From: Ardenticatenaceae bacterium
GTDB taxonomy: Bacteria; Chloroflexota; Anaerolineae; Ardenticatenales; Ardenticatenaceae
Reading direction: 5' to 3'
Length of the DNA: 64,000 nucleotides
NCBI GenBank assembly: GCA_015491235.1
Contig: WFWG01000353.1
Span: 1,342 to 65,341 of the forward strand
Shown: positions 1-64,000 of the stretch, one piece after another
Layout: the number at the start of each line of letters is the position of its first letter
How positions within the stretch are numbered: the stretch's first letter is position 1
Notes under the pieces: model-generated
Seen by the model: only the letters and a program-made list of their open reading frames with translations
The model's database searches: none
What the model was told of the DNA's origin: nothing
Translations under genes and position numbers: made by a program

Positions 1-132
1 CCCGGCTTCGGTCATGGCCTCGACGAAGGCTTCCGGGTAGGCCTCCTCCTCGTCCAGCTTGCGCCAGTAGGTCTCTGGAAATCGGGCACAGAGCTTTCGC
101 ACGCCGTCTCGCAGGTCCGCATAGGGGTCCAT
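1..132 (-). CDS. acyl-CoA dehydrogenase family protein, N-terminal 44 codons only (gene runs off the left edge)
   Basis: Reverse-strand ATG at 130-132 gives MDPYADLRDGVRKLCARFPETYWRKLDEEEAYPEAFVEAMTEAG, the usual N-terminal pattern of acyl-CoA dehydrogenases. Too short to appear in the ORF track. Confidence 0.45.
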   Translation of the reverse strand, partial: MDPYADLRDGVRKLCARFPETYWRKLDEEEAYPEAFVEAMTEAG

Positions 133-155
133 TCGCCTCCTCCTCGTTGTGCCGT

Positions 156-713
156 TCACGGGTGCTGGCGAAACGCCCGCTGGCCCTCCAGGTAGGCATC
201 ACCGCCGTAAATGTCGTGCACCACAATGGCCGGAAAGTCGCGCACCACCAGCTCACGAATTGCTTCGGTCCCCAAGTCTTCGTAGGCCACCACCCGCGCT
301 GAGACGATGTGTTGAGCCAGGAGCACCGCCGCGCCGCCCACGGCGGCCAAGTAGACAGCTCGATGGCGCACCAGCGCCGCCTTGACCTCGTCGGAGCGGT
401 AGCCCTTGCCGATGAACCCCTTCACGCCCCGCTCCAGGAGCGGCAACGTGTAGGGGTCCATGCGCCCGCTGGTCGTCGGCCCGGCTGGCCCGATGGGGCG
501 GCCAGGTGGGGCTGGCGCCGGTCCTACGTAGTAGATAACCTGCCCGGCCAGGGGAATGGGCGATGGCTCCCCACGAGAGAGGGTCTCGACCAGTCGCTTG
601 TGGGCGGCATCCCGTGCCGTGTAGAGGATGCCGTTTAGCCGCACCATGTCGCCGGCTCGCAACCGGGCCACGGCTTCGTCGTCCAAGGGCGTGGTAAGAA
701 CATGAACTTTCAA
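156..713 (-). CDS. class I (Fe-S) fumarate hydratase / tartrate dehydratase, beta (C-terminal domain) subunit
   Basis: 185-aa ORF with GPAGPTTSGRMD and KGFIGKG motifs typical of the beta subunit. Its start overlaps the stop of the alpha subunit gene. Confidence 0.85.
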   Translation of the reverse strand: MKVHVLTTPLDDEAVARLRAGDMVRLNGILYTARDAAHKRLVETLSRGEPSPIPLAGQVIYYVGPAPAPPGRPIGPAGPTTSGRMDPYTLPLLERGVKGFIGKGYRSDEVKAALVRHRAVYLAAVGGAAVLLAQHIVSARVVAYEDLGTEAIRELVVRDFPAIVVHDIYGGDAYLEGQRAFRQHP

Positions 714-1549
714 AGGAGCACCTCCGCCCGGCGAGGGGCCGAGCAGTTCAGGTTGACCGCCACCGGCAGGGCGGCGATGTGAGTGGGAGCCGCCTCCACG
801 TGGACCGCCAGGGCCGTCACCGTGCCGCCAAACCCCTGAGGGCCAATGCCCAGTGCGTTGACAGCCTCCAACAACTCCTGCTCAAGCGCAGCCAAATGAG
901 GTTCCGGGTTGCTCGTGCCCAGGGGGCGCAAAAGCGCCTTCTTGGCCAGCAACCCCACCGTGTCGAAGGAGCCGCCCAGGCCCACGCCCACGATGACCGG
1001 CGGGCAGGCGTTCGGTCCCGCTTGTTCCACCGTCTCAACCACGAAGCGCTTGACGCCCTCCAGGCCCGCCGCCGGGGGCAGCATGGCAAGGCGGCTCATC
1101 ATCTCAGCGCCAAAGCCCTTCAACAAAACGCGCACCCGCACGTGGTGGCCTGGCACGATCTCCCAGTGGACGATGGGGGGCGTGTTGTCGCCCGTGTTCT
1201 GGCGTCGGATTGGGTCGTCTATCACTGATTTGCGCAGCGGGCGGTACGCCTCGCGCACAGCCTCATTGAGGGCCGCGTGCAGGTCGCCGCCGACAAAGTG
1301 AACGTCTTGCCCTACCTCCAGGAAGATGATCGCCATGCCAGTGTCCTGACACGTGGGCAACCGCTCCGCCTCGGCTAAGGCGGCGTTGTCCAGGAGAAGG
1401 GTAATAATGTCGCGGCCCAGGACAGCCGCCTCTCGCCGGTGGGCTTCTTGCAGCGCCTTCAGGTAGTCGTCCGGCAGGCGGTAGGCGGCTTCCGACAGCA
1501 AGGCGGTCAGCTTTCGCTGGAGGTGGGCCACAGAAATTTCGCGAACCAC
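710..1549 (-). CDS. class I (Fe-S) fumarate hydratase, alpha (N-terminal domain) subunit
   Basis: 279-aa ORF with CQDTGMAIIFLEVGQDV and VGVGLGGSFD motifs of the two-subunit class I fumarase. Forms an operon with 156..713. Confidence 0.85.
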   Translation of the reverse strand: MVREISVAHLQRKLTALLSEAAYRLPDDYLKALQEAHRREAAVLGRDIITLLLDNAALAEAERLPTCQDTGMAIIFLEVGQDVHFVGGDLHAALNEAVREAYRPLRKSVIDDPIRRQNTGDNTPPIVHWEIVPGHHVRVRVLLKGFGAEMMSRLAMLPPAAGLEGVKRFVVETVEQAGPNACPPVIVGVGLGGSFDTVGLLAKKALLRPLGTSNPEPHLAALEQELLEAVNALGIGPQGFGGTVTALAVHVEAAPTHIAALPVAVNLNCSAPRRAEVLL

Positions 1550-1636
1550 AGTGAACCTCCTGACACGGGCGACTCGTCAGTCGAAAAGAGGGCCTGTATC
1601 CCGGCGGTCATATTGTACTCGACCTGATACTGGCGG

Positions 1637-1690
1637 ACAAAAGAATCGGGAACCGGAACGGCTTCGCTCGCTGCCCGCCCGGTTCCCGAT
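1637..1690 (-). terminator. hairpin plus T-run downstream of the DUF4349 gene
   Basis: 12-bp arms ATCGGGAACCGG (1645-1656) and CCGGTTCCCGAT (1679-1690). On the minus strand these are followed by TTCTTTTGT. Confidence 0.45.
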
Positions 1691-1780
1691 ACTTCCCTGT
1701 TCCCCTGTTTGCGCTTGCGCCGGCCCACTCGTGCCCCCAGAGCATTGCGGGCCTGTCGGCCACTCCGGTCAGCAAGCGAT

Positions 1781-2755
1781 TCAAGAGGACACGTTCGGGC
1801 GCTGACCTTGGGTCAGCAGCCGCCGTCCCACCAGCCAGGCCGGAACCAGCACCACCAGCAGCGGACTGCCGAGCACGGCAGCCCAAATGGCCACGTCTAC
1901 GGCCCGCTGCAAGACGGCCATCAGCACGCGCCAGGCTTCCTCGAAAGTGGCCCGGGGCGACCAGGCCGTGGTGTCCTGCCCCTTCAGCTCCAGGGGTGGT
2001 GGGACGAGTTCGACGGTGATGGTGGAGAAGGCCGTGCGTTGCTCCAGCGCGTTGCGCTGGGCTTTCAGCCGCTCCAATTCCTCTTCCACGTAGCGCAACT
2101 GCTCGTTGACCCGCAGGGCCTCCTCGACAGTGCGCGCGTCGTCCAGGAAGCGGCGGATGCGGTTGGCCGTGGCTTCCAGGTTGCGGATGCGTGCCTCCAG
2201 GTCCACGTACTGGTCGGTCACGTCCTGTCCGCTGGTGGACTCGTCCAGCACCTTCCCCAACCGGCGCACTTGTTCCAGTGCCTCTTCAAAGCGTTCAGCG
2301 GGCACGGCGAAGGCATAGAGGGCACGCGGGCGTTCGTTCTCGTACCAAGTGCGCGAACTCAACACGTATCCACCATACTGGTTGGTAAGCAAAGTGACGG
2401 CGTTGAGGGCGCCGAAGACATCTTCGGTCTCCAGGCGCAGGGTGGCGTTCTTGACGATCTTGCGGTCGAAAGGCGCTACGAGGTCGCCGCCGCCCGGCGA
2501 TTCTTGTGGTGGTGCTCCACCGGCTACTCCGGGGGCCGTCTTACCCTCGAAAGCCGGCAACGCTTCGGCGCTCTTTTCGCTCTCCACCACTACCGTGGCT
2601 GCCGGCTGACGGGGGACACCAACGGAAAGTTCCCCCCGGCGAAACGGCTCCACTTCCCGTGTGGGAGCGCTCTTCCGCTCCGCACACGCCGAAACGAACA
2701 GGCCCAGCAAAAGGCTTAGCAGGATAACCAACGAAGTGCGCGTCCTCCGGCTCAT
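1781..2755 (-). CDS. DUF4349-like lipoprotein (coiled-coil middle region, C-terminal TM)
   Basis: 324-aa ORF. It has a signal plus lipobox (LGLFVSAC), a central region YVDLEARIRNLEATANRIRRFL typical of DUF4349, and a C-terminal hydrophobic helix. Confidence 0.65.
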   Translation of the reverse strand: MSRRTRTSLVILLSLLLGLFVSACAERKSAPTREVEPFRRGELSVGVPRQPAATVVVESEKSAEALPAFEGKTAPGVAGGAPPQESPGGGDLVAPFDRKIVKNATLRLETEDVFGALNAVTLLTNQYGGYVLSSRTWYENERPRALYAFAVPAERFEEALEQVRRLGKVLDESTSGQDVTDQYVDLEARIRNLEATANRIRRFLDDARTVEEALRVNEQLRYVEEELERLKAQRNALEQRTAFSTITVELVPPPLELKGQDTTAWSPRATFEEAWRVLMAVLQRAVDVAIWAAVLGSPLLVVLVPAWLVGRRLLTQGQRPNVSS

Positions 2756-2961
2756 GGTGCTCCTCCTACTGGTTACAATTGATGCTTGTAGCGAATTGGG
2801 GGAGGCCTCCCGTGTTCACCTTTGGAACGCTGCGATCTGGAGAAAAGTTCCCACGGGCGGCGAAGGAACAACTTTGCTTGACGTTCGCCGGAAGAACGTC
2901 CAAAATATACGTGATTGCGAAGCGGTGTCCAGGGCTGGAAAGAGCAGAAGGAGGAACCACC

Positions 2962-3585
2962 ATGAGCGTGCCCTTCATTCCCGGTGAGACCGTTACCGTG
3001 CCGGAGATTACGTTCGCTGACCAGGTGCGCCTGCCGGCGTCCAAGACGGCTGTCATCGTGGTAGACATGCAAAACGATTTCGTCAAGGAAGGGGGAACGC
3101 TGGTGGTCCCCACGGCCATCGAGACAGTGCCCAACATTCAAACTCTCCTGGAGTCAGCGCGGGCCGCGGGTGTGCGGGTGGCCTACACGCAGGACACCCA
3201 CTTCGAGGGCGACCCGGAGTGGCAAATCTGGCCCGAACATTGCCGCGCGGGCACGTGGGGCTGGGAGATCATTGACGAGTTGAAGCCCCGACCGGAAGAT
3301 GTAGTCTGCCAGAAGAACCGCTACGACGGCTTCTACGGCACTTGGCTGGATCACTTCCTCAGCCACGTCTGGAAGGTGGAGCACCTGGTGATTGTGGGAA
3401 CAGTTTCCAGCATTTGCGTGCTGCACACGGCCGCCTCGGCCGGGCTGCGCTGGTTCCACATCGTGGTGCCGGCCGATGGCATCTCGGCATTGACGGAGTT
3501 CGACCAAGCGCTCACACTGCGCCAGGTGTCGTGGCTTTACCTGGGCGACGTGGTACGCCACACGACGGACATCGTGTTCGAGTAA
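2962..3585 (+). CDS. isochorismatase-family cysteine hydrolase (nicotinamidase-like)
   Basis: ATG at 2962 is preceded by GAAGGAGGA. Motifs VIVVDMQNDF and IVGTVSSICV (catalytic Cys) are present. The track ORF start at 2779 has no support. Confidence 0.8.
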   Translation: MSVPFIPGETVTVPEITFADQVRLPASKTAVIVVDMQNDFVKEGGTLVVPTAIETVPNIQTLLESARAAGVRVAYTQDTHFEGDPEWQIWPEHCRAGTWGWEIIDELKPRPEDVVCQKNRYDGFYGTWLDHFLSHVWKVEHLVIVGTVSSICVLHTAASAGLRWFHIVVPADGISALTEFDQALTLRQVSWLYLGDVVRHTTDIVFE

Positions 3586-3596
3586 AAGGGCACAAA

Positions 3597-3619
3597 GGGG
3601 CGCCTTGTGAAGGCGCCCC
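3597..3619 (+). terminator. GC-rich hairpin after the isochorismatase-family gene
   Basis: GGGGCGCC-ttgtgaa-GGCGCCCC starts 12 nt after the stop. The T-tract is weak (GTCGTTATTC). Confidence 0.45.
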
Positions 3620-3640
3620 GTCGTTATTCAGGAGTTTGCC

Positions 3641-4561
3641 ATGCTCGCGTTCGTTCTGAGCGGTGGGGGCAATCGGGGTGCTCTACAAGTGGGGGCGCTC
3701 CAAGTGTTGCTCGAGTCGGGCATTCGGCCGGACATGCTGGTGGGCACATCCGTGGGAGCGGTCAACGCCCTCTTTCTCGCGTGTGATCCCACACCCCGAG
3801 GGGCGTATCGCCTGGCGGAGATTTGGCTCCAGGTGCGCAAGAACGATGTCTATCCGGGCACGCACCTCACGGCGCTCTGGAGCCTGGTGCGACGCCGGGA
3901 GAGCCTGTTCAGCAACGCCAACTGGTACCGGTTCCTGAGCCGCCACCTGCCAGCGCAGCGCTTCGGCGAGCTTCAGGTGCCCGCTTACGCCGTGGCCACG
4001 GACTTGGAGACGGGACAAATTCGCGTCTTCGGTGACAACCCGGAAGAGCACCTTATAGACGGCGTGATGGCCAGCACGGCCCTTCCTCCGCTCCACCCGC
4101 CGTGGCGTGTGGGCGGGCGGCGCTACATTGACGGCGGCGCCGTGGCCGACTTGCCGGTGCGCGTGGCCATCGAGCGCGGGGCGGACGAAATCATCGCCCT
4201 GAACTTGGCCAACCCCCTTACCCCCGGCGAACAGTTGCGCACTTTGGTTGGCATCGTCCACCAGGCCATTGGTGCCCTGATCATTCGCCACATTGATGCC
4301 GACCTGGAATACGCCCGTCTCCAGAACGTCAAATTGCGCACCATTGAGCTCCGCCACCAGCTTTCACTGCCGCCGTGGGATTTCAGCCACTCCGCCCAAC
4401 TCATCGCGCTGGGCCGGGAAATCACGCAAGCAGCCCTTGAGGCCGAGCCCATGAAAGCGCTCACGTGGCGCGACCGTTTGGTCGCACGGGTAACGCGCGC
4501 CTCTGTGCCTGTTTTGTCCGTCGTCCAGAATGTCGTGGGGCGCCGTCTTGAAACCAGTTAG
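3641..4561 (+). CDS. patatin-like phospholipase
   Basis: GGGNRG oxyanion motif and GTSVG nucleophile elbow near the N-terminus, plus DGG later. 306 aa. Confidence 0.85.
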   Translation: MLAFVLSGGGNRGALQVGALQVLLESGIRPDMLVGTSVGAVNALFLACDPTPRGAYRLAEIWLQVRKNDVYPGTHLTALWSLVRRRESLFSNANWYRFLSRHLPAQRFGELQVPAYAVATDLETGQIRVFGDNPEEHLIDGVMASTALPPLHPPWRVGGRRYIDGGAVADLPVRVAIERGADEIIALNLANPLTPGEQLRTLVGIVHQAIGALIIRHIDADLEYARLQNVKLRTIELRHQLSLPPWDFSHSAQLIALGREITQAALEAEPMKALTWRDRLVARVTRASVPVLSVVQNVVGRRLETS

Positions 4562-4605
4562 AGGGCGTGTCTTCCCGTTCCCCTGCCCGCTGCCCGCCAA
4601 CAGGC

Positions 4606-4634
4606 TTGACAGACACCCTGAAACGCGGTATGGT
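4606..4634 (+). promoter_or_regulatory. sigma-70-like promoter
   Basis: TTGACA (4606-4611), a 17-nt spacer, then TATGGT (4629-4634), about 40 nt upstream of the 4678 ATG. Confidence 0.5.
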
Positions 4635-4677
4635 GTAGGACTGCTGTGCACTTCGCCGACAGGGAAAAGGGGGAACT

Positions 4678-4992
4678 ATGGAGCAGTGTTTCATTTGTGA
4701 AGAACGACGGCCCGAACAGGTCGAATTCGCCAACGCCGAGTGCACCAACTGTGGCCGCTACGTCTGCTACGACCACGCCATCCGCGTGCAGCGAGGAAGT
4801 TTCCTTTGTTTAGTCTGCTACGAGGCGAACGAGGCCTTTTACCGCCAGCACCGGCGGCTCATTCAACGCCCGCGCTACAACGTTCCCCGCTCGCCCGACG
4901 AGCATCCCAACACTCGCCGACAGCGGGCGCGCACCCCGGCCCCGGCCAGGCGCGGCCTGGTGGCCCGCCTGCGCGAGCGGCTGGGCTTGTAG
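4678..4992 (+). CDS. small B-box/zinc-ribbon-like protein with Arg-rich tail
   Basis: 104-aa ORF with CFIC...CTNC...CYDH...CLVC spacing and a basic low-complexity C-terminus. It has its own promoter and an RBS (AAGGGGGAA). Confidence 0.5.
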   Translation: MEQCFICEERRPEQVEFANAECTNCGRYVCYDHAIRVQRGSFLCLVCYEANEAFYRQHRRLIQRPRYNVPRSPDEHPNTRRQRARTPAPARRGLVARLRERLGL

Positions 4993-5042
4993 CGGATGAA
5001 GCGAAGTGTGACAGGAAAAGCGAGTGAAGTACAGGTGGAGCC

Positions 5043-6173
5043 ATGATAGGAGCGGTGCGCCTGGTGGACGCGGAGATGCTGAACGCCCTGCTCAAAGCTG
5101 GCGGTATCTTCGTGGCTGTGGCCGTGCTGGCCCGGCTGCTCCTTGTCCTAGCCGACCGATACCTTTGGGGGCTGACCCGTCGCACCCGCACCACGCTCGA
5201 CGATGTAATCTTCAACGCGGTGCGAGGTCCCCTCTTTTGGCTGGCCCTGGTTTTGGGAGCCAGGCTGGCAGTCGCCTTCTTGACCTTCCTCGCGCCCGAG
5301 TGGCAACGTTTCCTCGACGGCCTGGTGTTTATAGCCGGTGTTCTGGCAGTCTATGTTCTCATCTACCGCCTGATTCGCGACGTGCTCAACTGGTACATCC
5401 AGAACGTGGCCCCCGAAACGGAGTCACGCTTGGACGACCTCCTGGTGCCTTACCTGCGTCGCGTGCTCCTGGTGGTGTTGACCGTGTTGGCTGGCCTGAC
5501 GATTCTGGACCACTTTGGCGTCGAGGTGACCACCCTGCTGGCTACGTTGGGGGTAGGTTCCCTGGCCGTGGCTCTGGCTGCCCAGGCCACGCTGCGGGAC
5601 GCCATTAGCGGAATGATGATTCTGCTGGACAGGCCCTACCGCATCGGCGACCGCATCTTGCTGCCAGGGCAAAACATCTACGGCGACGTGATTGACATCG
5701 GACTCCGTTCCACCCGCGTCTTGACGCGCGACAACCGGGTGGTCACAATTCCCAATTCCCTCATGACCGACGGCATGATCATCAACTACGCCTACCCAGA
5801 TCATCGCCTGCGGCTCGACATTCCAGTGGGGGTGGCCTACGGCACCGACCTCGAGCACGCCCGCGCGGTGCTCCTCCGGGCGGTGCAGAGTGTGGAAGGC
5901 GTCTTGCGGGATCCGCCCCCGCGTGTGCTCGCCCGGGGGCTGGGCGACTCCTCCGTTGACTTCATCATCCGCCTGTGGATAGACTCGTTCGTTGACCGCA
6001 CGCCAGTGATTGACCGCGTTTACCGGGCTGTCTACGCGGCCCTCAACGAGGCCGGCATCGAGATTCCGTTCCCGCAGCGCACGCTGTGGCACCGGTTGGA
6101 GCCGGACCAAGTGGCCCACTGGCAACGGGCCATCGTCCGACAAGCGCTTGAGGAGGACAAGTCAGAACCATGA
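5043..6173 (+). CDS. MscS-family mechanosensitive channel
   Basis: N-terminal TM helices followed by LLDRPYRIGDRILL...GDVIDIGLRSTRVLTRDNRVVTIPNS, the MscS beta-domain signature. Confidence 0.85.
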   Translation: MIGAVRLVDAEMLNALLKAGGIFVAVAVLARLLLVLADRYLWGLTRRTRTTLDDVIFNAVRGPLFWLALVLGARLAVAFLTFLAPEWQRFLDGLVFIAGVLAVYVLIYRLIRDVLNWYIQNVAPETESRLDDLLVPYLRRVLLVVLTVLAGLTILDHFGVEVTTLLATLGVGSLAVALAAQATLRDAISGMMILLDRPYRIGDRILLPGQNIYGDVIDIGLRSTRVLTRDNRVVTIPNSLMTDGMIINYAYPDHRLRLDIPVGVAYGTDLEHARAVLLRAVQSVEGVLRDPPPRVLARGLGDSSVDFIIRLWIDSFVDRTPVIDRVYRAVYAALNEAGIEIPFPQRTLWHRLEPDQVAHWQRAIVRQALEEDKSEP

Positions 6174-7714
6174 GCACACCTCACCAGTTTGTGGGTTTCT
6201 CCCTGGCCGACCTGTTGGCGGCCGTGCCCGCCTACCACACGATGGCCGAGTTCCTCGGCGAAATTCGCGTGACCGCTATCACCAGCGACTCCCGCCGCGT
6301 GAAGCCCGGCGCCCTCTTCGTGGCCTACCCCGGCGTGTGGGTGGACGGCCACCGCTACATCCCTGATGCCGTGGCACGCGGGGCCGTGGCCGTTCTGGGC
6401 GAGCGGCCGCCAGAGGAATACGCCGACTTGCCTGTGCCCTACGTCCAGGTGCCCGACGGGCGCGAGGCACTGGCGTGGCTGGCGGCTGCCTGGTACGGGC
6501 ACCCGTCGCGCGAGTTGCGCGTGGTGGGCGTCACCGGCACCGACGGCAAGACCACGACCACCGCGCTCATCGCTGCCGTTTTGGAGGCCACAGGTGCCCC
6601 CGTAGGCGTCATCAGCACCATTGGCGCCCGCATCGGCAACGAATGGCTGGAAACAGGCGCTCACGTTACCACCCCCGACGCCCTGGACACCCAGCATTAC
6701 CTGCGCCGCATGGCCGATGCCGGTATGCGTTACGCCGTGCTGGAGACCACTTCCCACGGCCTGGCTCAACACCGGGTCACCAGCGTGGCCTTCGACGTGG
6801 CCGTGGTCACCAACATCACCCACGAGCACTTGGACCTGCACGGCTCAGTGGAGAACTACCGCAAGGCCAAAGCCAAACTCTTCGACTCCCTTGCTTCGGC
6901 GTACCGCAAGCCGGAGACCCCCAAGGTCTCCATCCTGAACCGAGACGACTCCAGCTACGACTACCTGCACCGCTACCCGGCCGACGTGGTACTCACCTAC
7001 GGCGTGGAGCACCAGGCCGACGTGCGAGGGACGAACGTCGAGTACACCAACCAGGGCACGCGGTTTACGGTCGAAAGCCCCCTTGGCCGCTTCGAGGTTT
7101 TCACCCACCTTCTGGGAGCCTTCAACGTCCACAATGTGCTGGCTGCTGTGGCCGTGGGCGTCTCCCAAGGCGTTTCAGTCGAGCACATTCAGGAGGGGAT
7201 CGCCCGCGTGAAGCGAGTCACAGGCCGCATGGAGCCCATTGACGAGGGACAAGATTTTCTCGCCATTGTGGACTTTGCCCACACCCCCGCCTCGCTGGAG
7301 CAGGCTCTGAAAGCTGCCCGCACCATGACCAAAGGGCGCGTCATCGTGGTCTTCGGCTCGGCGGGGCTGCGCGACGTGGCCAAGCGCAGCATGATGGGCC
7401 GCGTGGCCGCGCGCCTGGCCGACCTGGCCGTCTTCACCGCCGAGGACCCGCGCACGGAGGACGTCAACGAAATTATCGCCGAGATTGCGCGGGGCGCCCA
7501 GGCAGCCGGCGCCGTAGAAGGGCAAGACTACGTGTGCATTCCCGACCGGGCCGAGGCCATCGAGTGGGCCGTCCTCCAGGCACAACCGGGCGACGTGGTG
7601 ATGGCCTGCGGCAAGGGGCACGAGCCCACCATGTGCTACGGCGAGGAGGAGTTCCCCTGGAGCGAGCACGAAGTGATGCGAGCAGCCATCCGCAAGCGGA
7701 TGCAGCGGGCGTAG
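6170..7714 (+). CDS. murE: UDP-N-acetylmuramoyl-L-alanyl-D-glutamate--2,6-diaminopimelate ligase
   Basis: 514 aa. Contains the Mur ligase P-loop GVTGTDGKTTTT and the DFAHTP and GKGHE motifs. There is an ATGA overlap with the preceding gene. Confidence 0.9.
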   Translation: MSTPHQFVGFSLADLLAAVPAYHTMAEFLGEIRVTAITSDSRRVKPGALFVAYPGVWVDGHRYIPDAVARGAVAVLGERPPEEYADLPVPYVQVPDGREALAWLAAAWYGHPSRELRVVGVTGTDGKTTTTALIAAVLEATGAPVGVISTIGARIGNEWLETGAHVTTPDALDTQHYLRRMADAGMRYAVLETTSHGLAQHRVTSVAFDVAVVTNITHEHLDLHGSVENYRKAKAKLFDSLASAYRKPETPKVSILNRDDSSYDYLHRYPADVVLTYGVEHQADVRGTNVEYTNQGTRFTVESPLGRFEVFTHLLGAFNVHNVLAAVAVGVSQGVSVEHIQEGIARVKRVTGRMEPIDEGQDFLAIVDFAHTPASLEQALKAARTMTKGRVIVVFGSAGLRDVAKRSMMGRVAARLADLAVFTAEDPRTEDVNEIIAEIARGAQAAGAVEGQDYVCIPDRAEAIEWAVLQAQPGDVVMACGKGHEPTMCYGEEEFPWSEHEVMRAAIRKRMQRA

Positions 7715-7715
7715 C

Positions 7716-8288
7716 ATGATTGCCAGCCTGGAAGGGACGGTGCAGGTCAAGCGGGACAACTGGTTGATCGTAAACGTGGGGGGAGTGGGCTATCGCGTTT
7801 ACGTTTCTCCTGCCGTGGCTGCCGAGGTTGGCGCAGAAGGGGATGTGATCCAGCTCTATACCCACCTGCACGTGCGCGAGAACGAGATGAGCCTTTACGG
7901 CTTTCGCACGCTGGAGGAACTGGAGCTCTTCGAGTTGCTCCTGAGCGTCAACGGTGTTGGCCCCCGGGTTGCACTTGCTTTTCTGGCAACCTACGACCCT
8001 GGCACGATTGTGAACGCCATTCTCAACGACCAGGCAGAACTGCTCACGCGCGTGCCCGGCGTGGGAAGGCGCACCGCCCAGCGCGTGGTGCTGGACTTGA
8101 AGAACAAAGTGCGTGCGCTGAGCGTGGCCGGGGTGCCGGCTTCCAGTTCGACGGATGCTGACGCCATTAGCGCGCTCACGGCGCTGGGATATAGTGTTCG
8201 GGAGGCCCAGGCCGCCCTGCAGGGGCTGCCGCCCGACCTTTCGCTGGAGGAGAAAATCTTTCGCGCGCTCCAGCGCCTGAGCGAGTAG
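7716..8288 (+). CDS. ruvA: Holliday junction branch migration complex subunit RuvA
   Basis: MIASLEGTV...VGGVGYRV...LYGF...FELLLSVNGVGPRVALA, the canonical RuvA layout. 190 aa. Confidence 0.9.
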   Translation: MIASLEGTVQVKRDNWLIVNVGGVGYRVYVSPAVAAEVGAEGDVIQLYTHLHVRENEMSLYGFRTLEELELFELLLSVNGVGPRVALAFLATYDPGTIVNAILNDQAELLTRVPGVGRRTAQRVVLDLKNKVRALSVAGVPASSSTDADAISALTALGYSVREAQAALQGLPPDLSLEEKIFRALQRLSE

Positions 8289-8303
8289 GAGGTGGATTGG
8301 AAG

Positions 8304-9338
8304 ATGAACGAAGTCTCAGTGCGCTCACACCCTGCCCCACAGGAACAAACGGTCAACACCCAGCGGCCGGAAATCTCCGTGGTGATTCCGCTTTACAACG
8401 AGGAGGAGAGCATTCCCGAGCTTTACCGTTCGCTCACCGAGGCGCTGGAAGCCTTGGGACGCCCCTACGAAATCATCATCGTGGACGACGGTTCCACCGA
8501 CGGGAGCTTCCCCCTGCTGCGCCAATTGGCCGCCGAGGACGAACGGCTGAAGGTGGTGCGCCTGCGCCGCAATTTTGGGCAGACAGCCGCCTTTGCGGCC
8601 GGCTTCGACCACGCCCGGGGCGACATCATCGTGACCATGGACGCTGACCTGCAAAACGACCCGCGCGACATCCCCAAGCTGCTGGCCAAGATTGACGAGG
8701 GGTACGACATCGTCAGCGGCTGGCGGGTGAACCGACAGGACCGCTTCTTGGACCGCAAGCTCCCCTCCATGATTGCCAACCGCCTCATCTCCAACGTCAC
8801 CGACGTGCGCTTGCACGATTACGGCTGCTCGCTCAAGGCGTACCGGCGGGAGGTCATACGCGAGGTGCGCCTCTACGGCGAGTTGCACCGCTTCATCCCG
8901 GCCTTGGCCAGCCAGGTGGGCGGCGCGGTGGCCGAGGTGCCGGTGAACCATCAGCCGCGCCGGTACGGGCGCTCCAAGTACGGCCTCAGTCGCACCGTTC
9001 GCGTGATTCTAGATCTCATCACGGTTTGGTTTCTGGGCTCTTATTCCACCCGTCCCCTGCACGTTTTTGGGACACTCGGGTTGGGGTCGTTGGGCTTGGG
9101 CATTCTGTTCGGCCTCTACCTGACGGCCGTCAAGTTCCTCGGCCATCAAGACATTGGCACACGGCCGCTTTTGCTCCTGGCCGTGCTGCTCGTCGTGGTG
9201 GGAATTCAGCTCATCACCATGGGCTTGCTAGGCGAAATGATCATCCGCACCTACCACGAGAGCCAGGGAAAGCCCATTTACATCGTGCGGGAGGTGCTCA
9301 ACGGAAAAGAGGACAGAGGCGAACGGACCGCCCAATAA
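8304..9338 (+). CDS. GT2 polyprenol-phosphate glycosyltransferase (DPM1/ArnC/GtrB-like) with two C-terminal TM helices
   Basis: VVIPLYNEEESI, IIVDDGSTDGS and DADLQNDP motifs, plus C-terminal helices. ATG 8304 lies 11 nt after AGGAGG, whereas the track start GTG 8292 abuts the RBS. Confidence 0.85.
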   Translation: MNEVSVRSHPAPQEQTVNTQRPEISVVIPLYNEEESIPELYRSLTEALEALGRPYEIIIVDDGSTDGSFPLLRQLAAEDERLKVVRLRRNFGQTAAFAAGFDHARGDIIVTMDADLQNDPRDIPKLLAKIDEGYDIVSGWRVNRQDRFLDRKLPSMIANRLISNVTDVRLHDYGCSLKAYRREVIREVRLYGELHRFIPALASQVGGAVAEVPVNHQPRRYGRSKYGLSRTVRVILDLITVWFLGSYSTRPLHVFGTLGLGSLGLGILFGLYLTAVKFLGHQDIGTRPLLLLAVLLVVVGIQLITMGLLGEMIIRTYHESQGKPIYIVREVLNGKEDRGERTAQ

Positions 9339-10250
9339 TTATTCCTCGTCCTTCTCTTCCGTACCGGAGAGGGCTTCACCGGCATCCTCAGCGTAGGAGT
9401 AGACTTCAATGCCCAACCGCTCGGCTACGCGACGGGCTCTGTCGTCCACCATCGGAGATATAATGATAAGTCGGTCGGCCTTCGTGTTGTGGCGCTTCTC
9501 GTAGAAGCGGGCTTTGCGTTCGAACGCGTACACTTCGCTTTTGGTTACCGAGGACTTGATTTCTCCAATAATGAGCTTGCCGTTGTGAATAATTAGGTCG
9601 AGTTCGATCTGCTCGGGATATCTGAAAACTTCGCCTGTTTTGTCCTGCTCCTCGACGTGGATAACACGAAATCCTAACTCCTCCAAAATGCCGGCCAGCG
9701 CATTTCGGAAGGCAGCCTCCGTTTGAAGCCCCCAGCGGGCACCAAGAGCTCCTATATGCTGGTCATGCCTCCGCTCTTGGGCGCGGAATGCTTCTAACAT
9801 CTTGTCGAACCGCTGCAAACTCTCCTGCCAGCGCCGATCCTGTTCTTGTCGCAAGGCTTCCAGCCGCTGAGTGTGCTCTCGCTCTAATTCTTCCAGCCGC
9901 CGCCAGTTCTCTTCCCACGCTCGCTTGCGTTCCTCTTCCAGTTTCTTCCACATCTCCTTGCGCTCCTGCTCCAGTTGCTCCCAGCGCCGCTGATTTTCCT
10001 CCCAGGCCTGCTTGCGCTCCTGCTCCAGTTGCTCCAAGCGTCGTTGATTCTCCTCCCAGCGCCGCATTTGCGCCTCTCTGTCCTGGCGCAATTCTTCGAG
10101 CAAGCGGTCGAAGCGACTTTCTGTTTCAACCCGACCGGCAGCGTATTCCGCAATCAACTCCCGCACGAACCGTTGCACCTCAACGTCCTGTTTCAAGATG
10201 TGGGGCAGTTCTTCCATGATTAACTGCTTGATCCGCTCACGCTCTGTCAT
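9339..10250 (-). CDS. coiled-coil protein with C-terminal PD-(D/E)XK-like domain (DUF3782-like)
   Basis: Start moved to MTERERIKQL (ATG 10248-10250), because the first 75 codons of the track ORF overlap glyA. The C-terminus ELDLIIHNGKLIIGEIK shows a D...E-x-K pattern. The middle is W/E/R/Q-rich heptad repeats. Confidence 0.6.
   Translation of the reverse strand: MTERERIKQLIMEELPHILKQDVEVQRFVRELIAEYAAGRVETESRFDRLLEELRQDREAQMRRWEENQRRLEQLEQERKQAWEENQRRWEQLEQERKEMWKKLEEERKRAWEENWRRLEELEREHTQRLEALRQEQDRRWQESLQRFDKMLEAFRAQERRHDQHIGALGARWGLQTEAAFRNALAGILEELGFRVIHVEEQDKTGEVFRYPEQIELDLIIHNGKLIIGEIKSSVTKSEVYAFERKARFYEKRHNTKADRLIIISPMVDDRARRVAERLGIEVYSYAEDAGEALSGTEEKDEE
9957..10064. repeat. in-frame 54-bp tandem duplication (2 units)
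   Basis: Units 9957-10010 and 10011-10064 share the first 25 nt exactly and are about 85% identical overall by eye. They encode the RRWEENQRRLEQLEQERK / QAWEENQRRWEQLEQERK units. Confidence 0.8.
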
Positions 10251-10377
10251 GACGCGTACTCCTGGGCGGGGCACTTTAACAGCACGAGTTTCTACATTTT
10301 GGGGAATTATAGCCGCTTCTTTCGGTTGGAACAAGCGAGGGAACAGGGAGAAAAGACGCCCTGTCCCCTCGCCACGT

Positions 10378-11655
10378 TTATGCTGGTACCGGGAAGCGCG
10401 CGGCCAGTTGCTTGACTGCCGCGCGCACTTCGGCGTGAACCTGAGGGTCGTCCGGGTGGTGGAGGGTGCGGGCAATGAGTTCGCCCACCTGCCGCATTTC
10501 GGCCTCGCGGAAGCCGCGCGTGGTGAGGGCTGGTGTGCCCAAGCGAATGCCGCTGGTGACGAAGGGACTGCGGGGATCGAAAGGCACTTTGTTCTTGTTG
10601 ACGGTGATGTTCACCTCGTCGAGCAGCTTTTCGGCTTGCTTGCCCGTGATCCCGATGGGCTGCAAGTCCACCAGCATCAGGTGGTTGTCCGTGCCGCCTG
10701 AGACCAGGCGCAGGCCGTGGTTGGCCAGCGTTTCGGCCAGCACCTGAGCGTTAGCCACCACTTGCCGGCCATACGCCTTGAACTCCTCGGTCATGGCCAG
10801 CTTGAAGGCCACGGCTTTGGCGGCAATGATGTGCATGAGGGGGCCGCCCTGGGTGCCCGGGAAAACGGCCTTGTTGATGACCCGGGCGTACTCCTCTCGC
10901 ATGAGGATGAACCCACTGCGCGGCCCCCGTAGCGTCTTGTGCGTCGTGCTGGTGACCACGTCGCAATAAGGCACTGGATTGGGGTGCACGCCGGCCGCCA
11001 CCAGCCCGGCGAAGTGAGCCATGTCGCAGACCAGGTAGGCGCCCACCTCGTCGGCGATGGCGCGGAAGGCCTCGAAATCCCACAGGCGAGGGTAAGCGCT
11101 GGCGCCGGTGAGAATCAGCTTGGGCTTGTGCTCGCGGGCCAAGCGCGCCACTTCGTTCATATCAATGACTTCCGTCTCGGGGGAAACGCCGTAGTGGACG
11201 ATGTTGTAGAGTTGGCCGCTGAAGTTGACTGGGCTGCCGTGGGTCAGGTGACCACCCTGGTCGAGGCTCAGGCTGAGGATGGTGTCCCCCGGCTCCAGCA
11301 GGGCGAAGTAGACGGCCATGTTGGCCTGTGAGCCCGAGTGAGGCTGCACGTTGGCGTGCTCGGCGCCGAAAAGGGTCTTTACACGTTCGATGGCCAACTC
11401 CTCAACGATGTCCACGTACTCGCACCCGCCGTAGTAGCGCCGGCCGGGATACCCTTCGGCGTACTTGTTGGTCAACACGCTGGCAGCCGCCTCCTTCACG
11501 GCTCGCGCCGTGTAGTTTTCGGACGCAATCAGTTCCAGCTTCTCGCGCTGGCGACGTTCCTCGAGGTTGATCGCTTCAGCCAGTTCAGGATCCACCTCGG
11601 CCAGCGGGGCATCGAGTAGCCCCAGACTCTCCAGTTGATGTGCGGACAGCTCCAT
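10378..11655 (-). CDS. glyA: serine hydroxymethyltransferase
   Basis: 425 aa with [16 protein letters not shown] and [12 protein letters not shown] (PLP lysine) motifs. Confidence 0.95.
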
Positions 11656-11828
11656 TGTTCACCCCTCACTTTCTCTTTGCCGGATTCTTGGCAATTAAAA
11701 GCGACACCACTTGCCGTTTCCGCCTGTGTCCATTTTAGCACCTGGTGGCAGACCAAGGATACCCGATGAAGCGGGTTGTGGCAAGTTTCTCCGCTGGCCT
11801 CTTTGCACTCGCCGGATGGCGTGGGGCG

Positions 11829-11837
11829 TGCTATAAT
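11829..11837 (+). promoter_or_regulatory. extended -10 promoter element (TGcTATAAT)
   Basis: TG at 11829-11830 and TATAAT at 11832-11837. There is no good -35. It lies about 80 nt upstream of the 11919 ATG, which has the RBS CCAGGAGG. Confidence 0.35.
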
Positions 11838-11918
11838 GTAGACCAGTGTCTGTGGCAGGAACTCCGTGGAAAAGGAGCGGCGAAAACTGATTAAGGGAAT
11901 TGCCAGGAGGCGGGCTCC

Positions 11919-13781
11919 ATGCGCCACCCGTTTCTGACGCGCATTTCGCAGGGGCCATTGCTGGCCGACGGGGCAATGGGTACCATGCTCTACGCGCGGG
12001 GCATCTCGTTCAAGGAGTGCTTCGACGCCGCGAACTTGGATCGCCCCGACCTGGTGCGCGACATCCACGAGGCGTACCTGCTGGCCGGGGCGGAGGTGAT
12101 CGAGACCAACACCTTCGGGGCCAACCGGTTCAGGCTGGAGAAACATGGCCTGGCCGACAGAGTGGCCGAGATCAACCGGGCTGGCGTGGAGATTGCCAGA
12201 CAGGCCCGCCGAAACGTGCGCCAGCCGGCCTTCATTGCTGGTTCGGTCGGGCCGCTGGGGCGAAACCTGGCTCCCTTGGGCCGCCTGCGCCCGGAAGAGG
12301 CGCGCGAGGCGTTCGCCGAGCAAATCGCTGCCTTGGTGGAAGCTGGTGTTGACCTTCTTATCCTGGAAACCTTCAGCAACCTGGCCGAGTTGCTGGAGGC
12401 CGTGCGGGCCGCGCGCGAGGTGGCGCCGGGCGTGCCAGTCGTTGCCGAGATGACGTTCGGGCAGGAGGGCCTCACCAACCTGGGCTACGCGCCACAGGAG
12501 GTGGCTCAGGCACTCCGCCAGGCCGGGGCCGACCTAGTGGGAGCCAACTGCGGCATCGGGCCGCGCAATACCCTGGCTGCCGCGCGCGAAATGCTGGCAC
12601 TGGCGGATTCGCCTCCCGTTTCGGCTATGCCCAACGCCGGATGGCCGGAGCACGTCGGAGGACGTCTCCTGTATCCCGCCACGCCAGATTATTTTGCCGA
12701 CTTTGCCCGCGAGGCCGCCGAAGCCGGTGTGCGCCTCATTGGGGGGTGCTGTGGCACCACGCCGGATCATGTTCGGGCCATGCGCGCTGCACTGGACTCG
12801 TGGCAGGCCGGAGTCCTGGAACCGCAGGCTGTTCCTGCCCGCTCTCCCGTTCCCGCCATGTCATCCGCCGTGCCCGGGCCAACGCGCCTGGCCCGCGCTC
12901 TGGCTGCAGGCGAGTTCGTTATCACCGTGGAAATGGATCCGCCCAAGGGATGCGACCTGACCGACGTGTTGACGGCCGCCGCCACACTGAAGGGCGCGGG
13001 CGCCACGGTCCTCAACGTGGCCGACAGTCCACTGGCACGCATGCGCATGAGCCCTTGGGCCGTCGCCCACCTCATTCAGAGCCGCGTGGGTATCGAGACG
13101 GTACTTCACTTTCCCACGCGGGGGCGTAACCTCTTGCGCGTTCAGGGCGACCTGCTGGCCGCCCACGCGCTGGGCGTGCGTAACATCTTTGTGGTGATGG
13201 GCGACCCCACGGCCATTGGTGACTACCCAAACGCCACCGACAGCTATGACATCGTGCCCACTGGCCTCATGCGCTTGATCAAGGAAGGCTTCAATCGAGG
13301 ACGCGACCACGCTGGAAACTCCATCGGCTCTTCGACGAATTTCCTGGTGGGATGTGCGCTGAACATGAACGCAGCCAACCTTTCCCGCGAGATCAAGCTG
13401 CTGCGCAAGAAGATTGCCAGCGGAGCCGATTTCGCCTTGACGATGCCCGTCTACGACCCGGGCGTTGTTCACCGCTTCTTGGACGCATACGGTGGGCCGG
13501 TAGAGATTCCCGTGCTGGTCGGCATCCTGCCCCTCTACAACGATCGTCACGCCCGCTTCCTGCACAACGAGGTGCCGGGCATTGAGATTCCGCCATCCGT
13601 CATGGAACGCATGGAACGCGCTGAAGACAAACCGGCTGAAGGCGTACGAATCGCCCAAGAGCTGATTTCGACAATCCAGGACCTGGTTCAAGGGATTTAC
13701 ATCATGCCTCCGTTTCACAAGTACGATCTCGCCGCTCAAATCATTCGCGCCGTGCGAGCGCCTTCTGTTTCGGTTTACTGA
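11919..13781 (+). CDS. bifunctional homocysteine S-methyltransferase / 5,10-methylenetetrahydrofolate reductase (YitJ-type fusion)
   Basis: The N-terminal half has LLADGAMGT...ETNTFGAN...GGCCGTTPDH (Hcy-binding, Zn-Cys motif). The C-terminal half is MetF-like (ITVEMDPPKG...HFPTRGRN...LTMPVYD). 620 aa. Confidence 0.9.
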   Translation: MRHPFLTRISQGPLLADGAMGTMLYARGISFKECFDAANLDRPDLVRDIHEAYLLAGAEVIETNTFGANRFRLEKHGLADRVAEINRAGVEIARQARRNVRQPAFIAGSVGPLGRNLAPLGRLRPEEAREAFAEQIAALVEAGVDLLILETFSNLAELLEAVRAAREVAPGVPVVAEMTFGQEGLTNLGYAPQEVAQALRQAGADLVGANCGIGPRNTLAAAREMLALADSPPVSAMPNAGWPEHVGGRLLYPATPDYFADFAREAAEAGVRLIGGCCGTTPDHVRAMRAALDSWQAGVLEPQAVPARSPVPAMSSAVPGPTRLARALAAGEFVITVEMDPPKGCDLTDVLTAAATLKGAGATVLNVADSPLARMRMSPWAVAHLIQSRVGIETVLHFPTRGRNLLRVQGDLLAAHALGVRNIFVVMGDPTAIGDYPNATDSYDIVPTGLMRLIKEGFNRGRDHAGNSIGSSTNFLVGCALNMNAANLSREIKLLRKKIASGADFALTMPVYDPGVVHRFLDAYGGPVEIPVLVGILPLYNDRHARFLHNEVPGIEIPPSVMERMERAEDKPAEGVRIAQELISTIQDLVQGIYIMPPFHKYDLAAQIIRAVRAPSVSVY

Positions 13782-13869
13782 CATGTGGCGAGCAGTGAGC
13801 AGGGATCGGTGGGCAGTGAGCCAGTGTGGCCGAGTTTCGCTACAGCGGTTTGGACAAGGAGGGGAAGCC

Positions 13870-14325
13870 GTGGAAAAACAGGCCCTTGTACGCGACCTGA
13901 TGACGCCTAACCCTATCACTGTGCGACCCGACACGCAACTGGACGAGGCGTTGAGCCTGATGTTGAACAACAACGTGCGCCGCCTGCCCGTGGTGGACGA
14001 AGACGGACGCCTCGTGGGCATCGTGTCCGACCGCGACCTGCGCCTGGCGGCCGATTCCCCCTTCTTGCAAGAGACACCCGACGAGGTGCTGGAGCACCTT
14101 GCCCAGCACAGGGTGGGAGAAATCATGCACACAGCCCTCCACACCATCGAAGAGACGGCTCCTGTCGTCGAAGCGGCCAAGCTGATGCGGGTGGCGCGCG
14201 TGGGCGGCTTGCCAGTGGTAAACCGGACTGGGAATCTGGTCGGCATTATTACGCGCTCGGACCTGATAGATCACTTGATTCGCATCCTGGAGCCAGTGGA
14301 GACGGTGGAGGAGGAGTCGGCATAA
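13870..14325 (+). CDS. CBS-pair domain protein
   Basis: GTG 13870 lies 8 nt after AAGGAGGGG. Two CBS repeats are present (LMTPNPITV...RLPVVDEDGRLVGIVSDRDL and IMHTALHTI...GLPVVNRTGNLVGIITRSDL). Confidence 0.8.
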   Translation: MEKQALVRDLMTPNPITVRPDTQLDEALSLMLNNNVRRLPVVDEDGRLVGIVSDRDLRLAADSPFLQETPDEVLEHLAQHRVGEIMHTALHTIEETAPVVEAAKLMRVARVGGLPVVNRTGNLVGIITRSDLIDHLIRILEPVETVEEESA

Positions 14326-14381
14326 CGGCATTGTTAGGTGCATCCTGCGAAGCGACACACGAGAAAAGGGGGTGAAGACGG

Positions 14382-14597
14382 ATGGCAAGAGTCTTTAACG
14401 TTATCGTCGAACGCGACACCGAAGGCTACTATGTAGCCAGCGTTCCAGAATTGCGCGGATGTCACACTCAAGCAAAATCGCTGGACGTCCTGATGGAGCG
14501 GATACGGGAGGCTATTGAGTTGTGCTTGGAAGTGGAAGGTGAAGAACTTCCGACTCAGGAATTCATTGGGGTTCAGCGTGTCTGGGTCAAAGCATGA
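14382..14597 (+). CDS. hicB: type II antitoxin HicB (short UPF0150 form)
   Basis: 71 aa: FNVIVERDTEGYYVASVPELRGCHTQAKSLDVLMERIREAIELCLE, the classic HicB N-domain. Confidence 0.85.
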   Translation: MARVFNVIVERDTEGYYVASVPELRGCHTQAKSLDVLMERIREAIELCLEVEGEELPTQEFIGVQRVWVKA

Positions 14598-14809
14598 CGA
14601 AACTGCCACGGCTCAACGGGCGAGAACTGATTGCCGCATTGCAGTAGTCTGGCTTTGAGGTGATACGGGTGAAGGGGAGCCATCACTTCCTGCGTCATCC
14701 CGATGGACGGTGTACAGTTGTCCCTGTTCATCGGGGAGAAACAATCGGTCCGGGCTTGATGTCCAAAATTCTGCTGGTGCTCCGGTGGGCGGCAGGGGCT
14801 GGTCGTTAG
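14594..14809 (+). pseudogene. hicA: hicA toxin gene disrupted by an in-frame TAG at codon 18
   Basis: ATG 14594 overlaps the hicB stop (ATGA). Translation is MTKLPRLNGRELIAALQ-TAG(14645-14647)-SGFEVIRVKGSHHFLRHPDGRCTVVPVHRGETIGPGLMSKIL..., which is HicA-like through the catalytic GSH region. The tail after KIL diverges. It is absent from the ORF track because both pieces are shorter than 60 aa. Confidence 0.7.
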
Positions 14810-14889
14810 GCTGACGCTGTTTGTTGCTTCATCTGCTGTTCCGAAGTAAAAAGTAAAGTGAATTTTTACCGCCGGAAGGGAAGCAGGCT

Positions 14890-15099
14890 ATGATGCTTGA
14901 CGAGATGATTTACCGCTATGCCCAAAAACTTCCTTACTCGCTCAAAAAGGAAGTGCTCGACTTTGTCCAGTATCTGCTCATGAAGGCAGAGCAACAAGAA
15001 GAACAAGACTGGTCTTGGTTCTCGTTGTCGTCTGCAATGCGGGGTATGGAAGAGGAACCGGTCTTATACACTGTGGAAGACATTAAGGTGAAATTTTAA
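14890..15099 (+). CDS. DUF2281-type antitoxin candidate
   Basis: 69 aa with LPYSLKKEVLDFVQYLLMKA (DUF2281 pattern). Its stop overlaps the toxin start (TAATG). The local G+C is lower than the flanks. Confidence 0.6.
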   Translation: MMLDEMIYRYAQKLPYSLKKEVLDFVQYLLMKAEQQEEQDWSWFSLSSAMRGMEEEPVLYTVEDIKVKF

Positions 15100-15458
15100 T
15101 GAAAAAAGCAGGGCAAGTGGTCTTATTTCGCTTTCCGCAAACTGATCTGGTAGAGGGTAAATTGCGTCCTGCTCTGCTGTTGGGAGAACTGCCTGGCGAG
15201 TATGACGACTGGTTGATCTGCATGATCTCGTCACAGCTACATCAATACGTTGATGGCTTTGACGAGATTATTGAAGAGAGCGATGAGGATTTTAAGCAGA
15301 GCGGATTGAAGGTTACCAGTGTCATTCGAGTTGGGCGGTTAGCGGTGGTATCGGGAGACATTCTTGTTGGAGCAATCGGAGAAATCTCACCAGGGCGCCT
15401 CAACCGCATAAGACAAACCCTGGCAAAATGGATATCCGGAGAAACAATCAACGGTTAA
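15099..15458 (+). CDS. mazF: PemK/MazF-family type II toxin
   Basis: 119 aa: AGQVVLFRFPQTD...KLRPALLL...WLICMISSQ...LKVTSVIRVGRLAVV, typical of MazF/PemK-like toxins paired with DUF2281. Confidence 0.8.
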   Translation: MKKAGQVVLFRFPQTDLVEGKLRPALLLGELPGEYDDWLICMISSQLHQYVDGFDEIIEESDEDFKQSGLKVTSVIRVGRLAVVSGDILVGAIGEISPGRLNRIRQTLAKWISGETING

Positions 15459-15634
15459 CACCGCCTGCAGCGGGCAGCGGCTATGCCGCACACGAAAGCG
15501 GACACAAATTGCATAGAGTAGCGGGTTAGCTACGGCGACCTTGCAGTCACTGCCGCTGAGCCGGACGTTATGCTGCCGGATTCCCTTCCAACGGTGTGAG
15601 GGACAAATTGACAAAAGCAGAAAGGAGCAGAAAA

Positions 15635-16078
15635 ATGAACGTCCGCACGATTTTGGCGACAAAAGGCACGCACGTTGTGACGGTCCGGCCGGAGCAGACC
15701 ATCCGCGAAGCGGTGCGCCTGCTGGTTCAGCACAACATTGGCGCGCTTGTCGTCGTGAACGAGGCCGGCCAACCGGTAGGCATCATCTCGGAGCGCGACA
15801 TCGTGCGTGCGGCGGCCCGCTACGAGGATCGTGACATCTGCACCATGCGCGTGGAAGAAATCATGACCAAAGACCTGATTACCGGCACGCCGCAGGACGA
15901 CGTTCATTCGGTCGCTCACACCATGACCGAACGGCGCATCCGCCACCTGCCCATCATGGAAGGGGGCAAGTTGGCGGGCATCGTCTCCATCGGAGACGTG
16001 CTCAAGGCCCAACGTGACCTTTACCAAGGCGAAGTTGACACCCTGCAAACCCAAATCATGGCCGACAAAGAAGAGTAG
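15635..16078 (+). CDS. CBS-pair domain protein
   Basis: ATG 15635 lies after AAAGGAG. There are two CBS repeats (ALVVVNEAGQPVGIISERDI and HLPIMEGGKLAGIVSIGDV). Confidence 0.8.
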   Translation: MNVRTILATKGTHVVTVRPEQTIREAVRLLVQHNIGALVVVNEAGQPVGIISERDIVRAAARYEDRDICTMRVEEIMTKDLITGTPQDDVHSVAHTMTERRIRHLPIMEGGKLAGIVSIGDVLKAQRDLYQGEVDTLQTQIMADKEE

Positions 16079-16093
16079 AAAGGAGGTGTTCCC

Positions 16094-17524
16094 ATGTCTT
16101 CAATCGGTACGGCCGAGCGCCCGCTCAGAGTCGCCGTCATCGGCTCGGGCCCGGCCGGCTTTTACACTGTCGAACACTTGTTTCGCCAGGATAAATATGT
16201 GGTGTTGGTAGACATGTTCGAGCGCCTGCCGACTCCGTTCGGCTTGGTGCGCTACGGCGTCGCCCCGGACCACCAGAAAATCAAGAACGTCACACGCATT
16301 TACGAAAAGTTGGCTCAACGGCCTGAATTTCGATTCTTTGGCAATGTGGAATACGGCAAACACGTCACTTTGGAAGACCTGAAACGCTATTACCACCAGA
16401 TCGTTTTCGCCACTGGCACCCAGGGGGACCGCAAGCTGGGCATTCCTGGCGAAGACCTTAAGGGGTTCCACTCCGCGCGCGAGTTCGTGGCCTGGTACAA
16501 CGGCCACCCGGATTACACCCACCTGGAGTTCGACCTTTCCAAGGAACGTGTGGCCGTTGTCGGCGTGGGCAACGTGGCCGTGGACGTGGCGCGCATTCTG
16601 CTCAAGACGCGCGAGGAGCTGGAAAAGACCGACATCGCCGACTACGCGTTGGAGGCGTTGGCCAACAGCAACGTGCGCGAGGTCTACATGCTGGGTCGGC
16701 GCGGCCCTGCCCAGGCCGCCTTCACGCCGCCCGAAATCAAGGAGTTGGGCGAATTGGCCGACGCTGAGGTGGTGGTGCGGCCCGAAGAGGCCGAACTGGA
16801 CGAACTGAGCAAGAAAGTTTTGGAAGAACATCCGGACAAGGAAACCCTGCGCAAGCTGGAAATCATTCGCCAGTACGTGCGCGAGATGCCAACTGGTACG
16901 AAGCGTCGGGTGCTCTACCTGCGCTTCCTCGTTTCACCGGTGGAAGCTCATGCCAACGAGGCTGGCGAGGTGGACGGGCTGAAGCTCGTGAAAAACGAAC
17001 TCTACATGACCGAAGCGGGCACGCTGCGCCCCCGCCCAACTGACCGCTACGAGGAAATTCCAGTCCAACTCGTCTTCCGCTCCATCGGCTACAAGGGCGC
17101 TCCCCTGCCGGGGTTGCCCTTCCACGAGCGGTGGGGGGTGATCTGGAACAAGAAAGGGCGCGTGATCGACCCGGAGACTGACCAGCCCCTCACCGGCCTT
17201 TACTGTGCTGGGTGGATCAAACGCGGGGCCACTGGCGTTATCGGCACCAACAAGCCGGACGCGCTGGAAACGGTCACGTGTATGCTGGAAGACGTGGAGG
17301 CGGGCCGCGTGCTCGACCCCGAAGCGTCCGAGCCTGAGGCCGCCGAGCGCCTGGTGCGCGAGCGCCAGCCTGACTTCGTCTCGTTCGAGGACTGGAAGAT
17401 CATTGACCGCCTGGAAATCGAGCGGGGCAAGGCCGTCGGCCGTCCCCGCGTGAAGTTCACGTCGGTCGAGGAGATGTTGGAGGCCTTGAGGCGCGAAAAA
17501 GCAAAAGCGGCTGTAGGCTCGTAA
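16094..17524 (+). CDS. FprA/adrenodoxin-reductase-type NADPH:ferredoxin (flavodoxin) oxidoreductase
   Basis: 476 aa: VAVIGSGPAGFY, LPTPFGLVRYGVAPDH, VGVGNVAVDVARIL and GRRGPAQAAFT. It appears collinear with the mycobacterial FprA sequence as I recall it. Confidence 0.85.
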   Translation: MSSIGTAERPLRVAVIGSGPAGFYTVEHLFRQDKYVVLVDMFERLPTPFGLVRYGVAPDHQKIKNVTRIYEKLAQRPEFRFFGNVEYGKHVTLEDLKRYYHQIVFATGTQGDRKLGIPGEDLKGFHSAREFVAWYNGHPDYTHLEFDLSKERVAVVGVGNVAVDVARILLKTREELEKTDIADYALEALANSNVREVYMLGRRGPAQAAFTPPEIKELGELADAEVVVRPEEAELDELSKKVLEEHPDKETLRKLEIIRQYVREMPTGTKRRVLYLRFLVSPVEAHANEAGEVDGLKLVKNELYMTEAGTLRPRPTDRYEEIPVQLVFRSIGYKGAPLPGLPFHERWGVIWNKKGRVIDPETDQPLTGLYCAGWIKRGATGVIGTNKPDALETVTCMLEDVEAGRVLDPEASEPEAAERLVRERQPDFVSFEDWKIIDRLEIERGKAVGRPRVKFTSVEEMLEALRREKAKAAVGS

Positions 17525-17559
17525 CATTCCTTGAAGCACGCAAATGTCATACTGCGGCG

Positions 17560-17587
17560 GGCACAGCAGCGCTAGCGCTGCTGTGCC
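17560..17587 (+). terminator. perfect 28-bp palindrome/hairpin after the fprA-type gene
   Basis: GGCACAGCAGCGC-TA-GCGCTGCTGTGCC, 36 nt after the stop. Only a weak T-tract follows (TCTCCTGAT). Confidence 0.5.
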
Positions 17588-17619
17588 TCTCCTGATACTG
17601 GCTGTTTACTGTTCACTGG

Positions 17620-17682
17620 CAGGACTTACGCGGTTGGGTGTTGTGCGAACGGCAAAAGCAGGGGGGGCCCCCTGCACCCCCG
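17620..17682. repeat. short degenerate copy of the MITE-like repeat (copy C) in the metH leader
   Basis: CAGGACTTACGCGGTT matches the left end of copies A and B (ACAGGAGTTACGCGGT). It is followed by the same G5/C5 hairpin core (GCAGGGGG..CCCCCTGC, 17658-17675). Confidence 0.45.
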
Positions 17683-17714
17683 GAATACCGATCACTGAAC
17701 GACGACGGTGAACG

Positions 17715-25219: not shown

Positions 25220-25220
25220 A

Positions 25221-26945
25221 TCACGGTCCCCAGTAAAATTCGCCGGTTTGACTAAGTGGGCTCAACGCCTCGCCCACAATTTCGTCCGTCAACATGCGAA
25301 TGACGAGCACGTCCCAGCGCACCAACATCATTTGAGGTGGCCGCAACTCCTCGGGCAAGCGTAGAGAGGTACCCTTCGTGCGGAAGTATTCAGTGTACAC
25401 CACGTCATCCTCTTCAAGGAAGCGCACACGGACGGCGTAATACTCGTCCTCTTGGAGCACCCCGGACGAAGTCCACATGAGCAACGGTGTCTTGGTGCCC
25501 GAAATGAGCGCGTACCGGCGAGGTTGCAAAAGGACGGGTGCCGGATACGGCGGCGCGGGCGTCGGCGTGAACGTGGGGAACGGTGTCGGTGTGGCAGTAG
25601 GCGTCGGCGTGCCCAAGGGGACCCTGAGCACCATGCCCGGTTCCACGCCACCTTCGGGTGTCAACTTCTGACTGTTCGCATTGACCAGATCGGTCAGGCT
25701 GATGCCGTATGCCTCGGCAATCGAGGCCAGCGTTTCGCCCTGTTGCACTGTGTGCTGAGTGTAGACAATCACGGGTGTCGGGGTGGGGGTGTAAACCGGC
25801 TGACCACTGCCGGTCTTGGGCGGAATGATCACCTTCTGTCCAATTTGAAGGGCACGTGGGTTCAAGCCGGGATTGGCCGCCAGCAAGTCGTCCACGGAGA
25901 TGCCAAACCGGTCGGCAATGCGTTGGGGGGTGTCTCCCCGTTGCACTTCGTACACGATAGGCGTCGGCGTGGGCGGAACGGGCGTGGGTGTCTGGCGCTC
26001 AGGGGTATTTTCGGCTTCGCGCGCAAAGGTCAGGCCGGTCAGAGAAATCGGTGTGGGAGTGGGTGCCTCGGCGACGGGCTGAGGGGTTGGTGTGCGGGTT
26101 GGTGCTGGCGTCACAACTCCTTTGGGTATCACGAGCGGCTCACCAGCAATGAGTTGCACATCGGGCGAAAGGCCGTTGGCTGCCAGCAAGTCCCCCACCG
26201 TGATGCCGTATTGCTCGGCAATCTGGCTCAGTGTTTCTCCCTCTTGAACATAATGAATTGTGGCCGAATCGCCCACCTCTGGCACTTTGATGACAATGGG
26301 AGTGCTGTCAACCAGCCCCCCACCGCCAGTTGCCTCTGCCGTAGCGGTTGGTGTGCCGGGTCCAGGCGTAGATGTCGGTTCAGCGGGCGACGGTGTGGGC
26401 GTGGAAGGTGGCCGAACGGCAAGCGTTTCCGGTCCAGGAATAATAAGAGTCTGCCCCACCTGCAATCGGGTAGGTTCCACGTCTGGATTGGCAGCCAGTA
26501 ATGCCTCTACCGTCACACCATACCGTGCCGCAATGGCCGCCGGCGTGTCGCCTTCTTGGACGGTGTAGCGTATCGGTGTCGGCGTGGGTGGAGGAGGCGT
26601 CGGCGTTGGCGTCCTCGTCGGAACAGGTGACGGCGTTGACGAAGGGTGCGGGGTGAAAGTGGGCATCAAACGCCTAGGGGCCGCCGTCGGTTGAGGCGTG
26701 CCGGTGGGAGAAGGGACGAGGAAACTCTCTGCTATCCAGGAATCCCGCAACGGGACAATTTTGGATTGGGCGGAACAGGCTGGTGTCAACAGGAACACAG
26801 CCAGAAGGACAGCAAAGAGTGCATACCGCGCATGTTTTGTTGTCGTGTGCTGGCTTTCTGGGAATCGAGACCATTGCGTCTGGCCGTTGGGGGCTGACGC
26901 TCGTGAGGCCTCGACTTTACAAGATGACGAACAGGTCTCGTTCAT
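25221..26945 (-). CDS. secreted LysM-repeat protein with Pro/Thr-rich linkers
   Basis: Four LysM units (YTVQEGDTPAAIAARYGV..., HYVQEGETLSQIAEQYGI..., YEVQRGDTPQRIADRFGI..., HTVQQGETLASIAEAYGI...) separated by PTPTP linkers. It has an N-terminal hydrophobic segment ending in the lipobox-like LTPAC. The exact start is uncertain. Confidence 0.8.
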   Translation of the reverse strand: MNETCSSSCKVEASRASAPNGQTQWSRFPESQHTTTKHARYALFAVLLAVFLLTPACSAQSKIVPLRDSWIAESFLVPSPTGTPQPTAAPRRLMPTFTPHPSSTPSPVPTRTPTPTPPPPTPTPIRYTVQEGDTPAAIAARYGVTVEALLAANPDVEPTRLQVGQTLIIPGPETLAVRPPSTPTPSPAEPTSTPGPGTPTATAEATGGGGLVDSTPIVIKVPEVGDSATIHYVQEGETLSQIAEQYGITVGDLLAANGLSPDVQLIAGEPLVIPKGVVTPAPTRTPTPQPVAEAPTPTPISLTGLTFAREAENTPERQTPTPVPPTPTPIVYEVQRGDTPQRIADRFGISVDDLLAANPGLNPRALQIGQKVIIPPKTGSGQPVYTPTPTPVIVYTQHTVQQGETLASIAEAYGISLTDLVNANSQKLTPEGGVEPGMVLRVPLGTPTPTATPTPFPTFTPTPAPPYPAPVLLQPRRYALISGTKTPLLMWTSSGVLQEDEYYAVRVRFLEEDDVVYTEYFRTKGTSLRLPEELRPPQMMLVRWDVLVIRMLTDEIVGEALSPLSQTGEFYWGP

Positions 26946-27043
26946 GGTCGTTTCTAGGCTCGCTTGGAACGCTCACATTTTCAGCGGCCTAATTATACTG
27001 GAGTCGAGTAAGCGGTCAAGCGGAAAAGGGGGGATGAGGATTT

Positions 27044-28810
27044 TCAATGCCGGCGAGCGTTCTTGGAGGAAAGAGACGTGCGCCTCCGGGGAAAGAGGCC
27101 CAGCACAGCCGCGACGAGGAGGCCTAGTCCCGTCGTTAGCGTGGCAACCCGGCGCAAGGGGGTGTCGGTAAAGCGCAGCACCACGCGGTGTTCGCCGGGC
27201 GGCACGTTGAAGGCGATGTGGCCATAAATCCCTTCGGGACGAAGGGGCAAGGGCTGCCCGTCGAGCCACCCCTGCCAGCCGGGATAGAAGTACGTCATGA
27301 CCTCGATGGTAGCGGGTGTGGCCGCGCGGATTTCGGCCTCCACCACCACGCCCCGGTAGCGGAGTTGGCGCACCTCGGCCTGGCCGCTCAGCACGCGGAA
27401 CTTCTGCGGCGGCTGGCCGGCCTCGAACTGGGCCAGCATAGGGGAGCTGGTGGGCTGCTGTTGCGTTGTCGCCAGGTAGCCGACCATGTCGGGGTGCTCC
27501 CGCTCGAAGTCGAAAAGCACGAGCACCGTCTCCTCGCGCGGGTTCGGCGGCGTGTACCTGGGCACCGTGTAGGGCAGTGCCACCAGCAACACCAGCGCGC
27601 TCAGGATGAACACAGGAGGAGCAACAACCAACCCGCGCCACTGTCGGGCGGCCCAGGCCGCCACAGCGCCCCCCATGACGGACACCACGGTAACCGCCAC
27701 GGCCAGCAGGCGCCACGGGAACTGGATGAACTGCAAGGGCGGAAGCGCGCGCCAGGCCCAGGCACTGGCAGGCGTCATGGCCCAAAGCAGCAAGAGCAAC
27801 TGGGCCGCGAAGAGCCAGACGAGCTCTCGCTGTCGTCGGCTCAGTTCGTCCCGCAGAGCCAGCCAAATGGCACCCGCCACCAGCCCCACGCCCACGATGC
27901 CAAGCTGGAACGACATGCCATCCTCAGGCCCTTCCACCGCGTAGCCGAAGCCCCAGAAGGGCGAGAGGAACTGGCCGGGGTAGACAAACTGCTTGTCGTA
28001 CTGGTAATTCTTGCTCGTCCACTGCTCCAGGGCAATGTACTTCTGCTCAGCGACGTTGGGGACGAGGAAGCCGACGGCAATCCACAAGCCCAAGCCCACA
28101 CCGCCAGCAATGCCCAGGGCAGGGCGCCACGGAAGCGCGCGGGCATCGCGCCACACGGCGAGCCAGCGGGCCAGCAGGAAGAGACCCAAGAAGGGCGTGA
28201 AGAGAATCGCCGTCAAGCTGTGGACCCAAATCAGCGCCCCGTAGGCCAGCCCGAAGGCCGCTACCCGGCGCCTGTCCGGCCGCCCGACCAGGGCGTCGGC
28301 AGCCAGCAGCACCCAGGGGAACCAGGCCAGCGCCCAGAACTCGGCCAGGGCGCCACGAACGTAGATGTCCACCAGGTGGTAGGGCAGGTACGTGAAAGCC
28401 AGCGTGGAGAGCAGCGCGGCCTGTCTTCCAAACCACCGGCGGGCCAACCGATACATGCCCGCCGCGCCGAAGAGGAAACCCACCACGTAGGCCGCCTTGA
28501 CCGAGGCCACCACGCCCAGCCCAACGTAACGAAAGGATTGGACGATGTAAAGCGAAAGGGGCGAATAGAAGACGAAGACTGGATAGCCCCGCCCGAAGGC
28601 GAAATCCGGCCCCCAGCGGGGAACCAAGTATCCCTCGGCCACGCTCTGGAAGAACTCCACGGCATAAAAGAGGGCATGGCGCGAGTCGTGCGCTTTGAAG
28701 TAGAAGGGGCCTACCAGGGGCATCCATGCAAAGACCGTCAACGCCAGTGCCAGCACGGCCAACATGTCGAACTTTTGCTGCCAATGGCGTTTGGAAACAG
28801 CCCCTTTCAT
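27044..28810 (-). CDS. polytopic membrane protein, YfhO / PTPS-related (GT-C-like) family
   Basis: Start set at MKGAV (ATG 28808-28810, after AAAGGAG). The N-terminal motif is HDSRHALFY...PRWGPDFAFGRGYPVFVFYSPLS. There are many TM helices. The C-terminus has YFYPGWQGWLDG...PPGEHRVVLRF plus a final TM. It is a paralog of 30288..32039. Confidence 0.7.
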   Translation of the reverse strand: MKGAVSKRHWQQKFDMLAVLALALTVFAWMPLVGPFYFKAHDSRHALFYAVEFFQSVAEGYLVPRWGPDFAFGRGYPVFVFYSPLSLYIVQSFRYVGLGVVASVKAAYVVGFLFGAAGMYRLARRWFGRQAALLSTLAFTYLPYHLVDIYVRGALAEFWALAWFPWVLLAADALVGRPDRRRVAAFGLAYGALIWVHSLTAILFTPFLGLFLLARWLAVWRDARALPWRPALGIAGGVGLGLWIAVGFLVPNVAEQKYIALEQWTSKNYQYDKQFVYPGQFLSPFWGFGYAVEGPEDGMSFQLGIVGVGLVAGAIWLALRDELSRRQRELVWLFAAQLLLLLWAMTPASAWAWRALPPLQFIQFPWRLLAVAVTVVSVMGGAVAAWAARQWRGLVVAPPVFILSALVLLVALPYTVPRYTPPNPREETVLVLFDFEREHPDMVGYLATTQQQPTSSPMLAQFEAGQPPQKFRVLSGQAEVRQLRYRGVVVEAEIRAATPATIEVMTYFYPGWQGWLDGQPLPLRPEGIYGHIAFNVPPGEHRVVLRFTDTPLRRVATLTTGLGLLVAAVLGLFPRRRTSLSSKNARRH

Positions 28811-28868
28811 GATTATACTCCTTTCAGGGGAGACAACAGGTTCTGGACTGGTTTTGGCAGGAATACCC

Positions 28869-29999
28869 ATGTCCGTCCAGTCTGCCGGCGAAAAGCCATT
28901 GCCTGTTTCCGTAAGGCGCCTCCTGGCCATCGTCACCATCCTGAGTGGGGTGCTCTTCGTCGGTCTCTCCCTCTGGTTTATAAAAGTGTCCTCGTTCCGC
29001 CAACCCTTCGACGAATTCCCCTCTCCCGTTGTGGAGGACTTTTACCGACTCGACGTGCCGTGCCCCCCGTGGATGGCTCCGAACCGCCGCCATTTCCTGT
29101 GTGTCCGTGACGATGTCCTTCACACTGGCAAGCTGGGCACAAGCGCAACAGTTCCCCTTCTCTCCTTGTCCGCAGCCGAAGGAAACGTGTGGGATGTGGC
29201 ATGGTTGTCGCCCACACGAGCCCTTGTGCTCATCCAGCGATTGAAGGAGCCGCCAAGCGAATGGCTTCTCTACGAAGTTGATGCGTCCAGCGCTACTACC
29301 ACTCCCGCCGGAGCCGTCCTGCCAGGCACTTCGCTCCAACCGCTTCCTGGCGGACTGGCCTACCGCTCGGCGAATGGTGACCTCGTTGTCCGCTTCGCCG
29401 ACGGTCGTCAGACGGCCATTCCGCTGGGAGCGCCCTCCATGCTTCATCCCTTCGTGCTGGACGAGGCCCATGTGTTCCTCGACGAAAAGGAAGAACCCCG
29501 CTTTGTTGCCCGCCTCATTGCGGGCGGCGAGGCGGGCGTGCTGAGCCTCTCCAGCCTTCCAGACGGTTACCACACAGTTCTGGACATCCGTGCGGCTCGG
29601 GGAAACCGCACCTTTGCGTGGGCGCCCCGCCAGCCCCTGATGGCTTTCGTGACGCAGGGCCAGCAAGGGTTCCCTTCGCTCTTGTGGGCGTTTGACGCCG
29701 CGCGTCAAGCGCGACGCCTGGTGTGGGAAGCTCCCAGCCCGGGCACCATTGACTATCTCACCTGGCTCCCTTCAGGAATACTCCTGTTCGCCTTCCTTCC
29801 TTCGCCCTATGATGGCGGCCGCTCGACCACCTATTATGCCTGGAGCCCGGAACACATTCGCCCAACGTTTCTCTTCCGAAACGGCCACGGCCTTCAACTG
29901 GTGGACGAGAAGCACATTCTCGTGTACAGGGAAGCGCCCGAAGGCGAAGCACGTGCTGGCTTCTGGTTGGTGCGCCTGGCAGTTCGCCCATCACCCTGA
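28869..29999 (+). CDS. hypothetical membrane-anchored protein
   Basis: ATG 28869 gives MSVQSAGEKPLPVSVRRLLAIVTILSGVLFVGLSLWF (N-terminal TM) followed by a roughly 330-aa extracytoplasmic region. I recognise no family. Confidence 0.5.
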   Translation: MSVQSAGEKPLPVSVRRLLAIVTILSGVLFVGLSLWFIKVSSFRQPFDEFPSPVVEDFYRLDVPCPPWMAPNRRHFLCVRDDVLHTGKLGTSATVPLLSLSAAEGNVWDVAWLSPTRALVLIQRLKEPPSEWLLYEVDASSATTTPAGAVLPGTSLQPLPGGLAYRSANGDLVVRFADGRQTAIPLGAPSMLHPFVLDEAHVFLDEKEEPRFVARLIAGGEAGVLSLSSLPDGYHTVLDIRAARGNRTFAWAPRQPLMAFVTQGQQGFPSLLWAFDAARQARRLVWEAPSPGTIDYLTWLPSGILLFAFLPSPYDGGRSTTYYAWSPEHIRPTFLFRNGHGLQLVDEKHILVYREAPEGEARAGFWLVRLAVRPSP

Positions 30000-30275
30000 G
30001 CGCGTCAGCCCCATTTCCCCGAGCAGGGCAATGTCGTTCAAGAGTTGAATGGCCAGCTTGCGGGCGCACTCCAGGTGAAGGACCGGCAAGTTCGCCACGA
30101 ATTCCTCCTCGTTTCCGGCGGCCCGTGCGGCCTCGCTGGCTCGACGGGCCTCCCTGGCTGCCGCCCAATAGCCGCTTCGCTCCTCCACCACGATGACTGG
30201 CGTTTCGTTCACCGGGTAGAGGCACACAATGCAGCGCGGCGGTTGGGGAAGGTCTTGTAAATTCCAGATTGACAT
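29991..30275 (-). CDS. small hypothetical protein (94 aa)
   Basis: Last gene of the minus-strand run 33691->29991. It begins 13 nt after the stop of the upstream gene. No family recognised. Confidence 0.4.
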   Translation of the reverse strand: MSIWNLQDLPQPPRCIVCLYPVNETPVIVVEERSGYWAAAREARRASEAARAAGNEEEFVANLPVLHLECARKLAIQLLNDIALLGEMGLTRSG

Positions 30276-30287
30276 CTTCCACCCTCC

Positions 30288-32039
30288 TTATCTCCTTGGA
30301 ACACCCTTTCGCCTGTTCCGAGCCTCCAACAGCAGCAACGCGCCCACAATCAACAGGCCCACCAGCGAGAGCACCTTGCCGACCCGCCGGGGGCGCGTGT
30401 CCTCGAACCGCACCAGCACCAGGTGGTGACCGGCTGGCACTTCAACGCGGATGTGGCCCAGCGTGCCGTGGGGGACAATTTCCAGCGGACGCACGACTTC
30501 CTCCGTCTCGGGATCGAGCAGATAGGCCCTCCAGCCGGGGTAGTACGCAATGTTGAACGCCAGCCGGAAGGGATGCTCGGCCCGGTACTCCACCAGTTCC
30601 CCCTGGCTGTTGGCCCACCGCGAGGCCACCTGGACGCCTTTGGGCAGCGCGCCGTAGTCCACGCGGCTGGTGACTTCCCCGCCCCGCACCCACACCTCGG
30701 CCAATGGAGACCAGGTGGGAATTTCGCGCACCCAGATGGAGGAGCCGGTCATCTCGCCGGCACTCTGCTGGAAGCGCATCAGTCCGGCGTAGCTCACCGG
30801 TCCCTCCGCTGGCGGGCGAATCTCAGCCTGCACGTAGGGATACGAGGCCGTCACCACCAGCAGGCTGGCCGCCAGCACCGCGCTGTCGGGCGCGCGCGCC
30901 AGGGCCAGCCCGCTCAAAAAGGCCAGCGCGAAGCCCGCGAAGACCAGCAGCCGCCAGGGAAACTGGACCGGCGACAGCAGGGGACCGAGGACGCTCCAGG
31001 CTGGCGCTGCCTGCTCCAGCATGAGCAGGGTAAACAGGACAAACAAGGCGACGAAGGCAAGGCGCATTCGTCGCCCCCACAGGTCGAGAGGAACCCAGAG
31101 CGCGGCAACCCCCAGCAGGAGGGGCACCACGCCGAGCTGAAAGGGGAACGTGTCGTCGGGGCCGGGCACGCTCACCCCGAAGCCCCAGCGCGGGTCGAAA
31201 AGTTGCCACCACTGGACGAAGTGCTCGCGGTACGAGTAGTACCCGGCCAGCCACTGGTCGGTGCGCACGTACTTGTACTCCAATACCCAGGGAAGCAGGA
31301 AAATACCACCCACGGCCATGCCCAGCGCCAGCGTGCTCCCAGCGGCCACGCCCAGCCGCAGCGCGGTGCGAGCGCGAGCAGGCCACCCCTTTTCCTCGAA
31401 GCTGCGCCAGGCCAGCACACAGGCCACGAAGGCCCCCAGCACAAAGGTGGCCTGAACAGTCAGCCCGTTGTGGCTCAGCAGCAGCCCCGTGTAGGCCAGG
31501 GCCGCCCACGCCACCCGCCCCGGCGTGGGGACCGTGCTCACAGCCAAGAAGCCCCAGAAGACCAGGGGCAACCACACCAGCGCCACGCTCTCGGCCAGGG
31601 CGGCCCGCACGTACACGTCGGCCAGGTGGTAGGGCAAGTAAACGTAGGCCACGCCAGCCACGACGCCCGCCCGTGGTCCGGCCACGTGGCGCACGAAGCC
31701 GCACATGGCCAGGCCACTGGCCAGCACGCTCAGCGCGAAGACCACCTTGACGGCGTCCACGAAGGAAAGCCCCATCAGGTGCAGGGCCTCGCCGACAAAG
31801 GAGGAGAGTGGCCCGTAGATGTTGAAGAAGGGGTAACCATACCCGAAGGCGAAGTCGGGCGACCAGCGGGGCCAGAGCACGCCGTCCTGCACAGCGCGGT
31901 CGAACTCGAACAGGAAGTAGACGCTGTGGCGGGCGTCGTGCGCCCCCCACCAGTAGCCCGGGTTGAGCGTGGGGCCGATGGCCGGCACGCTCAACAGCAG
32001 CACCAGCAGCGCGTAGGGCCAGTCCCACCGGCGGCTCAC
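30288..32039 (-). CDS. polytopic membrane protein, YfhO / PTPS-related (GT-C-like) family
   Basis: 583 aa. The N-terminal HDARHSVYF...PRWSPDFAFGYGYPFFNIYGPLS and C-terminal AYYPGWRAYL...PAGHHLVLVRF plus terminal TM mirror 27044..28810. Confidence 0.7.
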   Translation of the reverse strand: MSRRWDWPYALLVLLLSVPAIGPTLNPGYWWGAHDARHSVYFLFEFDRAVQDGVLWPRWSPDFAFGYGYPFFNIYGPLSSFVGEALHLMGLSFVDAVKVVFALSVLASGLAMCGFVRHVAGPRAGVVAGVAYVYLPYHLADVYVRAALAESVALVWLPLVFWGFLAVSTVPTPGRVAWAALAYTGLLLSHNGLTVQATFVLGAFVACVLAWRSFEEKGWPARARTALRLGVAAGSTLALGMAVGGIFLLPWVLEYKYVRTDQWLAGYYSYREHFVQWWQLFDPRWGFGVSVPGPDDTFPFQLGVVPLLLGVAALWVPLDLWGRRMRLAFVALFVLFTLLMLEQAAPAWSVLGPLLSPVQFPWRLLVFAGFALAFLSGLALARAPDSAVLAASLLVVTASYPYVQAEIRPPAEGPVSYAGLMRFQQSAGEMTGSSIWVREIPTWSPLAEVWVRGGEVTSRVDYGALPKGVQVASRWANSQGELVEYRAEHPFRLAFNIAYYPGWRAYLLDPETEEVVRPLEIVPHGTLGHIRVEVPAGHHLVLVRFEDTRPRRVGKVLSLVGLLIVGALLLLEARNRRKGVPRR

Positions 32040-33691
32040 AGCGGCACCTCCAGCGCGTCCCCGCCGCCCGTGCGGGGCAGGCGTTCCAGCGTCTCGGCCA
32101 GGTAGACTCCCAAACGCAGCGTGTAAGGACCAGGCGGTGCTTCCGCCGGCAACGCGATTTCGTAGGATTGGACGACCACCTCGCCCACGCCCCAGCCGGA
32201 CGTGGGACGCTCGCCGGCCAGCAGCAGCCGGTCGCCCTGGGCCACCAGCGAGCCGTCAGGTGCCACCACGTGAACGAAGGCGGTGTAATCCTTGCTCACG
32301 GGCTGCAGAAGCTGCCAGTACGCCTTCACGCGGACCACCTGACCGGCCACGGCTTGGCCCTCTCCCTCCACGCCCAGGAGCAGGAGAGCCGGGCCGCCGT
32401 CGGGCACCTCGAAGGAGGCCATCTCTGCGCCCAGGGGCACGTCGGGAAGTGCAGGTGGCGTTAAGAGGGAGTAGCCGCTCCACGCCACCAAAGCCACCAG
32501 CAGGCTCAGCCACGCCCATTCGGCCAGGGCGGGCTGAAGGCGCGGGAGTTGCGCGGCAACCAGCGTCAACACCACGCTCGCCAGGAGCACCAGGAAGGCG
32601 TGCCCGCCCACGGCACTGGCGGCCCGCGTCACTGGCGCCCACGGCACCACCGCCCAGGCAAGCAGGCCCAGCGCCGCCGCCCACCCCAACTCAACGGAAG
32701 AGAGCCTTTCGCGCAGCCGGTCCGCCGACCAGCGTTGCGCCAGCACTACCAGGGCGCCCAGCAGGGGCACGGCGCCCACCTGGTAGGAGCCGCCGCGCAC
32801 CCACGCTTCCGGCTCCGGCCACGCGGCGCTGAACAACTGGAAGGGGAAAAGGGCGGAAGCGGGCGCGGCGCTTCGCCAGCGAAGGATTACGAGCACCAGC
32901 ACCGCCCCGATCCACCCAAGAACTCCCTGGACTCGGTGAACGTGGGACCAACGCTTTCCCCCTCCCACGAGCACAAGCAGGGGCAGCGCCACTGCTGTAG
33001 TTGTGGGCCAGGTAATCAAGGCAAAGGCGGCCAGCATCGCCCCAATCAGGCGCTGCCACCTGCGGAGTCCGCTCGCACCCCACGCGGCCCACACGACGAC
33101 CGCCCAGAACCAGATTTCCCCCGGCACGCCCCGGATGAAACGGGCCGAAATGTGGGCTGGCAGGGCGAAGAAGAGAGCTCCAGCCAGCACGCCAGGAGCC
33201 CACCCCCACGCCTGCCAGGCCAGGGCAGCTACACCGGCTCCTCCCAGCAAAATGGCCACAACCAGCAACAATTCGAGCGCCTGCCCTGGCGAGAAGCCCA
33301 GCCGCATCAGCCCACGGGCCAGCCCGTAGACCCACGCGGCGTCGGCGGCCACGGGCGTTGTGGGAGGGAGAGGGCGTCCCAGCACGCGCAGCAGGGGGAG
33401 CACGCCCATTTGAGTGGCGAGAAAACCAGGCCGGCCCAGGGGTGCCACGTAGACCAGTCCCACAACCCCGAGGAGCACGCCGCCTCCCAGGAGCGCGGCG
33501 CGCAGGCTGGAGGGGCCGCTCTCCGTTGCTGGTTCGGGAGCACGAGAAGGTCGTGTTGGGGTTGTGGGGCGTGTTTGGGAGATGGGTGCCTGTTGTGTCA
33601 CGGTTTGACTCGCCGAGCCGAGCAGTGTTTCGACCCCTTCTTCACGCGGGTCCAAAGGTGCGGTACAATGTTCGGACGAAGTATAGCCCAA
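32036..33691 (-). CDS. polytopic membrane protein, ArnT/PMT-like GT-C candidate
   Basis: More than 10 predicted TM helices, then a C-terminal soluble domain (VKAYWQLLQPVSKDYTAFVHVV...PGPYTLRLGVY) of the kind seen on GT39/GT83-like enzymes. The stop overlaps the next gene. The start is uncertain because it lies only 29 nt from the divergent gene. Confidence 0.5.
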   Translation of the reverse strand: MGYTSSEHCTAPLDPREEGVETLLGSASQTVTQQAPISQTRPTTPTRPSRAPEPATESGPSSLRAALLGGGVLLGVVGLVYVAPLGRPGFLATQMGVLPLLRVLGRPLPPTTPVAADAAWVYGLARGLMRLGFSPGQALELLLVVAILLGGAGVAALAWQAWGWAPGVLAGALFFALPAHISARFIRGVPGEIWFWAVVVWAAWGASGLRRWQRLIGAMLAAFALITWPTTTAVALPLLVLVGGGKRWSHVHRVQGVLGWIGAVLVLVILRWRSAAPASALFPFQLFSAAWPEPEAWVRGGSYQVGAVPLLGALVVLAQRWSADRLRERLSSVELGWAAALGLLAWAVVPWAPVTRAASAVGGHAFLVLLASVVLTLVAAQLPRLQPALAEWAWLSLLVALVAWSGYSLLTPPALPDVPLGAEMASFEVPDGGPALLLLGVEGEGQAVAGQVVRVKAYWQLLQPVSKDYTAFVHVVAPDGSLVAQGDRLLLAGERPTSGWGVGEVVVQSYEIALPAEAPPGPYTLRLGVYLAETLERLPRTGGGDALEVPL

Positions 33692-33720
33692 ACCGGCACG
33701 GCTGCCAAAGGAAAGGGAAA

Positions 33721-34794
33721 ATGGCCAAGGAAACTCAACTGCTCTTCACCACGAACCCGGGGCTGGAGGACATCGTTGCCCAAGAGTTCGTCGAGCGTTT
33801 GGAAGAGGCGGATTTAGAAGGCGGACAAGCCGAACCGAAGCCCTATGGACTGAGCGGGTACGCCCATGGGCGGGCGCCTCACCCGCTTGAGGTGCTTGAG
33901 CCCATCGCGCGCCGGATGCGCTCCATCTACCACATCCTGCGCCCTCTCCACGAGTTCCGCCTCCCGGTCGAAAACCCGCTGGCTGCCATTCGGGAGGAGT
34001 TGGCCCGCATCGAAATCCCCGAACTGCGCACGGCCCGCAGCTTCCGGGTGAGCAGTGAACGCATCGGTCAGCACTCCTTTAACAGCATGGACGTGATGCG
34101 GGAGGCGGGAGCCGCGCTGGTGGAGAAGTACGCTTGTGCTGTGGACCTAACGGGATACGAGGTCAACGTGCGGGTGGACGTGTACCACGACGTTTGTCTG
34201 GTGAGCGTGCAACTCACGCGGGAGCCGCTCGACCGCCGCTTCCCGCGCGCCTACCACCACCGTGCCGCCCTCAAGACGGTGGTGGCCTATGGCATGTTGC
34301 GCCTGGGGCGATTGGAGCCAGGACATGGTGCCTTGCTGGACCCCTTCTGCGGCTCGGGAACGATCTTGCTGGAAGCGGCTTTCGTCCTGCCGGGATACGA
34401 GTTGTTCGGGTGTGACATTGACCCGCGCGCGGTGGAAGGGGCCCGGCAAAACGCCACCCTGCTCGGCCTGTCCGACCGCCTGGACCTGCGCCGCGCCGAC
34501 GCCCTCCGCCTGAGCGAGGTCTATGAGCCGGAGCGCTTCACGGCCATCGTCACGAATCCGCCCTACGGGGTGCGCGTGGGACGGGGCTTACACTTCTTCA
34601 GCTTCTACTCCCGCTTTCTGGCCCAGGCGTGGCGGGTGCTCAGGCCTGGTGGGCGGCTGGTGATGCTGGCCCGCAAGCGGGGCGCGCTGACCCGCGCTGT
34701 TCACCGGCACGGTGGGTTCCGCATTCGGCACGTGCGCATCGTCGAGACCAGCGGCATCTACCCGGCCCTTTTCGTGATGGAGCGGCTTCCCTAA
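33721..34794 (+). CDS. THUMP-domain RNA (guanine/adenine-N) methyltransferase
   Basis: ATG 33721 gives MAKETQLLFTTNPGLEDIV. The SAM-binding motif DPFCGSGTILLEA and the catalytic IVTNPPYG are present. Confidence 0.8.
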   Translation: MAKETQLLFTTNPGLEDIVAQEFVERLEEADLEGGQAEPKPYGLSGYAHGRAPHPLEVLEPIARRMRSIYHILRPLHEFRLPVENPLAAIREELARIEIPELRTARSFRVSSERIGQHSFNSMDVMREAGAALVEKYACAVDLTGYEVNVRVDVYHDVCLVSVQLTREPLDRRFPRAYHHRAALKTVVAYGMLRLGRLEPGHGALLDPFCGSGTILLEAAFVLPGYELFGCDIDPRAVEGARQNATLLGLSDRLDLRRADALRLSEVYEPERFTAIVTNPPYGVRVGRGLHFFSFYSRFLAQAWRVLRPGGRLVMLARKRGALTRAVHRHGGFRIRHVRIVETSGIYPALFVMERLP

Positions 34795-34806
34795 GGGGCC
34801 TCTGGT

Positions 34807-36093
34807 CTACTGACCCTGTGCTTGATCCTGCAATCGCGCCAAGGCTTCGGCGGCTGGCCGGAAGTTGGCGTTGAACGCAACCGCCCGCTGGTAATCTTGC
34901 CGGGCGCCCTCCAGGTCGCCCAGCGCCTCGCGGGCCCGCCCACGCCAGAAGTACGACTCCTCCAGGTTGTCCGCCCCTTGAAGCGTTTCGGAGGCCAGGG
35001 CAATTACGTCGTCGTACCGCTCCGCGGCGAAGTAGGCCTCGTAGGGACCGAACTGGTACCACAACATGCGCCACGGCAACCCAATGGCCCGCGCGCGGTC
35101 GAAAGCTTCGGCTGCGGCGGCCGCGTCGCCCGCGCGGAGCAAGCTAGTGCCCAGGTTAAACCAGGCAAAGGGATTGTCCGGCGAAGCTGCCACTTCGGCG
35201 CGGGCCACTTGTAAGGCATGAGCCCACATGCGGCTTTCATCCAGCCGGAACCCCAGGAGCGCTTCCACCGCCGGCTGCTGTTCGGGCGAGTAGACCACCA
35301 CATACGTGCGGTTGAAGACCTGCCACAGTTCGTCGAACTCGTCGTAGGGCAGGCGGATGAAGGGGCCGTTGTACGAGTCGTGGGCCACGAACTCACCGGT
35401 CGCCTCGTCGTAGCCGATGAGGAGGCGGTAGTGGCCCATGCCATTGCCCGGCTCCGGCTCGAACCAGGTCTCAGCAATGACGGGAAAGCCGGCGGCCAGC
35501 AGGGCCTTCAGCATCTCCAGGTCGCCTGCGGCGCCCACGTGGACCACGAACCCCAGCGAGCGGGCGTAGGCGGCCATCTCCTCCGGCGAGACGTTCTTGT
35601 CGTTGGGGTCCGGCTTCAGGATGGGTGCGATTTCGTACTGGGTCTCCTGACGCCCGTAGAAGCTGAGCGCCATGCCGATAGTCACCGGCCCACAGTTGTT
35701 CAGCCGCTGGTATTCGTGACGGATGCCTTCCAGCAACATCCGAGGCGGCAACGGCGCGGGAGAGGGCGTCGGCGTGGGCGTCAGTGTGGGCGGCGGTGGC
35801 GTTGGGCTGGGCGTGGGCGTCGGCGGCACTGGCGTGCTCGTCGCCGTAGGGGAGAGGAGGAGAGGCGATGGGGTGGGGGACAGGGCGGACAGTGTTGAAG
35901 TGCTTGCTTCTGTCGGGAAGAGAGAAGGGACCACAACTACTTGATCCTCGACTCTCCTGGGCTGACTTGCTTGGCACCCCAAGATGAGCCCCGCTACGAC
36001 TGCCAGCAGCACCAGAGCCAACAGGACGAAGCCTTTACCGTGTTTGCCGAAAAAGCGGCGGGGTGCAGAGCTTTGCTCTTCGCGTGAACTCAT
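34807..36093 (-). CDS. membrane-anchored peptidase C39-like domain protein with C-terminal TPR repeats
   Basis: N-terminal TM, a PT-rich linker, NNCGPVTIGMALSFYG (Cys) ... GHYRLLIGYD (His), then TPR-like repeats (AWFNLGTSLLRAGD..., YFWRGRAREALGD...). Confidence 0.7.
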   Translation of the reverse strand: MSSREEQSSAPRRFFGKHGKGFVLLALVLLAVVAGLILGCQASQPRRVEDQVVVVPSLFPTEASTSTLSALSPTPSPLLLSPTATSTPVPPTPTPSPTPPPPTLTPTPTPSPAPLPPRMLLEGIRHEYQRLNNCGPVTIGMALSFYGRQETQYEIAPILKPDPNDKNVSPEEMAAYARSLGFVVHVGAAGDLEMLKALLAAGFPVIAETWFEPEPGNGMGHYRLLIGYDEATGEFVAHDSYNGPFIRLPYDEFDELWQVFNRTYVVVYSPEQQPAVEALLGFRLDESRMWAHALQVARAEVAASPDNPFAWFNLGTSLLRAGDAAAAAEAFDRARAIGLPWRMLWYQFGPYEAYFAAERYDDVIALASETLQGADNLEESYFWRGRAREALGDLEGARQDYQRAVAFNANFRPAAEALARLQDQAQGQ

Positions 36094-36097
36094 AGAA

Positions 36098-36616
36098 TTA
36101 TCTCTCAGTCAGCAACTGAACGAGAGCAAAGAGAATGCCAACCAGCGCAGCCATCTGCGAGACCCAAAAGACGAACGCCCACCGAATAAGAGAAACTTTG
36201 GTCTGTCCGATTTCCTTGATCAGGTCAGCGCGCACCCGCTCGATTTCCAAGCGGTTCTCTTCGATCTTTTTCGTCAAGTCGGCCTGGATTTGGCCCATCT
36301 TCTCGGTCAGGTCGGCCTGGATTTGGCCCATCTTCTCGGTCAGGTCGGCGCGCACCCGCTCGATCTCCAGGCGGTTCTCTTCGATCTTCTCCATCAACTC
36401 AGTGCGCAGCCGTTCGATTTCCAGGCGCACCCGCTCGATCTCCAGGCGCAGCGCGGCCTCCACTTCGCGCACGTCCTGCTGGCGGGCCACGTCCTCTGGG
36501 GGCGTGCGAGCGACGATGAATTCCAGCACCACGAGCCCCTCGTCCGGCCCAAAGGCCCGTTGCAGAATGCGGGCGACTTCGGCGTAGCTGGGTGTTTCCG
36601 GTGGGTTTTTCGCCAT
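36098..36616 (-). CDS. coiled-coil protein with C-terminal TM anchor (DUF1640/CCDC90-like)
   Basis: 172 aa with repeated LEIERVRxxL / DLTEKMGQIQA units, ending in IRWAFVFWVSQMAALVGILFALVQLL. It forms an operon with the C39/TPR gene. Confidence 0.6.
   Translation of the reverse strand: MAKNPPETPSYAEVARILQRAFGPDEGLVVLEFIVARTPPEDVARQQDVREVEAALRLEIERVRLEIERLRTELMEKIEENRLEIERVRADLTEKMGQIQADLTEKMGQIQADLTKKIEENRLEIERVRADLIKEIGQTKVSLIRWAFVFWVSQMAALVGILFALVQLLTER
36221..36387. repeat. nested in-frame tandem repeats (120-bp period containing a perfect 33-bp x2 repeat)
   Basis: 36278-36310 equals 36311-36343 exactly. The flanking 47-nt blocks 36221-36267 and 36341-36387 differ at 3-4 positions. Confidence 0.85.
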
Positions 36617-36750
36617 AGGCGGCCTCCTTGCTCGAGGTGTACCCAGAGTATACCCTAAACGAGCGGAGGTTTCAAAACCGCGCTCCTCTGCTGGTCCCCA
36701 ACAGTTTGGCCTCCTCCGCTCGCGGGGGCGCCAGGCTATTCCGTGGACGG

Positions 36751-36778
36751 TTGACGCGCGGAGCGATTGCCTTACAAT
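36751..36778 (+). promoter_or_regulatory. sigma-70-like promoter
   Basis: TTGACG (36751-36756), a 16-nt spacer, then TACAAT (36773-36778), 43 nt upstream of ATG 36821. Confidence 0.5.
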
Positions 36779-36820
36779 TGTGGCGTTCGAGCGGAGAACT
36801 CAAGTGGTTGAGCTTTTCGT

Positions 36821-39154
36821 ATGCGCCTTTGGCACTTGTTGCGTTCCAGCTTCATCGTCCTGCTGGCTGGTTTGGCCCTCGGTCTGGTTTTGTGGGATCA
36901 AGCCCACCCGGCTGCTCTTTCGGGGTGGGTTGCGGGCGAGCGGTTCTACTTCTACTACCGCCAGCGGCTGCTCTGGTACGGACTGGGAGGAGCGGCCGCC
37001 GCGCTTGCGCTCTGGGGAGTAGCCGTGGCCGCGCGCCTGCGCCTCTGGTCGCCGCACCACCCCACCTTCTGGGCCCCTCCAGAACACAACTCCCTGGGTG
37101 CGGCTGCGAGCCAGCAGGCAGCCCACTTTTTGCCGTTGTTGGCGGCTCCCCTGCTCCTGGTGCGCCACGTCTGGAGTCCACTGGGCATGGGAGTGGGGAG
37201 TGCGTTTTGGACCTACGCGCTGGTCCCTCTCCTGGCGTGGGCCGTTGCCTGGAACCTGGCGCCCGTCTTTCAGGTCCTCTCCCCTCCCAGGCGACTAACG
37301 GCTACCCATGCTGTGTGGGGCGCTATCGTCCTCTACGTTCTCGTCTTCGGGGGGCTTTCGGTGGCCCGCCACCTCTCCTTCTTCAGCCACGCGCTCGACT
37401 TGGGCACCATGAGCCAGGCGATGTGGAATACCGCTCAGGGGCGCCCCTTCGAGTACACGCCCATGTTCGAGGAGGCCACTTTGGAGGCACCGCCGGTGTC
37501 CAGCCGGCTGACTTCTGGCAAGCTGGAGGTTATCTTCCTGGCGCTGGCCCCCCTCTACCGCCTCTGGCCCAACCCAATTTTGCTGCTTCTCGTCCAGACG
37601 TTGGCGCTGGGCCTGAGCGCCTGGCCCCTCTACTTGACGTTGTTGCGCTGGTTGGAAGACGCGCGGGTGGCCCTCTGGCTCACCCTGGCCTACCTGGCCT
37701 ACCTGCCGCTCCACTACGTCAACATGTTCGACTTTCACCCCACCGCCCTCATGCCCGTTTTCCTGACGGCGGCTATCTACGCAGCCGAACGTCGGCGCTG
37801 GCGACTCTACGGCGTGGCCTTGGTGGGCGCACTGACGTGCCGGGTGGACGCAGCCTTTGTGGCGCTGGGCTTGGGGGTTCTCTACCTTGTGCGGCGCTGG
37901 CGTCGCGTGGGTGTTTTGACCCTGCTGCTGGGCCTCTTCTGGCTGGCCTTCGACTTCGGCGTGGTCGTTCCCCTGGCCGAAGCGCGCTATGGTCCTGATC
38001 CCGTGGGGTTGATCAGCCAGCGCTTTGGTCAATTCGGCACCACGCCGGCCGAAATCGTGCTCAACATGGCCCGCCACCCCCTTCAGGTGGCCGCCCTGCT
38101 GCTGGACCGGGAGAAAGCCCAGACCCTCTTCGACCTGTTTGTCCCTGTGGGCGGTCTGGCCCTGCTTGCTCCCCTCTGGCTGGTGCCCGCTGTTCCCGTG
38201 GCCCTGGTGAACCTGTTGGCCGAGTCGGCCTGGCAGGGCACGGTGCGCGCCCACTACTTTGCCCCTGTGCTGCCCTTCATCTTCCTCGCAACGGGGGCGG
38301 CCATCTGGCGCCTCGACCCGGAGCGCGCCCGCCCCGAACGACGCCGAGCCCTGGCCCTCTACGTCCTGGCCGCATCGCTGCTGGTGGCCTATTTCTTCAG
38401 CCCCTTTCCTCCAGGTCGAGCCTTCTACCTGGAAGCGTACGCGGTGCGCAGCCCCCACCAGGCAGCCATCCAACGCGTGTTGGCCCAGGTGGCTTCCGAC
38501 AGCGCCCTCAGCGGGCAAAGCGACCTGGTGCCCCACGTGGCCAACCGGCGCTTCCTCTACCTGTTCCCCAACGGCCTCGAGGCCGCCGACGAGGTGGTAC
38601 TCGACCTGGACGCCTCGGCCGAGCGCGCCCCGCTGGACTTTTTCGCCTTCTTCGAGTTGGTGGACGCGCTGGTGGACGACCCGGCCTTCGGCCTGAAGGC
38701 GTGGGAGAACGGCGTGCTGTTGCTGGCACGCGGTGCCCCTCATGATCCGGCCCGCCTGCGGGCGTTGCGCCGGGCCTACGACGAGGCCTTCTACCGCGTG
38801 GAGTGGCTGAACCACCGCACGCCGGAGCAGATGCGAGCAGGCGAGCTTTATATGCCCCGCGTCTGTTTCCGCAACACGGGGAGCCAGGGGTGGCGCTCGG
38901 TGGACTGGTACCCCGTCTTCCTCTCCTACCACTGGGTGGCTGGTGACGGAACGCCGGTGGTGTGGGACGGTGAGCGCGCCCCACTGCCCTACACGCTCTA
39001 CCCGACACGCTCCATGTGTCTGCGCGTGCCCGTCGTGGCCCCGGAACAGCCCGGCATCTACCGGCTCCAGTTCGACCTGGTGCGCGAGCACCAGTATTGG
39101 TTCTCGCAAAAGGGTGCTGTCCCCCTGGAAGTGGAGGTCACGGTTGTTCCGTGA
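36821..39154 (+). CDS. DUF2079-family polytopic membrane protein with C-terminal Ig/NBR1-like domain
   Basis: 777 aa with FGGLSVARHLSFFSHALDLGTMSQAMWNTAQGRPF (DUF2079 signature). The C-terminal soluble region runs ELYMPRVCFRNTGSQGW...YRLQFDLVREHQYWF. Confidence 0.75.
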   Translation: MRLWHLLRSSFIVLLAGLALGLVLWDQAHPAALSGWVAGERFYFYYRQRLLWYGLGGAAAALALWGVAVAARLRLWSPHHPTFWAPPEHNSLGAAASQQAAHFLPLLAAPLLLVRHVWSPLGMGVGSAFWTYALVPLLAWAVAWNLAPVFQVLSPPRRLTATHAVWGAIVLYVLVFGGLSVARHLSFFSHALDLGTMSQAMWNTAQGRPFEYTPMFEEATLEAPPVSSRLTSGKLEVIFLALAPLYRLWPNPILLLLVQTLALGLSAWPLYLTLLRWLEDARVALWLTLAYLAYLPLHYVNMFDFHPTALMPVFLTAAIYAAERRRWRLYGVALVGALTCRVDAAFVALGLGVLYLVRRWRRVGVLTLLLGLFWLAFDFGVVVPLAEARYGPDPVGLISQRFGQFGTTPAEIVLNMARHPLQVAALLLDREKAQTLFDLFVPVGGLALLAPLWLVPAVPVALVNLLAESAWQGTVRAHYFAPVLPFIFLATGAAIWRLDPERARPERRRALALYVLAASLLVAYFFSPFPPGRAFYLEAYAVRSPHQAAIQRVLAQVASDSALSGQSDLVPHVANRRFLYLFPNGLEAADEVVLDLDASAERAPLDFFAFFELVDALVDDPAFGLKAWENGVLLLARGAPHDPARLRALRRAYDEAFYRVEWLNHRTPEQMRAGELYMPRVCFRNTGSQGWRSVDWYPVFLSYHWVAGDGTPVVWDGERAPLPYTLYPTRSMCLRVPVVAPEQPGIYRLQFDLVREHQYWFSQKGAVPLEVEVTVVP

Positions 39155-39212
39155 GGGCAAGGGGATGTGGGGAGGCGGCGGGTGCAACGCGCCCCTCCGA
39201 CATCTCCCGTCG

Positions 39213-39240
39213 TTGACATCGCCACACGTCGTGCTACAAT
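39213..39240 (+). promoter_or_regulatory. sigma-70-like promoter
   Basis: TTGACA (39213-39218), a 16-nt spacer, then TACAAT (39235-39240), 54 nt upstream of ATG 39294. Confidence 0.5.
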
Positions 39241-39293
39241 CCAAGCGGCCGTTGCCCACTTCACACCCCAGAACACGTGCTGAGAAGGTGCCT

Positions 39294-40169
39294 ATGTCAC
39301 TGAGACACACCGAGCGGTTCCGCGTGCGCCACTACGAGTGTGACCCGTATGGCCACGTCAACAACGCCAACTACCTGCGCTACATGGAGGAGGCCGCCTT
39401 CCGCGCTTCAGCAGCCGCGGGCTACGGCATGGAGGAGTACCTGGCCATGAAGCGCTGGTGGCTGATTCGGGAGACGGAGATCGAGTACCTGCAACCCCTG
39501 CGCTACGGTGACACGGCGGAGGTGACCACCTGGGTGGTCAACATGCGCCGGGCGCGCTCGCGTCGTGCCTACGAGATTCGGCGCGCTTCCACAGGGGAGC
39601 TGGCGGCGCGGGCGTGGACCGATTGGGTCTTCCTGGACGCCACCACGGGACGGCCGGCTCCCATACCGGAAGAATTGCGGCGAACCTACGGCACCGGCGA
39701 GTTGCCCAAGGGCCTCTCCACGGACCGGTTCCCGTCGCCACCGCCGCCACCGCCGGGCGTCTTCACCGTCCGTCGGCGGGTGGAGTGGCGCGACCTGGAC
39801 CCCGCTGGCCACGTCAACAACGCCAACTACCTCTCCTTCATCGAGGACAGTGCCATCCAGATCGCCAGGGCCTACGGCTGGCCCGTGCGGCGCATGGATG
39901 AAGCCGGCTTTGCCGTGATTGCCCGCCGCATTCGCGTCAAGTACCGTCAGCCGGCTTTGCTGGACGACGAACTGGAGATTTCCACCTGGTTGTCGGACGT
40001 GCGGCGGGCCACGGTCATCCGCCACTTCGTGATTCGCCGCTCGGCCGACGACGCGCTCATTGCGCGGGCGCGCACGCTGTGGGTGTGGGTGGACCTGAAA
40101 AGCGGCCGACCCATCCGCATTCCCGATGCGTTCTTCACCGACTTCGCGGCCAACATCGTTCAGGCGTGA
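39294..40169 (+). CDS. tandem double hotdog acyl-CoA thioesterase (YbgC/4HBT type)
   Basis: Two repeats of the motif: RVRHYECDPYGHVNNANYLRYMEEA and RVEWRDLDPAGHVNNANYLSFIEDS. The track ORF start at 38943 overlaps the previous gene. Confidence 0.8.
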   Translation: MSLRHTERFRVRHYECDPYGHVNNANYLRYMEEAAFRASAAAGYGMEEYLAMKRWWLIRETEIEYLQPLRYGDTAEVTTWVVNMRRARSRRAYEIRRASTGELAARAWTDWVFLDATTGRPAPIPEELRRTYGTGELPKGLSTDRFPSPPPPPPGVFTVRRRVEWRDLDPAGHVNNANYLSFIEDSAIQIARAYGWPVRRMDEAGFAVIARRIRVKYRQPALLDDELEISTWLSDVRRATVIRHFVIRRSADDALIARARTLWVWVDLKSGRPIRIPDAFFTDFAANIVQA

Positions 40170-40214
40170 GGGCAAAGCGATCGCCGCTCGAACTCCGGCA
40201 ACCCGTGAGGAACG

Positions 40215-41027
40215 ATGAAGAGGTTGTGGTGGCAACTCCTGTTGCTGGTGCTTTGGGCTTTGGGGTGCGCGGGTCCTGCTCGACCGACGCCGTCGCCTGC
40301 TCCCTCCCCGACGGGGGCAGCGTTGACGACGGGACTCGCCTCGCCGGAAGCCACGGTCACGGGGGCGCCTGCCCCCACGCCCACCACCCTTGACCCCTTT
40401 GCCGAAGCGAGGGAACGCATGGTTCGAGAACAAATCGAAGCCCGCGGCGTGCGCGACCCGGCCGTGCTGGCGGCCATGCGAGCCGTGCCACGCCACAAGT
40501 TCGTCCCGGAGCGTTACCTTGACCAGGCCTACGCCGACCACCCGCTGCCCATCGGCTACGGCCAGACCATCTCCCAGCCCTACATCGTCGCCCTCATGAC
40601 CGAGGCCCTGAAGGTCAAGCCGGGCGACAAGGTGCTGGAGATCGGCACGGGCAGCGGCTACCAGGCGGCTGTGCTGGCCGAGATGGGTGTTGAGGTCTAC
40701 ACTGTGGAAATCATTCCCGAGCTGGCCCGCTCGGCTGAGGAGCGCCTGCGGGAACTGGGATACACCAACGTGCGCGTCCTCAACGCCGACGGCTACAACG
40801 GCTGGCCGGAGCACGCCCCCTACGACGCCATCATCGTTACAGCCGCCCCTGACCACCTGCCCCAGCCGCTGGTGGAGCAACTCAAGCCGGGCGGACGACT
40901 GGTCATCCCCATCGGACCGCCGGGCAGTGTTCAGACCCTGTGGCTCTTCGTGAAGCGGGAAGACGGCGAACTGGACGCCTTCAACATGGGTGCCGTGCGC
41001 TTCGTCCCATTGGTGCGCGAACGATGA
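40215..41027 (+). CDS. pcm: protein-L-isoaspartate O-methyltransferase with lipoprotein-type signal
   Basis: LLVLWALGC lipobox, then [36 protein letters not shown] and GGRLVIPIG. Confidence 0.9.
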
Positions 41028-42502
41028 GGAGCAGCGACATGATTGGCATTGTGGACTTTGGCCTTTACATCCCGTATCACCGCCTGCCCCGCGAGGCCAT
41101 CGGTGAAGCCTGGCGGATGGAGCAAGCCAAGGAGTTGCTCATCGGCGAGCGGGCTGTGGCCGGCTTCGACGAGGACACCGTCACGATGGCCGTCGAAGCC
41201 GTGCTCGAGGCCCTAGGACCGCGCCAGGAGGCGGGCGTGGACGCCCTCTTCTTCGCCTCCACCACGCCTCCCTTTGGCGAGAAGAGCAGCGCGGCCGTGG
41301 TGGCGGCGGCCTGCGACCTTCCGGTCCACCGCAGTGCCGACGTGACCGGCACGCTGCGCGCCGGAACGACCGCCTTGGGCCTGGCCTTGGACGCCGTGCG
41401 GGCGGGCTCAGCCCGGCGCGCGGTGGTGGCCGCGGCCGACATGCGCCCCTTCGAGCCGGGCACGCTTCAGGAGGCTGTCTCCGGCGACGGGGCGGCTGCC
41501 CTGGTTATAGGAGAAGGGGACGACGTGGTGGCCGTCATCGAGGGGGAAGTCCACCTGAGCGACCCCACGGTTGACGTGTGGCGCCACGCCGAGCGCCGCT
41601 ACCTTTCCACTGACGACGAGTCATTCGCCAACCAGGTGGGGTACTTCGCCCTGGTGAACAAAGCCGTGGACGAGTTGCTTCGCCAGGCGGGCGTGGAGGC
41701 CGAATCGGTGGCAGGTGTGGCCCTTTACGCGCCTGACGGCCGGGCCTACATGCGCCTGGCCCGGAAGTCCCCGTTGGGCCCGGCCCTGGCGCGGGCAGGC
41801 CTGATGGGGCCGGCACCCCGCCTGCTCATGGCGGCCGGCAACCTGGGCGCGGCCTTTCCGCTGGCCCAACTGGCGCTGCTTCTGGAAACAGCCCAGCCGG
41901 ACGATCTTCTGGTGCTGGTGGGCTACGGCGACGGCGCCGACGCCTACCTGCTGCGCGTGACGCCGGCCACGGCGAAACGACCACCCCGCCGGCCGGCCGC
42001 TTTCTGGCTGGAAACAAAGGGGCCAATTCCCTACACCCAGGCCCTCTTCTTCCGCCAGCACATTCGGGACAAGCCCCTCTTTCCGCCGGGGGCGGAACCG
42101 TGGACCTCCCTCCCCCTGCTCTACCGCGAGCGGGGCGAGTTATTGGCCCTGCGAGCACAGCGGTGCACGTCGTGCGGGGCCGTCTGGTGGCCCCATCGCC
42201 CCAACTGCTACGAGTGCGGCGCCCAGGAGGGATTCGAGTTCATGCGACTGGGACGGCGGGGCACGGTGGCCACCTTCGAGGTGGAGTGGGCCATTCCGCA
42301 CCCGGCCCCCCCTGTGGGCATGGTCACCGTGGACACGCCCGAGGGCACCCGCATCACCACCCAGACCACCGACGGCGACCCCCGCGTGCTTGCCGTGGGC
42401 CAGGAGGTCGAGCTGGCGTTCCGCCTCTTCCACACGGCCAAAGCGCTGCCCCACTACTCCTGGAAAGTGCGCGTGCGCGGTGAAGGGAGAAAGGAAACTT
42501 GA
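41024..42502 (+). CDS. HMG-CoA-synthase-like (thiolase-fold) domain fused to a DUF35 zinc-ribbon/OB domain
   Basis: ATG 41024 overlaps the pcm stop (ATGA). The N-terminal region [15 protein letters not shown]...[10 protein letters not shown] is HMGCS-like. The C-terminal region [19 protein letters not shown]...GTVATFEV is DUF35. The expected nucleophile position reads [11 protein letters not shown], with Leu where HMGCS has Cys. Confidence 0.7.
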
Positions 42503-42561
42503 CCAACGCCTGGGGTTAGGGTATAAGTACAAGCGTGCTTTTCCCAAAAGCCTTTATCGTC

Positions 42562-42607
42562 GGCCACCTTTGGTCGGCGTTGAGGGCCTGCGCCGGCAGG
42601 GGATAGT
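42562..42607. repeat. 46-bp perfect direct repeat, copy 1
   Basis: GGCCACCTTTGGTCGGCGTTGAGGGCCTGCGCCGGCAGGGGATAGT, identical to 43582-43627 and exactly 1020 bp away. Confidence 0.95.
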
Positions 42608-42786
42608 AACAGGAGTTACGCGGTTCCTTTGGGCAAAAGGTTTTGCCAGCAGGGGCGCAGCGTCGCTGCTCCTTTACTCCGGAGGTGCAGGGGGTTCCAC
42701 CCCCTGCCGGGAGACGTGGGGGGCCCCCAGCCTCCTTTTCTCCCCCAAATGCGGCCCTGCTCCGCCACCGCGTACGTCCTGACAGT
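42605..42786. mobile_element. MITE-like structured repeat, copy B
   Basis: AGT-AACAGGAGTTACGCGGTT...CCGCGTACGTCCTGAC-AGT. Removing it restores GGGGATAGTGAAAGGGGG, exactly as in the downstream duplicate (43619-43636). It contains the hairpin GCAGGGGGT-tcc-ACCCCCTGC. Confidence 0.6.
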
Positions 42787-42801
42787 GAAAGGGGGAAGAC
42801 C

Positions 42802-43065
42802 ATGGGCGGAATACTCGTGGAAATTCCTGAAGACCTAGCCAAAGAGTTCAAAGGACATGAAGGGCACCTGCGCGAGATACTGCTTCTGGGTCTTCGGCAG
42901 TTGAAAATCCAGGAGGCGCTGTGGCTTTACCGAGAGGGCGTGGTTTCCCTGGGTAGAGCTGCGGCGATGGCAGGATTGCCTATTCGGGAAATGGTTCGGC
43001 AAGCAATCGCGTGGGGAATAAAGCCCCAATGGTCTGAGGAGATGGTCGAGGAAGAACTGGCATGA
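42802..43065 (+). CDS. UPF0175-family antitoxin candidate
   Basis: True start is ATG 42802 (MGGILVEIPEDLAKEF...). The upstream part of track ORF 42643 is repeat DNA. It has an HTH-like region VSLGRAAAMAGLPIREMV. The stop overlaps the toxin start. Confidence 0.7.
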   Translation: MGGILVEIPEDLAKEFKGHEGHLREILLLGLRQLKIQEALWLYREGVVSLGRAAAMAGLPIREMVRQAIAWGIKPQWSEEMVEEELA

Positions 43066-43577
43066 GAGCAGTGACGAACGCTGGTCCCTTAATTGCTCTC
43101 GGAAAGTTGGGATTCGTTTTTCTCCTCTCAAAATTGTACGACCAAGTTCTCGTTCCGTCTGCTGTGTACAACGAAGTTGTCGTTCGGGGAATGGAATCAG
43201 GAAGTCCCGATGCCTACATCGTCGAACGATCCGTGACGCGCGGTGAATTGATCCTTCAAGATGTCTCTCAAGCCACATTCCCGGAAAAGCTACAAGCTTC
43301 GCCCTTGGGTGATGGGGAAAAGCAAACGATTTATTTGGCGTTGGTCGAGGCTGTTGAATGGGTGCTCATAGACGACCTGCTAGCCAGGAAAACCGCGCAG
43401 GAATTTGGCCTCAAGGTGAAGGGAACGTTAGGAATTCTCGTGGAAGCCTACCGTCAACAAGTCATAACACTTGAGGAATTGGAGTACACTTTTCGCACTA
43501 TCGTGGAACGGGAAGACATTTGGATAGCAGAACCGTTGGTGCGCCGTATATGGAAAGCAGTGTTGCATAAAGGGTAA
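43062..43577 (+). CDS. DUF3368-type PIN-like nuclease toxin candidate
   Basis: 171 aa: VTNAGPLIALGKLG...GDGEKQTIYLA...LIDDLLARKTAQEFGLKVKGTLGIL, the usual partner of UPF0175. Confidence 0.75.
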   Translation: MRAVTNAGPLIALGKLGFVFLLSKLYDQVLVPSAVYNEVVVRGMESGSPDAYIVERSVTRGELILQDVSQATFPEKLQASPLGDGEKQTIYLALVEAVEWVLIDDLLARKTAQEFGLKVKGTLGILVEAYRQQVITLEELEYTFRTIVEREDIWIAEPLVRRIWKAVLHKG

Positions 43578-43581
43578 GATG

Positions 43582-43627
43582 GGCCACCTTTGGTCGGCGT
43601 TGAGGGCCTGCGCCGGCAGGGGATAGT
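43582..43627. repeat. 46-bp perfect direct repeat, copy 2
   Basis: Identical to 42562-42607. It is followed by GAAAGGGGG and the thiolase start. Confidence 0.95.
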
Positions 43628-43642
43628 GAAAGGGGGCGTCCA

Positions 43643-44839
43643 ATGGGCACAGAGGCCTTGCGGGACAAAGTCGCGATTATCGGCATGGGGTGCATGCGCT
43701 TCGGCGCGTTGCAGGACAAGAGTTTCGCCGAGCAGGGGCTGGAGGCCGTCAACGAGGCCCTGGCCGACGCCGGAATTGAGAAGGAGCGCATCGAGGCCGC
43801 CTGGCTGGGCACCTTCGACCCCACGGTGGGGGGCAGCTTTCCCGGCTATGCGGGTGACTTCGTGGCCGACATCCTGGGGATGCCTGGCCTGCCGGTGACC
43901 CGCGTGACCAACTACTGCGCCACTGGCATGGACGCCCTGCGCAACGCGGCCATCGCCGTGGCCGCCGGCCTCTACGACGTGGTGTTGGTGCTGGGCAACG
44001 AGAAGATGCGCGACGTGCCCTCGCGGGACAGCCTCATTCGCCAGGTCATGGTGACCGGCCACCCCATCGTGCAGAAGGGGTTGACGGCGCCCGGCCTCTT
44101 CGCCCTCATGGCCCGCCGCCACATGGAGGAGTACGGCACCACCCGCGAGGACCTGGCGCTGGTGGCCGTCAAGAACCACTACAACGGCAACCGCCACCCC
44201 AAGGCCATGTTCCACAAAGAAATCACCGTGGAGGACGTGCTTTCCGCGCCGATGATTAGCGAACCCCTGGGCCTCTACGACTGCACGCCCACCAGCGACG
44301 GTGCCGCGGCCGCCATCCTGTGCCGGGCCGACCTGGCCCCCCAGTTGACCGACGAGTACGTACTCATCGAGGCCATCGAACTGGCCACGGTGAGCGGGGG
44401 ACGGTACGGCCGCCGCCAGGAATCCTTAATTGGCTTCGAGTCCACCCAAATTGCCGCCCGGAGAGCTTATGCGGCTGCCGGCATCACCGACCCGGTGAGC
44501 GCCATAGACGTGGCTGAAGTCCACGACTGTTTCACCATTACCGAAATTCTGAACTACGAGGACCTGGGATTCGTCCCGAAAGGAGAGGGGGCGACCTTTA
44601 TCCGGGAGGGGCGCTCTTCCCTGGAGGGCGATTTGCCCGTCAACCCCAGCGGTGGGCTCAAGTGCTTCGGCCACCCCATTGGGGCCAGCGGCGTCCGCAT
44701 GACGTACATCATCTACGAACAACTTCTTGGGCGTGCCGGCCTCACGCAAGTGTCGGTTGAACGCAACGGGCGCGGCCTGGTCCACAACCTGGGCGGGCCC
44801 GGGTCAGTGTGCGTCGTGGGGTTATACCACTTGCCGTAA
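43643..44839 (+). CDS. thiolase-domain protein (SCP-x / archaeal acetoacetyl-CoA thiolase type)
   Basis: 398 aa: VAIIGMGCMRFG, catalytic Cys in VTNYCATGMDAL, then HDCF and GHPIGASG near the C-terminus. Confidence 0.85.
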   Translation: MGTEALRDKVAIIGMGCMRFGALQDKSFAEQGLEAVNEALADAGIEKERIEAAWLGTFDPTVGGSFPGYAGDFVADILGMPGLPVTRVTNYCATGMDALRNAAIAVAAGLYDVVLVLGNEKMRDVPSRDSLIRQVMVTGHPIVQKGLTAPGLFALMARRHMEEYGTTREDLALVAVKNHYNGNRHPKAMFHKEITVEDVLSAPMISEPLGLYDCTPTSDGAAAAILCRADLAPQLTDEYVLIEAIELATVSGGRYGRRQESLIGFESTQIAARRAYAAAGITDPVSAIDVAEVHDCFTITEILNYEDLGFVPKGEGATFIREGRSSLEGDLPVNPSGGLKCFGHPIGASGVRMTYIIYEQLLGRAGLTQVSVERNGRGLVHNLGGPGSVCVVGLYHLP

Positions 44840-44883
44840 CCGGCAACGAAACGGATGACGAGAGCCTTACCGAAGGTCGTGTG

Positions 44884-45672
44884 ATGTCCAACTCAAATGC
44901 CGAGCATCCCACAGTAGCCCTCGAAGTAGCGGCAGCCAGCGACGTCGGTTTGGTGCGCTCGTCCAACCAGGATGTGGCGCTGGCGTATCTGTCGCCGGAG
45001 ATTCCTTCGCGGGCCTTGCTGCTCGTGGCTGACGGCATGGGCGGACACCTCGCCGGCCATTTGGCCAGTCAGATTGCGGCCCAAACGCTCTTCGCGTATT
45101 TTCAATCCTTCCTCGACGGGGTAACCCGCGGAGAAGAAGACCTCACCCTCTCAGAGCAACTCGAACAGGCCATCAAGGCGGCTAACAGGGCCATACGCCA
45201 ATACGCTTGCGAGCACCCGGAGGAGGCCGGTGACATGGGCAGCACCCTCACGTGTGCCCTGATTGACGGAAACGTGGCCATTATCGCCAACGTGGGCGAC
45301 AGCCGGGCATATCACTTCTCCCAAGGAACGTTGCACCAGGTGTCGCAGGACCACTCGCTGGTTGCCGAACTCATTCGCGAGGGCGAACTGCCAGCCGAGG
45401 CACTGCTCTTCCATCCCCAGCGAAATGTCATCACCAGAGCTCTGGGTGTGGAAGAGGATGTTCAGCCTGACATCTGGGTGCGGCCCATTTCTTCTGGCGA
45501 TTGGCTTTTGTTGTGCAGCGATGGACTGTGGGAAATGGTGCCCGAATCCCTTATGACCCACGTCCTGACTACGTCCTTGGAGGCTGGCTTGGCTGTTGGG
45601 CGGTTGCTCCAAGCGGCCAACGAGCGAGGCGGGGTTGACAACATCGGCGTGGCTGTGGCCCGTGTCTGGTAA
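44884..45672 (+). CDS. PP2C-family Ser/Thr protein phosphatase
   Basis: AAASDVGLVRSSNQD, VADGMGGHLAG, ANVGDSRAY, LCSDGLW and GGVDNIGV motifs. Confidence 0.85.
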   Translation: MSNSNAEHPTVALEVAAASDVGLVRSSNQDVALAYLSPEIPSRALLLVADGMGGHLAGHLASQIAAQTLFAYFQSFLDGVTRGEEDLTLSEQLEQAIKAANRAIRQYACEHPEEAGDMGSTLTCALIDGNVAIIANVGDSRAYHFSQGTLHQVSQDHSLVAELIREGELPAEALLFHPQRNVITRALGVEEDVQPDIWVRPISSGDWLLLCSDGLWEMVPESLMTHVLTTSLEAGLAVGRLLQAANERGGVDNIGVAVARVW

Positions 45673-45688
45673 AGTACCTCTTCCACGT

Positions 45689-47365
45689 GTGGTGAACGCG
45701 CGGCCGCGGATAACATGGGCCGCGCCACTGCTGCTCCTGATCCTCGGCCTGAGCGCCTGGACGCGCTGGCTCCACATTCGTCCTCTGGTGTTGCCCGCCT
45801 GGGTGGACTCCGTCCACCACGTGATGATCGTGCGCCTGCTGCTGGAGCACCGCGGCCTGCCCGCCACCTACGAGCCGTTCATCCCCGAAGGGCGCTTCTT
45901 CTACCACTGGGGCTACCACGCCCTCGTCGCTCTGGTGGCCTGGCTCCTCGACCAGCGCGATGCCTTCCAGGTGGCGCGCCTTGTGCTGGTCTTGGGCCAG
46001 GTGCTCAACGCGCTGACCCCTCTGCCCGTGTATTTGGCCGGCCGAGAACTCTTCAGCAGCCGGCGCGCGGGCCTCCACGCGGCCACCTTGGCGGCCCTGG
46101 TCTCCTGGATGCCGGCCTACTACGTCTCCTGGGGGCGGTACACCCACTTGCTGGGCACCCTTATTTTGCCCTTCTTTGCCATCTCCCTCTGGCGGCTGGC
46201 CCAGCGCCCCTCGCGGCGCCGCTGGCTTCTCACCGTCCTGTGGGGTGTAGTGCTCTTCCTGGTTCACGTGCGGGTGGCCTTCTTCGGCTTGACGCTGACC
46301 CTCGTGCTGGCCGGCTGGCTGGCCGTCCGCCGGGCGTGGCGGGCACTGGGGTACTGGGTGACGGCCGGCGCGGCCACCGCGTTTCTGCTTTCGCCTTGGA
46401 TATGGTATATTTTGCGGGTGCCCACCGTGTACCGTATCGCTACGATGCCGCCCTCCTCCAACAAGGCGTGGGCCGCCTACAACACCGTGCCGTGGGGGTT
46501 GGTGTGGGTGCCCCACAACCGCGAGTTGCTGGCGTTGGCCACGGGCGGGCTGAGTGGCGTGCTGGGATGGGGAGAGGCGCCGCCTGAGCTACGGGCTGCC
46601 TCCGTCGCCTGGCTCGTAGGGGTGCTGGTGTTGGCCTGGAAGAAGCCGCGCACTGCGCGGCGGTATGCATTTCCCATTCTGGGTGTCTTGTTGCCCTGGT
46701 GCCTGGTGACCGCGTTCCTTGTCAACCTGGAAGACGTGGGCCTCTTTCCGCTGCGCTTCGTCCACAACGGCGCGGCCGTCATCACGCTCTTCCTGCCCCT
46801 GAGCCTGGGCACGGCCGGATGGGTGGCCTTCGTCACCGGCGTGCTGGTGCCCCGGCAGTGGCAGCGCCCGGTTACAGCCCTGCTGGTGGTGACCGTGGGC
46901 GCGTGGGGGGCGTGGTCCATGCGCTCGGTCGTCAACCCGGTCACCGTGCTGGCCGAACCGGCCGACGTGCAGGCCATGCGCTGGATTCGGGACATGGTGC
47001 CGCCGGACGCTGTTTTTGCCGTGAACGCCTGGCGCTGGCAGGGCAACACTTACGCCGGGCAGGACGGTGGCTACTGGATTCAGGTGCTCACTGACCGGCG
47101 CACCATTTTGCCGCCCGCCCTCTACAGCGTGGCCGCGCCGCGCGAGACGGTGCGACGCATCAACGCGCTGCTGGAGGTCTGGTCCCAGGCCGACTCGCTG
47201 GACGACCCGCGCCTGCGGGACATGTTGCGAGCGCGGGGCGTCACGCACATCTACATCGGCGCCAAGGGCGGACACATGAGGCCCGAAAAGTTGCTCGGCC
47301 GCCCCTACGTGCGGCTGATTTACGAAAATAGCGGCGTCTACATTTTCGAGTTGACGGACGAATGA
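45689..47365 (+). CDS. polytopic membrane protein, GT-C-like glycosyltransferase candidate
   Basis: A GTG start (45689 or 45692) is chosen to clear the phosphatase stop. An early loop reads WVDSVHHVMIVRLLLE...FFYHWGYH. There are more than 10 TM helices and a C-terminal soluble domain ending in GVYIFEL. Confidence 0.5.
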   Translation: MVNARPRITWAAPLLLLILGLSAWTRWLHIRPLVLPAWVDSVHHVMIVRLLLEHRGLPATYEPFIPEGRFFYHWGYHALVALVAWLLDQRDAFQVARLVLVLGQVLNALTPLPVYLAGRELFSSRRAGLHAATLAALVSWMPAYYVSWGRYTHLLGTLILPFFAISLWRLAQRPSRRRWLLTVLWGVVLFLVHVRVAFFGLTLTLVLAGWLAVRRAWRALGYWVTAGAATAFLLSPWIWYILRVPTVYRIATMPPSSNKAWAAYNTVPWGLVWVPHNRELLALATGGLSGVLGWGEAPPELRAASVAWLVGVLVLAWKKPRTARRYAFPILGVLLPWCLVTAFLVNLEDVGLFPLRFVHNGAAVITLFLPLSLGTAGWVAFVTGVLVPRQWQRPVTALLVVTVGAWGAWSMRSVVNPVTVLAEPADVQAMRWIRDMVPPDAVFAVNAWRWQGNTYAGQDGGYWIQVLTDRRTILPPALYSVAAPRETVRRINALLEVWSQADSLDDPRLRDMLRARGVTHIYIGAKGGHMRPEKLLGRPYVRLIYENSGVYIFELTDE

Positions 47366-49761
47366 GCACACAGCGTATTTCCGACCCCAAATCGGCCGAA
47401 ACGCTGGAGTTGCCCAAGATCCTCCAGCGGCTGGCGAAACACACGGCTTTCTCGGCCGGGCGGGAGTTGGCCTTGAGGCTGACGCCCAGCACCGACCCCG
47501 AGGAGGTACAGCGCCGTCTTCAGCTCACAGCCGAGGCCAAACACCTGCTGGCCACTCGCCCACAGGCGACCATCGGCGGCGCGCGGGATGTGCGCCCCCT
47601 GGTTGTGCAGGCCAAAAAGGGGGGCGTGCTCCAGCCGCGCGACCTGCTGGACATCCGCCAGACGCTCCAGGCGGCCCGACAACTCCGCAACCTGATCCTG
47701 CGGGGGCGCGACGAGTTTCCCGCCCTCGCCCGCGTGGCCGACCGCATCGAGCCGTGTCGGGCGCTGGTTGAGGCTATTGAGGAGGCCATCGGTGACGACG
47801 GCGAGGTGAAGGACACGGCCAGCCCCCAACTCCAGCAGATCCGCCGCGATCTGGCCACCACCCACGACCGCCTGCTGGAAAAGCTCCAGCGGATCATCTC
47901 GGACCCCCGAAACCAGCCCTGGTTGCAGGAGCCCATCATTACCCAGCGGGCCGGGCGGTACGTGATTCCCGTCAAGGTGGAGCACAAGGGACGCATCCAG
48001 GGCATCGTCCACGACCAGTCTGCCTCGGGAGCCACCGTTTTCGTGGAGCCACTGGCCACGCTGGAGCTCAACAACCGCTGGCGCGAACTGCAACTGGCCG
48101 AGGAGCGCGAAGTCGAACGGGTGCTGCGCGAACTGAGCGCGCTGGTGGCCGAGAACGGCGACGAGATCGTCTGGACGGTGGAGGCGCTGGCCGAACTGGA
48201 CCTGCACATGGCTAAGGCCGAATACGCCTTCGAGTTGAAGGCCGCCCAGCCGGAACTCACCTCGCCGCTCGACCGCAAGGGAGAAAAGCCCTACTTGCTG
48301 TTGCGCCAGGCTCGCCACCCCCTCATTGACCCGCAGCAGGTGGTGCCCATTGACGTCTGGCTGGGTCCCGACTTCCACGCGCTGGTCATCACTGGGCCCA
48401 ACACGGGCGGCAAAACGGTCACCCTGAAGACGGTGGGCCTGCTCTGCCTGATGACCATGTGCGGCCTGCACATTCCGGCTGGCGACGGTTCCCGTGTGCC
48501 CATCTTCGACAACGTCTTTGCCGACATCGGCGACGAGCAGAGCATCGAGCAGAGCCTCTCCACCTTCTCGTCCCACATGACCAACATCATTCGCATCCTG
48601 GAGCAGGCCACCCGCCGCTCACTGGTGCTCATTGACGAAATCGGCGCCGGCACCGACCCGGTGGAGGGGGCTGCGCTGGCGCGCGCCATCCTCTCCTACC
48701 TGGTGGAACGGGCGATCAGCACCATCGTCGCCACCCACTACTCCGAACTCAAAATCTGGGCCCACAACACGCCGGGCGTGCAGAACGCCAGTGTGGAGTT
48801 CGACCTGGAAACCTTGCGGCCCACCTATCGGCTCCTCATTGGCCTGCCGGGGCGCTCCAACGCGCTCCACATCGCCGAGCGCCTGGGGCTGAACCCGGAA
48901 ATTGTGCAGCGAGCCCGGCAGCTCCTCTCGCACCAGGACCTGGAGTTGGAATCGTTGCTGGCCGACATCCGCGTGGCCCGCGAGCGGGCCGAGCAGGAAG
49001 CCCGTGAGGCCGAGCACGCTCGCCGCGAGGCGGAAACCCTCAGACAGCAGTTGGAGGAACGGCTGACCCGCATCGAAGAGGAGCGGGCAGAAGTGCTGAA
49101 CCAGGCCCGCCAGGAAGCCCGCGCAGAACTGGAAGAGGTGCGCGCCCTGCTGCGCTCCGTGAAGCGGCGGCTGGAGCGGTATGGCCAGCAGGTGGCCGAG
49201 TTGACCACCCTGCGGGACGAGTTGCGGCGCATCGAAAAGGAGCACCTGGCGCCCGCGCGCCCGCCCGCGCCGAAAATTAAGGAGGAGAGCGCCACGCCGG
49301 AAGCTCCCCTCCAGGTGGGGGACCGCGTCTGGGTGCCCGCGCTGGGGCGCACGGCCGAAGTGGTGGCCCTGTACGGCGACGAAGCCGAAGTGGCAGCTGG
49401 CCCCCTGCGCCTGCGCGCCCGCGTGGCGGAACTGGAACGACGGCCCGAGGAGAAGCCGTCGCCCCCGCGTCTGCCCCCCGGCGTGCGGGTGATGCGCCGG
49501 CAAGGGGCGCGGCCCGCGCGGGAACTCGACCTGCGCGGCATGACCGTGGAGGAAGCCCTTCCCACGCTCGAAAAGTACCTGGACGACGCCTACATGGCCG
49601 GCCTCTCGCCCGTGCGCATCGTTCACGGCAAGGGAACCGGCGCCCTGCGCCGAGCCGTGCGGGAGGCGTTGCGCCAGCACCCGCTGGTGGCCTCCTTCCG
49701 GCCGGGCGACCAACACGAGGGCGGCGATGGCGTCACGGTGGTCGAGTTGGCATTGCGTTGA
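47362..49761 (+). CDS. mutS2: endonuclease MutS2 (MutS domain plus C-terminal Smr)
   Basis: 799 aa: Walker A GPNTGGKT, DEIGAGTDP, a long coiled-coil region, and a C-terminal Smr domain (LDLRGMTVEEA...IVHGKGTGALR). Confidence 0.9.
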   Translation: MSTQRISDPKSAETLELPKILQRLAKHTAFSAGRELALRLTPSTDPEEVQRRLQLTAEAKHLLATRPQATIGGARDVRPLVVQAKKGGVLQPRDLLDIRQTLQAARQLRNLILRGRDEFPALARVADRIEPCRALVEAIEEAIGDDGEVKDTASPQLQQIRRDLATTHDRLLEKLQRIISDPRNQPWLQEPIITQRAGRYVIPVKVEHKGRIQGIVHDQSASGATVFVEPLATLELNNRWRELQLAEEREVERVLRELSALVAENGDEIVWTVEALAELDLHMAKAEYAFELKAAQPELTSPLDRKGEKPYLLLRQARHPLIDPQQVVPIDVWLGPDFHALVITGPNTGGKTVTLKTVGLLCLMTMCGLHIPAGDGSRVPIFDNVFADIGDEQSIEQSLSTFSSHMTNIIRILEQATRRSLVLIDEIGAGTDPVEGAALARAILSYLVERAISTIVATHYSELKIWAHNTPGVQNASVEFDLETLRPTYRLLIGLPGRSNALHIAERLGLNPEIVQRARQLLSHQDLELESLLADIRVARERAEQEAREAEHARREAETLRQQLEERLTRIEEERAEVLNQARQEARAELEEVRALLRSVKRRLERYGQQVAELTTLRDELRRIEKEHLAPARPPAPKIKEESATPEAPLQVGDRVWVPALGRTAEVVALYGDEAEVAAGPLRLRARVAELERRPEEKPSPPRLPPGVRVMRRQGARPARELDLRGMTVEEALPTLEKYLDDAYMAGLSPVRIVHGKGTGALRRAVREALRQHPLVASFRPGDQHEGGDGVTVVELALR

Positions 49762-49779
49762 ACTGTGAGGGGGTGACCT

Positions 49780-50352
49780 GTGTTTACTTGGCCGCTGGGA
49801 GATGGCATCGAGTTGCGTTTGCTGCTGCTTCAGGACGCACCCCTCATTTTTGAAGCCGTAGACCGCAACCGTGACCACCTGCGCCCCTGGCTCACCTGGG
49901 TGGACGAAACGCGCTCACCGGAGGACTCGCGGGCGTACATTCAGCGGTGTTACCGCGAGATGGCCGAGGGACGCGAATTCACGGCCGCCATCTGGGTGGA
50001 GAACACTTTCGCCGGCCTCATTGACATTCACAATATTCACGCCGAGAACCGCGTGGGCGAAGTGGGCTACTGGCTGGACAAAGCCTTCACCGGCCGGGGC
50101 GTGATGACCCGCGCGTGTCGGGCCATCGTGGACTTCGGCTTCGAGCGCCTGCACCTCAACCGCATCGAGGTTCACTGCGCCGTGGAGAACCGGCGCAGTT
50201 GCGCCATACCGGAACGCCTGGGCTTCACGCGCGAGAGCGTGCGCCGACAGAGCGTTTGGCTTTACGACCGGTTTGTGGACATGGCCGTGTACGTCATGTT
50301 GGCCGAAACCTGGCGAAAAAAGAAGTTGCACGAGGAGGTGCCAGATGTTTGA
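49780..50352 (+). CDS. GNAT N-acetyltransferase (RimJ/RimL-like)
   Basis: 190 aa with a GTG start. LRPWLTWVD, GYWLDKAFTGRGVMTRA and NRRSCAIPERLGF are typical of the ribosomal-protein acetyltransferase subgroup. Confidence 0.8.
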   Translation: MFTWPLGDGIELRLLLLQDAPLIFEAVDRNRDHLRPWLTWVDETRSPEDSRAYIQRCYREMAEGREFTAAIWVENTFAGLIDIHNIHAENRVGEVGYWLDKAFTGRGVMTRACRAIVDFGFERLHLNRIEVHCAVENRRSCAIPERLGFTRESVRRQSVWLYDRFVDMAVYVMLAETWRKKKLHEEVPDV

Positions 50353-52060
50353 TTTGCCGCGCAACCCTGACGTTTTTCTCAACTGGACGTGGGACGACAT
50401 TGCGCCCTACTACGCGGATTTGCAAGCTCGCGAGTTAAACGCGGGGACATTGGACGAGTGGCTGGCCGACTGGTCCAGCCTGGACGAACATGTCTTTGAA
50501 ATCTACGCGCGCCTCTACGTCGCCACGACCCTTGACACCGCCGACAAAGAGGCCGAGGGGCGCTACAAGTCGTTCCTCGAGAACGTGCTGCCCAACGTTC
50601 AGCTTGCCGAACAGGAACTCAAGCGCAAGCTGTTGGAAAGCGGACTGCGGCCGGCCAACTTCGATCTGCCCCTGAAGCGCATGGAAGCTCAGGTGCGCAT
50701 CTTCCGCACGGAGAACATCCCCCTCCTGGTCGAAGAACGACACCTGACCAACGAGTACAACAAGATTACCGGCGCCCAGACGGTGGAGTGGGAGGGCGAG
50801 GAGCGCACCCTGCCCCAAATGCGCCCGTTGCTCGAGGAGCCAGACCGCCAGACCCGCGAGCGAGCCTGGCGCCTGATGATGGAGCGCCAACTCGCCGACC
50901 GCGAGGCACTGAACGAGCTGTGGCAGAAGCTCCTGGACGTGCGCGTGCGCCAGGCGCAGAACGCCGGCTTCGCCACCTACCGCGACTTCCGCTGGCAGGC
51001 TATGGCCCGCTTCGACTACACGCCGGAGGATTGCCGCACCTTCCACAAGGCCATCGAGGCGGTGGTGGTGCCAGCCGCCCGGCGCCTCTACGAGCGTCGC
51101 CGCCAGCTTCTGGGCGTGGAATCGCTGCGCCCCTGGGACCTGGACGTGGACCCTGAAGGGCGTCCCCCGCTGCGCCCCTTTGCGACCGAGGAGGATTTCA
51201 CGGAGACGGCCGGCCGCATTTTCCACAGCGTGGACGAAAGGCTGGGCGGCTATTTCGACATCATGCGAAGTGAGGGCTACTTGGACCTGGCCAACCGGAA
51301 GGGCAAAGCCCCCGGCGGATACTGCATGACCTATCCGGTCACCCGTCGCCCCTTCATCTTTATGAACGCCGTGGGCTTGCAGGACGACGTGCGCACCCTC
51401 ATGCACGAGGCAGGCCACGCCTTCCACTCCTTTGAGGCGATGGCCCTGCCCTACGTTCACCAGCGCGAGGTGGGCATGGAGTTCGCCGAGGTGGCCTCGA
51501 TGGCGATGGAGTTGCTCTCGTCCCCCTACTGGCGCCAGGACGCCGGCGGCTTCTACGGGCCGGCCGACTACGCCCGCGCCCGCATCGAACACCTGGAGAG
51601 CATCGTGCGCTTCTGGCCCTACATGGCCGTGGTGGACGCTTTCCAACACTGGGTCTACGAGAACCCCGACGAGGCCCGTGACCCGGCAGCCTGTGACGCG
51701 ACGTGGGGCGCGCTGTGGGACCGCTTCATGCAGGGGGTGGACTGGAGCGGGTTAGAAGAGTTCAAAGTCACGGGCTGGCACCGCAAGCTACACATCTTCG
51801 AGATACCGCTCTACTACGTGGAGTACGGCTTGGCCCAACTCGGAGCTGTGCAGGTGTGGAACAACGCCCTGAAGGACCAGGCTGAGGCCGTGCGCCGGTA
51901 CCGGGCTGCCCTGGCCCTGGGGGGCACGCGCTCCCTGCCCGAGTTGTACGCCACGGCCGGCGCTGCCTTCGCCTTTGACGTCGAAACGATGCGGCGCGCT
52001 GTGGACTTGATCGAAACCCAATTGGAGCACCTTTACGCCCAATTGGCGCCAGTAGCCTGA
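50345..52060 (+). CDS. pepF: M3B oligoendopeptidase F family
   Basis: ATG 50345 overlaps the GNAT stop. The zinc motif HEAGHAFH is present. About 571 aa. Confidence 0.85.
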   Translation: MFDLPRNPDVFLNWTWDDIAPYYADLQARELNAGTLDEWLADWSSLDEHVFEIYARLYVATTLDTADKEAEGRYKSFLENVLPNVQLAEQELKRKLLESGLRPANFDLPLKRMEAQVRIFRTENIPLLVEERHLTNEYNKITGAQTVEWEGEERTLPQMRPLLEEPDRQTRERAWRLMMERQLADREALNELWQKLLDVRVRQAQNAGFATYRDFRWQAMARFDYTPEDCRTFHKAIEAVVVPAARRLYERRRQLLGVESLRPWDLDVDPEGRPPLRPFATEEDFTETAGRIFHSVDERLGGYFDIMRSEGYLDLANRKGKAPGGYCMTYPVTRRPFIFMNAVGLQDDVRTLMHEAGHAFHSFEAMALPYVHQREVGMEFAEVASMAMELLSSPYWRQDAGGFYGPADYARARIEHLESIVRFWPYMAVVDAFQHWVYENPDEARDPAACDATWGALWDRFMQGVDWSGLEEFKVTGWHRKLHIFEIPLYYVEYGLAQLGAVQVWNNALKDQAEAVRRYRAALALGGTRSLPELYATAGAAFAFDVETMRRAVDLIETQLEHLYAQLAPVA

Positions 52061-52671
52061 AGCCCCCTCACGAAATCCCGCTTGCCGCCGTGGGCCGGGT
52101 GGCGCACGGCGTGATGGGGAAGACCGAGCTGCTGAAGCACCTTGGCGGCCGTCCGGCCCACGGCAACAATGTGCTGAATGCCAAACAACTCGACCAGTTG
52201 CAGCAGAAACGGGACGCCCAACTCGATTTCGGCAGCGCGAGGGCGCCGGTTCGACCAGGGTTGACCCGGCTGGTGAGGGTGGAAGGGCACGATGTTCCAG
52301 AGAAGAGGCAAGCGTGGCAGCGCGGTGATCGCCTCCCACACGATTGTGGCCGTCTGCTCTCGGGCCGGTCGCGGCCACTCGGCCGTCTTCCGGTAGCCCT
52401 GTGCCTTGCCCAGCACCCCGTGGGCGGGAATCCCCGCCAGCATGATGGCCTCGCTGGTAAACGGGATACCGCTCAGGCGACATCCCCGGTAGCCCGGCGC
52501 CTCCCCCACCAGCAACACCTCGGGGGAGCGGGATGCCATTTCTTCCAGGTAGCGTCGCAAGTTCGCCCGCCGTACCGCGTTGTGGGGCGAACTAGGCGCG
52601 TACTGGTTGAACAGGTGAGCTGGCACCTGGGTGGTCGCCAAGGCGTGGACGAAAGCAGAAATTGTGGACAT
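52033..52671 (-). CDS. uracil-DNA glycosylase superfamily protein (family 4/5-like)
   Basis: 212 aa: LVGEAPGYRG motif A and a C-terminal HPAHGG-type motif B. It converges with pepF and overlaps it by 28 nt. Confidence 0.7.
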   Translation of the reverse strand: MSTISAFVHALATTQVPAHLFNQYAPSSPHNAVRRANLRRYLEEMASRSPEVLLVGEAPGYRGCRLSGIPFTSEAIMLAGIPAHGVLGKAQGYRKTAEWPRPAREQTATIVWEAITALPRLPLLWNIVPFHPHQPGQPWSNRRPRAAEIELGVPFLLQLVELFGIQHIVAVGRTAAKVLQQLGLPHHAVRHPAHGGKRDFVRGLQATGANWA

Positions 52672-52778
52672 CGCAAACCTTCGATACGACGGCGTTCAGT
52701 TCAACGTTTGGCGAACGGCGTTGTGCGGTGAACGTCCGCAAAGGTGCGACGCACTTCGGGAGCGCGTCGCACCTCCTG

Positions 52779-53945
52779 TTATTCGATCAAGTGACGCCGT
52801 GTCTCGTCGCGGTGCTTCTTGAGGAAGGGCATGAAGGGAGTACCGCCTGTGCCGACCTCGGTGGAGTTTCCGCTTCCTCGCTGGGCCTGGCGTTGAACGT
52901 AGAGGGCGGCAAATTCCAGGTGTTTCTGCCGGAAGTGTTCCAAGGCCACGATGCACGCGTTGTAGGCTTCCCGCAAGGGCGGATGGCGGCGGTGGTGTTC
53001 AAGCACATACGCCCGGATTGATGGCCCTTCCTCCACGGCGGCGATAAAGGCCCGGTGCGCAGGCGGCATGTAAGCTCGCATTTCGAGCAAGTAGGGACGC
53101 AGGGGGTCATCGGCGTGCGCCACGCCCAAGGCCGCGTCAATAGCCGGAATCGTGGCCGTCTGCGCTCCGCTTCCGCCCCGGAACTGTTGCGGCTTTCCGC
53201 CGTAAGCCTCTACCCCTTGGTACACGATGCCATCCGGCAGGGCTGGGTTGTTCTTCCAGCCGTTCAAGTAGGGCCGCACCCGGTTGTAGTAAATGTACGG
53301 ATCGCACCGCTCCGGCATACGCTCGAGCACCTGCGTCATGGCGGCGAGCCCCTGGGCCATAGACTCCAGGTGAGTGACCAGAACGTCCGCCTGGTCTTCC
53401 GAAACGGCCTGCTGGGCTGGTCCGATAGCGGCCAGAACTTGGCCGGCGACGGCTTCCAGGTTCACGTGAACCAGCACGAACCACTCCTCGTCAAGGCCGC
53501 CCACAAAGTTCTGGAGCACGACGATGTTGCCCAGCGCAATCGGGCCTGCCGGGTCCAGCCGCCGCCAGTTGGTGAGCACGTACGATTGATACGAAAGCAC
53601 TGGCGGGCGTCCCAGCCGGGTAGCTACCGCGTGCCATGGAACGGCGATGCTGGGGGGCAAAACAGTGGCTGGCGGTGATTCGGCCCAGACATACGCGTGT
53701 CCGAAGAACGAGAGCAACAACATGGCCCGTTCCAGCTCCGCCTCTGTCTGGAGGGGGCTGGTCTCGAGGAGGGGCATCTCCTCCAGGGAGGCCCGCACCT
53801 TTTCAGCCACAATGAGTTTGGGGAGCTCATGTCCCAACTCTTCCCACACGTCGAACTCGGCGGGCAGGTGAGAGAGGGGATCGGGCATGGGCAGAAAGCC
53901 ACGTTCGGCAATAGCGGGCGGGGAGCCTACCTCGAGTATGCTCAT
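52779..53945 (-). CDS. indoleamine 2,3-dioxygenase (IDO) family haem dioxygenase
   Basis: Start MSILEV (ATG 53943-53945, after GGAGGTG). GGSGAQTATIPAIDAALGV, MRAYMPPAHRAFI and LEHFRQKHLEF parallel the GGSAGQ, MRDYMPPAHRNF and proximal-His segments of eukaryotic IDO. Confidence 0.8.
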   Translation of the reverse strand: MSILEVGSPPAIAERGFLPMPDPLSHLPAEFDVWEELGHELPKLIVAEKVRASLEEMPLLETSPLQTEAELERAMLLLSFFGHAYVWAESPPATVLPPSIAVPWHAVATRLGRPPVLSYQSYVLTNWRRLDPAGPIALGNIVVLQNFVGGLDEEWFVLVHVNLEAVAGQVLAAIGPAQQAVSEDQADVLVTHLESMAQGLAAMTQVLERMPERCDPYIYYNRVRPYLNGWKNNPALPDGIVYQGVEAYGGKPQQFRGGSGAQTATIPAIDAALGVAHADDPLRPYLLEMRAYMPPAHRAFIAAVEEGPSIRAYVLEHHRRHPPLREAYNACIVALEHFRQKHLEFAALYVQRQAQRGSGNSTEVGTGGTPFMPFLKKHRDETRRHLIE

Positions 53946-54113
53946 GGTTGCACCTCCGCAACACGTGCAAGGGGACGGTGGACCGGTTTTTCCGATAACG
54001 CCGCCAGCCCTGAAACAGCGCACCCCAGTTGGACCGGCGAGCAGAGGAACGTTTTTCCCCGCGCGCAGACGGTTGTTGAGGTGTTGGCTCAGCGCACGGC
54101 GGAGTTGTGGTAT

Positions 54114-54141
54114 ATTATAGATATATTGACGGGCAGCGCAA
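54114..54141 (-). promoter_or_regulatory. possible promoter for the IDO gene
   Basis: The minus strand reads TTGCGC (54136-54141), a 16-nt spacer, then TATAAT (54114-54119). This sits in an AT-rich patch of the 461-bp divergent intergenic region. Confidence 0.3.
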
Positions 54142-54406
54142 AATATGACGGTGTGCATATTACGTGCGGGGACACCCCTGAACGTCAAGGCTTCAATCCG
54201 ATTTTGACGTTCATCGTCGCTGGGGGTACAATGCTTCCACATGTTATTGGTGTTTCCGAGGGAAAAGGGCAAAGGGGCTCACTTGTGCCGTCAGGTGAGC
54301 CCTTTGTGTTATCCAAGGCCCATCGCGCGAAGCGCACAATCGGGTACTGTCCTTAACCGTTATTGGTGTACAAGGGAGAATGTAGCCACGTTTTAGGTGA
54401 TCGAAC

Positions 54407-57130
54407 ATGGTGGGAGCGAGCGAAGCGGTCGAACGGCTAGCCCGCTTGCAATCCATACTGGAAACACTGGTGGAGTTTGAGGAGGCGTTCCAGTTCGACG
54501 AGGCCTGGGAGCGCATCATCCGCGACGCCGTCCACCTGATGCGGGCCACACGGGGCACCCTCTTCCTGGTAGACCGCGACCGCAACCGGCTCATTCCGCG
54601 CGTCTGGTACGGGCAGCCCTGGCACGGCCAAGGGCGTCCCCGCGGGTACGCGCGGGGTGAGGGCATTGCCGGGCGCGTGTGGATGACCGGCGAGCCGATC
54701 AACTCTCCCGACGTGCGGGCTGACCCACGTTTTCGGCGCTCCAACGATCCTCGCTGGAATGAAATCCGCTCACTCCTCTGCGTGCCCATCCGCGTTCGGG
54801 AGCGGGTGATCGGCGTCATTGCGGTGGACAGCACGCGCGAGAACGCCTTTCAGGAGGAGGACGAACGGCTCCTCACCACACTGGCCCGCCACGTGGCCAA
54901 TGCCTTCGAGCGGGCCAAGCTCTACCAGGGACTCAGCGACCTGCGGGCTATCGGTGAACGGCTGAACAAGATGGGGCCACGGGCCGAGTACCGGCAGACA
55001 CTCCAAAGCATCGTCGAAAAGGCCGTTCGAGTGGTGGCGGCTGGCGCCTCCAGTGCAGGTGAAGCGGCTGCGGTCATCTACGGCTACGACCCGGAGCGTG
55101 GCACCTTCGACCGCGCCTCCCGGGTGGCAGCCGGTTGGCACGAAGATGTTCACATTGACGATTACCCACGCCCGGGCGGGTTGGGGGAGCGGGCCGTACA
55201 ACAGCGCCGTCGCGTCCTTTCCTACGAGGAGACCGACGTGGAATTGCACCCCGCCCAGCAAGCCCAGGGGGCGGCGGCTGTGGCGGTCTACCCGCTCATC
55301 GCCGCCGACGAGGTGTTGGGCGTGCTCTACATCACGCTGCGCGACGAACGCCGCTTCAGCCGCCAGGAACTCATGTTGCTGGACAACTTCGTCAACCAGG
55401 CGGCCTTGGCTCTCTACCACACGCGGCAGATTCAGGATGCGTACCGCGTGCTGGCCCGCAAAGTTTACGAGCTTGAACAATTACGCCGGGCCGACGCGCT
55501 CATCAGCCAGCGCCCACGGTTGAAGGAGGCGTTGGCCGAACTCCTGCACATCGCGCTGGAGATCACTGGTGCCAAGTATGGCTCCTTCCGACTCTACAAC
55601 AGGGAAACCAACCAACTGGAGCTGGTGGCCGCCGCGGGCGTGACTCCCTCGTCGGCTGTCCAGCAACCCCTTCCCCTGGACGAAAGCAGCGTCATGGGGC
55701 AGGCCGTGTTGCAACGCCGCCCTATTCGGATTGACGACGTGCAGGCGTCACCGTGGGCCGGCGTGTACCGCCCCCTACTCACTGACCCGCCCATGCAGTC
55801 TGAGTTGGTTGTGCCCCTCTTCAGCGCTGGCGGAGGACTGGAAGGGGTGTTGAACATCGAAAGTCCGGAACCGGCCGCCTTCAGCGAGGAGGACGAACGG
55901 CTGGTAGTGGCCTTGGCCACACAGGCAGTCATCGCCATTCAGGAGATCAAGCTGCTGGATACCATGGCCGAGCTGACTGAGGCCACTTTGACCCACAGCC
56001 GTGAGGAGTTGTTCGAGTTGATCATAAGGCGGGCATGTGAGCTTATCAACGCGCCTTTGGGGGCCATCTGGCGGCTGATTGAAGAGAACAGGCAACCTGT
56101 GCTTGTCCTCCAAGCTGCCAGCGGGGGCCACCGGCGCGGCGATCGTTTGCCTTTGGAAAGCAGCCTCACCGGGCAAGCGGTGCTTACCCGCGCCCCGGTA
56201 ACCGCTGACGACGTACAAAACGAACCGGCCTTCTATTATGTGGACTTGGCGCGCCAACAAGGATGGCGGTCCGCGCTCATCGTGCCACTGCTGGCGCGGG
56301 ACGGGGAGCCGGTGGGCGCCTTTAGCCTCTACACTACCGAGCCGCGCACCTTCAGCGATTGGGACAAGCGCCTGCTGAGTGTGCTGGCCAACCACGCGGC
56401 CATCGCTATCCGTGATGCGGAAATTCTGGAATCGCTGCGGGAGGCCCGCGAGCGGCAGGCCGTGGCCGAGGCTTTTGCCGCCGTGGGAGACATCGCCGCC
56501 AACCTGCTCCACCGACTCAACAACCAGATCGGCACCATTCCGGTGCGCGTCCAAGGCATCGAGGCCAAGTGCGCAGCCGAACTTCAGAACGAGTACCTGG
56601 CTAAGAACCTGGCTGCCATTGCCGAGAGTGCCCGCCAGGCCATGCAAACCGTACGCGAAACACTGCGCCACCTTCGGCCTGTTGAAACGACATCTGTTCG
56701 CGTGGGCGAAGCCATTTTGGACGCGCTGCGGGAGATCCACATTCCCCCCGAGATCATCCTCCGAGTCGAGCAGGTGGACACACTGCCGCCAGTGCGGGCC
56801 AGCCAATCGCAGCTTTCTCTGGTTTTCGTCAACCTGTTGGAGAATGCCATCGAGGCAATGGGAGGAGAGGGAAGCATTGTCATTCGCGGCCGACCTGACG
56901 GCGATCACGTCCTGATCGAGGTCAAGGACACAGGCCCTGGCATACCACCTGAGTGGCAAACGCGCGTTTTCGACCTTCATTTTTCCGGGACGAACGAGGA
57001 CCGCAAGCTGGGCTTCGGCTTGTGGTGGGTACGGACACTGTTACACCGCTTCGGCGGAAACATTTCACTGGAGAGCCGGGTGGGTGAAGGAACCTGCTTC
57101 CTGATCCGGCTCCCAATATGGGAGGAATGA
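54407..57130 (+). CDS. multi-GAF sensor histidine kinase
   Basis: 907 aa. About four GAF-like modules, each ending in ...SELVVPL / SALIVPL-type strands. These are followed by a dimerisation/His region (ANLLHRLNNQIG) and HATPase_c (NLLENAIEAM...DTGPGIP...GFGLW). Confidence 0.85.
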   Translation: MVGASEAVERLARLQSILETLVEFEEAFQFDEAWERIIRDAVHLMRATRGTLFLVDRDRNRLIPRVWYGQPWHGQGRPRGYARGEGIAGRVWMTGEPINSPDVRADPRFRRSNDPRWNEIRSLLCVPIRVRERVIGVIAVDSTRENAFQEEDERLLTTLARHVANAFERAKLYQGLSDLRAIGERLNKMGPRAEYRQTLQSIVEKAVRVVAAGASSAGEAAAVIYGYDPERGTFDRASRVAAGWHEDVHIDDYPRPGGLGERAVQQRRRVLSYEETDVELHPAQQAQGAAAVAVYPLIAADEVLGVLYITLRDERRFSRQELMLLDNFVNQAALALYHTRQIQDAYRVLARKVYELEQLRRADALISQRPRLKEALAELLHIALEITGAKYGSFRLYNRETNQLELVAAAGVTPSSAVQQPLPLDESSVMGQAVLQRRPIRIDDVQASPWAGVYRPLLTDPPMQSELVVPLFSAGGGLEGVLNIESPEPAAFSEEDERLVVALATQAVIAIQEIKLLDTMAELTEATLTHSREELFELIIRRACELINAPLGAIWRLIEENRQPVLVLQAASGGHRRGDRLPLESSLTGQAVLTRAPVTADDVQNEPAFYYVDLARQQGWRSALIVPLLARDGEPVGAFSLYTTEPRTFSDWDKRLLSVLANHAAIAIRDAEILESLREARERQAVAEAFAAVGDIAANLLHRLNNQIGTIPVRVQGIEAKCAAELQNEYLAKNLAAIAESARQAMQTVRETLRHLRPVETTSVRVGEAILDALREIHIPPEIILRVEQVDTLPPVRASQSQLSLVFVNLLENAIEAMGGEGSIVIRGRPDGDHVLIEVKDTGPGIPPEWQTRVFDLHFSGTNEDRKLGFGLWWVRTLLHRFGGNISLESRVGEGTCFLIRLPIWEE

Positions 57131-58209
57131 GGATGACTTGGCGAGCACTGATCGTGGAAGATGAGCCGGCCTGGCGCGAGTTGCTGGCTGAGATGTTGAC
57201 CGACCTGGGCGCTACGGTGCGCACAGCCGCTGACTACGACGCGGCCATAGCGGCGCTGGTTGATGGGCCCTATCAACTGGCCCTAATTGACCTGGCCTTG
57301 GCCGGGCCGGACCACGAGAACCGGGATGGCCTGCGCGTGCTGGCCCGGTTCCGGCAGCGCTGGCCCGAAGGGCGCGCGATTCTCATCACCGGGTACGGCA
57401 CGGTGGAACTGGCCGTTCGTGCCCTGACGGAGTACGGCGCCAGTGACTTCATTCGCAAGGAGGCATTCGACCGCGAGCGCTTTCTGGAATCCGTGCAACG
57501 AGTCACGCGCTCGTTTGTGACTGTTCCACCGTTGCCTCGAACGGCGCCCCCCCTGGTGGACTCGACGCCTCAACCGCGCCCTCAACCAGCCGGAGCAGGG
57601 CGTGTGCTGGTAGTGGAGGATAACGCGGCCTGGCAGGCCATTTATGCGGAATTGTGCGAGGATCTGGGATGTTCCATGCGAGTGGCTGTGAGTTATGGTG
57701 AAGCCCGCGGCTGGCTCCAGCGCGAGGCGTATGACCTGGTGGTCGTAGACCTTATGCTCGTCAGCAGCCGGGCGCCCCTGGAAAACCGCGACGGCTTTCA
57801 CCTGCTGCGCATTACACGGGAGAAAGGGATTCCAACGGTTGTGGTCAGCGCCCTGGCTGATCCACAGGAAATTGACCGGGCTTACGAGGAATTCGAGATT
57901 TTTGCCTTCTTCGACAAAGAAGGTTTTCGCCGGGACGCCTTTTTGCACGTGGCCCGCCAGGCGTTGGGACAGCGAGAGGAGCCCTTGCACACCTCGGTGC
58001 CGCCCGATTCCCCTTTGGCCGGCCTGACTGAGCGTCAGCTTGAAGTACTTCGCCTGCTGGCCCAGGGCAAAACAAACAAGGAGATTGCCGAGGAACTCGT
58101 CGTCACGACGAACACGGTGAAGAAGCACATCCTGGCTATCTACCAGAAGCTGGGCGTAAATAGCCGGGCGGCGGCCGCTGCTGAGGCCGCTAAGTATGGG
58201 TTGAAGTAG
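57127..58209 (+). CDS. response regulator with two receiver domains and a LuxR-type HTH
   Basis: REC1 (ALIVEDEP...LALIDLAL), REC2 (VLVVEDNA...LVVVDLML), and a C-terminal LTERQLEVLRLLAQGKTNKEIAEEL...VKKHI. Start candidates are 57118, 57127 and 57133, and 57127 overlaps the kinase stop as ATGA. Confidence 0.85.
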   Translation: MRMTWRALIVEDEPAWRELLAEMLTDLGATVRTAADYDAAIAALVDGPYQLALIDLALAGPDHENRDGLRVLARFRQRWPEGRAILITGYGTVELAVRALTEYGASDFIRKEAFDRERFLESVQRVTRSFVTVPPLPRTAPPLVDSTPQPRPQPAGAGRVLVVEDNAAWQAIYAELCEDLGCSMRVAVSYGEARGWLQREAYDLVVVDLMLVSSRAPLENRDGFHLLRITREKGIPTVVVSALADPQEIDRAYEEFEIFAFFDKEGFRRDAFLHVARQALGQREEPLHTSVPPDSPLAGLTERQLEVLRLLAQGKTNKEIAEELVVTTNTVKKHILAIYQKLGVNSRAAAAAEAAKYGLK

Positions 58210-58630
58210 CCCGTTGCCCCTCGCTTTCGTGAACTCAAGCAATGTGGACAGTCGGTCCTCGCAAGCAAGCAGCTTTTTTTCTTGAAAAATCATCCCCATA
58301 GTACTATTCCGTTTTACGTGTCCATTTTTTAAAATAGAAGTAGCCCTGGAAGGCAAATGTCCCTTTGAGGGAACAGACAATTTTCATTCCGACATCGCAA
58401 CCAAACGTCACTGACGACGGAGATAACGAGAAATGGAGACCACAACGGTGACCCGAAAACCGACACACGTTTTGCTGGAGAAAATTCTGCGGCGATCCAA
58501 GGGTGAACACCGCCCTTTTCCTCAACGAGTGAGCGAGAGAACAGAGCCTGGCAATGGACACGTACAAAACCAAGAGTGGTCTGTCCGAAAGACAGACGTG
58601 TTGCGGCCACCGGTCGGGTTTTGTTACGAG

Positions 58631-59017
58631 ATGATTTTGGACTTGTTTTTCAACGCCCGCCACTTCGTTGTGATGGACGGACAACAGGGGCCAGAACACC
58701 CCCACTCTTACCGCGTTCAGGTGCGGTGTCGAAGCCGGGCACTGCACCCTCAGAATCATGTCCTGGTAGGATACCAGGAGCTTCGAGAGCGGGTGAAACA
58801 AGTTATTAAGGCGTACAACGGCACCTTGCTGAACGAATTGCCCGTTTTCCGTCACCTTCAACCCACGACTGAAAACCTGGCTGGTGTGCTGTACCAGCAA
58901 TTGAACGTTGTCCTGAAGGACATGCCCATCGAGTTGGTCAGCGTCACCGTTTGGGAGTCGCCCACCGAGGGAATTGTATTTCGGCGAGATGATGCGCCAA
59001 GTCTCTCCTTGAGCTGA
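58631..59017 (+). CDS. divergent 6-pyruvoyl-tetrahydropterin synthase / QueD-fold protein
   Basis: MILDLFFNARHFVV...EHPHSYRVQV...LLNELPVF..LQPTTENLAGVLY follows the QueD/PTPS layout (His, HxH, PT-EN). The alternative upstream start 58433 adds 66 low-complexity residues. The region has low G+C. Confidence 0.55.
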   Translation: MILDLFFNARHFVVMDGQQGPEHPHSYRVQVRCRSRALHPQNHVLVGYQELRERVKQVIKAYNGTLLNELPVFRHLQPTTENLAGVLYQQLNVVLKDMPIELVSVTVWESPTEGIVFRRDDAPSLSLS

Positions 59018-59265
59018 CCAACACCGGCAGTGCTCGACCACACAGGTTTCTGGGCAAATCTGGGTGGTCGTTTGCGAACAAAAGAGAGGATACATTTTTC
59101 TATTGCGCACTTCGCTCGCAATTGGACGGTGGACTTTCCTTTCTGCGGTATAGGTCGCTACACGGTTTTTGTGAGAAGCCTGTGTGACCGAACAGAAGTC
59201 CGGTTGCGTAATACAACGCATGATGAATAGACACGGCCAACAAGGTGAACCACAGGTTTGTCGCC

Positions 59266-61761
59266 ATGCGGCGAGTCCTTCTCGCTTGTATAAGTCTTGT
59301 ATTGCTAGCCCTTTTGTTCTACCGGGGGATTCTCTTCGGCGTCTCCCCGGAGGATGTTCCTTGGGCTTCGGACACGCTTGGCCACGTGCTGAAAGCTGAA
59401 TATCTCCGCGACCAGGTCGAACAGGGCGTCCTCTACCCCGACTTCTTCCCTCACTGGTACATGGGCCTCCAGATGCTTCGCTACCACCCCCCACTTCCTT
59501 ATTACATGTTAGCGGGGCTTTCTTACGTGACCGGCACCATGGTTCAGGCGGCCAACTGGTTCATCGTCCTGTGCACACTGGCTGGCGCGTTGACAGTGCT
59601 CTTGTACCAGCGCTGGGTCGGGTTGTGGCCTGCGTGGATAGGCGGAATCTTCTTTTTGATGTTGCCAGACAATGTGCGCGTGGCCTTTGCCGAGGGCAAC
59701 TTGCCCCGTGTGCTCGCCACGGCGTTCCTTCCACTGGCCCTCTACTGCTTGGTGCGCATTTTGGAACCTGACGGCGGGCGCCGTCACGCGGTGGGGCTGG
59801 CTATTTGCTTCCTGCTGATTACCCTGAGCCACGCCATGATGGCGGCTATTTACGCGGTGTGCTTAGCTGTGTTGGCTCTGTTATTGGGCCTTTTCAGGGC
59901 CACGGCCGGCAGGCGCCTGCTTTTGGGCATTGGGAGCATCGGGACAGGTTTGCTCTTGGCCGGGTGGTGGCTGTTGCCCAGCCTTACGGGGGGCATCACC
60001 ACGCTTGACGCCGAGGCCTTGACGCAAGCACAAGCCGTCTTTCCCCTCCTTCATTTCTTGAATCCTTTCGTCCGGCAGGAGAACCCGGAGTACGTCTACG
60101 TTGGGGCCGTTTTGCTCCTCGTGAGTCTCCTGGGGGTATTTGTAAGGGAGGGGCGCACGAAGCACAGCACAACCTTCACCCTCGTGGGGTTGGGGGGCGT
60201 GCTGATCACAACGCCCGGGTTCAACGATCTGTTTAACGCACTTCCGCTCCACAACTTGCTGTGGCCGTTGCGCTTTTTGGGAATAGCCAGCTTCTTGCTC
60301 CTGTTGGCCGTGCTGTGGCGCCTTCAGGGGTGGTGGGCGCGCACCCCCCTGTTCACAACCGGGCTGATCGTGCTCATGGCCGTGGACATGGCCGGATCGC
60401 TCCCGCTCATTTACCTGCGCCCGTTGTCGAACGAACTCGTGCAAGTGGCCACACGCCTCGCTACCACGCCGGGATGGCGAGAGGCAACCCTCGACAAAAG
60501 TCGCTTGGGCAGCGCGGCGGCTTATGCCTTTACGAAGCTGGGGCAACGGGAGCAAATTTATGGCTGGGCCTATCAGGCCGCGGCGACGGCCCCCAGCGTG
60601 GCCGCACTCAACGAGGCGCTGGTGTACGGCGCTTACGACTACGTGCTCGACCGCTTGACCCTTTACGGCGCTGACGACGTCGTCCTGCTGAAAGGGCAGC
60701 CCTTCACCGAGCCAATGGCCGCCGCGTTGCAGGCGGATGGCTTTCGCCAGCTTCACGAAGGGGACCGCCTGTTGCTCTTTCACCGCGACGGCAGCCCGCG
60801 CGCGTACAGAGGCCCCTGGCGCGTGTTGGGCATTGGGCGAGGAGCGCGGCTGATGGCCATGTTGTTCCCCCAAATTATCGTCGGCACCTCTCCATACGTG
60901 GACGACTATACGCCAGAAATGTGGCGCCAGTACGAAGTAGTGGTGCTTTCCGGCTTCGCGTGGCACGATCGCTCAGCGGCAGAGCAAGTAGTAGTCCAGG
61001 CTGCCCAAGCCGGCGTGCGCGTGGTGGTGGACTTGACCGGTGCGCCTCAAGACCCACTGGCGCGCATTCCGCGCTTCCTGGGCGTGTGGGGAGAGCGCGT
61101 CGTGCTCGACGATCGCCCTGTCGAAGTCTATACAGGTGAAGAGCAGGTGACTTTGCGTCCTTTTGCTGCACCTTCTCGCCTGTGGTACACCCACGTGCCC
61201 CAAGGATTAGATGCCGAGATCGTCACGTTCAACTACTTGGGAGAACGCGGAACGGTCGTAGGCTCCAAGCAAGTGGGAAGCGCTCGCGTCTGGTTCGTAG
61301 GCCTTAACCTTTCCTACCACGCACTTACCACGAACGATGAGAAGGCCCTGAGGCTTCTGGCCGACGTGATGCAACTGCCCCCCCACGAGCGAGCTTCCCT
61401 TATTCCTGTTCCACTGGCCGATTACCGAACGTTGGCGACCGGCTACGAGTTCACCTACACGCTCGATGAACCAGCATGGCTGCTCGTTCCGGTGGCCTCC
61501 TTCGACGGCACCCGGCTGCTCGTGGACGGCGTGCCCGTCGAGGCGCGCTCAGTGGAGACATTGGTGTTCTTCCGGGCACCGCCTGGACGGCATCTCGTAA
61601 CCGTCCAAATCGCACCAACGCCGGTATATCGCGCTGGCCGGGCAGTCAGCGTGCTTGGCCTTGTAGTGTTGGTTATGTTGTCGTTATGGGGATGGCGGAC
61701 ACCGCGCGCTGTGAAGCTGCAACCGAGGGAGGCATGGTACCCGTGGGGCGAAGCCCCTTGA
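59266..61761 (+). CDS. large polytopic membrane protein, YfhO / PTPS-related (GT-C-like) family
   Basis: About 831 aa. The N-terminal loop reads SDTLGHVLKAEYLRDQVEQGVLYPDFFPHWYMG. There are many TM helices. The C-terminal module LVDGVPVEA...PPGRHLVTVQ plus a terminal TM is shared with 27044..28810 and 30288..32039. Confidence 0.65.
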   Translation: MRRVLLACISLVLLALLFYRGILFGVSPEDVPWASDTLGHVLKAEYLRDQVEQGVLYPDFFPHWYMGLQMLRYHPPLPYYMLAGLSYVTGTMVQAANWFIVLCTLAGALTVLLYQRWVGLWPAWIGGIFFLMLPDNVRVAFAEGNLPRVLATAFLPLALYCLVRILEPDGGRRHAVGLAICFLLITLSHAMMAAIYAVCLAVLALLLGLFRATAGRRLLLGIGSIGTGLLLAGWWLLPSLTGGITTLDAEALTQAQAVFPLLHFLNPFVRQENPEYVYVGAVLLLVSLLGVFVREGRTKHSTTFTLVGLGGVLITTPGFNDLFNALPLHNLLWPLRFLGIASFLLLLAVLWRLQGWWARTPLFTTGLIVLMAVDMAGSLPLIYLRPLSNELVQVATRLATTPGWREATLDKSRLGSAAAYAFTKLGQREQIYGWAYQAAATAPSVAALNEALVYGAYDYVLDRLTLYGADDVVLLKGQPFTEPMAAALQADGFRQLHEGDRLLLFHRDGSPRAYRGPWRVLGIGRGARLMAMLFPQIIVGTSPYVDDYTPEMWRQYEVVVLSGFAWHDRSAAEQVVVQAAQAGVRVVVDLTGAPQDPLARIPRFLGVWGERVVLDDRPVEVYTGEEQVTLRPFAAPSRLWYTHVPQGLDAEIVTFNYLGERGTVVGSKQVGSARVWFVGLNLSYHALTTNDEKALRLLADVMQLPPHERASLIPVPLADYRTLATGYEFTYTLDEPAWLLVPVASFDGTRLLVDGVPVEARSVETLVFFRAPPGRHLVTVQIAPTPVYRAGRAVSVLGLVVLVMLSLWGWRTPRAVKLQPREAWYPWGEAP

Positions 61762-61808
61762 CGTGAGTATCGCATTGGAGTGGAGACGTACCTTTTGCAC
61801 GACCACGT

Positions 61809-61837
61809 TTTACAGGTGGGAACGGCATAAGTACAAT
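61809..61837 (+). promoter_or_regulatory. sigma-70-like promoter
   Basis: TTTACA (61809-61814), a 17-nt spacer, then TACAAT (61832-61837). Confidence 0.45.
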
Positions 61838-61970
61838 GTACCGGTACAAACGCTGGCAAAAGTGAGCACTCCACCGTGAATTTTGAGAAATACGACAACG
61901 GAGGCACATGGTCGTCGGAGCCGAAAGCATGTACGCGCATCACCAGCATGGGCAAGGGAAAAAAGACGGC

Positions 61971-62711
61971 ATGAGCCGGAACAGCCGCCTTCTGCTGTTC
62001 GTGTTGCTGGGCACCTTTCTGTTCTTCACGGCCATTGGTTTGGCCTACGCGGCTGGCCCCATTGTGCTGGACAGCCAGTTTGGCGATTGGGCCGGGCAGC
62101 CCAACGTGCCCGACCCCCAGGGAGACGCTATTGCTGCCGCGGACGTGCTGGCTTTCTTCTTCGGAACGAACCCGAACGAGGAAACAGCCTACTTCATGGT
62201 CCAGCGAGTAAGCTCGAAGAAGCGACTTATCCTGCTGTTGCGCATTGACACGAACAATAACGGCGTGTATGCCGAACCGCAGGATCGTCTCATCTTGGTG
62301 CAGTACAAGCCGACGGGCAACGCATCCAAGGTAGACGTGACGTTGCTGGCAGGCACAGGACAATTCATCAAAACAATCGCCAACGGCGCCGATTGGGGGG
62401 AAAGCAAACAGGAAGGCGGACAGCGCGTTGAGTGGGGCGTCACCTTTGCCGATTTGGGCATTCTGCCCGGCCAGACGATTCGGATGAGCTTGTTGGCAAC
62501 CACGAAAAGCAAAGGGTGCGACTTTGACGACGACGATTTTGAAGAGGACGATCTCGGAGAGATCCTGGACCACGATGAAAACAGAAGGTGCATTGACATG
62601 GTGAATGAAGTTCAGTGGAGCCCGGCCAACGCCTTGGGGCGCACACTCGTGTTCGCCTTAGCCGTGGCAGGGAGTTTGTTCCTCGCGTGGCAGCGGAGGA
62701 GGCTGGGGTGA
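61971..62711 (+). CDS. secreted protein with acidic stretch and C-terminal TM plus basic tail (sorting-signal-like)
   Basis: Start MSRNSRLLLFVLLGTFLFFTAIGLAYA (signal peptide). The C-terminus is DFDDDDFEEDDLGE...WSPANALGRTLVFALAVAGSLFLAWQRRRLG. Its stop overlaps the next gene (GTGA). Confidence 0.6.
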   Translation: MSRNSRLLLFVLLGTFLFFTAIGLAYAAGPIVLDSQFGDWAGQPNVPDPQGDAIAAADVLAFFFGTNPNEETAYFMVQRVSSKKRLILLLRIDTNNNGVYAEPQDRLILVQYKPTGNASKVDVTLLAGTGQFIKTIANGADWGESKQEGGQRVEWGVTFADLGILPGQTIRMSLLATTKSKGCDFDDDDFEEDDLGEILDHDENRRCIDMVNEVQWSPANALGRTLVFALAVAGSLFLAWQRRRLG

Positions 62712-63304
62712 CGTGGTGGACTCTCGGGCTGTTTTGGTTCTGGCTGTTGGGTGTTCTCTTCCTGCGCCGGTATCGCGTGTGGCTGCTCTACTACCTCTTG
62801 GGAAGCGTGGGAGCGGCCTACTGGATCATCCTGATAGCCAGGAATGTGCTGGGACTGGAGCCGCTGCTGGCTCACTCAGTGGCCCAGGCCGTTCACGTTG
62901 TAGCCGGCCTAGCAGGCATCGAGACACGTATTTTCCGCAACGCTCCCGGCATTCTCCTGGTGCTGGTCGTCGCGCAACCGGTGGGGTGGACAGTGCTTCA
63001 AATTGGCGTGGAATCGTCGGGGCTGTTGGGAATCGGCGTGTTGATCAGCCTGTTGGGGTTTTACCCGGGCTGGTCTTCACTTCGCCGGGTGGGCAGCATT
63101 TTCGTGGGGGTGTTGGCATCGTGGGCTGCCAACGTGGTGCGCTTGTTCGTCATTGTGGTGCTGCTTCACTTGTACGGCAAGGAGGCACTGGTGCTGGCGC
63201 ACACGTTCGTCGGCAAGTTGGTCTTCTTTGTGCTGACAATTGCCATTTACTGGTATCTGATCACACGGCCGTCAGCACACCGGCCACTTCCCGCCCAGGC
63301 GTGA
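62708..63304 (+). CDS. exosortase/archaeosortase-family-like membrane protein (Ser at the expected Cys position)
   Basis: GTG 62708. About 198 aa and all-TM. IGVESSGLLGIGVL (the family normally has CSG), AANVVRLFVIVV (N-x-x-R) and LAHTFVGKLVFF (H-x-x-x-G) are present. Confidence 0.6.
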   Translation: MTWWTLGLFWFWLLGVLFLRRYRVWLLYYLLGSVGAAYWIILIARNVLGLEPLLAHSVAQAVHVVAGLAGIETRIFRNAPGILLVLVVAQPVGWTVLQIGVESSGLLGIGVLISLLGFYPGWSSLRRVGSIFVGVLASWAANVVRLFVIVVLLHLYGKEALVLAHTFVGKLVFFVLTIAIYWYLITRPSAHRPLPAQA

Positions 63305-63345
63305 GACATCGTTGCAAACGGGGTTGAGTGAGGAAGCACGCGACG

Positions 63346-64000
63346 ATGAAGGTGTACCTGCTGCACTTTGTTGTTTTCTGGGGTGTGTGGCTGCTCATAC
63401 CACTCCTTGTTGACGGAATAACCGCCGTCGGTGCGATGGTGGGCGTGGTAATTGCACGCTGGCGACGTCGGCGGCGTCGGCAGCCACTCGCGTATTTCCC
63501 CTTCGTTTCTGTTGTTATACCGGTTTACAACAGCGCAGAAACGCTGGAAGCCTGTCTGCGCTCCTTGGCCAGGCAGGACTACCCTCACGAGCGCATGGAA
63601 GTCTTGCTTATCAGCAACGGCACCACCGACCATTCCTTTGAGGTCTTCTCCCGCCTGCAACCCGAGCTGCCCTTCCACGTCGGGTGGCATTCCATAATCA
63701 ACAAGGGCAAGGCGTGGGCGTTGAACGCTGGCATTCACCTGGCCAAAGGAAAGTACATTTTCAACGTGGATAGCGATGTAGTCCTTGCTCCCGATGCCGT
63801 CCGCCAGGTGGTGGAAGTGATGGAGGCGGAGCCCGATTTGGGGGCAGTGACCGGCGCCATCGAGGTTCTGCCGCCGCCCCCAAATGCCCCGTGGCACCGG
63901 CACTTGCTGGCTGCTTGCGAGTTCTTCGAGTACATTACTGCCTTTCACGTTGGCCGAGAGTACCAGGCTCTGCTTCAAAACCTCTACACACTCTCCGGTG
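63346..64000 (+). CDS. GT2 glycosyltransferase with N-terminal TM (PgaC/exosortase-associated type), 3' end beyond the window
   Basis: Open to the window edge, so absent from the track. Translation is MKVYLLHFVVFWGVWLLIPLL...FVSVVIPVYNSAETLEACLRSL...FNVDSDVVLAPDA. Confidence 0.8.
   Translation, partial: MKVYLLHFVVFWGVWLLIPLLVDGITAVGAMVGVVIARWRRRRRRQPLAYFPFVSVVIPVYNSAETLEACLRSLARQDYPHERMEVLLISNGTTDHSFEVFSRLQPELPFHVGWHSIINKGKAWALNAGIHLAKGKYIFNVDSDVVLAPDAVRQVVEVMEAEPDLGAVTGAIEVLPPPPNAPWHRHLLAACEFFEYITAFHVGREYQALLQNLYTLSG

Follow-up and report, generated by a model that had tools for sequence, protein, structure and literature searches.

Introduction

The question raised by this locus is how a toxin-antitoxin (TA) gene pair came to lie between two neighbouring host genes of core metabolism, bracketed by two copies of the host's own leader sequence. 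[quoted passage not shown] The window, i.e. the whole 64-kb stretch of DNA that was analysed, belongs to a hot-vent Chloroflexota bacterium. A first-pass annotation of the same DNA had proposed that the native intergenic region was duplicated around an inserted TA module by an unusual mechanism of capture or integration. The structure of the insertion, its empty site and its cargo are described below, and the conceivable routes of entry are weighed against them.

The host gene pair

The insertion lies between the following features.

41039..42502, + strand: upstream host gene, an HMG-CoA-synthase-like (HMGCS-like) protein fused with a DUF35-type zinc-ribbon/OB domain
42499..42527, + strand: promoter-like motif TTGACC-17 nt-TATAAG, read from sequence, overlapping the stop codon of the upstream gene
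43643..44839, + strand: downstream host gene, a thiolase (acetyl-CoA acetyltransferase-like) with Pfam matches Thiolase_N, Thiolase_C and Thiolase_C_1

The upstream gene matches Pfam zf-ChsH2 and OB_ChsH2_C, and NCBIfam HMG-CoA synthase models match it below their cutoffs. Its start is placed as called in relatives, giving 487 aa (ortholog in L044); the longest open reading frame begins at 40940. Orthologs of the thiolase lie directly 3' of the HMGCS-like gene in L010, L011, L013 and L014. The motif at 42499..42527 is probably the promoter of the thiolase and would now serve the TA-thiolase unit; a strict promoter scan left it unreported because its -10 box ends in G, and a comparably positioned TTGGCT-17-TATAGT is found in L010.

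A 55-bp direct repeat interrupted by a MITE

Between the two host genes, five features make up the repeat and the MITE-like element that interrupts its left copy.

42562..42607, + strand: left copy, first 46 bp, an exact match to 43582-43627 and present as a single copy in empty-site strains
42608..42783, + strand: MITE-like element of 176 bp with imperfect terminal inverted repeats, AGT standing at 42605-42607 and 42784-42786
42787..42795, + strand: left copy, last 9 bp (GAAAGGGGG), extending the 46-mer exactly as the right copy and the empty site do
43582..43636, + strand: right copy, 55 bp, the intact thiolase 5' leader with its Shine-Dalgarno (SD) sequence
24984..25137, + strand: second MITE-like copy, 154 bp, likewise flanked by AGT

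The perfect 46-bp repeat reported in the first-pass annotation was recovered: the 46-mer (GGCCACC...GGGGATAGT) is present exactly twice in the 64-kb window, and its copies at 42562-42607 and 43582-43627 match without a mismatch. Allowing up to 3 mismatches brought no third copy in the window, and none of 100 dinucleotide shuffles produced a match; an exact repeat of this kind lies well beyond chance expectation. As a background, the ≈ 328 kb scanned contained only 4 distinct places with exact direct repeats of 25 bp or more spaced 300-3000 bp apart, and 2 of these 4 are repeats flanking TA genes. The continuation of the right copy, AGTGAAAGGGGG, is found again at 42784-42795, and ATGGGC follows 6 nt past each copy, at 42802 and 43643, both as had been noted earlier. 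With the MITE removed, the arrangement is a perfect 55-bp direct repeat bracketing a cargo of 786 bp, and the right copy is identical to the empty-site sequence but for one C/T polymorphism.

The earlier estimate of 58-64 bp for the duplication has to be shortened. Its strict length is 55 bp, because the 6-nt spacers before ATGGGC (aagacc vs cgtcca) are mismatched at 5 of 6 positions. That the first two codons were also duplicated, as had been claimed, is unproven given this mismatch and the variable N-termini of homologous antitoxins, which begin MEK, MER or MAQ; ATGGGC is native to the thiolase, and L010 has it too. At the end of the left copy stands a strong SD (AAAGGGGG), 8 positions of which can pair with the canonical 3' end of 16S rRNA. 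The terminal GAAAGGGGG is read as a Shine-Dalgarno sequence that putatively now serves the antitoxin.

The element within the left copy has what is expected of a MITE: it is short and non-coding, ends in inverted repeats, is flanked by a short target duplication, exists in several copies and is missing from an empty site; the chimeric contig L005 implies a third context. It is absent from strains L044 and L045, whose empty site has one AGT, and this single AGT supports the view that the MITE arrived later, with a duplication of 3 bp. The MITE contains a terminator-like GC hairpin at 42717-42735. This hairpin sits between the putative promoter and the antitoxin and counts against expression from host signals.

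Empty sites in the same species

An exact lookup of the window's thiolase gave no match, and the empty-site strains were found via members of its 90% cluster. Conspecific L044 and L045 carry a 120-nt spacer with one 55-mer, followed by cgtccaATGGGC and the thiolase, and no TA pair, as expected if the duplication had formed around an inserted module. The first-pass annotation had predicted for relatives a single 46-mer followed by GAAAGGGGG and the thiolase ATG, which is what both strains show; two 46-mers in strains lacking the TA genes, which would have spoken for a generic repeat, were not seen. The flanks of L044 and L045 are 98.8-99.0% identical to the occupied locus, and over ≈ 5 kb to either side the occupied and the empty allele run collinear, a 1020-bp block being the sole difference. 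In outgroups with 88-91% identical thiolase the host genes likewise adjoin each other, 28-119 nt apart, and the TA pair is lacking.

The assemblies themselves called for caution, since in L001-L004 the contig breaks fall in or close to the repeat and the MITE, and L005 is chimeric within the MITE; an assembly artefact, or a generic dispersed repeat with the TA pair between its copies by chance, was considered on this account. The occupied structure is found, however, in at least 7 independent assemblies; assemblies from NCBI, ENA, Logan and JGI agree on it, and L006 and L042 cross both junctions. Furthermore, SNPs distinguish the two repeat copies of L001 and L042, which are therefore physically separate, and misassembly, which the earlier annotation had named as a possible refutation, is ruled out. 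A dispersed repeat is contradicted by the single copy in the empty allele and by the occurrence of the sequence at this locus only: a scan of the metagenome collection with a 21-nt core of the repeat returned only the same locus (L042), plus chance matches such as L037, and a scan of the genome collection without the source species returned only chance matches in actinomycetes. The probability left to either explanation is negligible.

The present-day species thus has occupied as well as empty alleles. The polymorphic position reads C in the left copy and T in the right copy of L001 and L042, and T in the empty site. An attempt to root the strains, and so to obtain the polarity of the empty allele, failed on the mosaic distribution of SNPs among them. 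Empty alleles need not all be ancestral, and some may stem from precise loss of the cassette through the repeats; the junction of an excised circle would read ..TAAGATG-55-mer-AAGACCATG...

The cargo is a foreign UPF0175/DUF3368 pair

The inserted segment consists of the following parts.

42796..43581, + strand: inserted cargo, 786 bp (6 nt, antitoxin, toxin, 4 nt), absent from L044 and L045
42802..43065, + strand: UPF0175-family antitoxin, 87 aa, Pfam PF03683 at 31.7 bits (cutoff 27.9)
43062..43577, + strand: DUF3368 (COG2405) PIN-like toxin, 171 aa, assigned by Pfam PF11848 and homologues

The assignment of both genes in the first-pass annotation, including their translational coupling, is supported by these domains and by a 4-nt overlap (ATGA) of antitoxin stop and toxin start. 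The toxin itself scores 21.4 bits against DUF3368, below the cutoff of 27.3, and its homologues, with E values down to 1e-60, carry PF11848. There are 212 homologues at E ≤ 1e-10, the best non-self one 60% identical, and the toxin retains every family-invariant residue; the antitoxin is 48-61% identical to antitoxins partnered with homologous toxins. Two small, adjacent, co-directional genes with the antitoxin first and the family domain on both proteins correspond to a type II TA pair; the antitoxin-first, coupled architecture recurs at six homologous loci. All SNPs in the toxin across strains L001-L009 are synonymous, a pattern that shows, at the level of sequence, purifying selection on the toxin. 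As the cargoes of occupied strains differ by ≈ 1% and these SNPs are synonymous, the insertion appears to be old and its genes functional.

The composition of the cargo is foreign. Its GC content is 0.51 and its GC3 0.52-0.56, in contrast to 0.66-0.70 and 0.85-0.86 in the flanking genes, and the shift occurs abruptly at the repeat borders. The cargo has neither a promoter nor an SD of its own and leaves just 6 nt before the antitoxin start, and expression of the TA pair from host signals, as proposed in the first-pass annotation, is plausible, with a strong SD closing the left copy and a promoter-like motif upstream.

It can be asked whether the 55-bp leader was already joined to the TA pair in a circular or linear donor molecule, which then entered by a single Campbell-type crossover or by homology-facilitated illegitimate recombination, the homologous stretch being duplicated in the process. 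A repeat of 55 bp is sufficient for RecA-dependent recombination according to textbook knowledge, the mosaic SNPs imply that recombination between strains is frequent, and such a donor would explain why the antitoxin stands at a functional distance from an SD located in the repeat. On the other hand, a prior event joining leader and TA pair would be needed, so that the question is merely pushed back, and the abrupt change in composition at the repeat borders does not favour a pre-joined molecule. Nor was such a donor found in the genome and metagenome scans, among the toxin homologues, in viral contigs or in plasmids: the nearest toxin is 60% identical, viral contigs contained no relatives, and plasmids gave only matches of 29-36%. 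This route is considered improbable.

Site-specific recombination as an alternative

Small cargo bounded by repeats, precise empty sites and possible precise excision are also features of integrase islets, CIMEs/IMEs and integron cassettes. The TA pair might accordingly be regarded as a miniature integrative element (CIME/IME-like) mobilised by a tyrosine or serine integrase acting in trans, the 55-mer being the identity block of attP and attB and its two copies attL and attR. Integrase identity segments typically give direct repeats of 40-60 bp (PMC2853133), the empty sites are precise, and the combination of left C, right T and empty T in L001 and L042 is what hybrid att sites would show if the crossover fell left of the SNP. 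The C/T differences lie in a CCGG motif, however, and as C-to-T changes they can have arisen by recurrent mutation. The non-coding part of the cargo amounts to 6 + 4 nt, which leaves no space for attP arms, and the two TA genes are its only open reading frames, with no other mobility genes in the 786 bp. No recombinase or integrase is encoded in the cargo or within ≈ 5 kb, so that the earlier statement that the polymorphic segment lacks a recombinase holds. The target is not of the usual kind either: no tRNA or tmRNA was found at the insertion site, the sole tRNA in the window being tRNA-SeC at 23925-24020, and the 55-mer is without notable inverted repeats and was found only at this locus in the window and in the metagenome collection. 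A search of the 55-mer against Rfam gave no family, the lone sub-threshold chance match falling inside the MITE.

Additional evidence comes from a second, unrelated member of the TA family (L048/L049), which is flanked by a 105-bp, 94%-identical duplication of another host sequence. In L049 this duplication begins at the ATG of the downstream open reading frame, and the repeat lies within a coding region. A syntenic relative lacks the TA pair; this empty-site comparison is one of synteny only, the nearest homologue of a neighbouring gene being 61% identical, and this relative lacks an equivalent of the duplicated small open reading frame. Repeats that differ between the two loci in both length and sequence, the present one being native host leader, argue for target duplication and not for a fixed attachment site, and an integrative element is accordingly held to be very improbable. 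Long flanking repeats were seen in just 2 of 6 independent contexts of the TA family.

The same holds more strongly for an integron gene cassette with the 55-mer as attC. TA pairs are common in chromosomal integrons (PMC2654758), and the promoterless cargo, trimmed tightly around its open reading frames, would suit a cassette. The fold test contradicts the attC identity of the 55-mer, which forms no significant hairpin on either strand (z -0.4 and -0.6), its energies being no better than those of shuffled sequences. There are no paired R''/R' core sites, GTTGAGG misfits GTTRRRY, and no GTTRRRY/RYYYAAC pair is present. The neighbours of the TA pair are conserved housekeeping genes and not a cassette array, and the repeat is the native host leader, present in the empty-site strains. 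The chance that this is a cassette is vanishingly small.

Proposed course of events

What is observed is an insertion with exact borders, a 55-bp duplication, an empty site and a cargo free of recombinase genes. The locus is thus probably the result of a 786-bp foreign insertion with a 55-bp target duplication that was made by host repair or replication and then kept. The foreign segment entered directly after the thiolase SD, in the spacer between the HMGCS-like gene and the thiolase, and the same event would have copied the 55 bp of host leader preceding the insertion point. The left copy could thereby supply a ribosome-binding site to the antitoxin, which lacks promoter and SD, and the right copy would restore leader and SD of the thiolase, such that the host gene survives. 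The 176-bp MITE would have landed later in the left copy, and the direct repeats permit precise loss of the cassette via homologous recombination.

As for the mechanism, which is deduced from the end product, host repair or replication is the likeliest source, in preference to an enzyme encoded by the element. One can picture a linear piece of foreign DNA becoming attached at two points that lie 55 bp apart on opposite strands of the target, by way of either a staggered break with fill-in or a replication template switch re-entering 55 bp upstream. The rare product may have been retained by virtue of preserved thiolase expression and of an addiction module that resists loss.

A more far-reaching reading is that insertion with long target duplication is a general route by which addiction modules invade, independent of restriction-enzyme breaks, with UPF0175/DUF3368 pairs as recurrent users (2 of 6 sampled contexts). 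It would proceed via a host repair or replication pathway with fixation by post-segregational killing, or else the PIN-like toxin or its partner would nick DNA to give the long stagger. This generalisation is put forward tentatively and is regarded as rather unlikely.

Comparison with known systems

Duplication of the target on both sides of an insert is shared with transposons. The lengths of 55 and 105 bp are, however, far beyond known transposase staggers, the variable target duplication of the Mycoplasma element IS1630 being 19-26 bp (cited in PMC2853133), and the cargo has neither terminal inverted repeats nor a transposase. The co-resident MITE, with its 3-bp AGT, provides the ordinary transposon pattern for contrast. 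Integrase islets, CIMEs/IMEs and integron cassettes differ from the present locus in what is missing here, namely a recombinase, a tRNA target, an attC-like structure and space for att arms.

Among TA systems, UPF0175 has been reported exclusively with COG2405 (Makarova et al. 2009, PMC2701414; Matelska et al. 2017, PMC5499597), and the pair resembles COG2405/UPF0175 (COG2886) modules in antitoxin-toxin order, the 87-aa UPF0175 partner, the 4-nt overlap and the family domains. In contrast to typical TA modules with their own autoregulated promoter, only 6 nt precede the antitoxin here; TA function is predicted from the genes, with indirect backing from intact open reading frames and from the synonymous toxin SNPs among L001-L009. 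A promoterless TA pair can, it seems, settle in a core metabolic operon without harm, since the duplication gives one ribosome-binding site to the invader and one back to the host gene, and the repeats left behind permit precise loss.

The closest counterpart is the class of insertions with long target duplication described by Furuta, Abe and Kobayashi (2010, NAR, PMC2853133), which feature repeats of more than 30 bp and of variable length (45-47 bp up to ≈ 400 bp), no other mobile genes and an empty site in a sibling genome; the repeats often span translation starts, and insertion into operons occurs. The present locus agrees in being a short unit of 786 bp (limit in that screen, 20 kb) without transposase or integrase, with deviating GC content and a direct duplication of the target above 30 bp, absent from close relatives that retain one copy of the repeat (L044, L045). 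The repeat spans the translation-start region of an operon-like gene pair and leaves the target gene intact, and repeat length varies between events, here 55 bp (perfect) and 105 bp (94%, L049). In this light the unusual mechanism suggested in the first-pass annotation falls into a documented class (PMC2853133) and is less novel than was implied.

The differences concern cargo and host. The published cargo comprises restriction-modification systems of Types I-IV, including solitary mcrA, plus unspecified 'other DNAs'; this insertion mode is described in PMC3457768 as recognised for RM systems 'and other DNAs'. The authors of PMC2853133 link the mechanism to double-strand breakage by restriction enzymes. 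Their screen asked for R and M genes as cargo; the present cargo is instead a UPF0175/DUF3368 pair, i.e. a type II TA pair whose toxin is PIN-like (RNase-type), in a Chloroflexota host. R-M cargo is a criterion of that screen, not of the junction structure. Unlike the described class, the cargo in the window lacks promoter and SD and putatively uses the duplicated host SD. A PIN-type TA cargo suggests that the process needs no restriction enzyme, and the empty site in the same species together with a second, independent event in the TA family links two classes of addiction modules by their mode of invasion. The event type is thus already known; the novelty lies in the cargo, a type II TA pair, and in the phylum.

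Repeat structure and cargo

The 46-mer GGCCACCTTTGGTCGGCGTTGAGGGCCTGCGCCGGCAGGGGATAGT is present in the window in two exact copies (42562-42607 and 43582-43627), as claimed in the first-pass annotation; no third copy was found in the 64 kb with up to three mismatches allowed, and none of 100 shuffled controls gave a match. The left copy resumes as GAAAGGGGG (42787-42795) immediately 3' of a MITE-like element, and with this element removed the two copies form a perfect 55-bp direct repeat. ATGGGC follows 6 nt beyond each copy, with spacers (aagacc and cgtcca) that mismatch at five of the six positions; thus, only 55 bp are strictly duplicated, and of the direct duplication of about 58-64 bp proposed earlier the nature holds and the length does not.

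Features of the occupied locus and its MITE relative (window positions)
41039-42502: HMGCS-like gene
42562-42607 and 42787-42795: left copy of the 55-mer
42608-42783: MITE-like element directly after the left 46-mer, 176 bp, imperfect terminal inverted repeats, AGT on both sides
42796-43581: cargo, 786 bp (6 nt, UPF0175 gene, DUF3368/PIN-like gene, 4 nt)
42802-43065: UPF0175 antitoxin gene, first cargo gene, product 87 aa
43062-43577: DUF3368/PIN-like toxin gene, product 171 aa, 4-nt overlap with the UPF0175 gene
43582-43636: right copy of the 55-mer
43643-44839: thiolase gene
24984-25137: MITE relative, 154 bp, AGT on both sides

COG2405/DUF3368 is a VapC-like PIN group of predicted toxins, and UPF0175 occurs exclusively adjoining it (PMC5499597). 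The cargo has a GC content of 0.51 and a GC3 of 0.52-0.56, against a GC3 of 0.85-0.86 in the HMGCS-like and thiolase genes on either side; the composition shifts abruptly at the repeat borders. In line with the first reading, no recombinase gene is present in the cargo or in about 5 kb of collinear flank on each side. The 55-mer contains no tRNA or tmRNA, the single tRNA of the window being tRNA-SeC (23925-24020, about 1 kb upstream of the MITE relative), and no Rfam family matched it. On both strands it folds no better than shuffled sequence (z -0.44 and -0.61) and is thus not attC-like, so that an integron cassette is scarcely conceivable. Across about 328 kb (the window and the database loci), exact direct repeats of 25 bp or more, spaced 300-3000 bp apart, occupy four distinct places; two flank TA pairs, and two are duplications internal to genes. 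Imperfect tandem-like repeats of 33-77 nt in coding regions (36204-36454 and 9942-10085) are probably repeated protein motifs (families D1, D8, D10 and D17).

Occupied and empty alleles

The identical toxin recurs on at least nine further contigs (NCBI MAGs, ENA, Logan, JGI), with the same thiolase downstream every time, and two contigs (L006 and L042) span both junctions. The repeat copies differ by SNPs in L001 (left GCGCCGG, right GCGTCGG, the latter also in the right copy of L003) and in L042 (left GCGCTGG, right GCGTCGG), and are therefore separate copies that evolve independently. In a large metagenome collection, a 21-nt core of the repeat turned up only here (L042); a genome collection that does not include the source species gave only chance hits in actinomycetes. 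Either the repeat or the MITE interrupts several contigs, the usual effect of repeats on short-read assemblies, and L005 is a chimera with its junction in the MITE. Recurrence in independent assemblies, spanned junctions, diverged copies and a core found at one locus only in the metagenome collection leave an assembly artefact, named at the outset as a possible source of error, or a dispersed repeat with practically no credibility.

Among strains (42593-42594 and 43613-43614; L001, L003, L042, L044), the 55-mer varies only by C-to-T changes at the two cytosines of a CCGG motif, which lies in the loop of a small CCTGC/GCAGG hairpin. These changes would be compatible with recurrent deamination and may mark a 5-methylcytosine deamination hot spot.

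The source names of the nearest thiolases place the organism in the Ardenticatenia (Chloroflexota). In relatives with thiolases 88-91% identical, the thiolase gene directly follows the HMGCS-like gene without the TA pair (spacers of 99, 28 and 119 nt), these spacers being too diverged for the 55-mer to be recognisable. The 90% cluster of the window thiolase includes P0122, encoded on L044 (77.5 kb) and L045; both contigs match the window at 98.8-99.0% identity in the two flanks. Their 120-nt spacer reads ...cctttatcgtc, one 55-mer, cgtcca and the thiolase ATGGGC, precisely the empty site forecast by the first-pass annotation, and this evidence is decisive for insertion of the TA pair, as that annotation had read it. 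Furthermore, the empty site holds one AGT where the MITE sits in the occupied allele, so that the MITE, as first supposed, came in later, and it duplicated 3 bp. The terminal inverted repeats of this family take the form G/A-x-CAGGA..TACGCGG, with length variants of 154 and 176-180 bp; within the element, L005 (1-181) passes into a different genomic context, implying that the genome holds additional copies.

The empty alleles are either ancestral or the result of precise loss by recombination between the 46-bp stretches, both of which yield the exact sequence observed. Over about 1.36 kb of left flank, the window differs from L042 (occupied) at 26 sites and from L044 (empty) at 18, and L042 from L044 at 28. 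Occupied strains are thus as divergent from one another as from empty strains, and the insertion is accordingly older than much of the diversity that the species now shows. The cargo of the window and L042 differs at 9 of 786 sites; among L001-L009, four toxin SNPs leave the protein unchanged, which shows purifying selection on the toxin gene. Right-flank SNPs are mosaic among strains (window 43600-45200 against L001-L006, L044 and L045), L005, for instance, carrying the empty-strain alleles at 44368, 44398 and 45128; such mosaicism points to a population in which homologous recombination is frequent, or to assemblies that are consensus sequences of mixed strains.

Expression signals and host genes

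A promoter-like TTGACC-17 nt-TATAAG (42499-42527), not listed by a strict promoter scan, overlaps the HMGCS-like stop codon, and TTGGCT-17-TATAGT occupies the equivalent place in L010, a relative with adjacent HMGCS-like and thiolase genes. AAAGGGGG, which closes the 55-mer with 8 nt, lies 6 nt ahead of each ATG and can pair with the usual 16S rRNA 3' end as a putative SD. No SD or promoter of its own was found in the 786-bp cargo, so that the antitoxin would have to rely on the SD of the left copy; the right copy would return leader and SD to the thiolase. The thiolase now lies farther from the putative promoter by 841 bp plus the 179 bp of the MITE insertion, and a GC-rich terminator-like hairpin of the MITE with a T-rich run after it (42717-42735) might interfere with transcription from there.

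The HMGCS-like protein scores under the cutoffs of the NCBIfam HMGCS models and carries a C-terminal DUF35-type zinc-ribbon/OB fusion, with thiolase next. The set resembles the archaeal thiolase/HMGCS/DUF35 trio, but two of the parts form one polypeptide in the window.

A second locus in the toxin family

In six independently sampled contexts of toxin homologues (44-60% identity), the 500 nt preceding the antitoxin were aligned to the 500 nt following the toxin, against shuffled controls. Flanking repeats did not exceed background in four of the six; the window scored 46 (null maximum 14) and L048/L049 86 (null maximum 13). This latter locus (L049:2608-3668, L048:1-1035), on an unrelated contig that is probably from the Anaerolineae, holds a homologous UPF0175/DUF3368 pair between 105-bp direct repeats, 94% identical, whose start coincides exactly with the ATG of a small host ORF, truncated to 41 codons upstream of the pair and intact with 50 codons 2 nt past the toxin stop. 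On one side of the locus is a PARIS-like ATPase/DUF4435 pair, on the other an NTase/HEPN gene. In a syntenic relative (L062-L066: AAA_15/21 ATPase, DUF4435-type, NTase/HEPN, SLFN-AlbA_2, GAF-HisKA) the interval from the DUF4435-type to the NTase/HEPN gene has no TA pair; the databases contain no close empty site, and that relative has nothing corresponding to the small ORF. An intein-containing gyrA begins 3 nt downstream of another family member (L051:2238-3029, also L052-L055), where no flanking duplication was detected; two of these contigs stop about 165 nt past the toxin, a possible sign of strain variation or of a repeat there.

Neither the sequence nor the length of the duplication is shared by the two events, which fits target duplication and not a fixed attachment site. 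A trans-acting recombinase with a 55-bp att site is therefore quite improbable.

Mechanism and comparison with known systems

The variable repeat length, the lack of recombinase or att structure and the abrupt composition change at the borders favour a host-mediated event, in which, we infer, a linear foreign fragment would be joined to two target points 55 bp apart, through a staggered break with fill-in or a replication template switch re-entering upstream. Selection would keep a product that preserves thiolase expression and supplies the antitoxin with an SD, and the addiction module would afterwards stabilise it. Since the left junction falls exactly at the SD end, microhomology between donor and host SD may have set both the join and the functional spacing. 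A single crossover with a donor already bearing the host leader is an unlikely alternative to such joining.

[quoted passage not shown] A systematic survey (Furuta, Abe and Kobayashi 2010, PMC2853133) lists as traits genome-unique repeats, an empty site in a sibling genome, an often deviating insert GC and insertion into operon-like structures. The integration mechanism had first been called unusual: the long duplication is indeed far from the transposon type, but the event class was already described. No report of a classical type II TA cargo for it was found in the open literature, where works naming both either cite the class solely in reference lists or for restriction-modification systems, or are, going by title, restriction-modification or methylome studies. 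New here are the cargo type, the phylum and the recurrent association with one TA family; the TA cargo weakens the restriction-break explanation of the class, and the co-existing occupied and empty alleles offer a natural system for its study.

Follow-up and report, generated by a model that had tools for sequence, protein, structure and literature searches.

Exosortases are widespread, and to our knowledge archaeosortase A is the only member of the superfamily that has been studied at the bench. The question raised by this locus is whether three consecutive genes at the end of a 64,000-nucleotide stretch of DNA from an Ardenticatenaceae bacterium (contig WFWG01000353.1; the whole stretch is called the window here) form a sorting system of the exosortase type, as an earlier note made from the sequence alone had proposed, and, if so, of which kind. 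Re-checked open reading frame calls showed the three genes to be real and placed as described, and the GTG start of the exosortase-like gene does overlap the cargo stop, the cargo TGA lying within GGGGTGACG. The glycosyltransferase gene (GT2) starts 24 bases past the exosortase stop codon and, when the contig was read beyond 64000, was found to end at 64686. Together with upstream genes for a PTPS-like protein and a PF10131 membrane protein they form a five-gene module, of which cargo, XrtG-like exosortase and TIGR03111 GT2 are the core (Table 1); the two upstream genes had gone unmentioned in the earlier note. We are highly confident that the locus is an XrtG-type system serving a dedicated target. 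The XrtG gene set is already catalogued, and what is unusual here is a conserved serine in place of the catalytic cysteine and a tail motif that lies outside the database models.

Table 1. Genes of the module and features within them (window positions)
Feature	Position	Strand	Basis or remark
PTPS/QueD-fold protein	58433..59017	+	module gene 1; PF01242 75.9 bits
PF10131 'PTPS_related' polytopic membrane protein, 838 aa	59245..61761	+	PF10131 397 bits
Cargo protein, 246 aa	61971..62711	+	ORF
QWSPANALG, putative sorting-signal motif, residues 215-223	62613..62639	+	conservation in 28 homologues
TM helix, residues 224-240, and basic tail QRRRLG, residues 241-246 (RRR 242-244)	62640..62708	+	hydropathy
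XrtG-like exosortase-family membrane protein, 198 aa	62708..63304	+	TIGR03110, TIGR04178 and PF09721 scores
E102-S103-S104 (GAA TCG TCG) of E-S-S-G; S103 codon 63014-63016	63011..63019	+	aligned with Cys of E-C-S-G
N142-x-x-R145 and H165, conserved active-site residues of the family	63131..63202	+	homologue alignment
TIGR03111 GT2, 452 aa	63328..64000, past the window to 64686	+	full-length profile score

The NCBIfam model that scored highest for the 198-aa protein was TIGR03110 (XrtG), at 91.4 bits and thus below the cut-off of 102.75; for comparison, Firmicutes members reach 174-214 on this model and the nearest Cys-type relatives 100-113. The protein passes the exosortase/archaeosortase signature TIGR04178 (46.2 versus a cut-off of 23) and PF09721 (27.0 versus 25.7), so that it does not fall below threshold for all exosortase models, and it is the only exosortase-family protein encoded in the genome. 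The sortase-like motifs N-x-x-R and H-x-x-x-G that had been read in it are present as N142-V-V-R145 and H165-T-F-V-G169, and 31 homologues show no variation at N142, R145, H165 and G169, residues that nearly all of 150 representatives have too. An AF2 model (pLDDT 86) shows six long helices and a small beta-sheet; the exosortase profile retrieved no PDB relative by sequence, and a Foldseek search with the model returned nothing meaningful. In a tree of 130 sequences the Firmicutes XrtG clade (43 rows, all Cys) is split from the window protein with a branch support of 100, and the window protein is found in a 16-row, all-Ser clade with a support of 98, which by this reconstruction makes it part of a sister clade of the Firmicutes XrtGs and not a member from inside them. 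The idea in the earlier note of an XrtG system with a GT2 of its own was correct, given that XrtG is the top model, that the GT2 passes TIGR03111 and that Firmicutes loci contain the same parts; so was its suggestion of a related or new subclass, considering the score below the XrtG cut-off, the sister clade and the serine at the catalytic Cys position.

The cargo has the build that had been described for it: a predicted Sec-type signal peptide (residues 1-27, ending AYA|AG, read off the sequence by eye), an acidic linker (residues 183-207) with one Cys on either side, the WSPANALG stretch, one TM helix and the RRRLG tail. An alternative ATG at 61908 would extend it to 267 aa. The succession of motif, TM helix and basic tail is kept in all cargo homologues, and across 28 of them the tail motif is the best-conserved segment of the protein, the mean majority fraction being 0.88 there, 0.62 in the ectodomain and 0.48 in the TM helix; W216, P218 and L222 are invariant, and S217 and G223 are conserved at ≥90%. 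The remark that the motif is none of the named ones holds for the curated collection, in that no NCBIfam CTERM model covers QWSPANALG: ten isolated tails searched at E≤10 gave only weak, generic matches, which were confined to TM and basic segments in various anchor models. The ectodomain may be a DOMON/CBM9-like beta-sandwich, a weak assignment drawn from the AF2 model (pLDDT 88), for which the best PDB fold match was dopamine beta-hydroxylase (4zel, E=1.9e-3; weak, TM 0.38).

A search for further proteins ending in the PANALG-TM-RRR pattern, suggested by the earlier note, gave none, since the adjacent cargo was the sole match of a tail HMM among all six-frame ORFs of the genome. The same held more widely, each of nine genomes (the source genome and eight others) giving a single strong tail match; a reading in which the enzyme serves many targets was therefore rejected. 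Because there is one tail motif per genome, the module is a dedicated one-enzyme, one-target system. Such one-to-one 'dedicated' systems are a recognised class, set out in Haft's preprint (bioRxiv 10.1101/2023.06.07.544157), and since the tail is moreover a strongly conserved motif and not a generic anchor, the lack of a second bearer does not, judging from sequence conservation, count against sorting. The attributes of sorting signals given in that preprint are a C-terminal position, three or more signature residues that hardly vary, a TM helix, a basic cluster and an N-terminal signal peptide, together with either several bearers in a genome or, in dedicated systems, an enzyme and a single target that are regularly adjacent (bioRxiv 10.1101/2023.06.07.544157). 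The cargo tail combines C-terminal motif, TM helix and basic cluster with a predicted signal peptide, and there are not several bearers per genome but enzyme and target are adjacent in 22 of 25 loci.

The full-length GT2 passes TIGR03111, 'XrtG-associated glycosyltransferase' (374.9 versus a cut-off of 363.95), and carries DSD148, TED246 and QRVRW286 with flanking TM segments, as in synthases of the processive type. It had been described as of the PgaC/exosortase-associated kind, of which the second half stands; PgaC/IcaA (TIGR03937) was the next-best model, at 140.9 bits and far below the cut-off of 422.3, and the protein thus resembles the poly-beta-1,6-GlcNAc synthase in architecture (DSD, TED, QRVRW and flanking TM segments) without reaching a score for membership. 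The hydropathy profile of the PF10131 protein gives about 9-10 TM helices in the N-terminal part, then a large domain on the extracytoplasmic side and a single TM helix at the C-terminus, and the protein had no PDB match by sequence; PF10131 has been tied to the GT-C/PMT/STT3 clan by HHpred results (PMC7801869), and by analogy the protein may be considered GT-C-like. The PTPS-like protein passes PF01242 and scores 64.8 bits on TIGR03112, the XrtG-system PTPS-related domain, marginally below the cut-off of 69.35.

The order PTPS-PF10131-cargo-XrtG-GT2 was found again in loci from Ardenticatenia, Anaerolineae and Chloroflexia. Carriers that are in culture include Ardenticatena maritima, Anaerolinea thermolimosa IMO-1 and Oscillochloris sp. 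ZM17-4. Cargo, enzyme and GT2 keep their order in 22 of the 25 related loci examined, often with the cargo stop and enzyme start overlapping or nearly touching; the PF10131 gene lies immediately 5' of the cargo wherever the upstream flank was read, and 12 of the 14 long loci have the PTPS-like gene adjoining the module. Clustering of ORFs from 14 loci yielded no sixth conserved gene, and the flanks are unrelated. In five loci (L002, L003, L015, L029 and P0122) PF10131 protein and cargo share one open frame, an arrangement that would be as compatible with a permanent subunit of a complex as with a cargo that is cleaved. The module is self-contained and has probably moved horizontally. The lower G+C of the locus that had been noticed was borne out but is modest (58.6% for 61971-64000, compared with 62.8% in the window and 63.2% genome-wide; the 32/60 counted over 62221-62280 was exact), and it was rejected as strong evidence of foreign origin; as the difference is merely about 4 points, such an origin is better argued from the sporadic distribution of the module.

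A feature that the earlier note had missed is the residue at the position of the expected catalytic cysteine. The Firmicutes XrtGs carry DYECSG, and the window protein has Ser103 in place of the catalytic Cys. Among 150 representatives aligned with hmmalign this position is Cys in 120 and Ser in 13, with N, T, P or Q in a few relatives, and among 31 close homologues of the window enzyme it is Ser in 30. The serine is encoded by TCN in each of the 21 Ser-type loci, the four synonymous forms all being seen, and in the tree the Ser clade branches within Cys forms, where one pair of sisters (P0093 and P0095) differs as Cys and Ser. Because the residue is so constant across four TCN codons, because Asn142, Arg145 and His165 stay invariant and because the Ser clade stands among Cys forms, the alignments argue that the serine is selected and is not a product of decay. 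Ser103 is placed at a helix N-terminus in the AF2 model, which is a usual location of a nucleophile. We take Cys-Arg-His to be the classic exosortase site beyond ArtA as well. Catalytic activity of ArtA depends critically on its conserved Cys173 (PMC9263693), and for this reason the Ser form might be inactive; on balance we consider the chances even that Ser103 is a working nucleophile and that the tail is cleaved. At least four swaps between Ser and Cys appear to have taken place within the XrtG-like group, and both chemistries would therefore work in one scaffold.

Tail motif variants track enzyme sub-clades. Enzymes of the core Ser clade are accompanied by QW[ST]PA[ND]ALG tails, and the Cys-type enzymes of L002 and L003 by QYSPVPTLG or QYTAVPILG. 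A strict pairing of nucleophile and tail is weakened by two cases: the pairing is loose because the Ser-type enzyme P0095 has a cargo with the tail QWTAVGVLG, which lacks the Pro, and the Cys-type enzyme of L029 is found with QWSPAPALG, nearly identical to QWSPANALG.

From these data we infer a pathway of cleavage and transfer. The cargo would be exported via Sec and its signal peptide cut after AYA, leaving a DOMON/CBM9-like beta-sandwich outside the membrane, anchored through the C-terminal helix while RRR stays on the cytoplasmic side. The XrtG-like enzyme would then recognise QWSPANALG at the outer membrane face and remove the helix, with Ser103 replacing the family Cys as nucleophile and His165, Arg145 and Asn142 assisting, and would hand the new cargo C-terminus to an acceptor. 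The most plausible acceptor, at the level of a guess, is a glycan or glycolipid made by the processive GT2 and the GT-C-like PF10131 protein, and the outcome would be a sugar-binding protein fixed to a surface polymer of a single-membrane bacterium. A Chloroflexota branch of the XrtG/Firmicu-CTERM system with a cargo processed in this way is the best overall explanation of the locus, with a probability of roughly 0.55. The fullest version, in which a Chloroflexota exosortase branch with a natural serine nucleophile still processes a dedicated, co-evolving QWSPANALG target and the sugar-binding protein is joined to the polymer of its operon partners, is put forward tentatively and falls somewhat short of an even chance.

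The part played by the enzyme could be read in two other ways. With the loss of the Cys, the XrtG-like protein may have turned into a scaffold or chaperone that serves the GT2/PF10131 glycan machinery without catalysis, and the cargo would then retain its TM anchor. The critical role of the Cys in ArtA, the one studied family member (PMC9263693), the score below the XrtG cut-off and the occurrence of N, T, P and Q at the nucleophile position in a few relatives all lend themselves to such a pseudo-enzyme; dead enzymes, however, usually drift at all catalytic positions, whereas here Ser is kept in 30 of 31 homologues through four synonymous codons, there is no variation at Asn, Arg and His, the recognition motif is still the best-conserved part of the cargo, and Ser and Cys alternate between sister sequences as interchangeable nucleophiles would. 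We consider this alternative unlikely. Very slightly less likely again is an enzyme that acts as a protease only, cutting the tail hydrolytically and releasing the beta-sandwich protein to the medium or wall space without transfer to an acceptor. A Ser-His site is typical of hydrolases, and no acceptor for XrtG systems was found in the literature searched, but the tight linkage to two glycan-building enzymes, conserved in both phyla, suggests that their product takes part, and the substrates of archaeosortase A are lipid-attached after cleavage (PMC9263693).

The cargo could instead never be cut at all. As in the BcsA-BcsB pair, it might be a permanent subunit, a sugar-binding ectodomain with a C-terminal TM anchor that remains bound to the GT2 synthase and guides the nascent polymer, QWSPANALG then serving as a protein-protein contact at the membrane surface and not as a signal for cleavage. 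The hint of a DOMON/CBM-like fold, the strict one-to-one occurrence of cargo and processive GT2 genes and the natural fusions of cargo and PF10131 membrane protein are consistent with a BcsB-like role. It leaves unexplained, however, what a conserved exosortase-family protein, its Arg/His site preserved, is doing between cargo and GT2; furthermore, the tail shows every applicable attribute given by Haft for dedicated sorting signals, and the Firmicutes relatives are curated as sorting-domain proteins. Of the three alternatives we give this one the least credence, by a little, and we retain processing of a dedicated cargo by the XrtG-like enzyme as the preferred reading. Being small and self-contained, with a single enzyme, a single target and two glycan enzymes, the module is an attractive test system. 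The curated models TIGR03110 and TIGR04145 miss the Chloroflexota branch, and its cargos are therefore labelled 'hypothetical' in public records; each of the 40 cargo homologues was either unnamed or so labelled.

Of the known systems, the Firmicutes XrtG/Firmicu-CTERM system (TIGR03110, TIGR04145, TIGR03111, TIGR03112, PF10131) is most like the module, and the literature searched contained gene listings of XrtG systems only, with no experimental work found. Its loci contain the same five part types (cargo, XrtG, GT2, PTPS and PF10131), with a single secreted target directly 5' of an exosortase of about 200 aa, and the two enzymes have N-x-x-R and H-x-x-x-G in common. The targets share their build as well: a signal peptide, a beta-sandwich start I-x-[IL]-D-G-x-[FY]-x-[DE]-W, a motif, a TM helix and a basic tail. 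The systems differ in the nucleophile (Cys in E-C-S-G versus Ser103 in E-S-S-G), in the tail (GTPTG-TM-KKK versus QWSPANALG-TM-RRR) and in the position of PF10131, which follows the GT2 in Firmicutes and precedes the cargo in the window; Firmicutes loci also have one or two PTPS genes and a 360-aa protein, whereas the window module has neither the 360-aa protein nor a second PTPS. On TIGR04145 the cargos next to Firmicutes XrtGs, curated as sorting-domain proteins, score 99-161 bits; the window cargo has no match to this model at E≤10 (curated cut-off 50 bits), and 16 of 28 members of its family have sub-threshold matches, the best at E=2.2e-5. An hhalign comparison gave E=0.0037 with a probability of only 9%, the elements IxxDGxFxDW ... 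GxxVEW being collinear. The cargo is thus a likely but unproven remote homologue of the Firmicu-CTERM proteins.

More distant systems share fewer features. Archaeosortase A of Haloferax volcanii, which acts on PGF-CTERM signals, belongs to the same superfamily (TIGR04178), and its signal likewise combines a motif and a TM helix with basic residues. Experimental proof of cleavage and of a critical Cys and Arg exists for this superfamily member alone, and its substrates become attached to lipid after cleavage (PMC9263693). Unlike the window enzyme it has many substrates per genome, a lipid anchor and a Cys nucleophile, is much larger and is without dedicated GT2 and PF10131 partners. Exosortase A (EpsH), the PEP-CTERM enzyme, is of a homologous family, as the PF09721 match (27 bits) indicates, and is likewise associated with exopolysaccharide loci, but it is an eight-TM enzyme of diderm bacteria with many targets, and the window enzyme scores only about 20 bits on the XrtA and 8TM_EpsH models, whose cut-offs exceed 100. 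Rhombosortase, which acts on GlyGly-CTERM, is an intramembrane serine enzyme with a tripartite C-terminal signal (PMC3237569); having a rhomboid fold, it is not homologous to the window enzyme, and the likeness is limited to a serine doing the job. Elsewhere in Chloroflexota there are Cys-type cassettes that keep E-C-S-G; those of L002, L003 and L029 share the cargo family and the neighbour genes of the window, and that of L037 has an unrelated small cargo ending in YSVPTLG. A Ser clade beside close Cys-type relatives with almost the same target constitutes a natural experiment on the nucleophile.

The evidence strongly supports reading the window locus, in which genes for a PTPS-like protein, a PF10131 membrane protein, a predicted sorting target (the cargo), an XrtG-like exosortase and a GT2 glycosyltransferase follow one another, as an XrtG-type dedicated sorting module. 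The last three genes had been claimed by an earlier note, and all were found in the window, which lies on contig C353 of a 3.8-Mb genome (96.6% complete, 63.2% G+C); the note's count of 32 G+C in 60 bases was exact, and the lower G+C that it claimed for the locus came to ~4 points under the surroundings. The GTG start of the exosortase gene overlaps the cargo TGA and agrees with the N-termini of homologues. When the locus was read past 64000, as the note had proposed, GT2 was found to continue on the contig, followed by a convergent gene, SelD-like as read by eye, so that the operon ends there.

Positions of the module genes and of features in related loci
Feature	Sequence	Positions	Strand	Remarks
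PTPS-fold gene	window	58433-59017		upstream part of module; PF01242 passed
PF10131 membrane protein gene	window	59245-61761		838 aa; PF10131 397 bits
Cargo gene	window	61971-62711		246 aa; ORF
XrtG-like exosortase gene	window	62708-63304		198 aa; GTG start
GT2 gene	window	starts 63328, passes window edge		452 aa; ends at 64686 on contig
PF10131 + cargo frame	L002	2-1486		
PF10131 + cargo frame	L003	2049-3548	minus	
PF10131 + cargo frame	L015	3675-7001		
PF10131 + cargo frame	L029	2-3040		
Tandem cargo paralogues	L026	33-902 and 893-1558		TWSPADALG tails
Broken cargo tail and GT2	L016	6265-6879 and 7579-8875		frame changes
Second cassette	L037 (G012:C195)	7552-8121 / 6953-7744 / 5484-7262 / 2659-5952	minus	
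Polysaccharide deacetylase	L032 (Firmicutes)	12506-13279		PF01522

The 198-aa protein matched XrtG (TIGR03110) best among NCBIfam models, at 91.4 bits under a curated cut-off of 102.75, and passed both the exosortase/archaeosortase signature TIGR04178 (46.2 vs. a cut-off of 23) and Pfam PF09721; the note's exosortase call thus stood for the family and missed the XrtG cut-off itself. It is the only exosortase-family gene product of the host genome. Full-length GT2 passed TIGR03111, 'XrtG-associated glycosyltransferase' (374.9 vs. 363.95), with PgaC/IcaA a distant second, and carries DSD, TED and QRVRW motifs with flanking membrane segments, as in processive synthases; with TIGR03110 the exosortase's top model, the suggested pairing of XrtG with its associated GT2 was borne out. 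Both upstream genes belong to the system: the PTPS-fold protein scored 64.8 on TIGR03112, just below the cut-off of 69.35, and PF10131 has been placed by HHpred among GT-C glycosyltransferases, beside STT3 and PMT (PMC7801869). Read by eye, the PTPS-fold protein apparently keeps the His pattern ARH...HPH and seems to lack the Cys used by QueD/PTPS enzymes.

The cargo comprises a Sec-type leader ending AYA before AG, an acidic stretch between two cysteines (residues 183-207), and a tail of QWSPANALG (215-223), hydrophobic helix (224-240) and terminal QRRRLG. Public gene calls choose an ATG at 61908, 63 bases upstream (267 aa), with GGAGG just 3 bases before it, while the ATG at 61971 yields a normal short leader; homologue N-termini did not discriminate between the two. 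The top PDB match of the confident AF2 model (pLDDT 88) was dopamine beta-hydroxylase (4zel; E = 1.9e-3, TM 0.38), presumably through its DOMON domain, and in UniRef one homologue is called 'carbohydrate-binding domain-containing protein', which agrees with this match. The Firmicu-CTERM model TIGR04145, whose 191 positions span the whole beta-sandwich and not the tail alone, did not match the window cargo; 16 of 28 family members matched it weakly (best E = 2.2e-5), and profile-profile comparison gave a collinear match (E = 0.0037, probability only 9%) with IxxDGxFxDW at the start and GxxVEW/EF toward the end. Going by these matches and the fold, the cargo is probably related, though distantly, to the Firmicu-CTERM family, and its signal differs.

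Among 28 cargo homologues, W216, P218 and L222 were invariant and S217 and G223 nearly so, making the tail motif the most conserved stretch (mean majority fraction 0.88, vs. 0.62 for ectodomain, 0.48 for helix and 0.38 for leader). A tail-profile search of nine genomes returned exactly one strong match in each, always adjoining the enzyme gene, the remaining matches being weak and chiefly over the helix and basic part; a second bearer of the tail, sought in the host genome at the note's suggestion, did not emerge, only the adjacent cargo matching strongly. Haft's published attribute list accommodates 'dedicated' sorting systems, in which an enzyme gene regularly found next to its one target stands in for the multi-copy criterion, and the cargo tail shows all applicable attributes. 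No curated CTERM model covers QWSPANALG.

The enzyme has Ser103 where the family's catalytic Cys sits; in the AF2 model (pLDDT 86) a short helix lies on one side of this serine and the N-terminus of the following helix on the other. Among 31 close homologues the aligned motif was I-G-V-E-S-S-G-L-L-E, and only the relative P0093 had E-C-S-G. When a homologue profile was searched against 1.8 billion representatives and 150 sequences were aligned with hmmalign, the position held Cys in 120 and Ser in 13, was uncovered in 14, and held N, T, P and Q once each; Firmicutes XrtGs all read D/N-[YF]-E-C-S-G. The Firmicutes clade was wholly Cys in a 130-sequence tree, where the window protein fell within a well-supported all-Ser clade of 16. 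This clade is nested in a group of 22 whose single Cys member, P0093, is sister to Ser-type P0095; isolated Ser forms were also present elsewhere, and at least four Cys/Ser changes are required. Ser-type loci use TCN codons in 21 of 21 cases, one step from TGY, and all four synonymous forms are present, so selection acts on the serine itself. A literature search for a serine-type exosortase found no description. Many Cys-type relatives (P0146, P0154-P0172, P0161, P0162, P0179, P0200; up to 1162 aa) have the XrtG-like domain, N- or C-terminal, fused to long extra regions.

The correspondence between enzyme and signal follows sub-clade loosely and is no strict rule. The core Ser clade goes with QW[ST]PA[ND]ALG tails, and Cys-type enzymes go with QYSPVPTLG (L002) and QYTAVPILG (L003), the cargo family being unchanged, or with QWSPAPALG (L029); the looseness is evident from Ser-type P0095, which goes with QWTAVGVLG.

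Species-representative genomes yielded 19 Chloroflexota loci, in Ardenticatenia, Anaerolineae, Herpetosiphonaceae, Roseiflexaceae and Oscillochloris, and the five-gene order was repeated wherever the flank was long enough. When 201 genomes of the phylum were searched separately with a model, only four had strong matches (five loci), none of them among the listed genomes of the window's own class. ORF clustering of 14 long loci revealed neither a sixth conserved gene nor common flanks; the genes at 54407-58209 of the window, immediately before the module, did not recur beside it in other genomes. Given this sporadic occurrence, the unshared flanks and the lower G+C, the module looks as if it moves between genomes. 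Of the loci seen, L026 alone has two targets, tandem paralogues before one Ser-type enzyme. The frame changes in L016, from a long-read MAG, are due either to misassembly or to decay of the copy. Genome G012, which already has a Cys-type cassette with cargo of the window's family (L003/L038), has a second XrtG-like cassette, L037, consisting of an unrelated 190-aa secreted protein (tail YSVPTLG-TM-RRR), a Cys-type enzyme (IGIECSALIE), GT2 and a 1098-aa PF10131-like protein. PF10131 and cargo share one open frame in L002, L003, L015, L029 and P0122, reaching 1109 aa; these look like natural fusions of a GT-C-like protein with an exosortase target, and such fusion implies a functional tie between the two.

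By analogy with archaeosortase A, in which conserved Cys173, Arg214 and Arg253 are reported critical for activity (PMC9263693), and by the logic of tripartite signals, the cargo would be exported, the XrtG-like enzyme would recognise QWSPANALG at the membrane surface, Ser103 would attack, and the cargo would be transferred to something made by the GT2 and PF10131 enzymes. That the enzyme is instead a dead scaffold we consider unlikely; Asn142, Arg145 and His165 were invariant among the 31 close homologues. Purely hydrolytic cutting, setting the cargo protein free, appears slightly less probable still, and least probable is a cargo that stays with the synthase for good as a BcsB-like subunit, a reading that the PF10131-cargo fusions would fit.

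A paper on Lactiplantibacillus plantarum counts as the 'complete XrtG system' one Firmicu-CTERM protein together with XrtG and a pair of associated glycosyltransferases (PMC12854382). In five Clostridia loci around proteins scoring 174-214 bits on TIGR03110, the order was PTPS, Firmicu-CTERM protein (TIGR04145, 99-161 bits), XrtG, GT2, a ~360-aa protein, a second PTPS and PF10131. A polysaccharide deacetylase closes the XrtG operon of L032, which hints at an N-acetylated polymer as GT2 product. The Chloroflexota module has the same part types in a different order and lacks the deacetylase, 360-aa and second PTPS genes; Firmicutes targets end in GTPTG, helix and a Lys cluster, whereas the window cargo ends in QWSPANALG, helix and QRRRLG. 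The XrtG system as a kind is already catalogued, and JGI and NCBI label many Chloroflexota enzymes of this group XrtG; new are the clade-wide conserved serine at the nucleophile position, a signal motif without a curated model, the placing of a 'hypothetical' cargo family as target, and the rearranged five-gene module.
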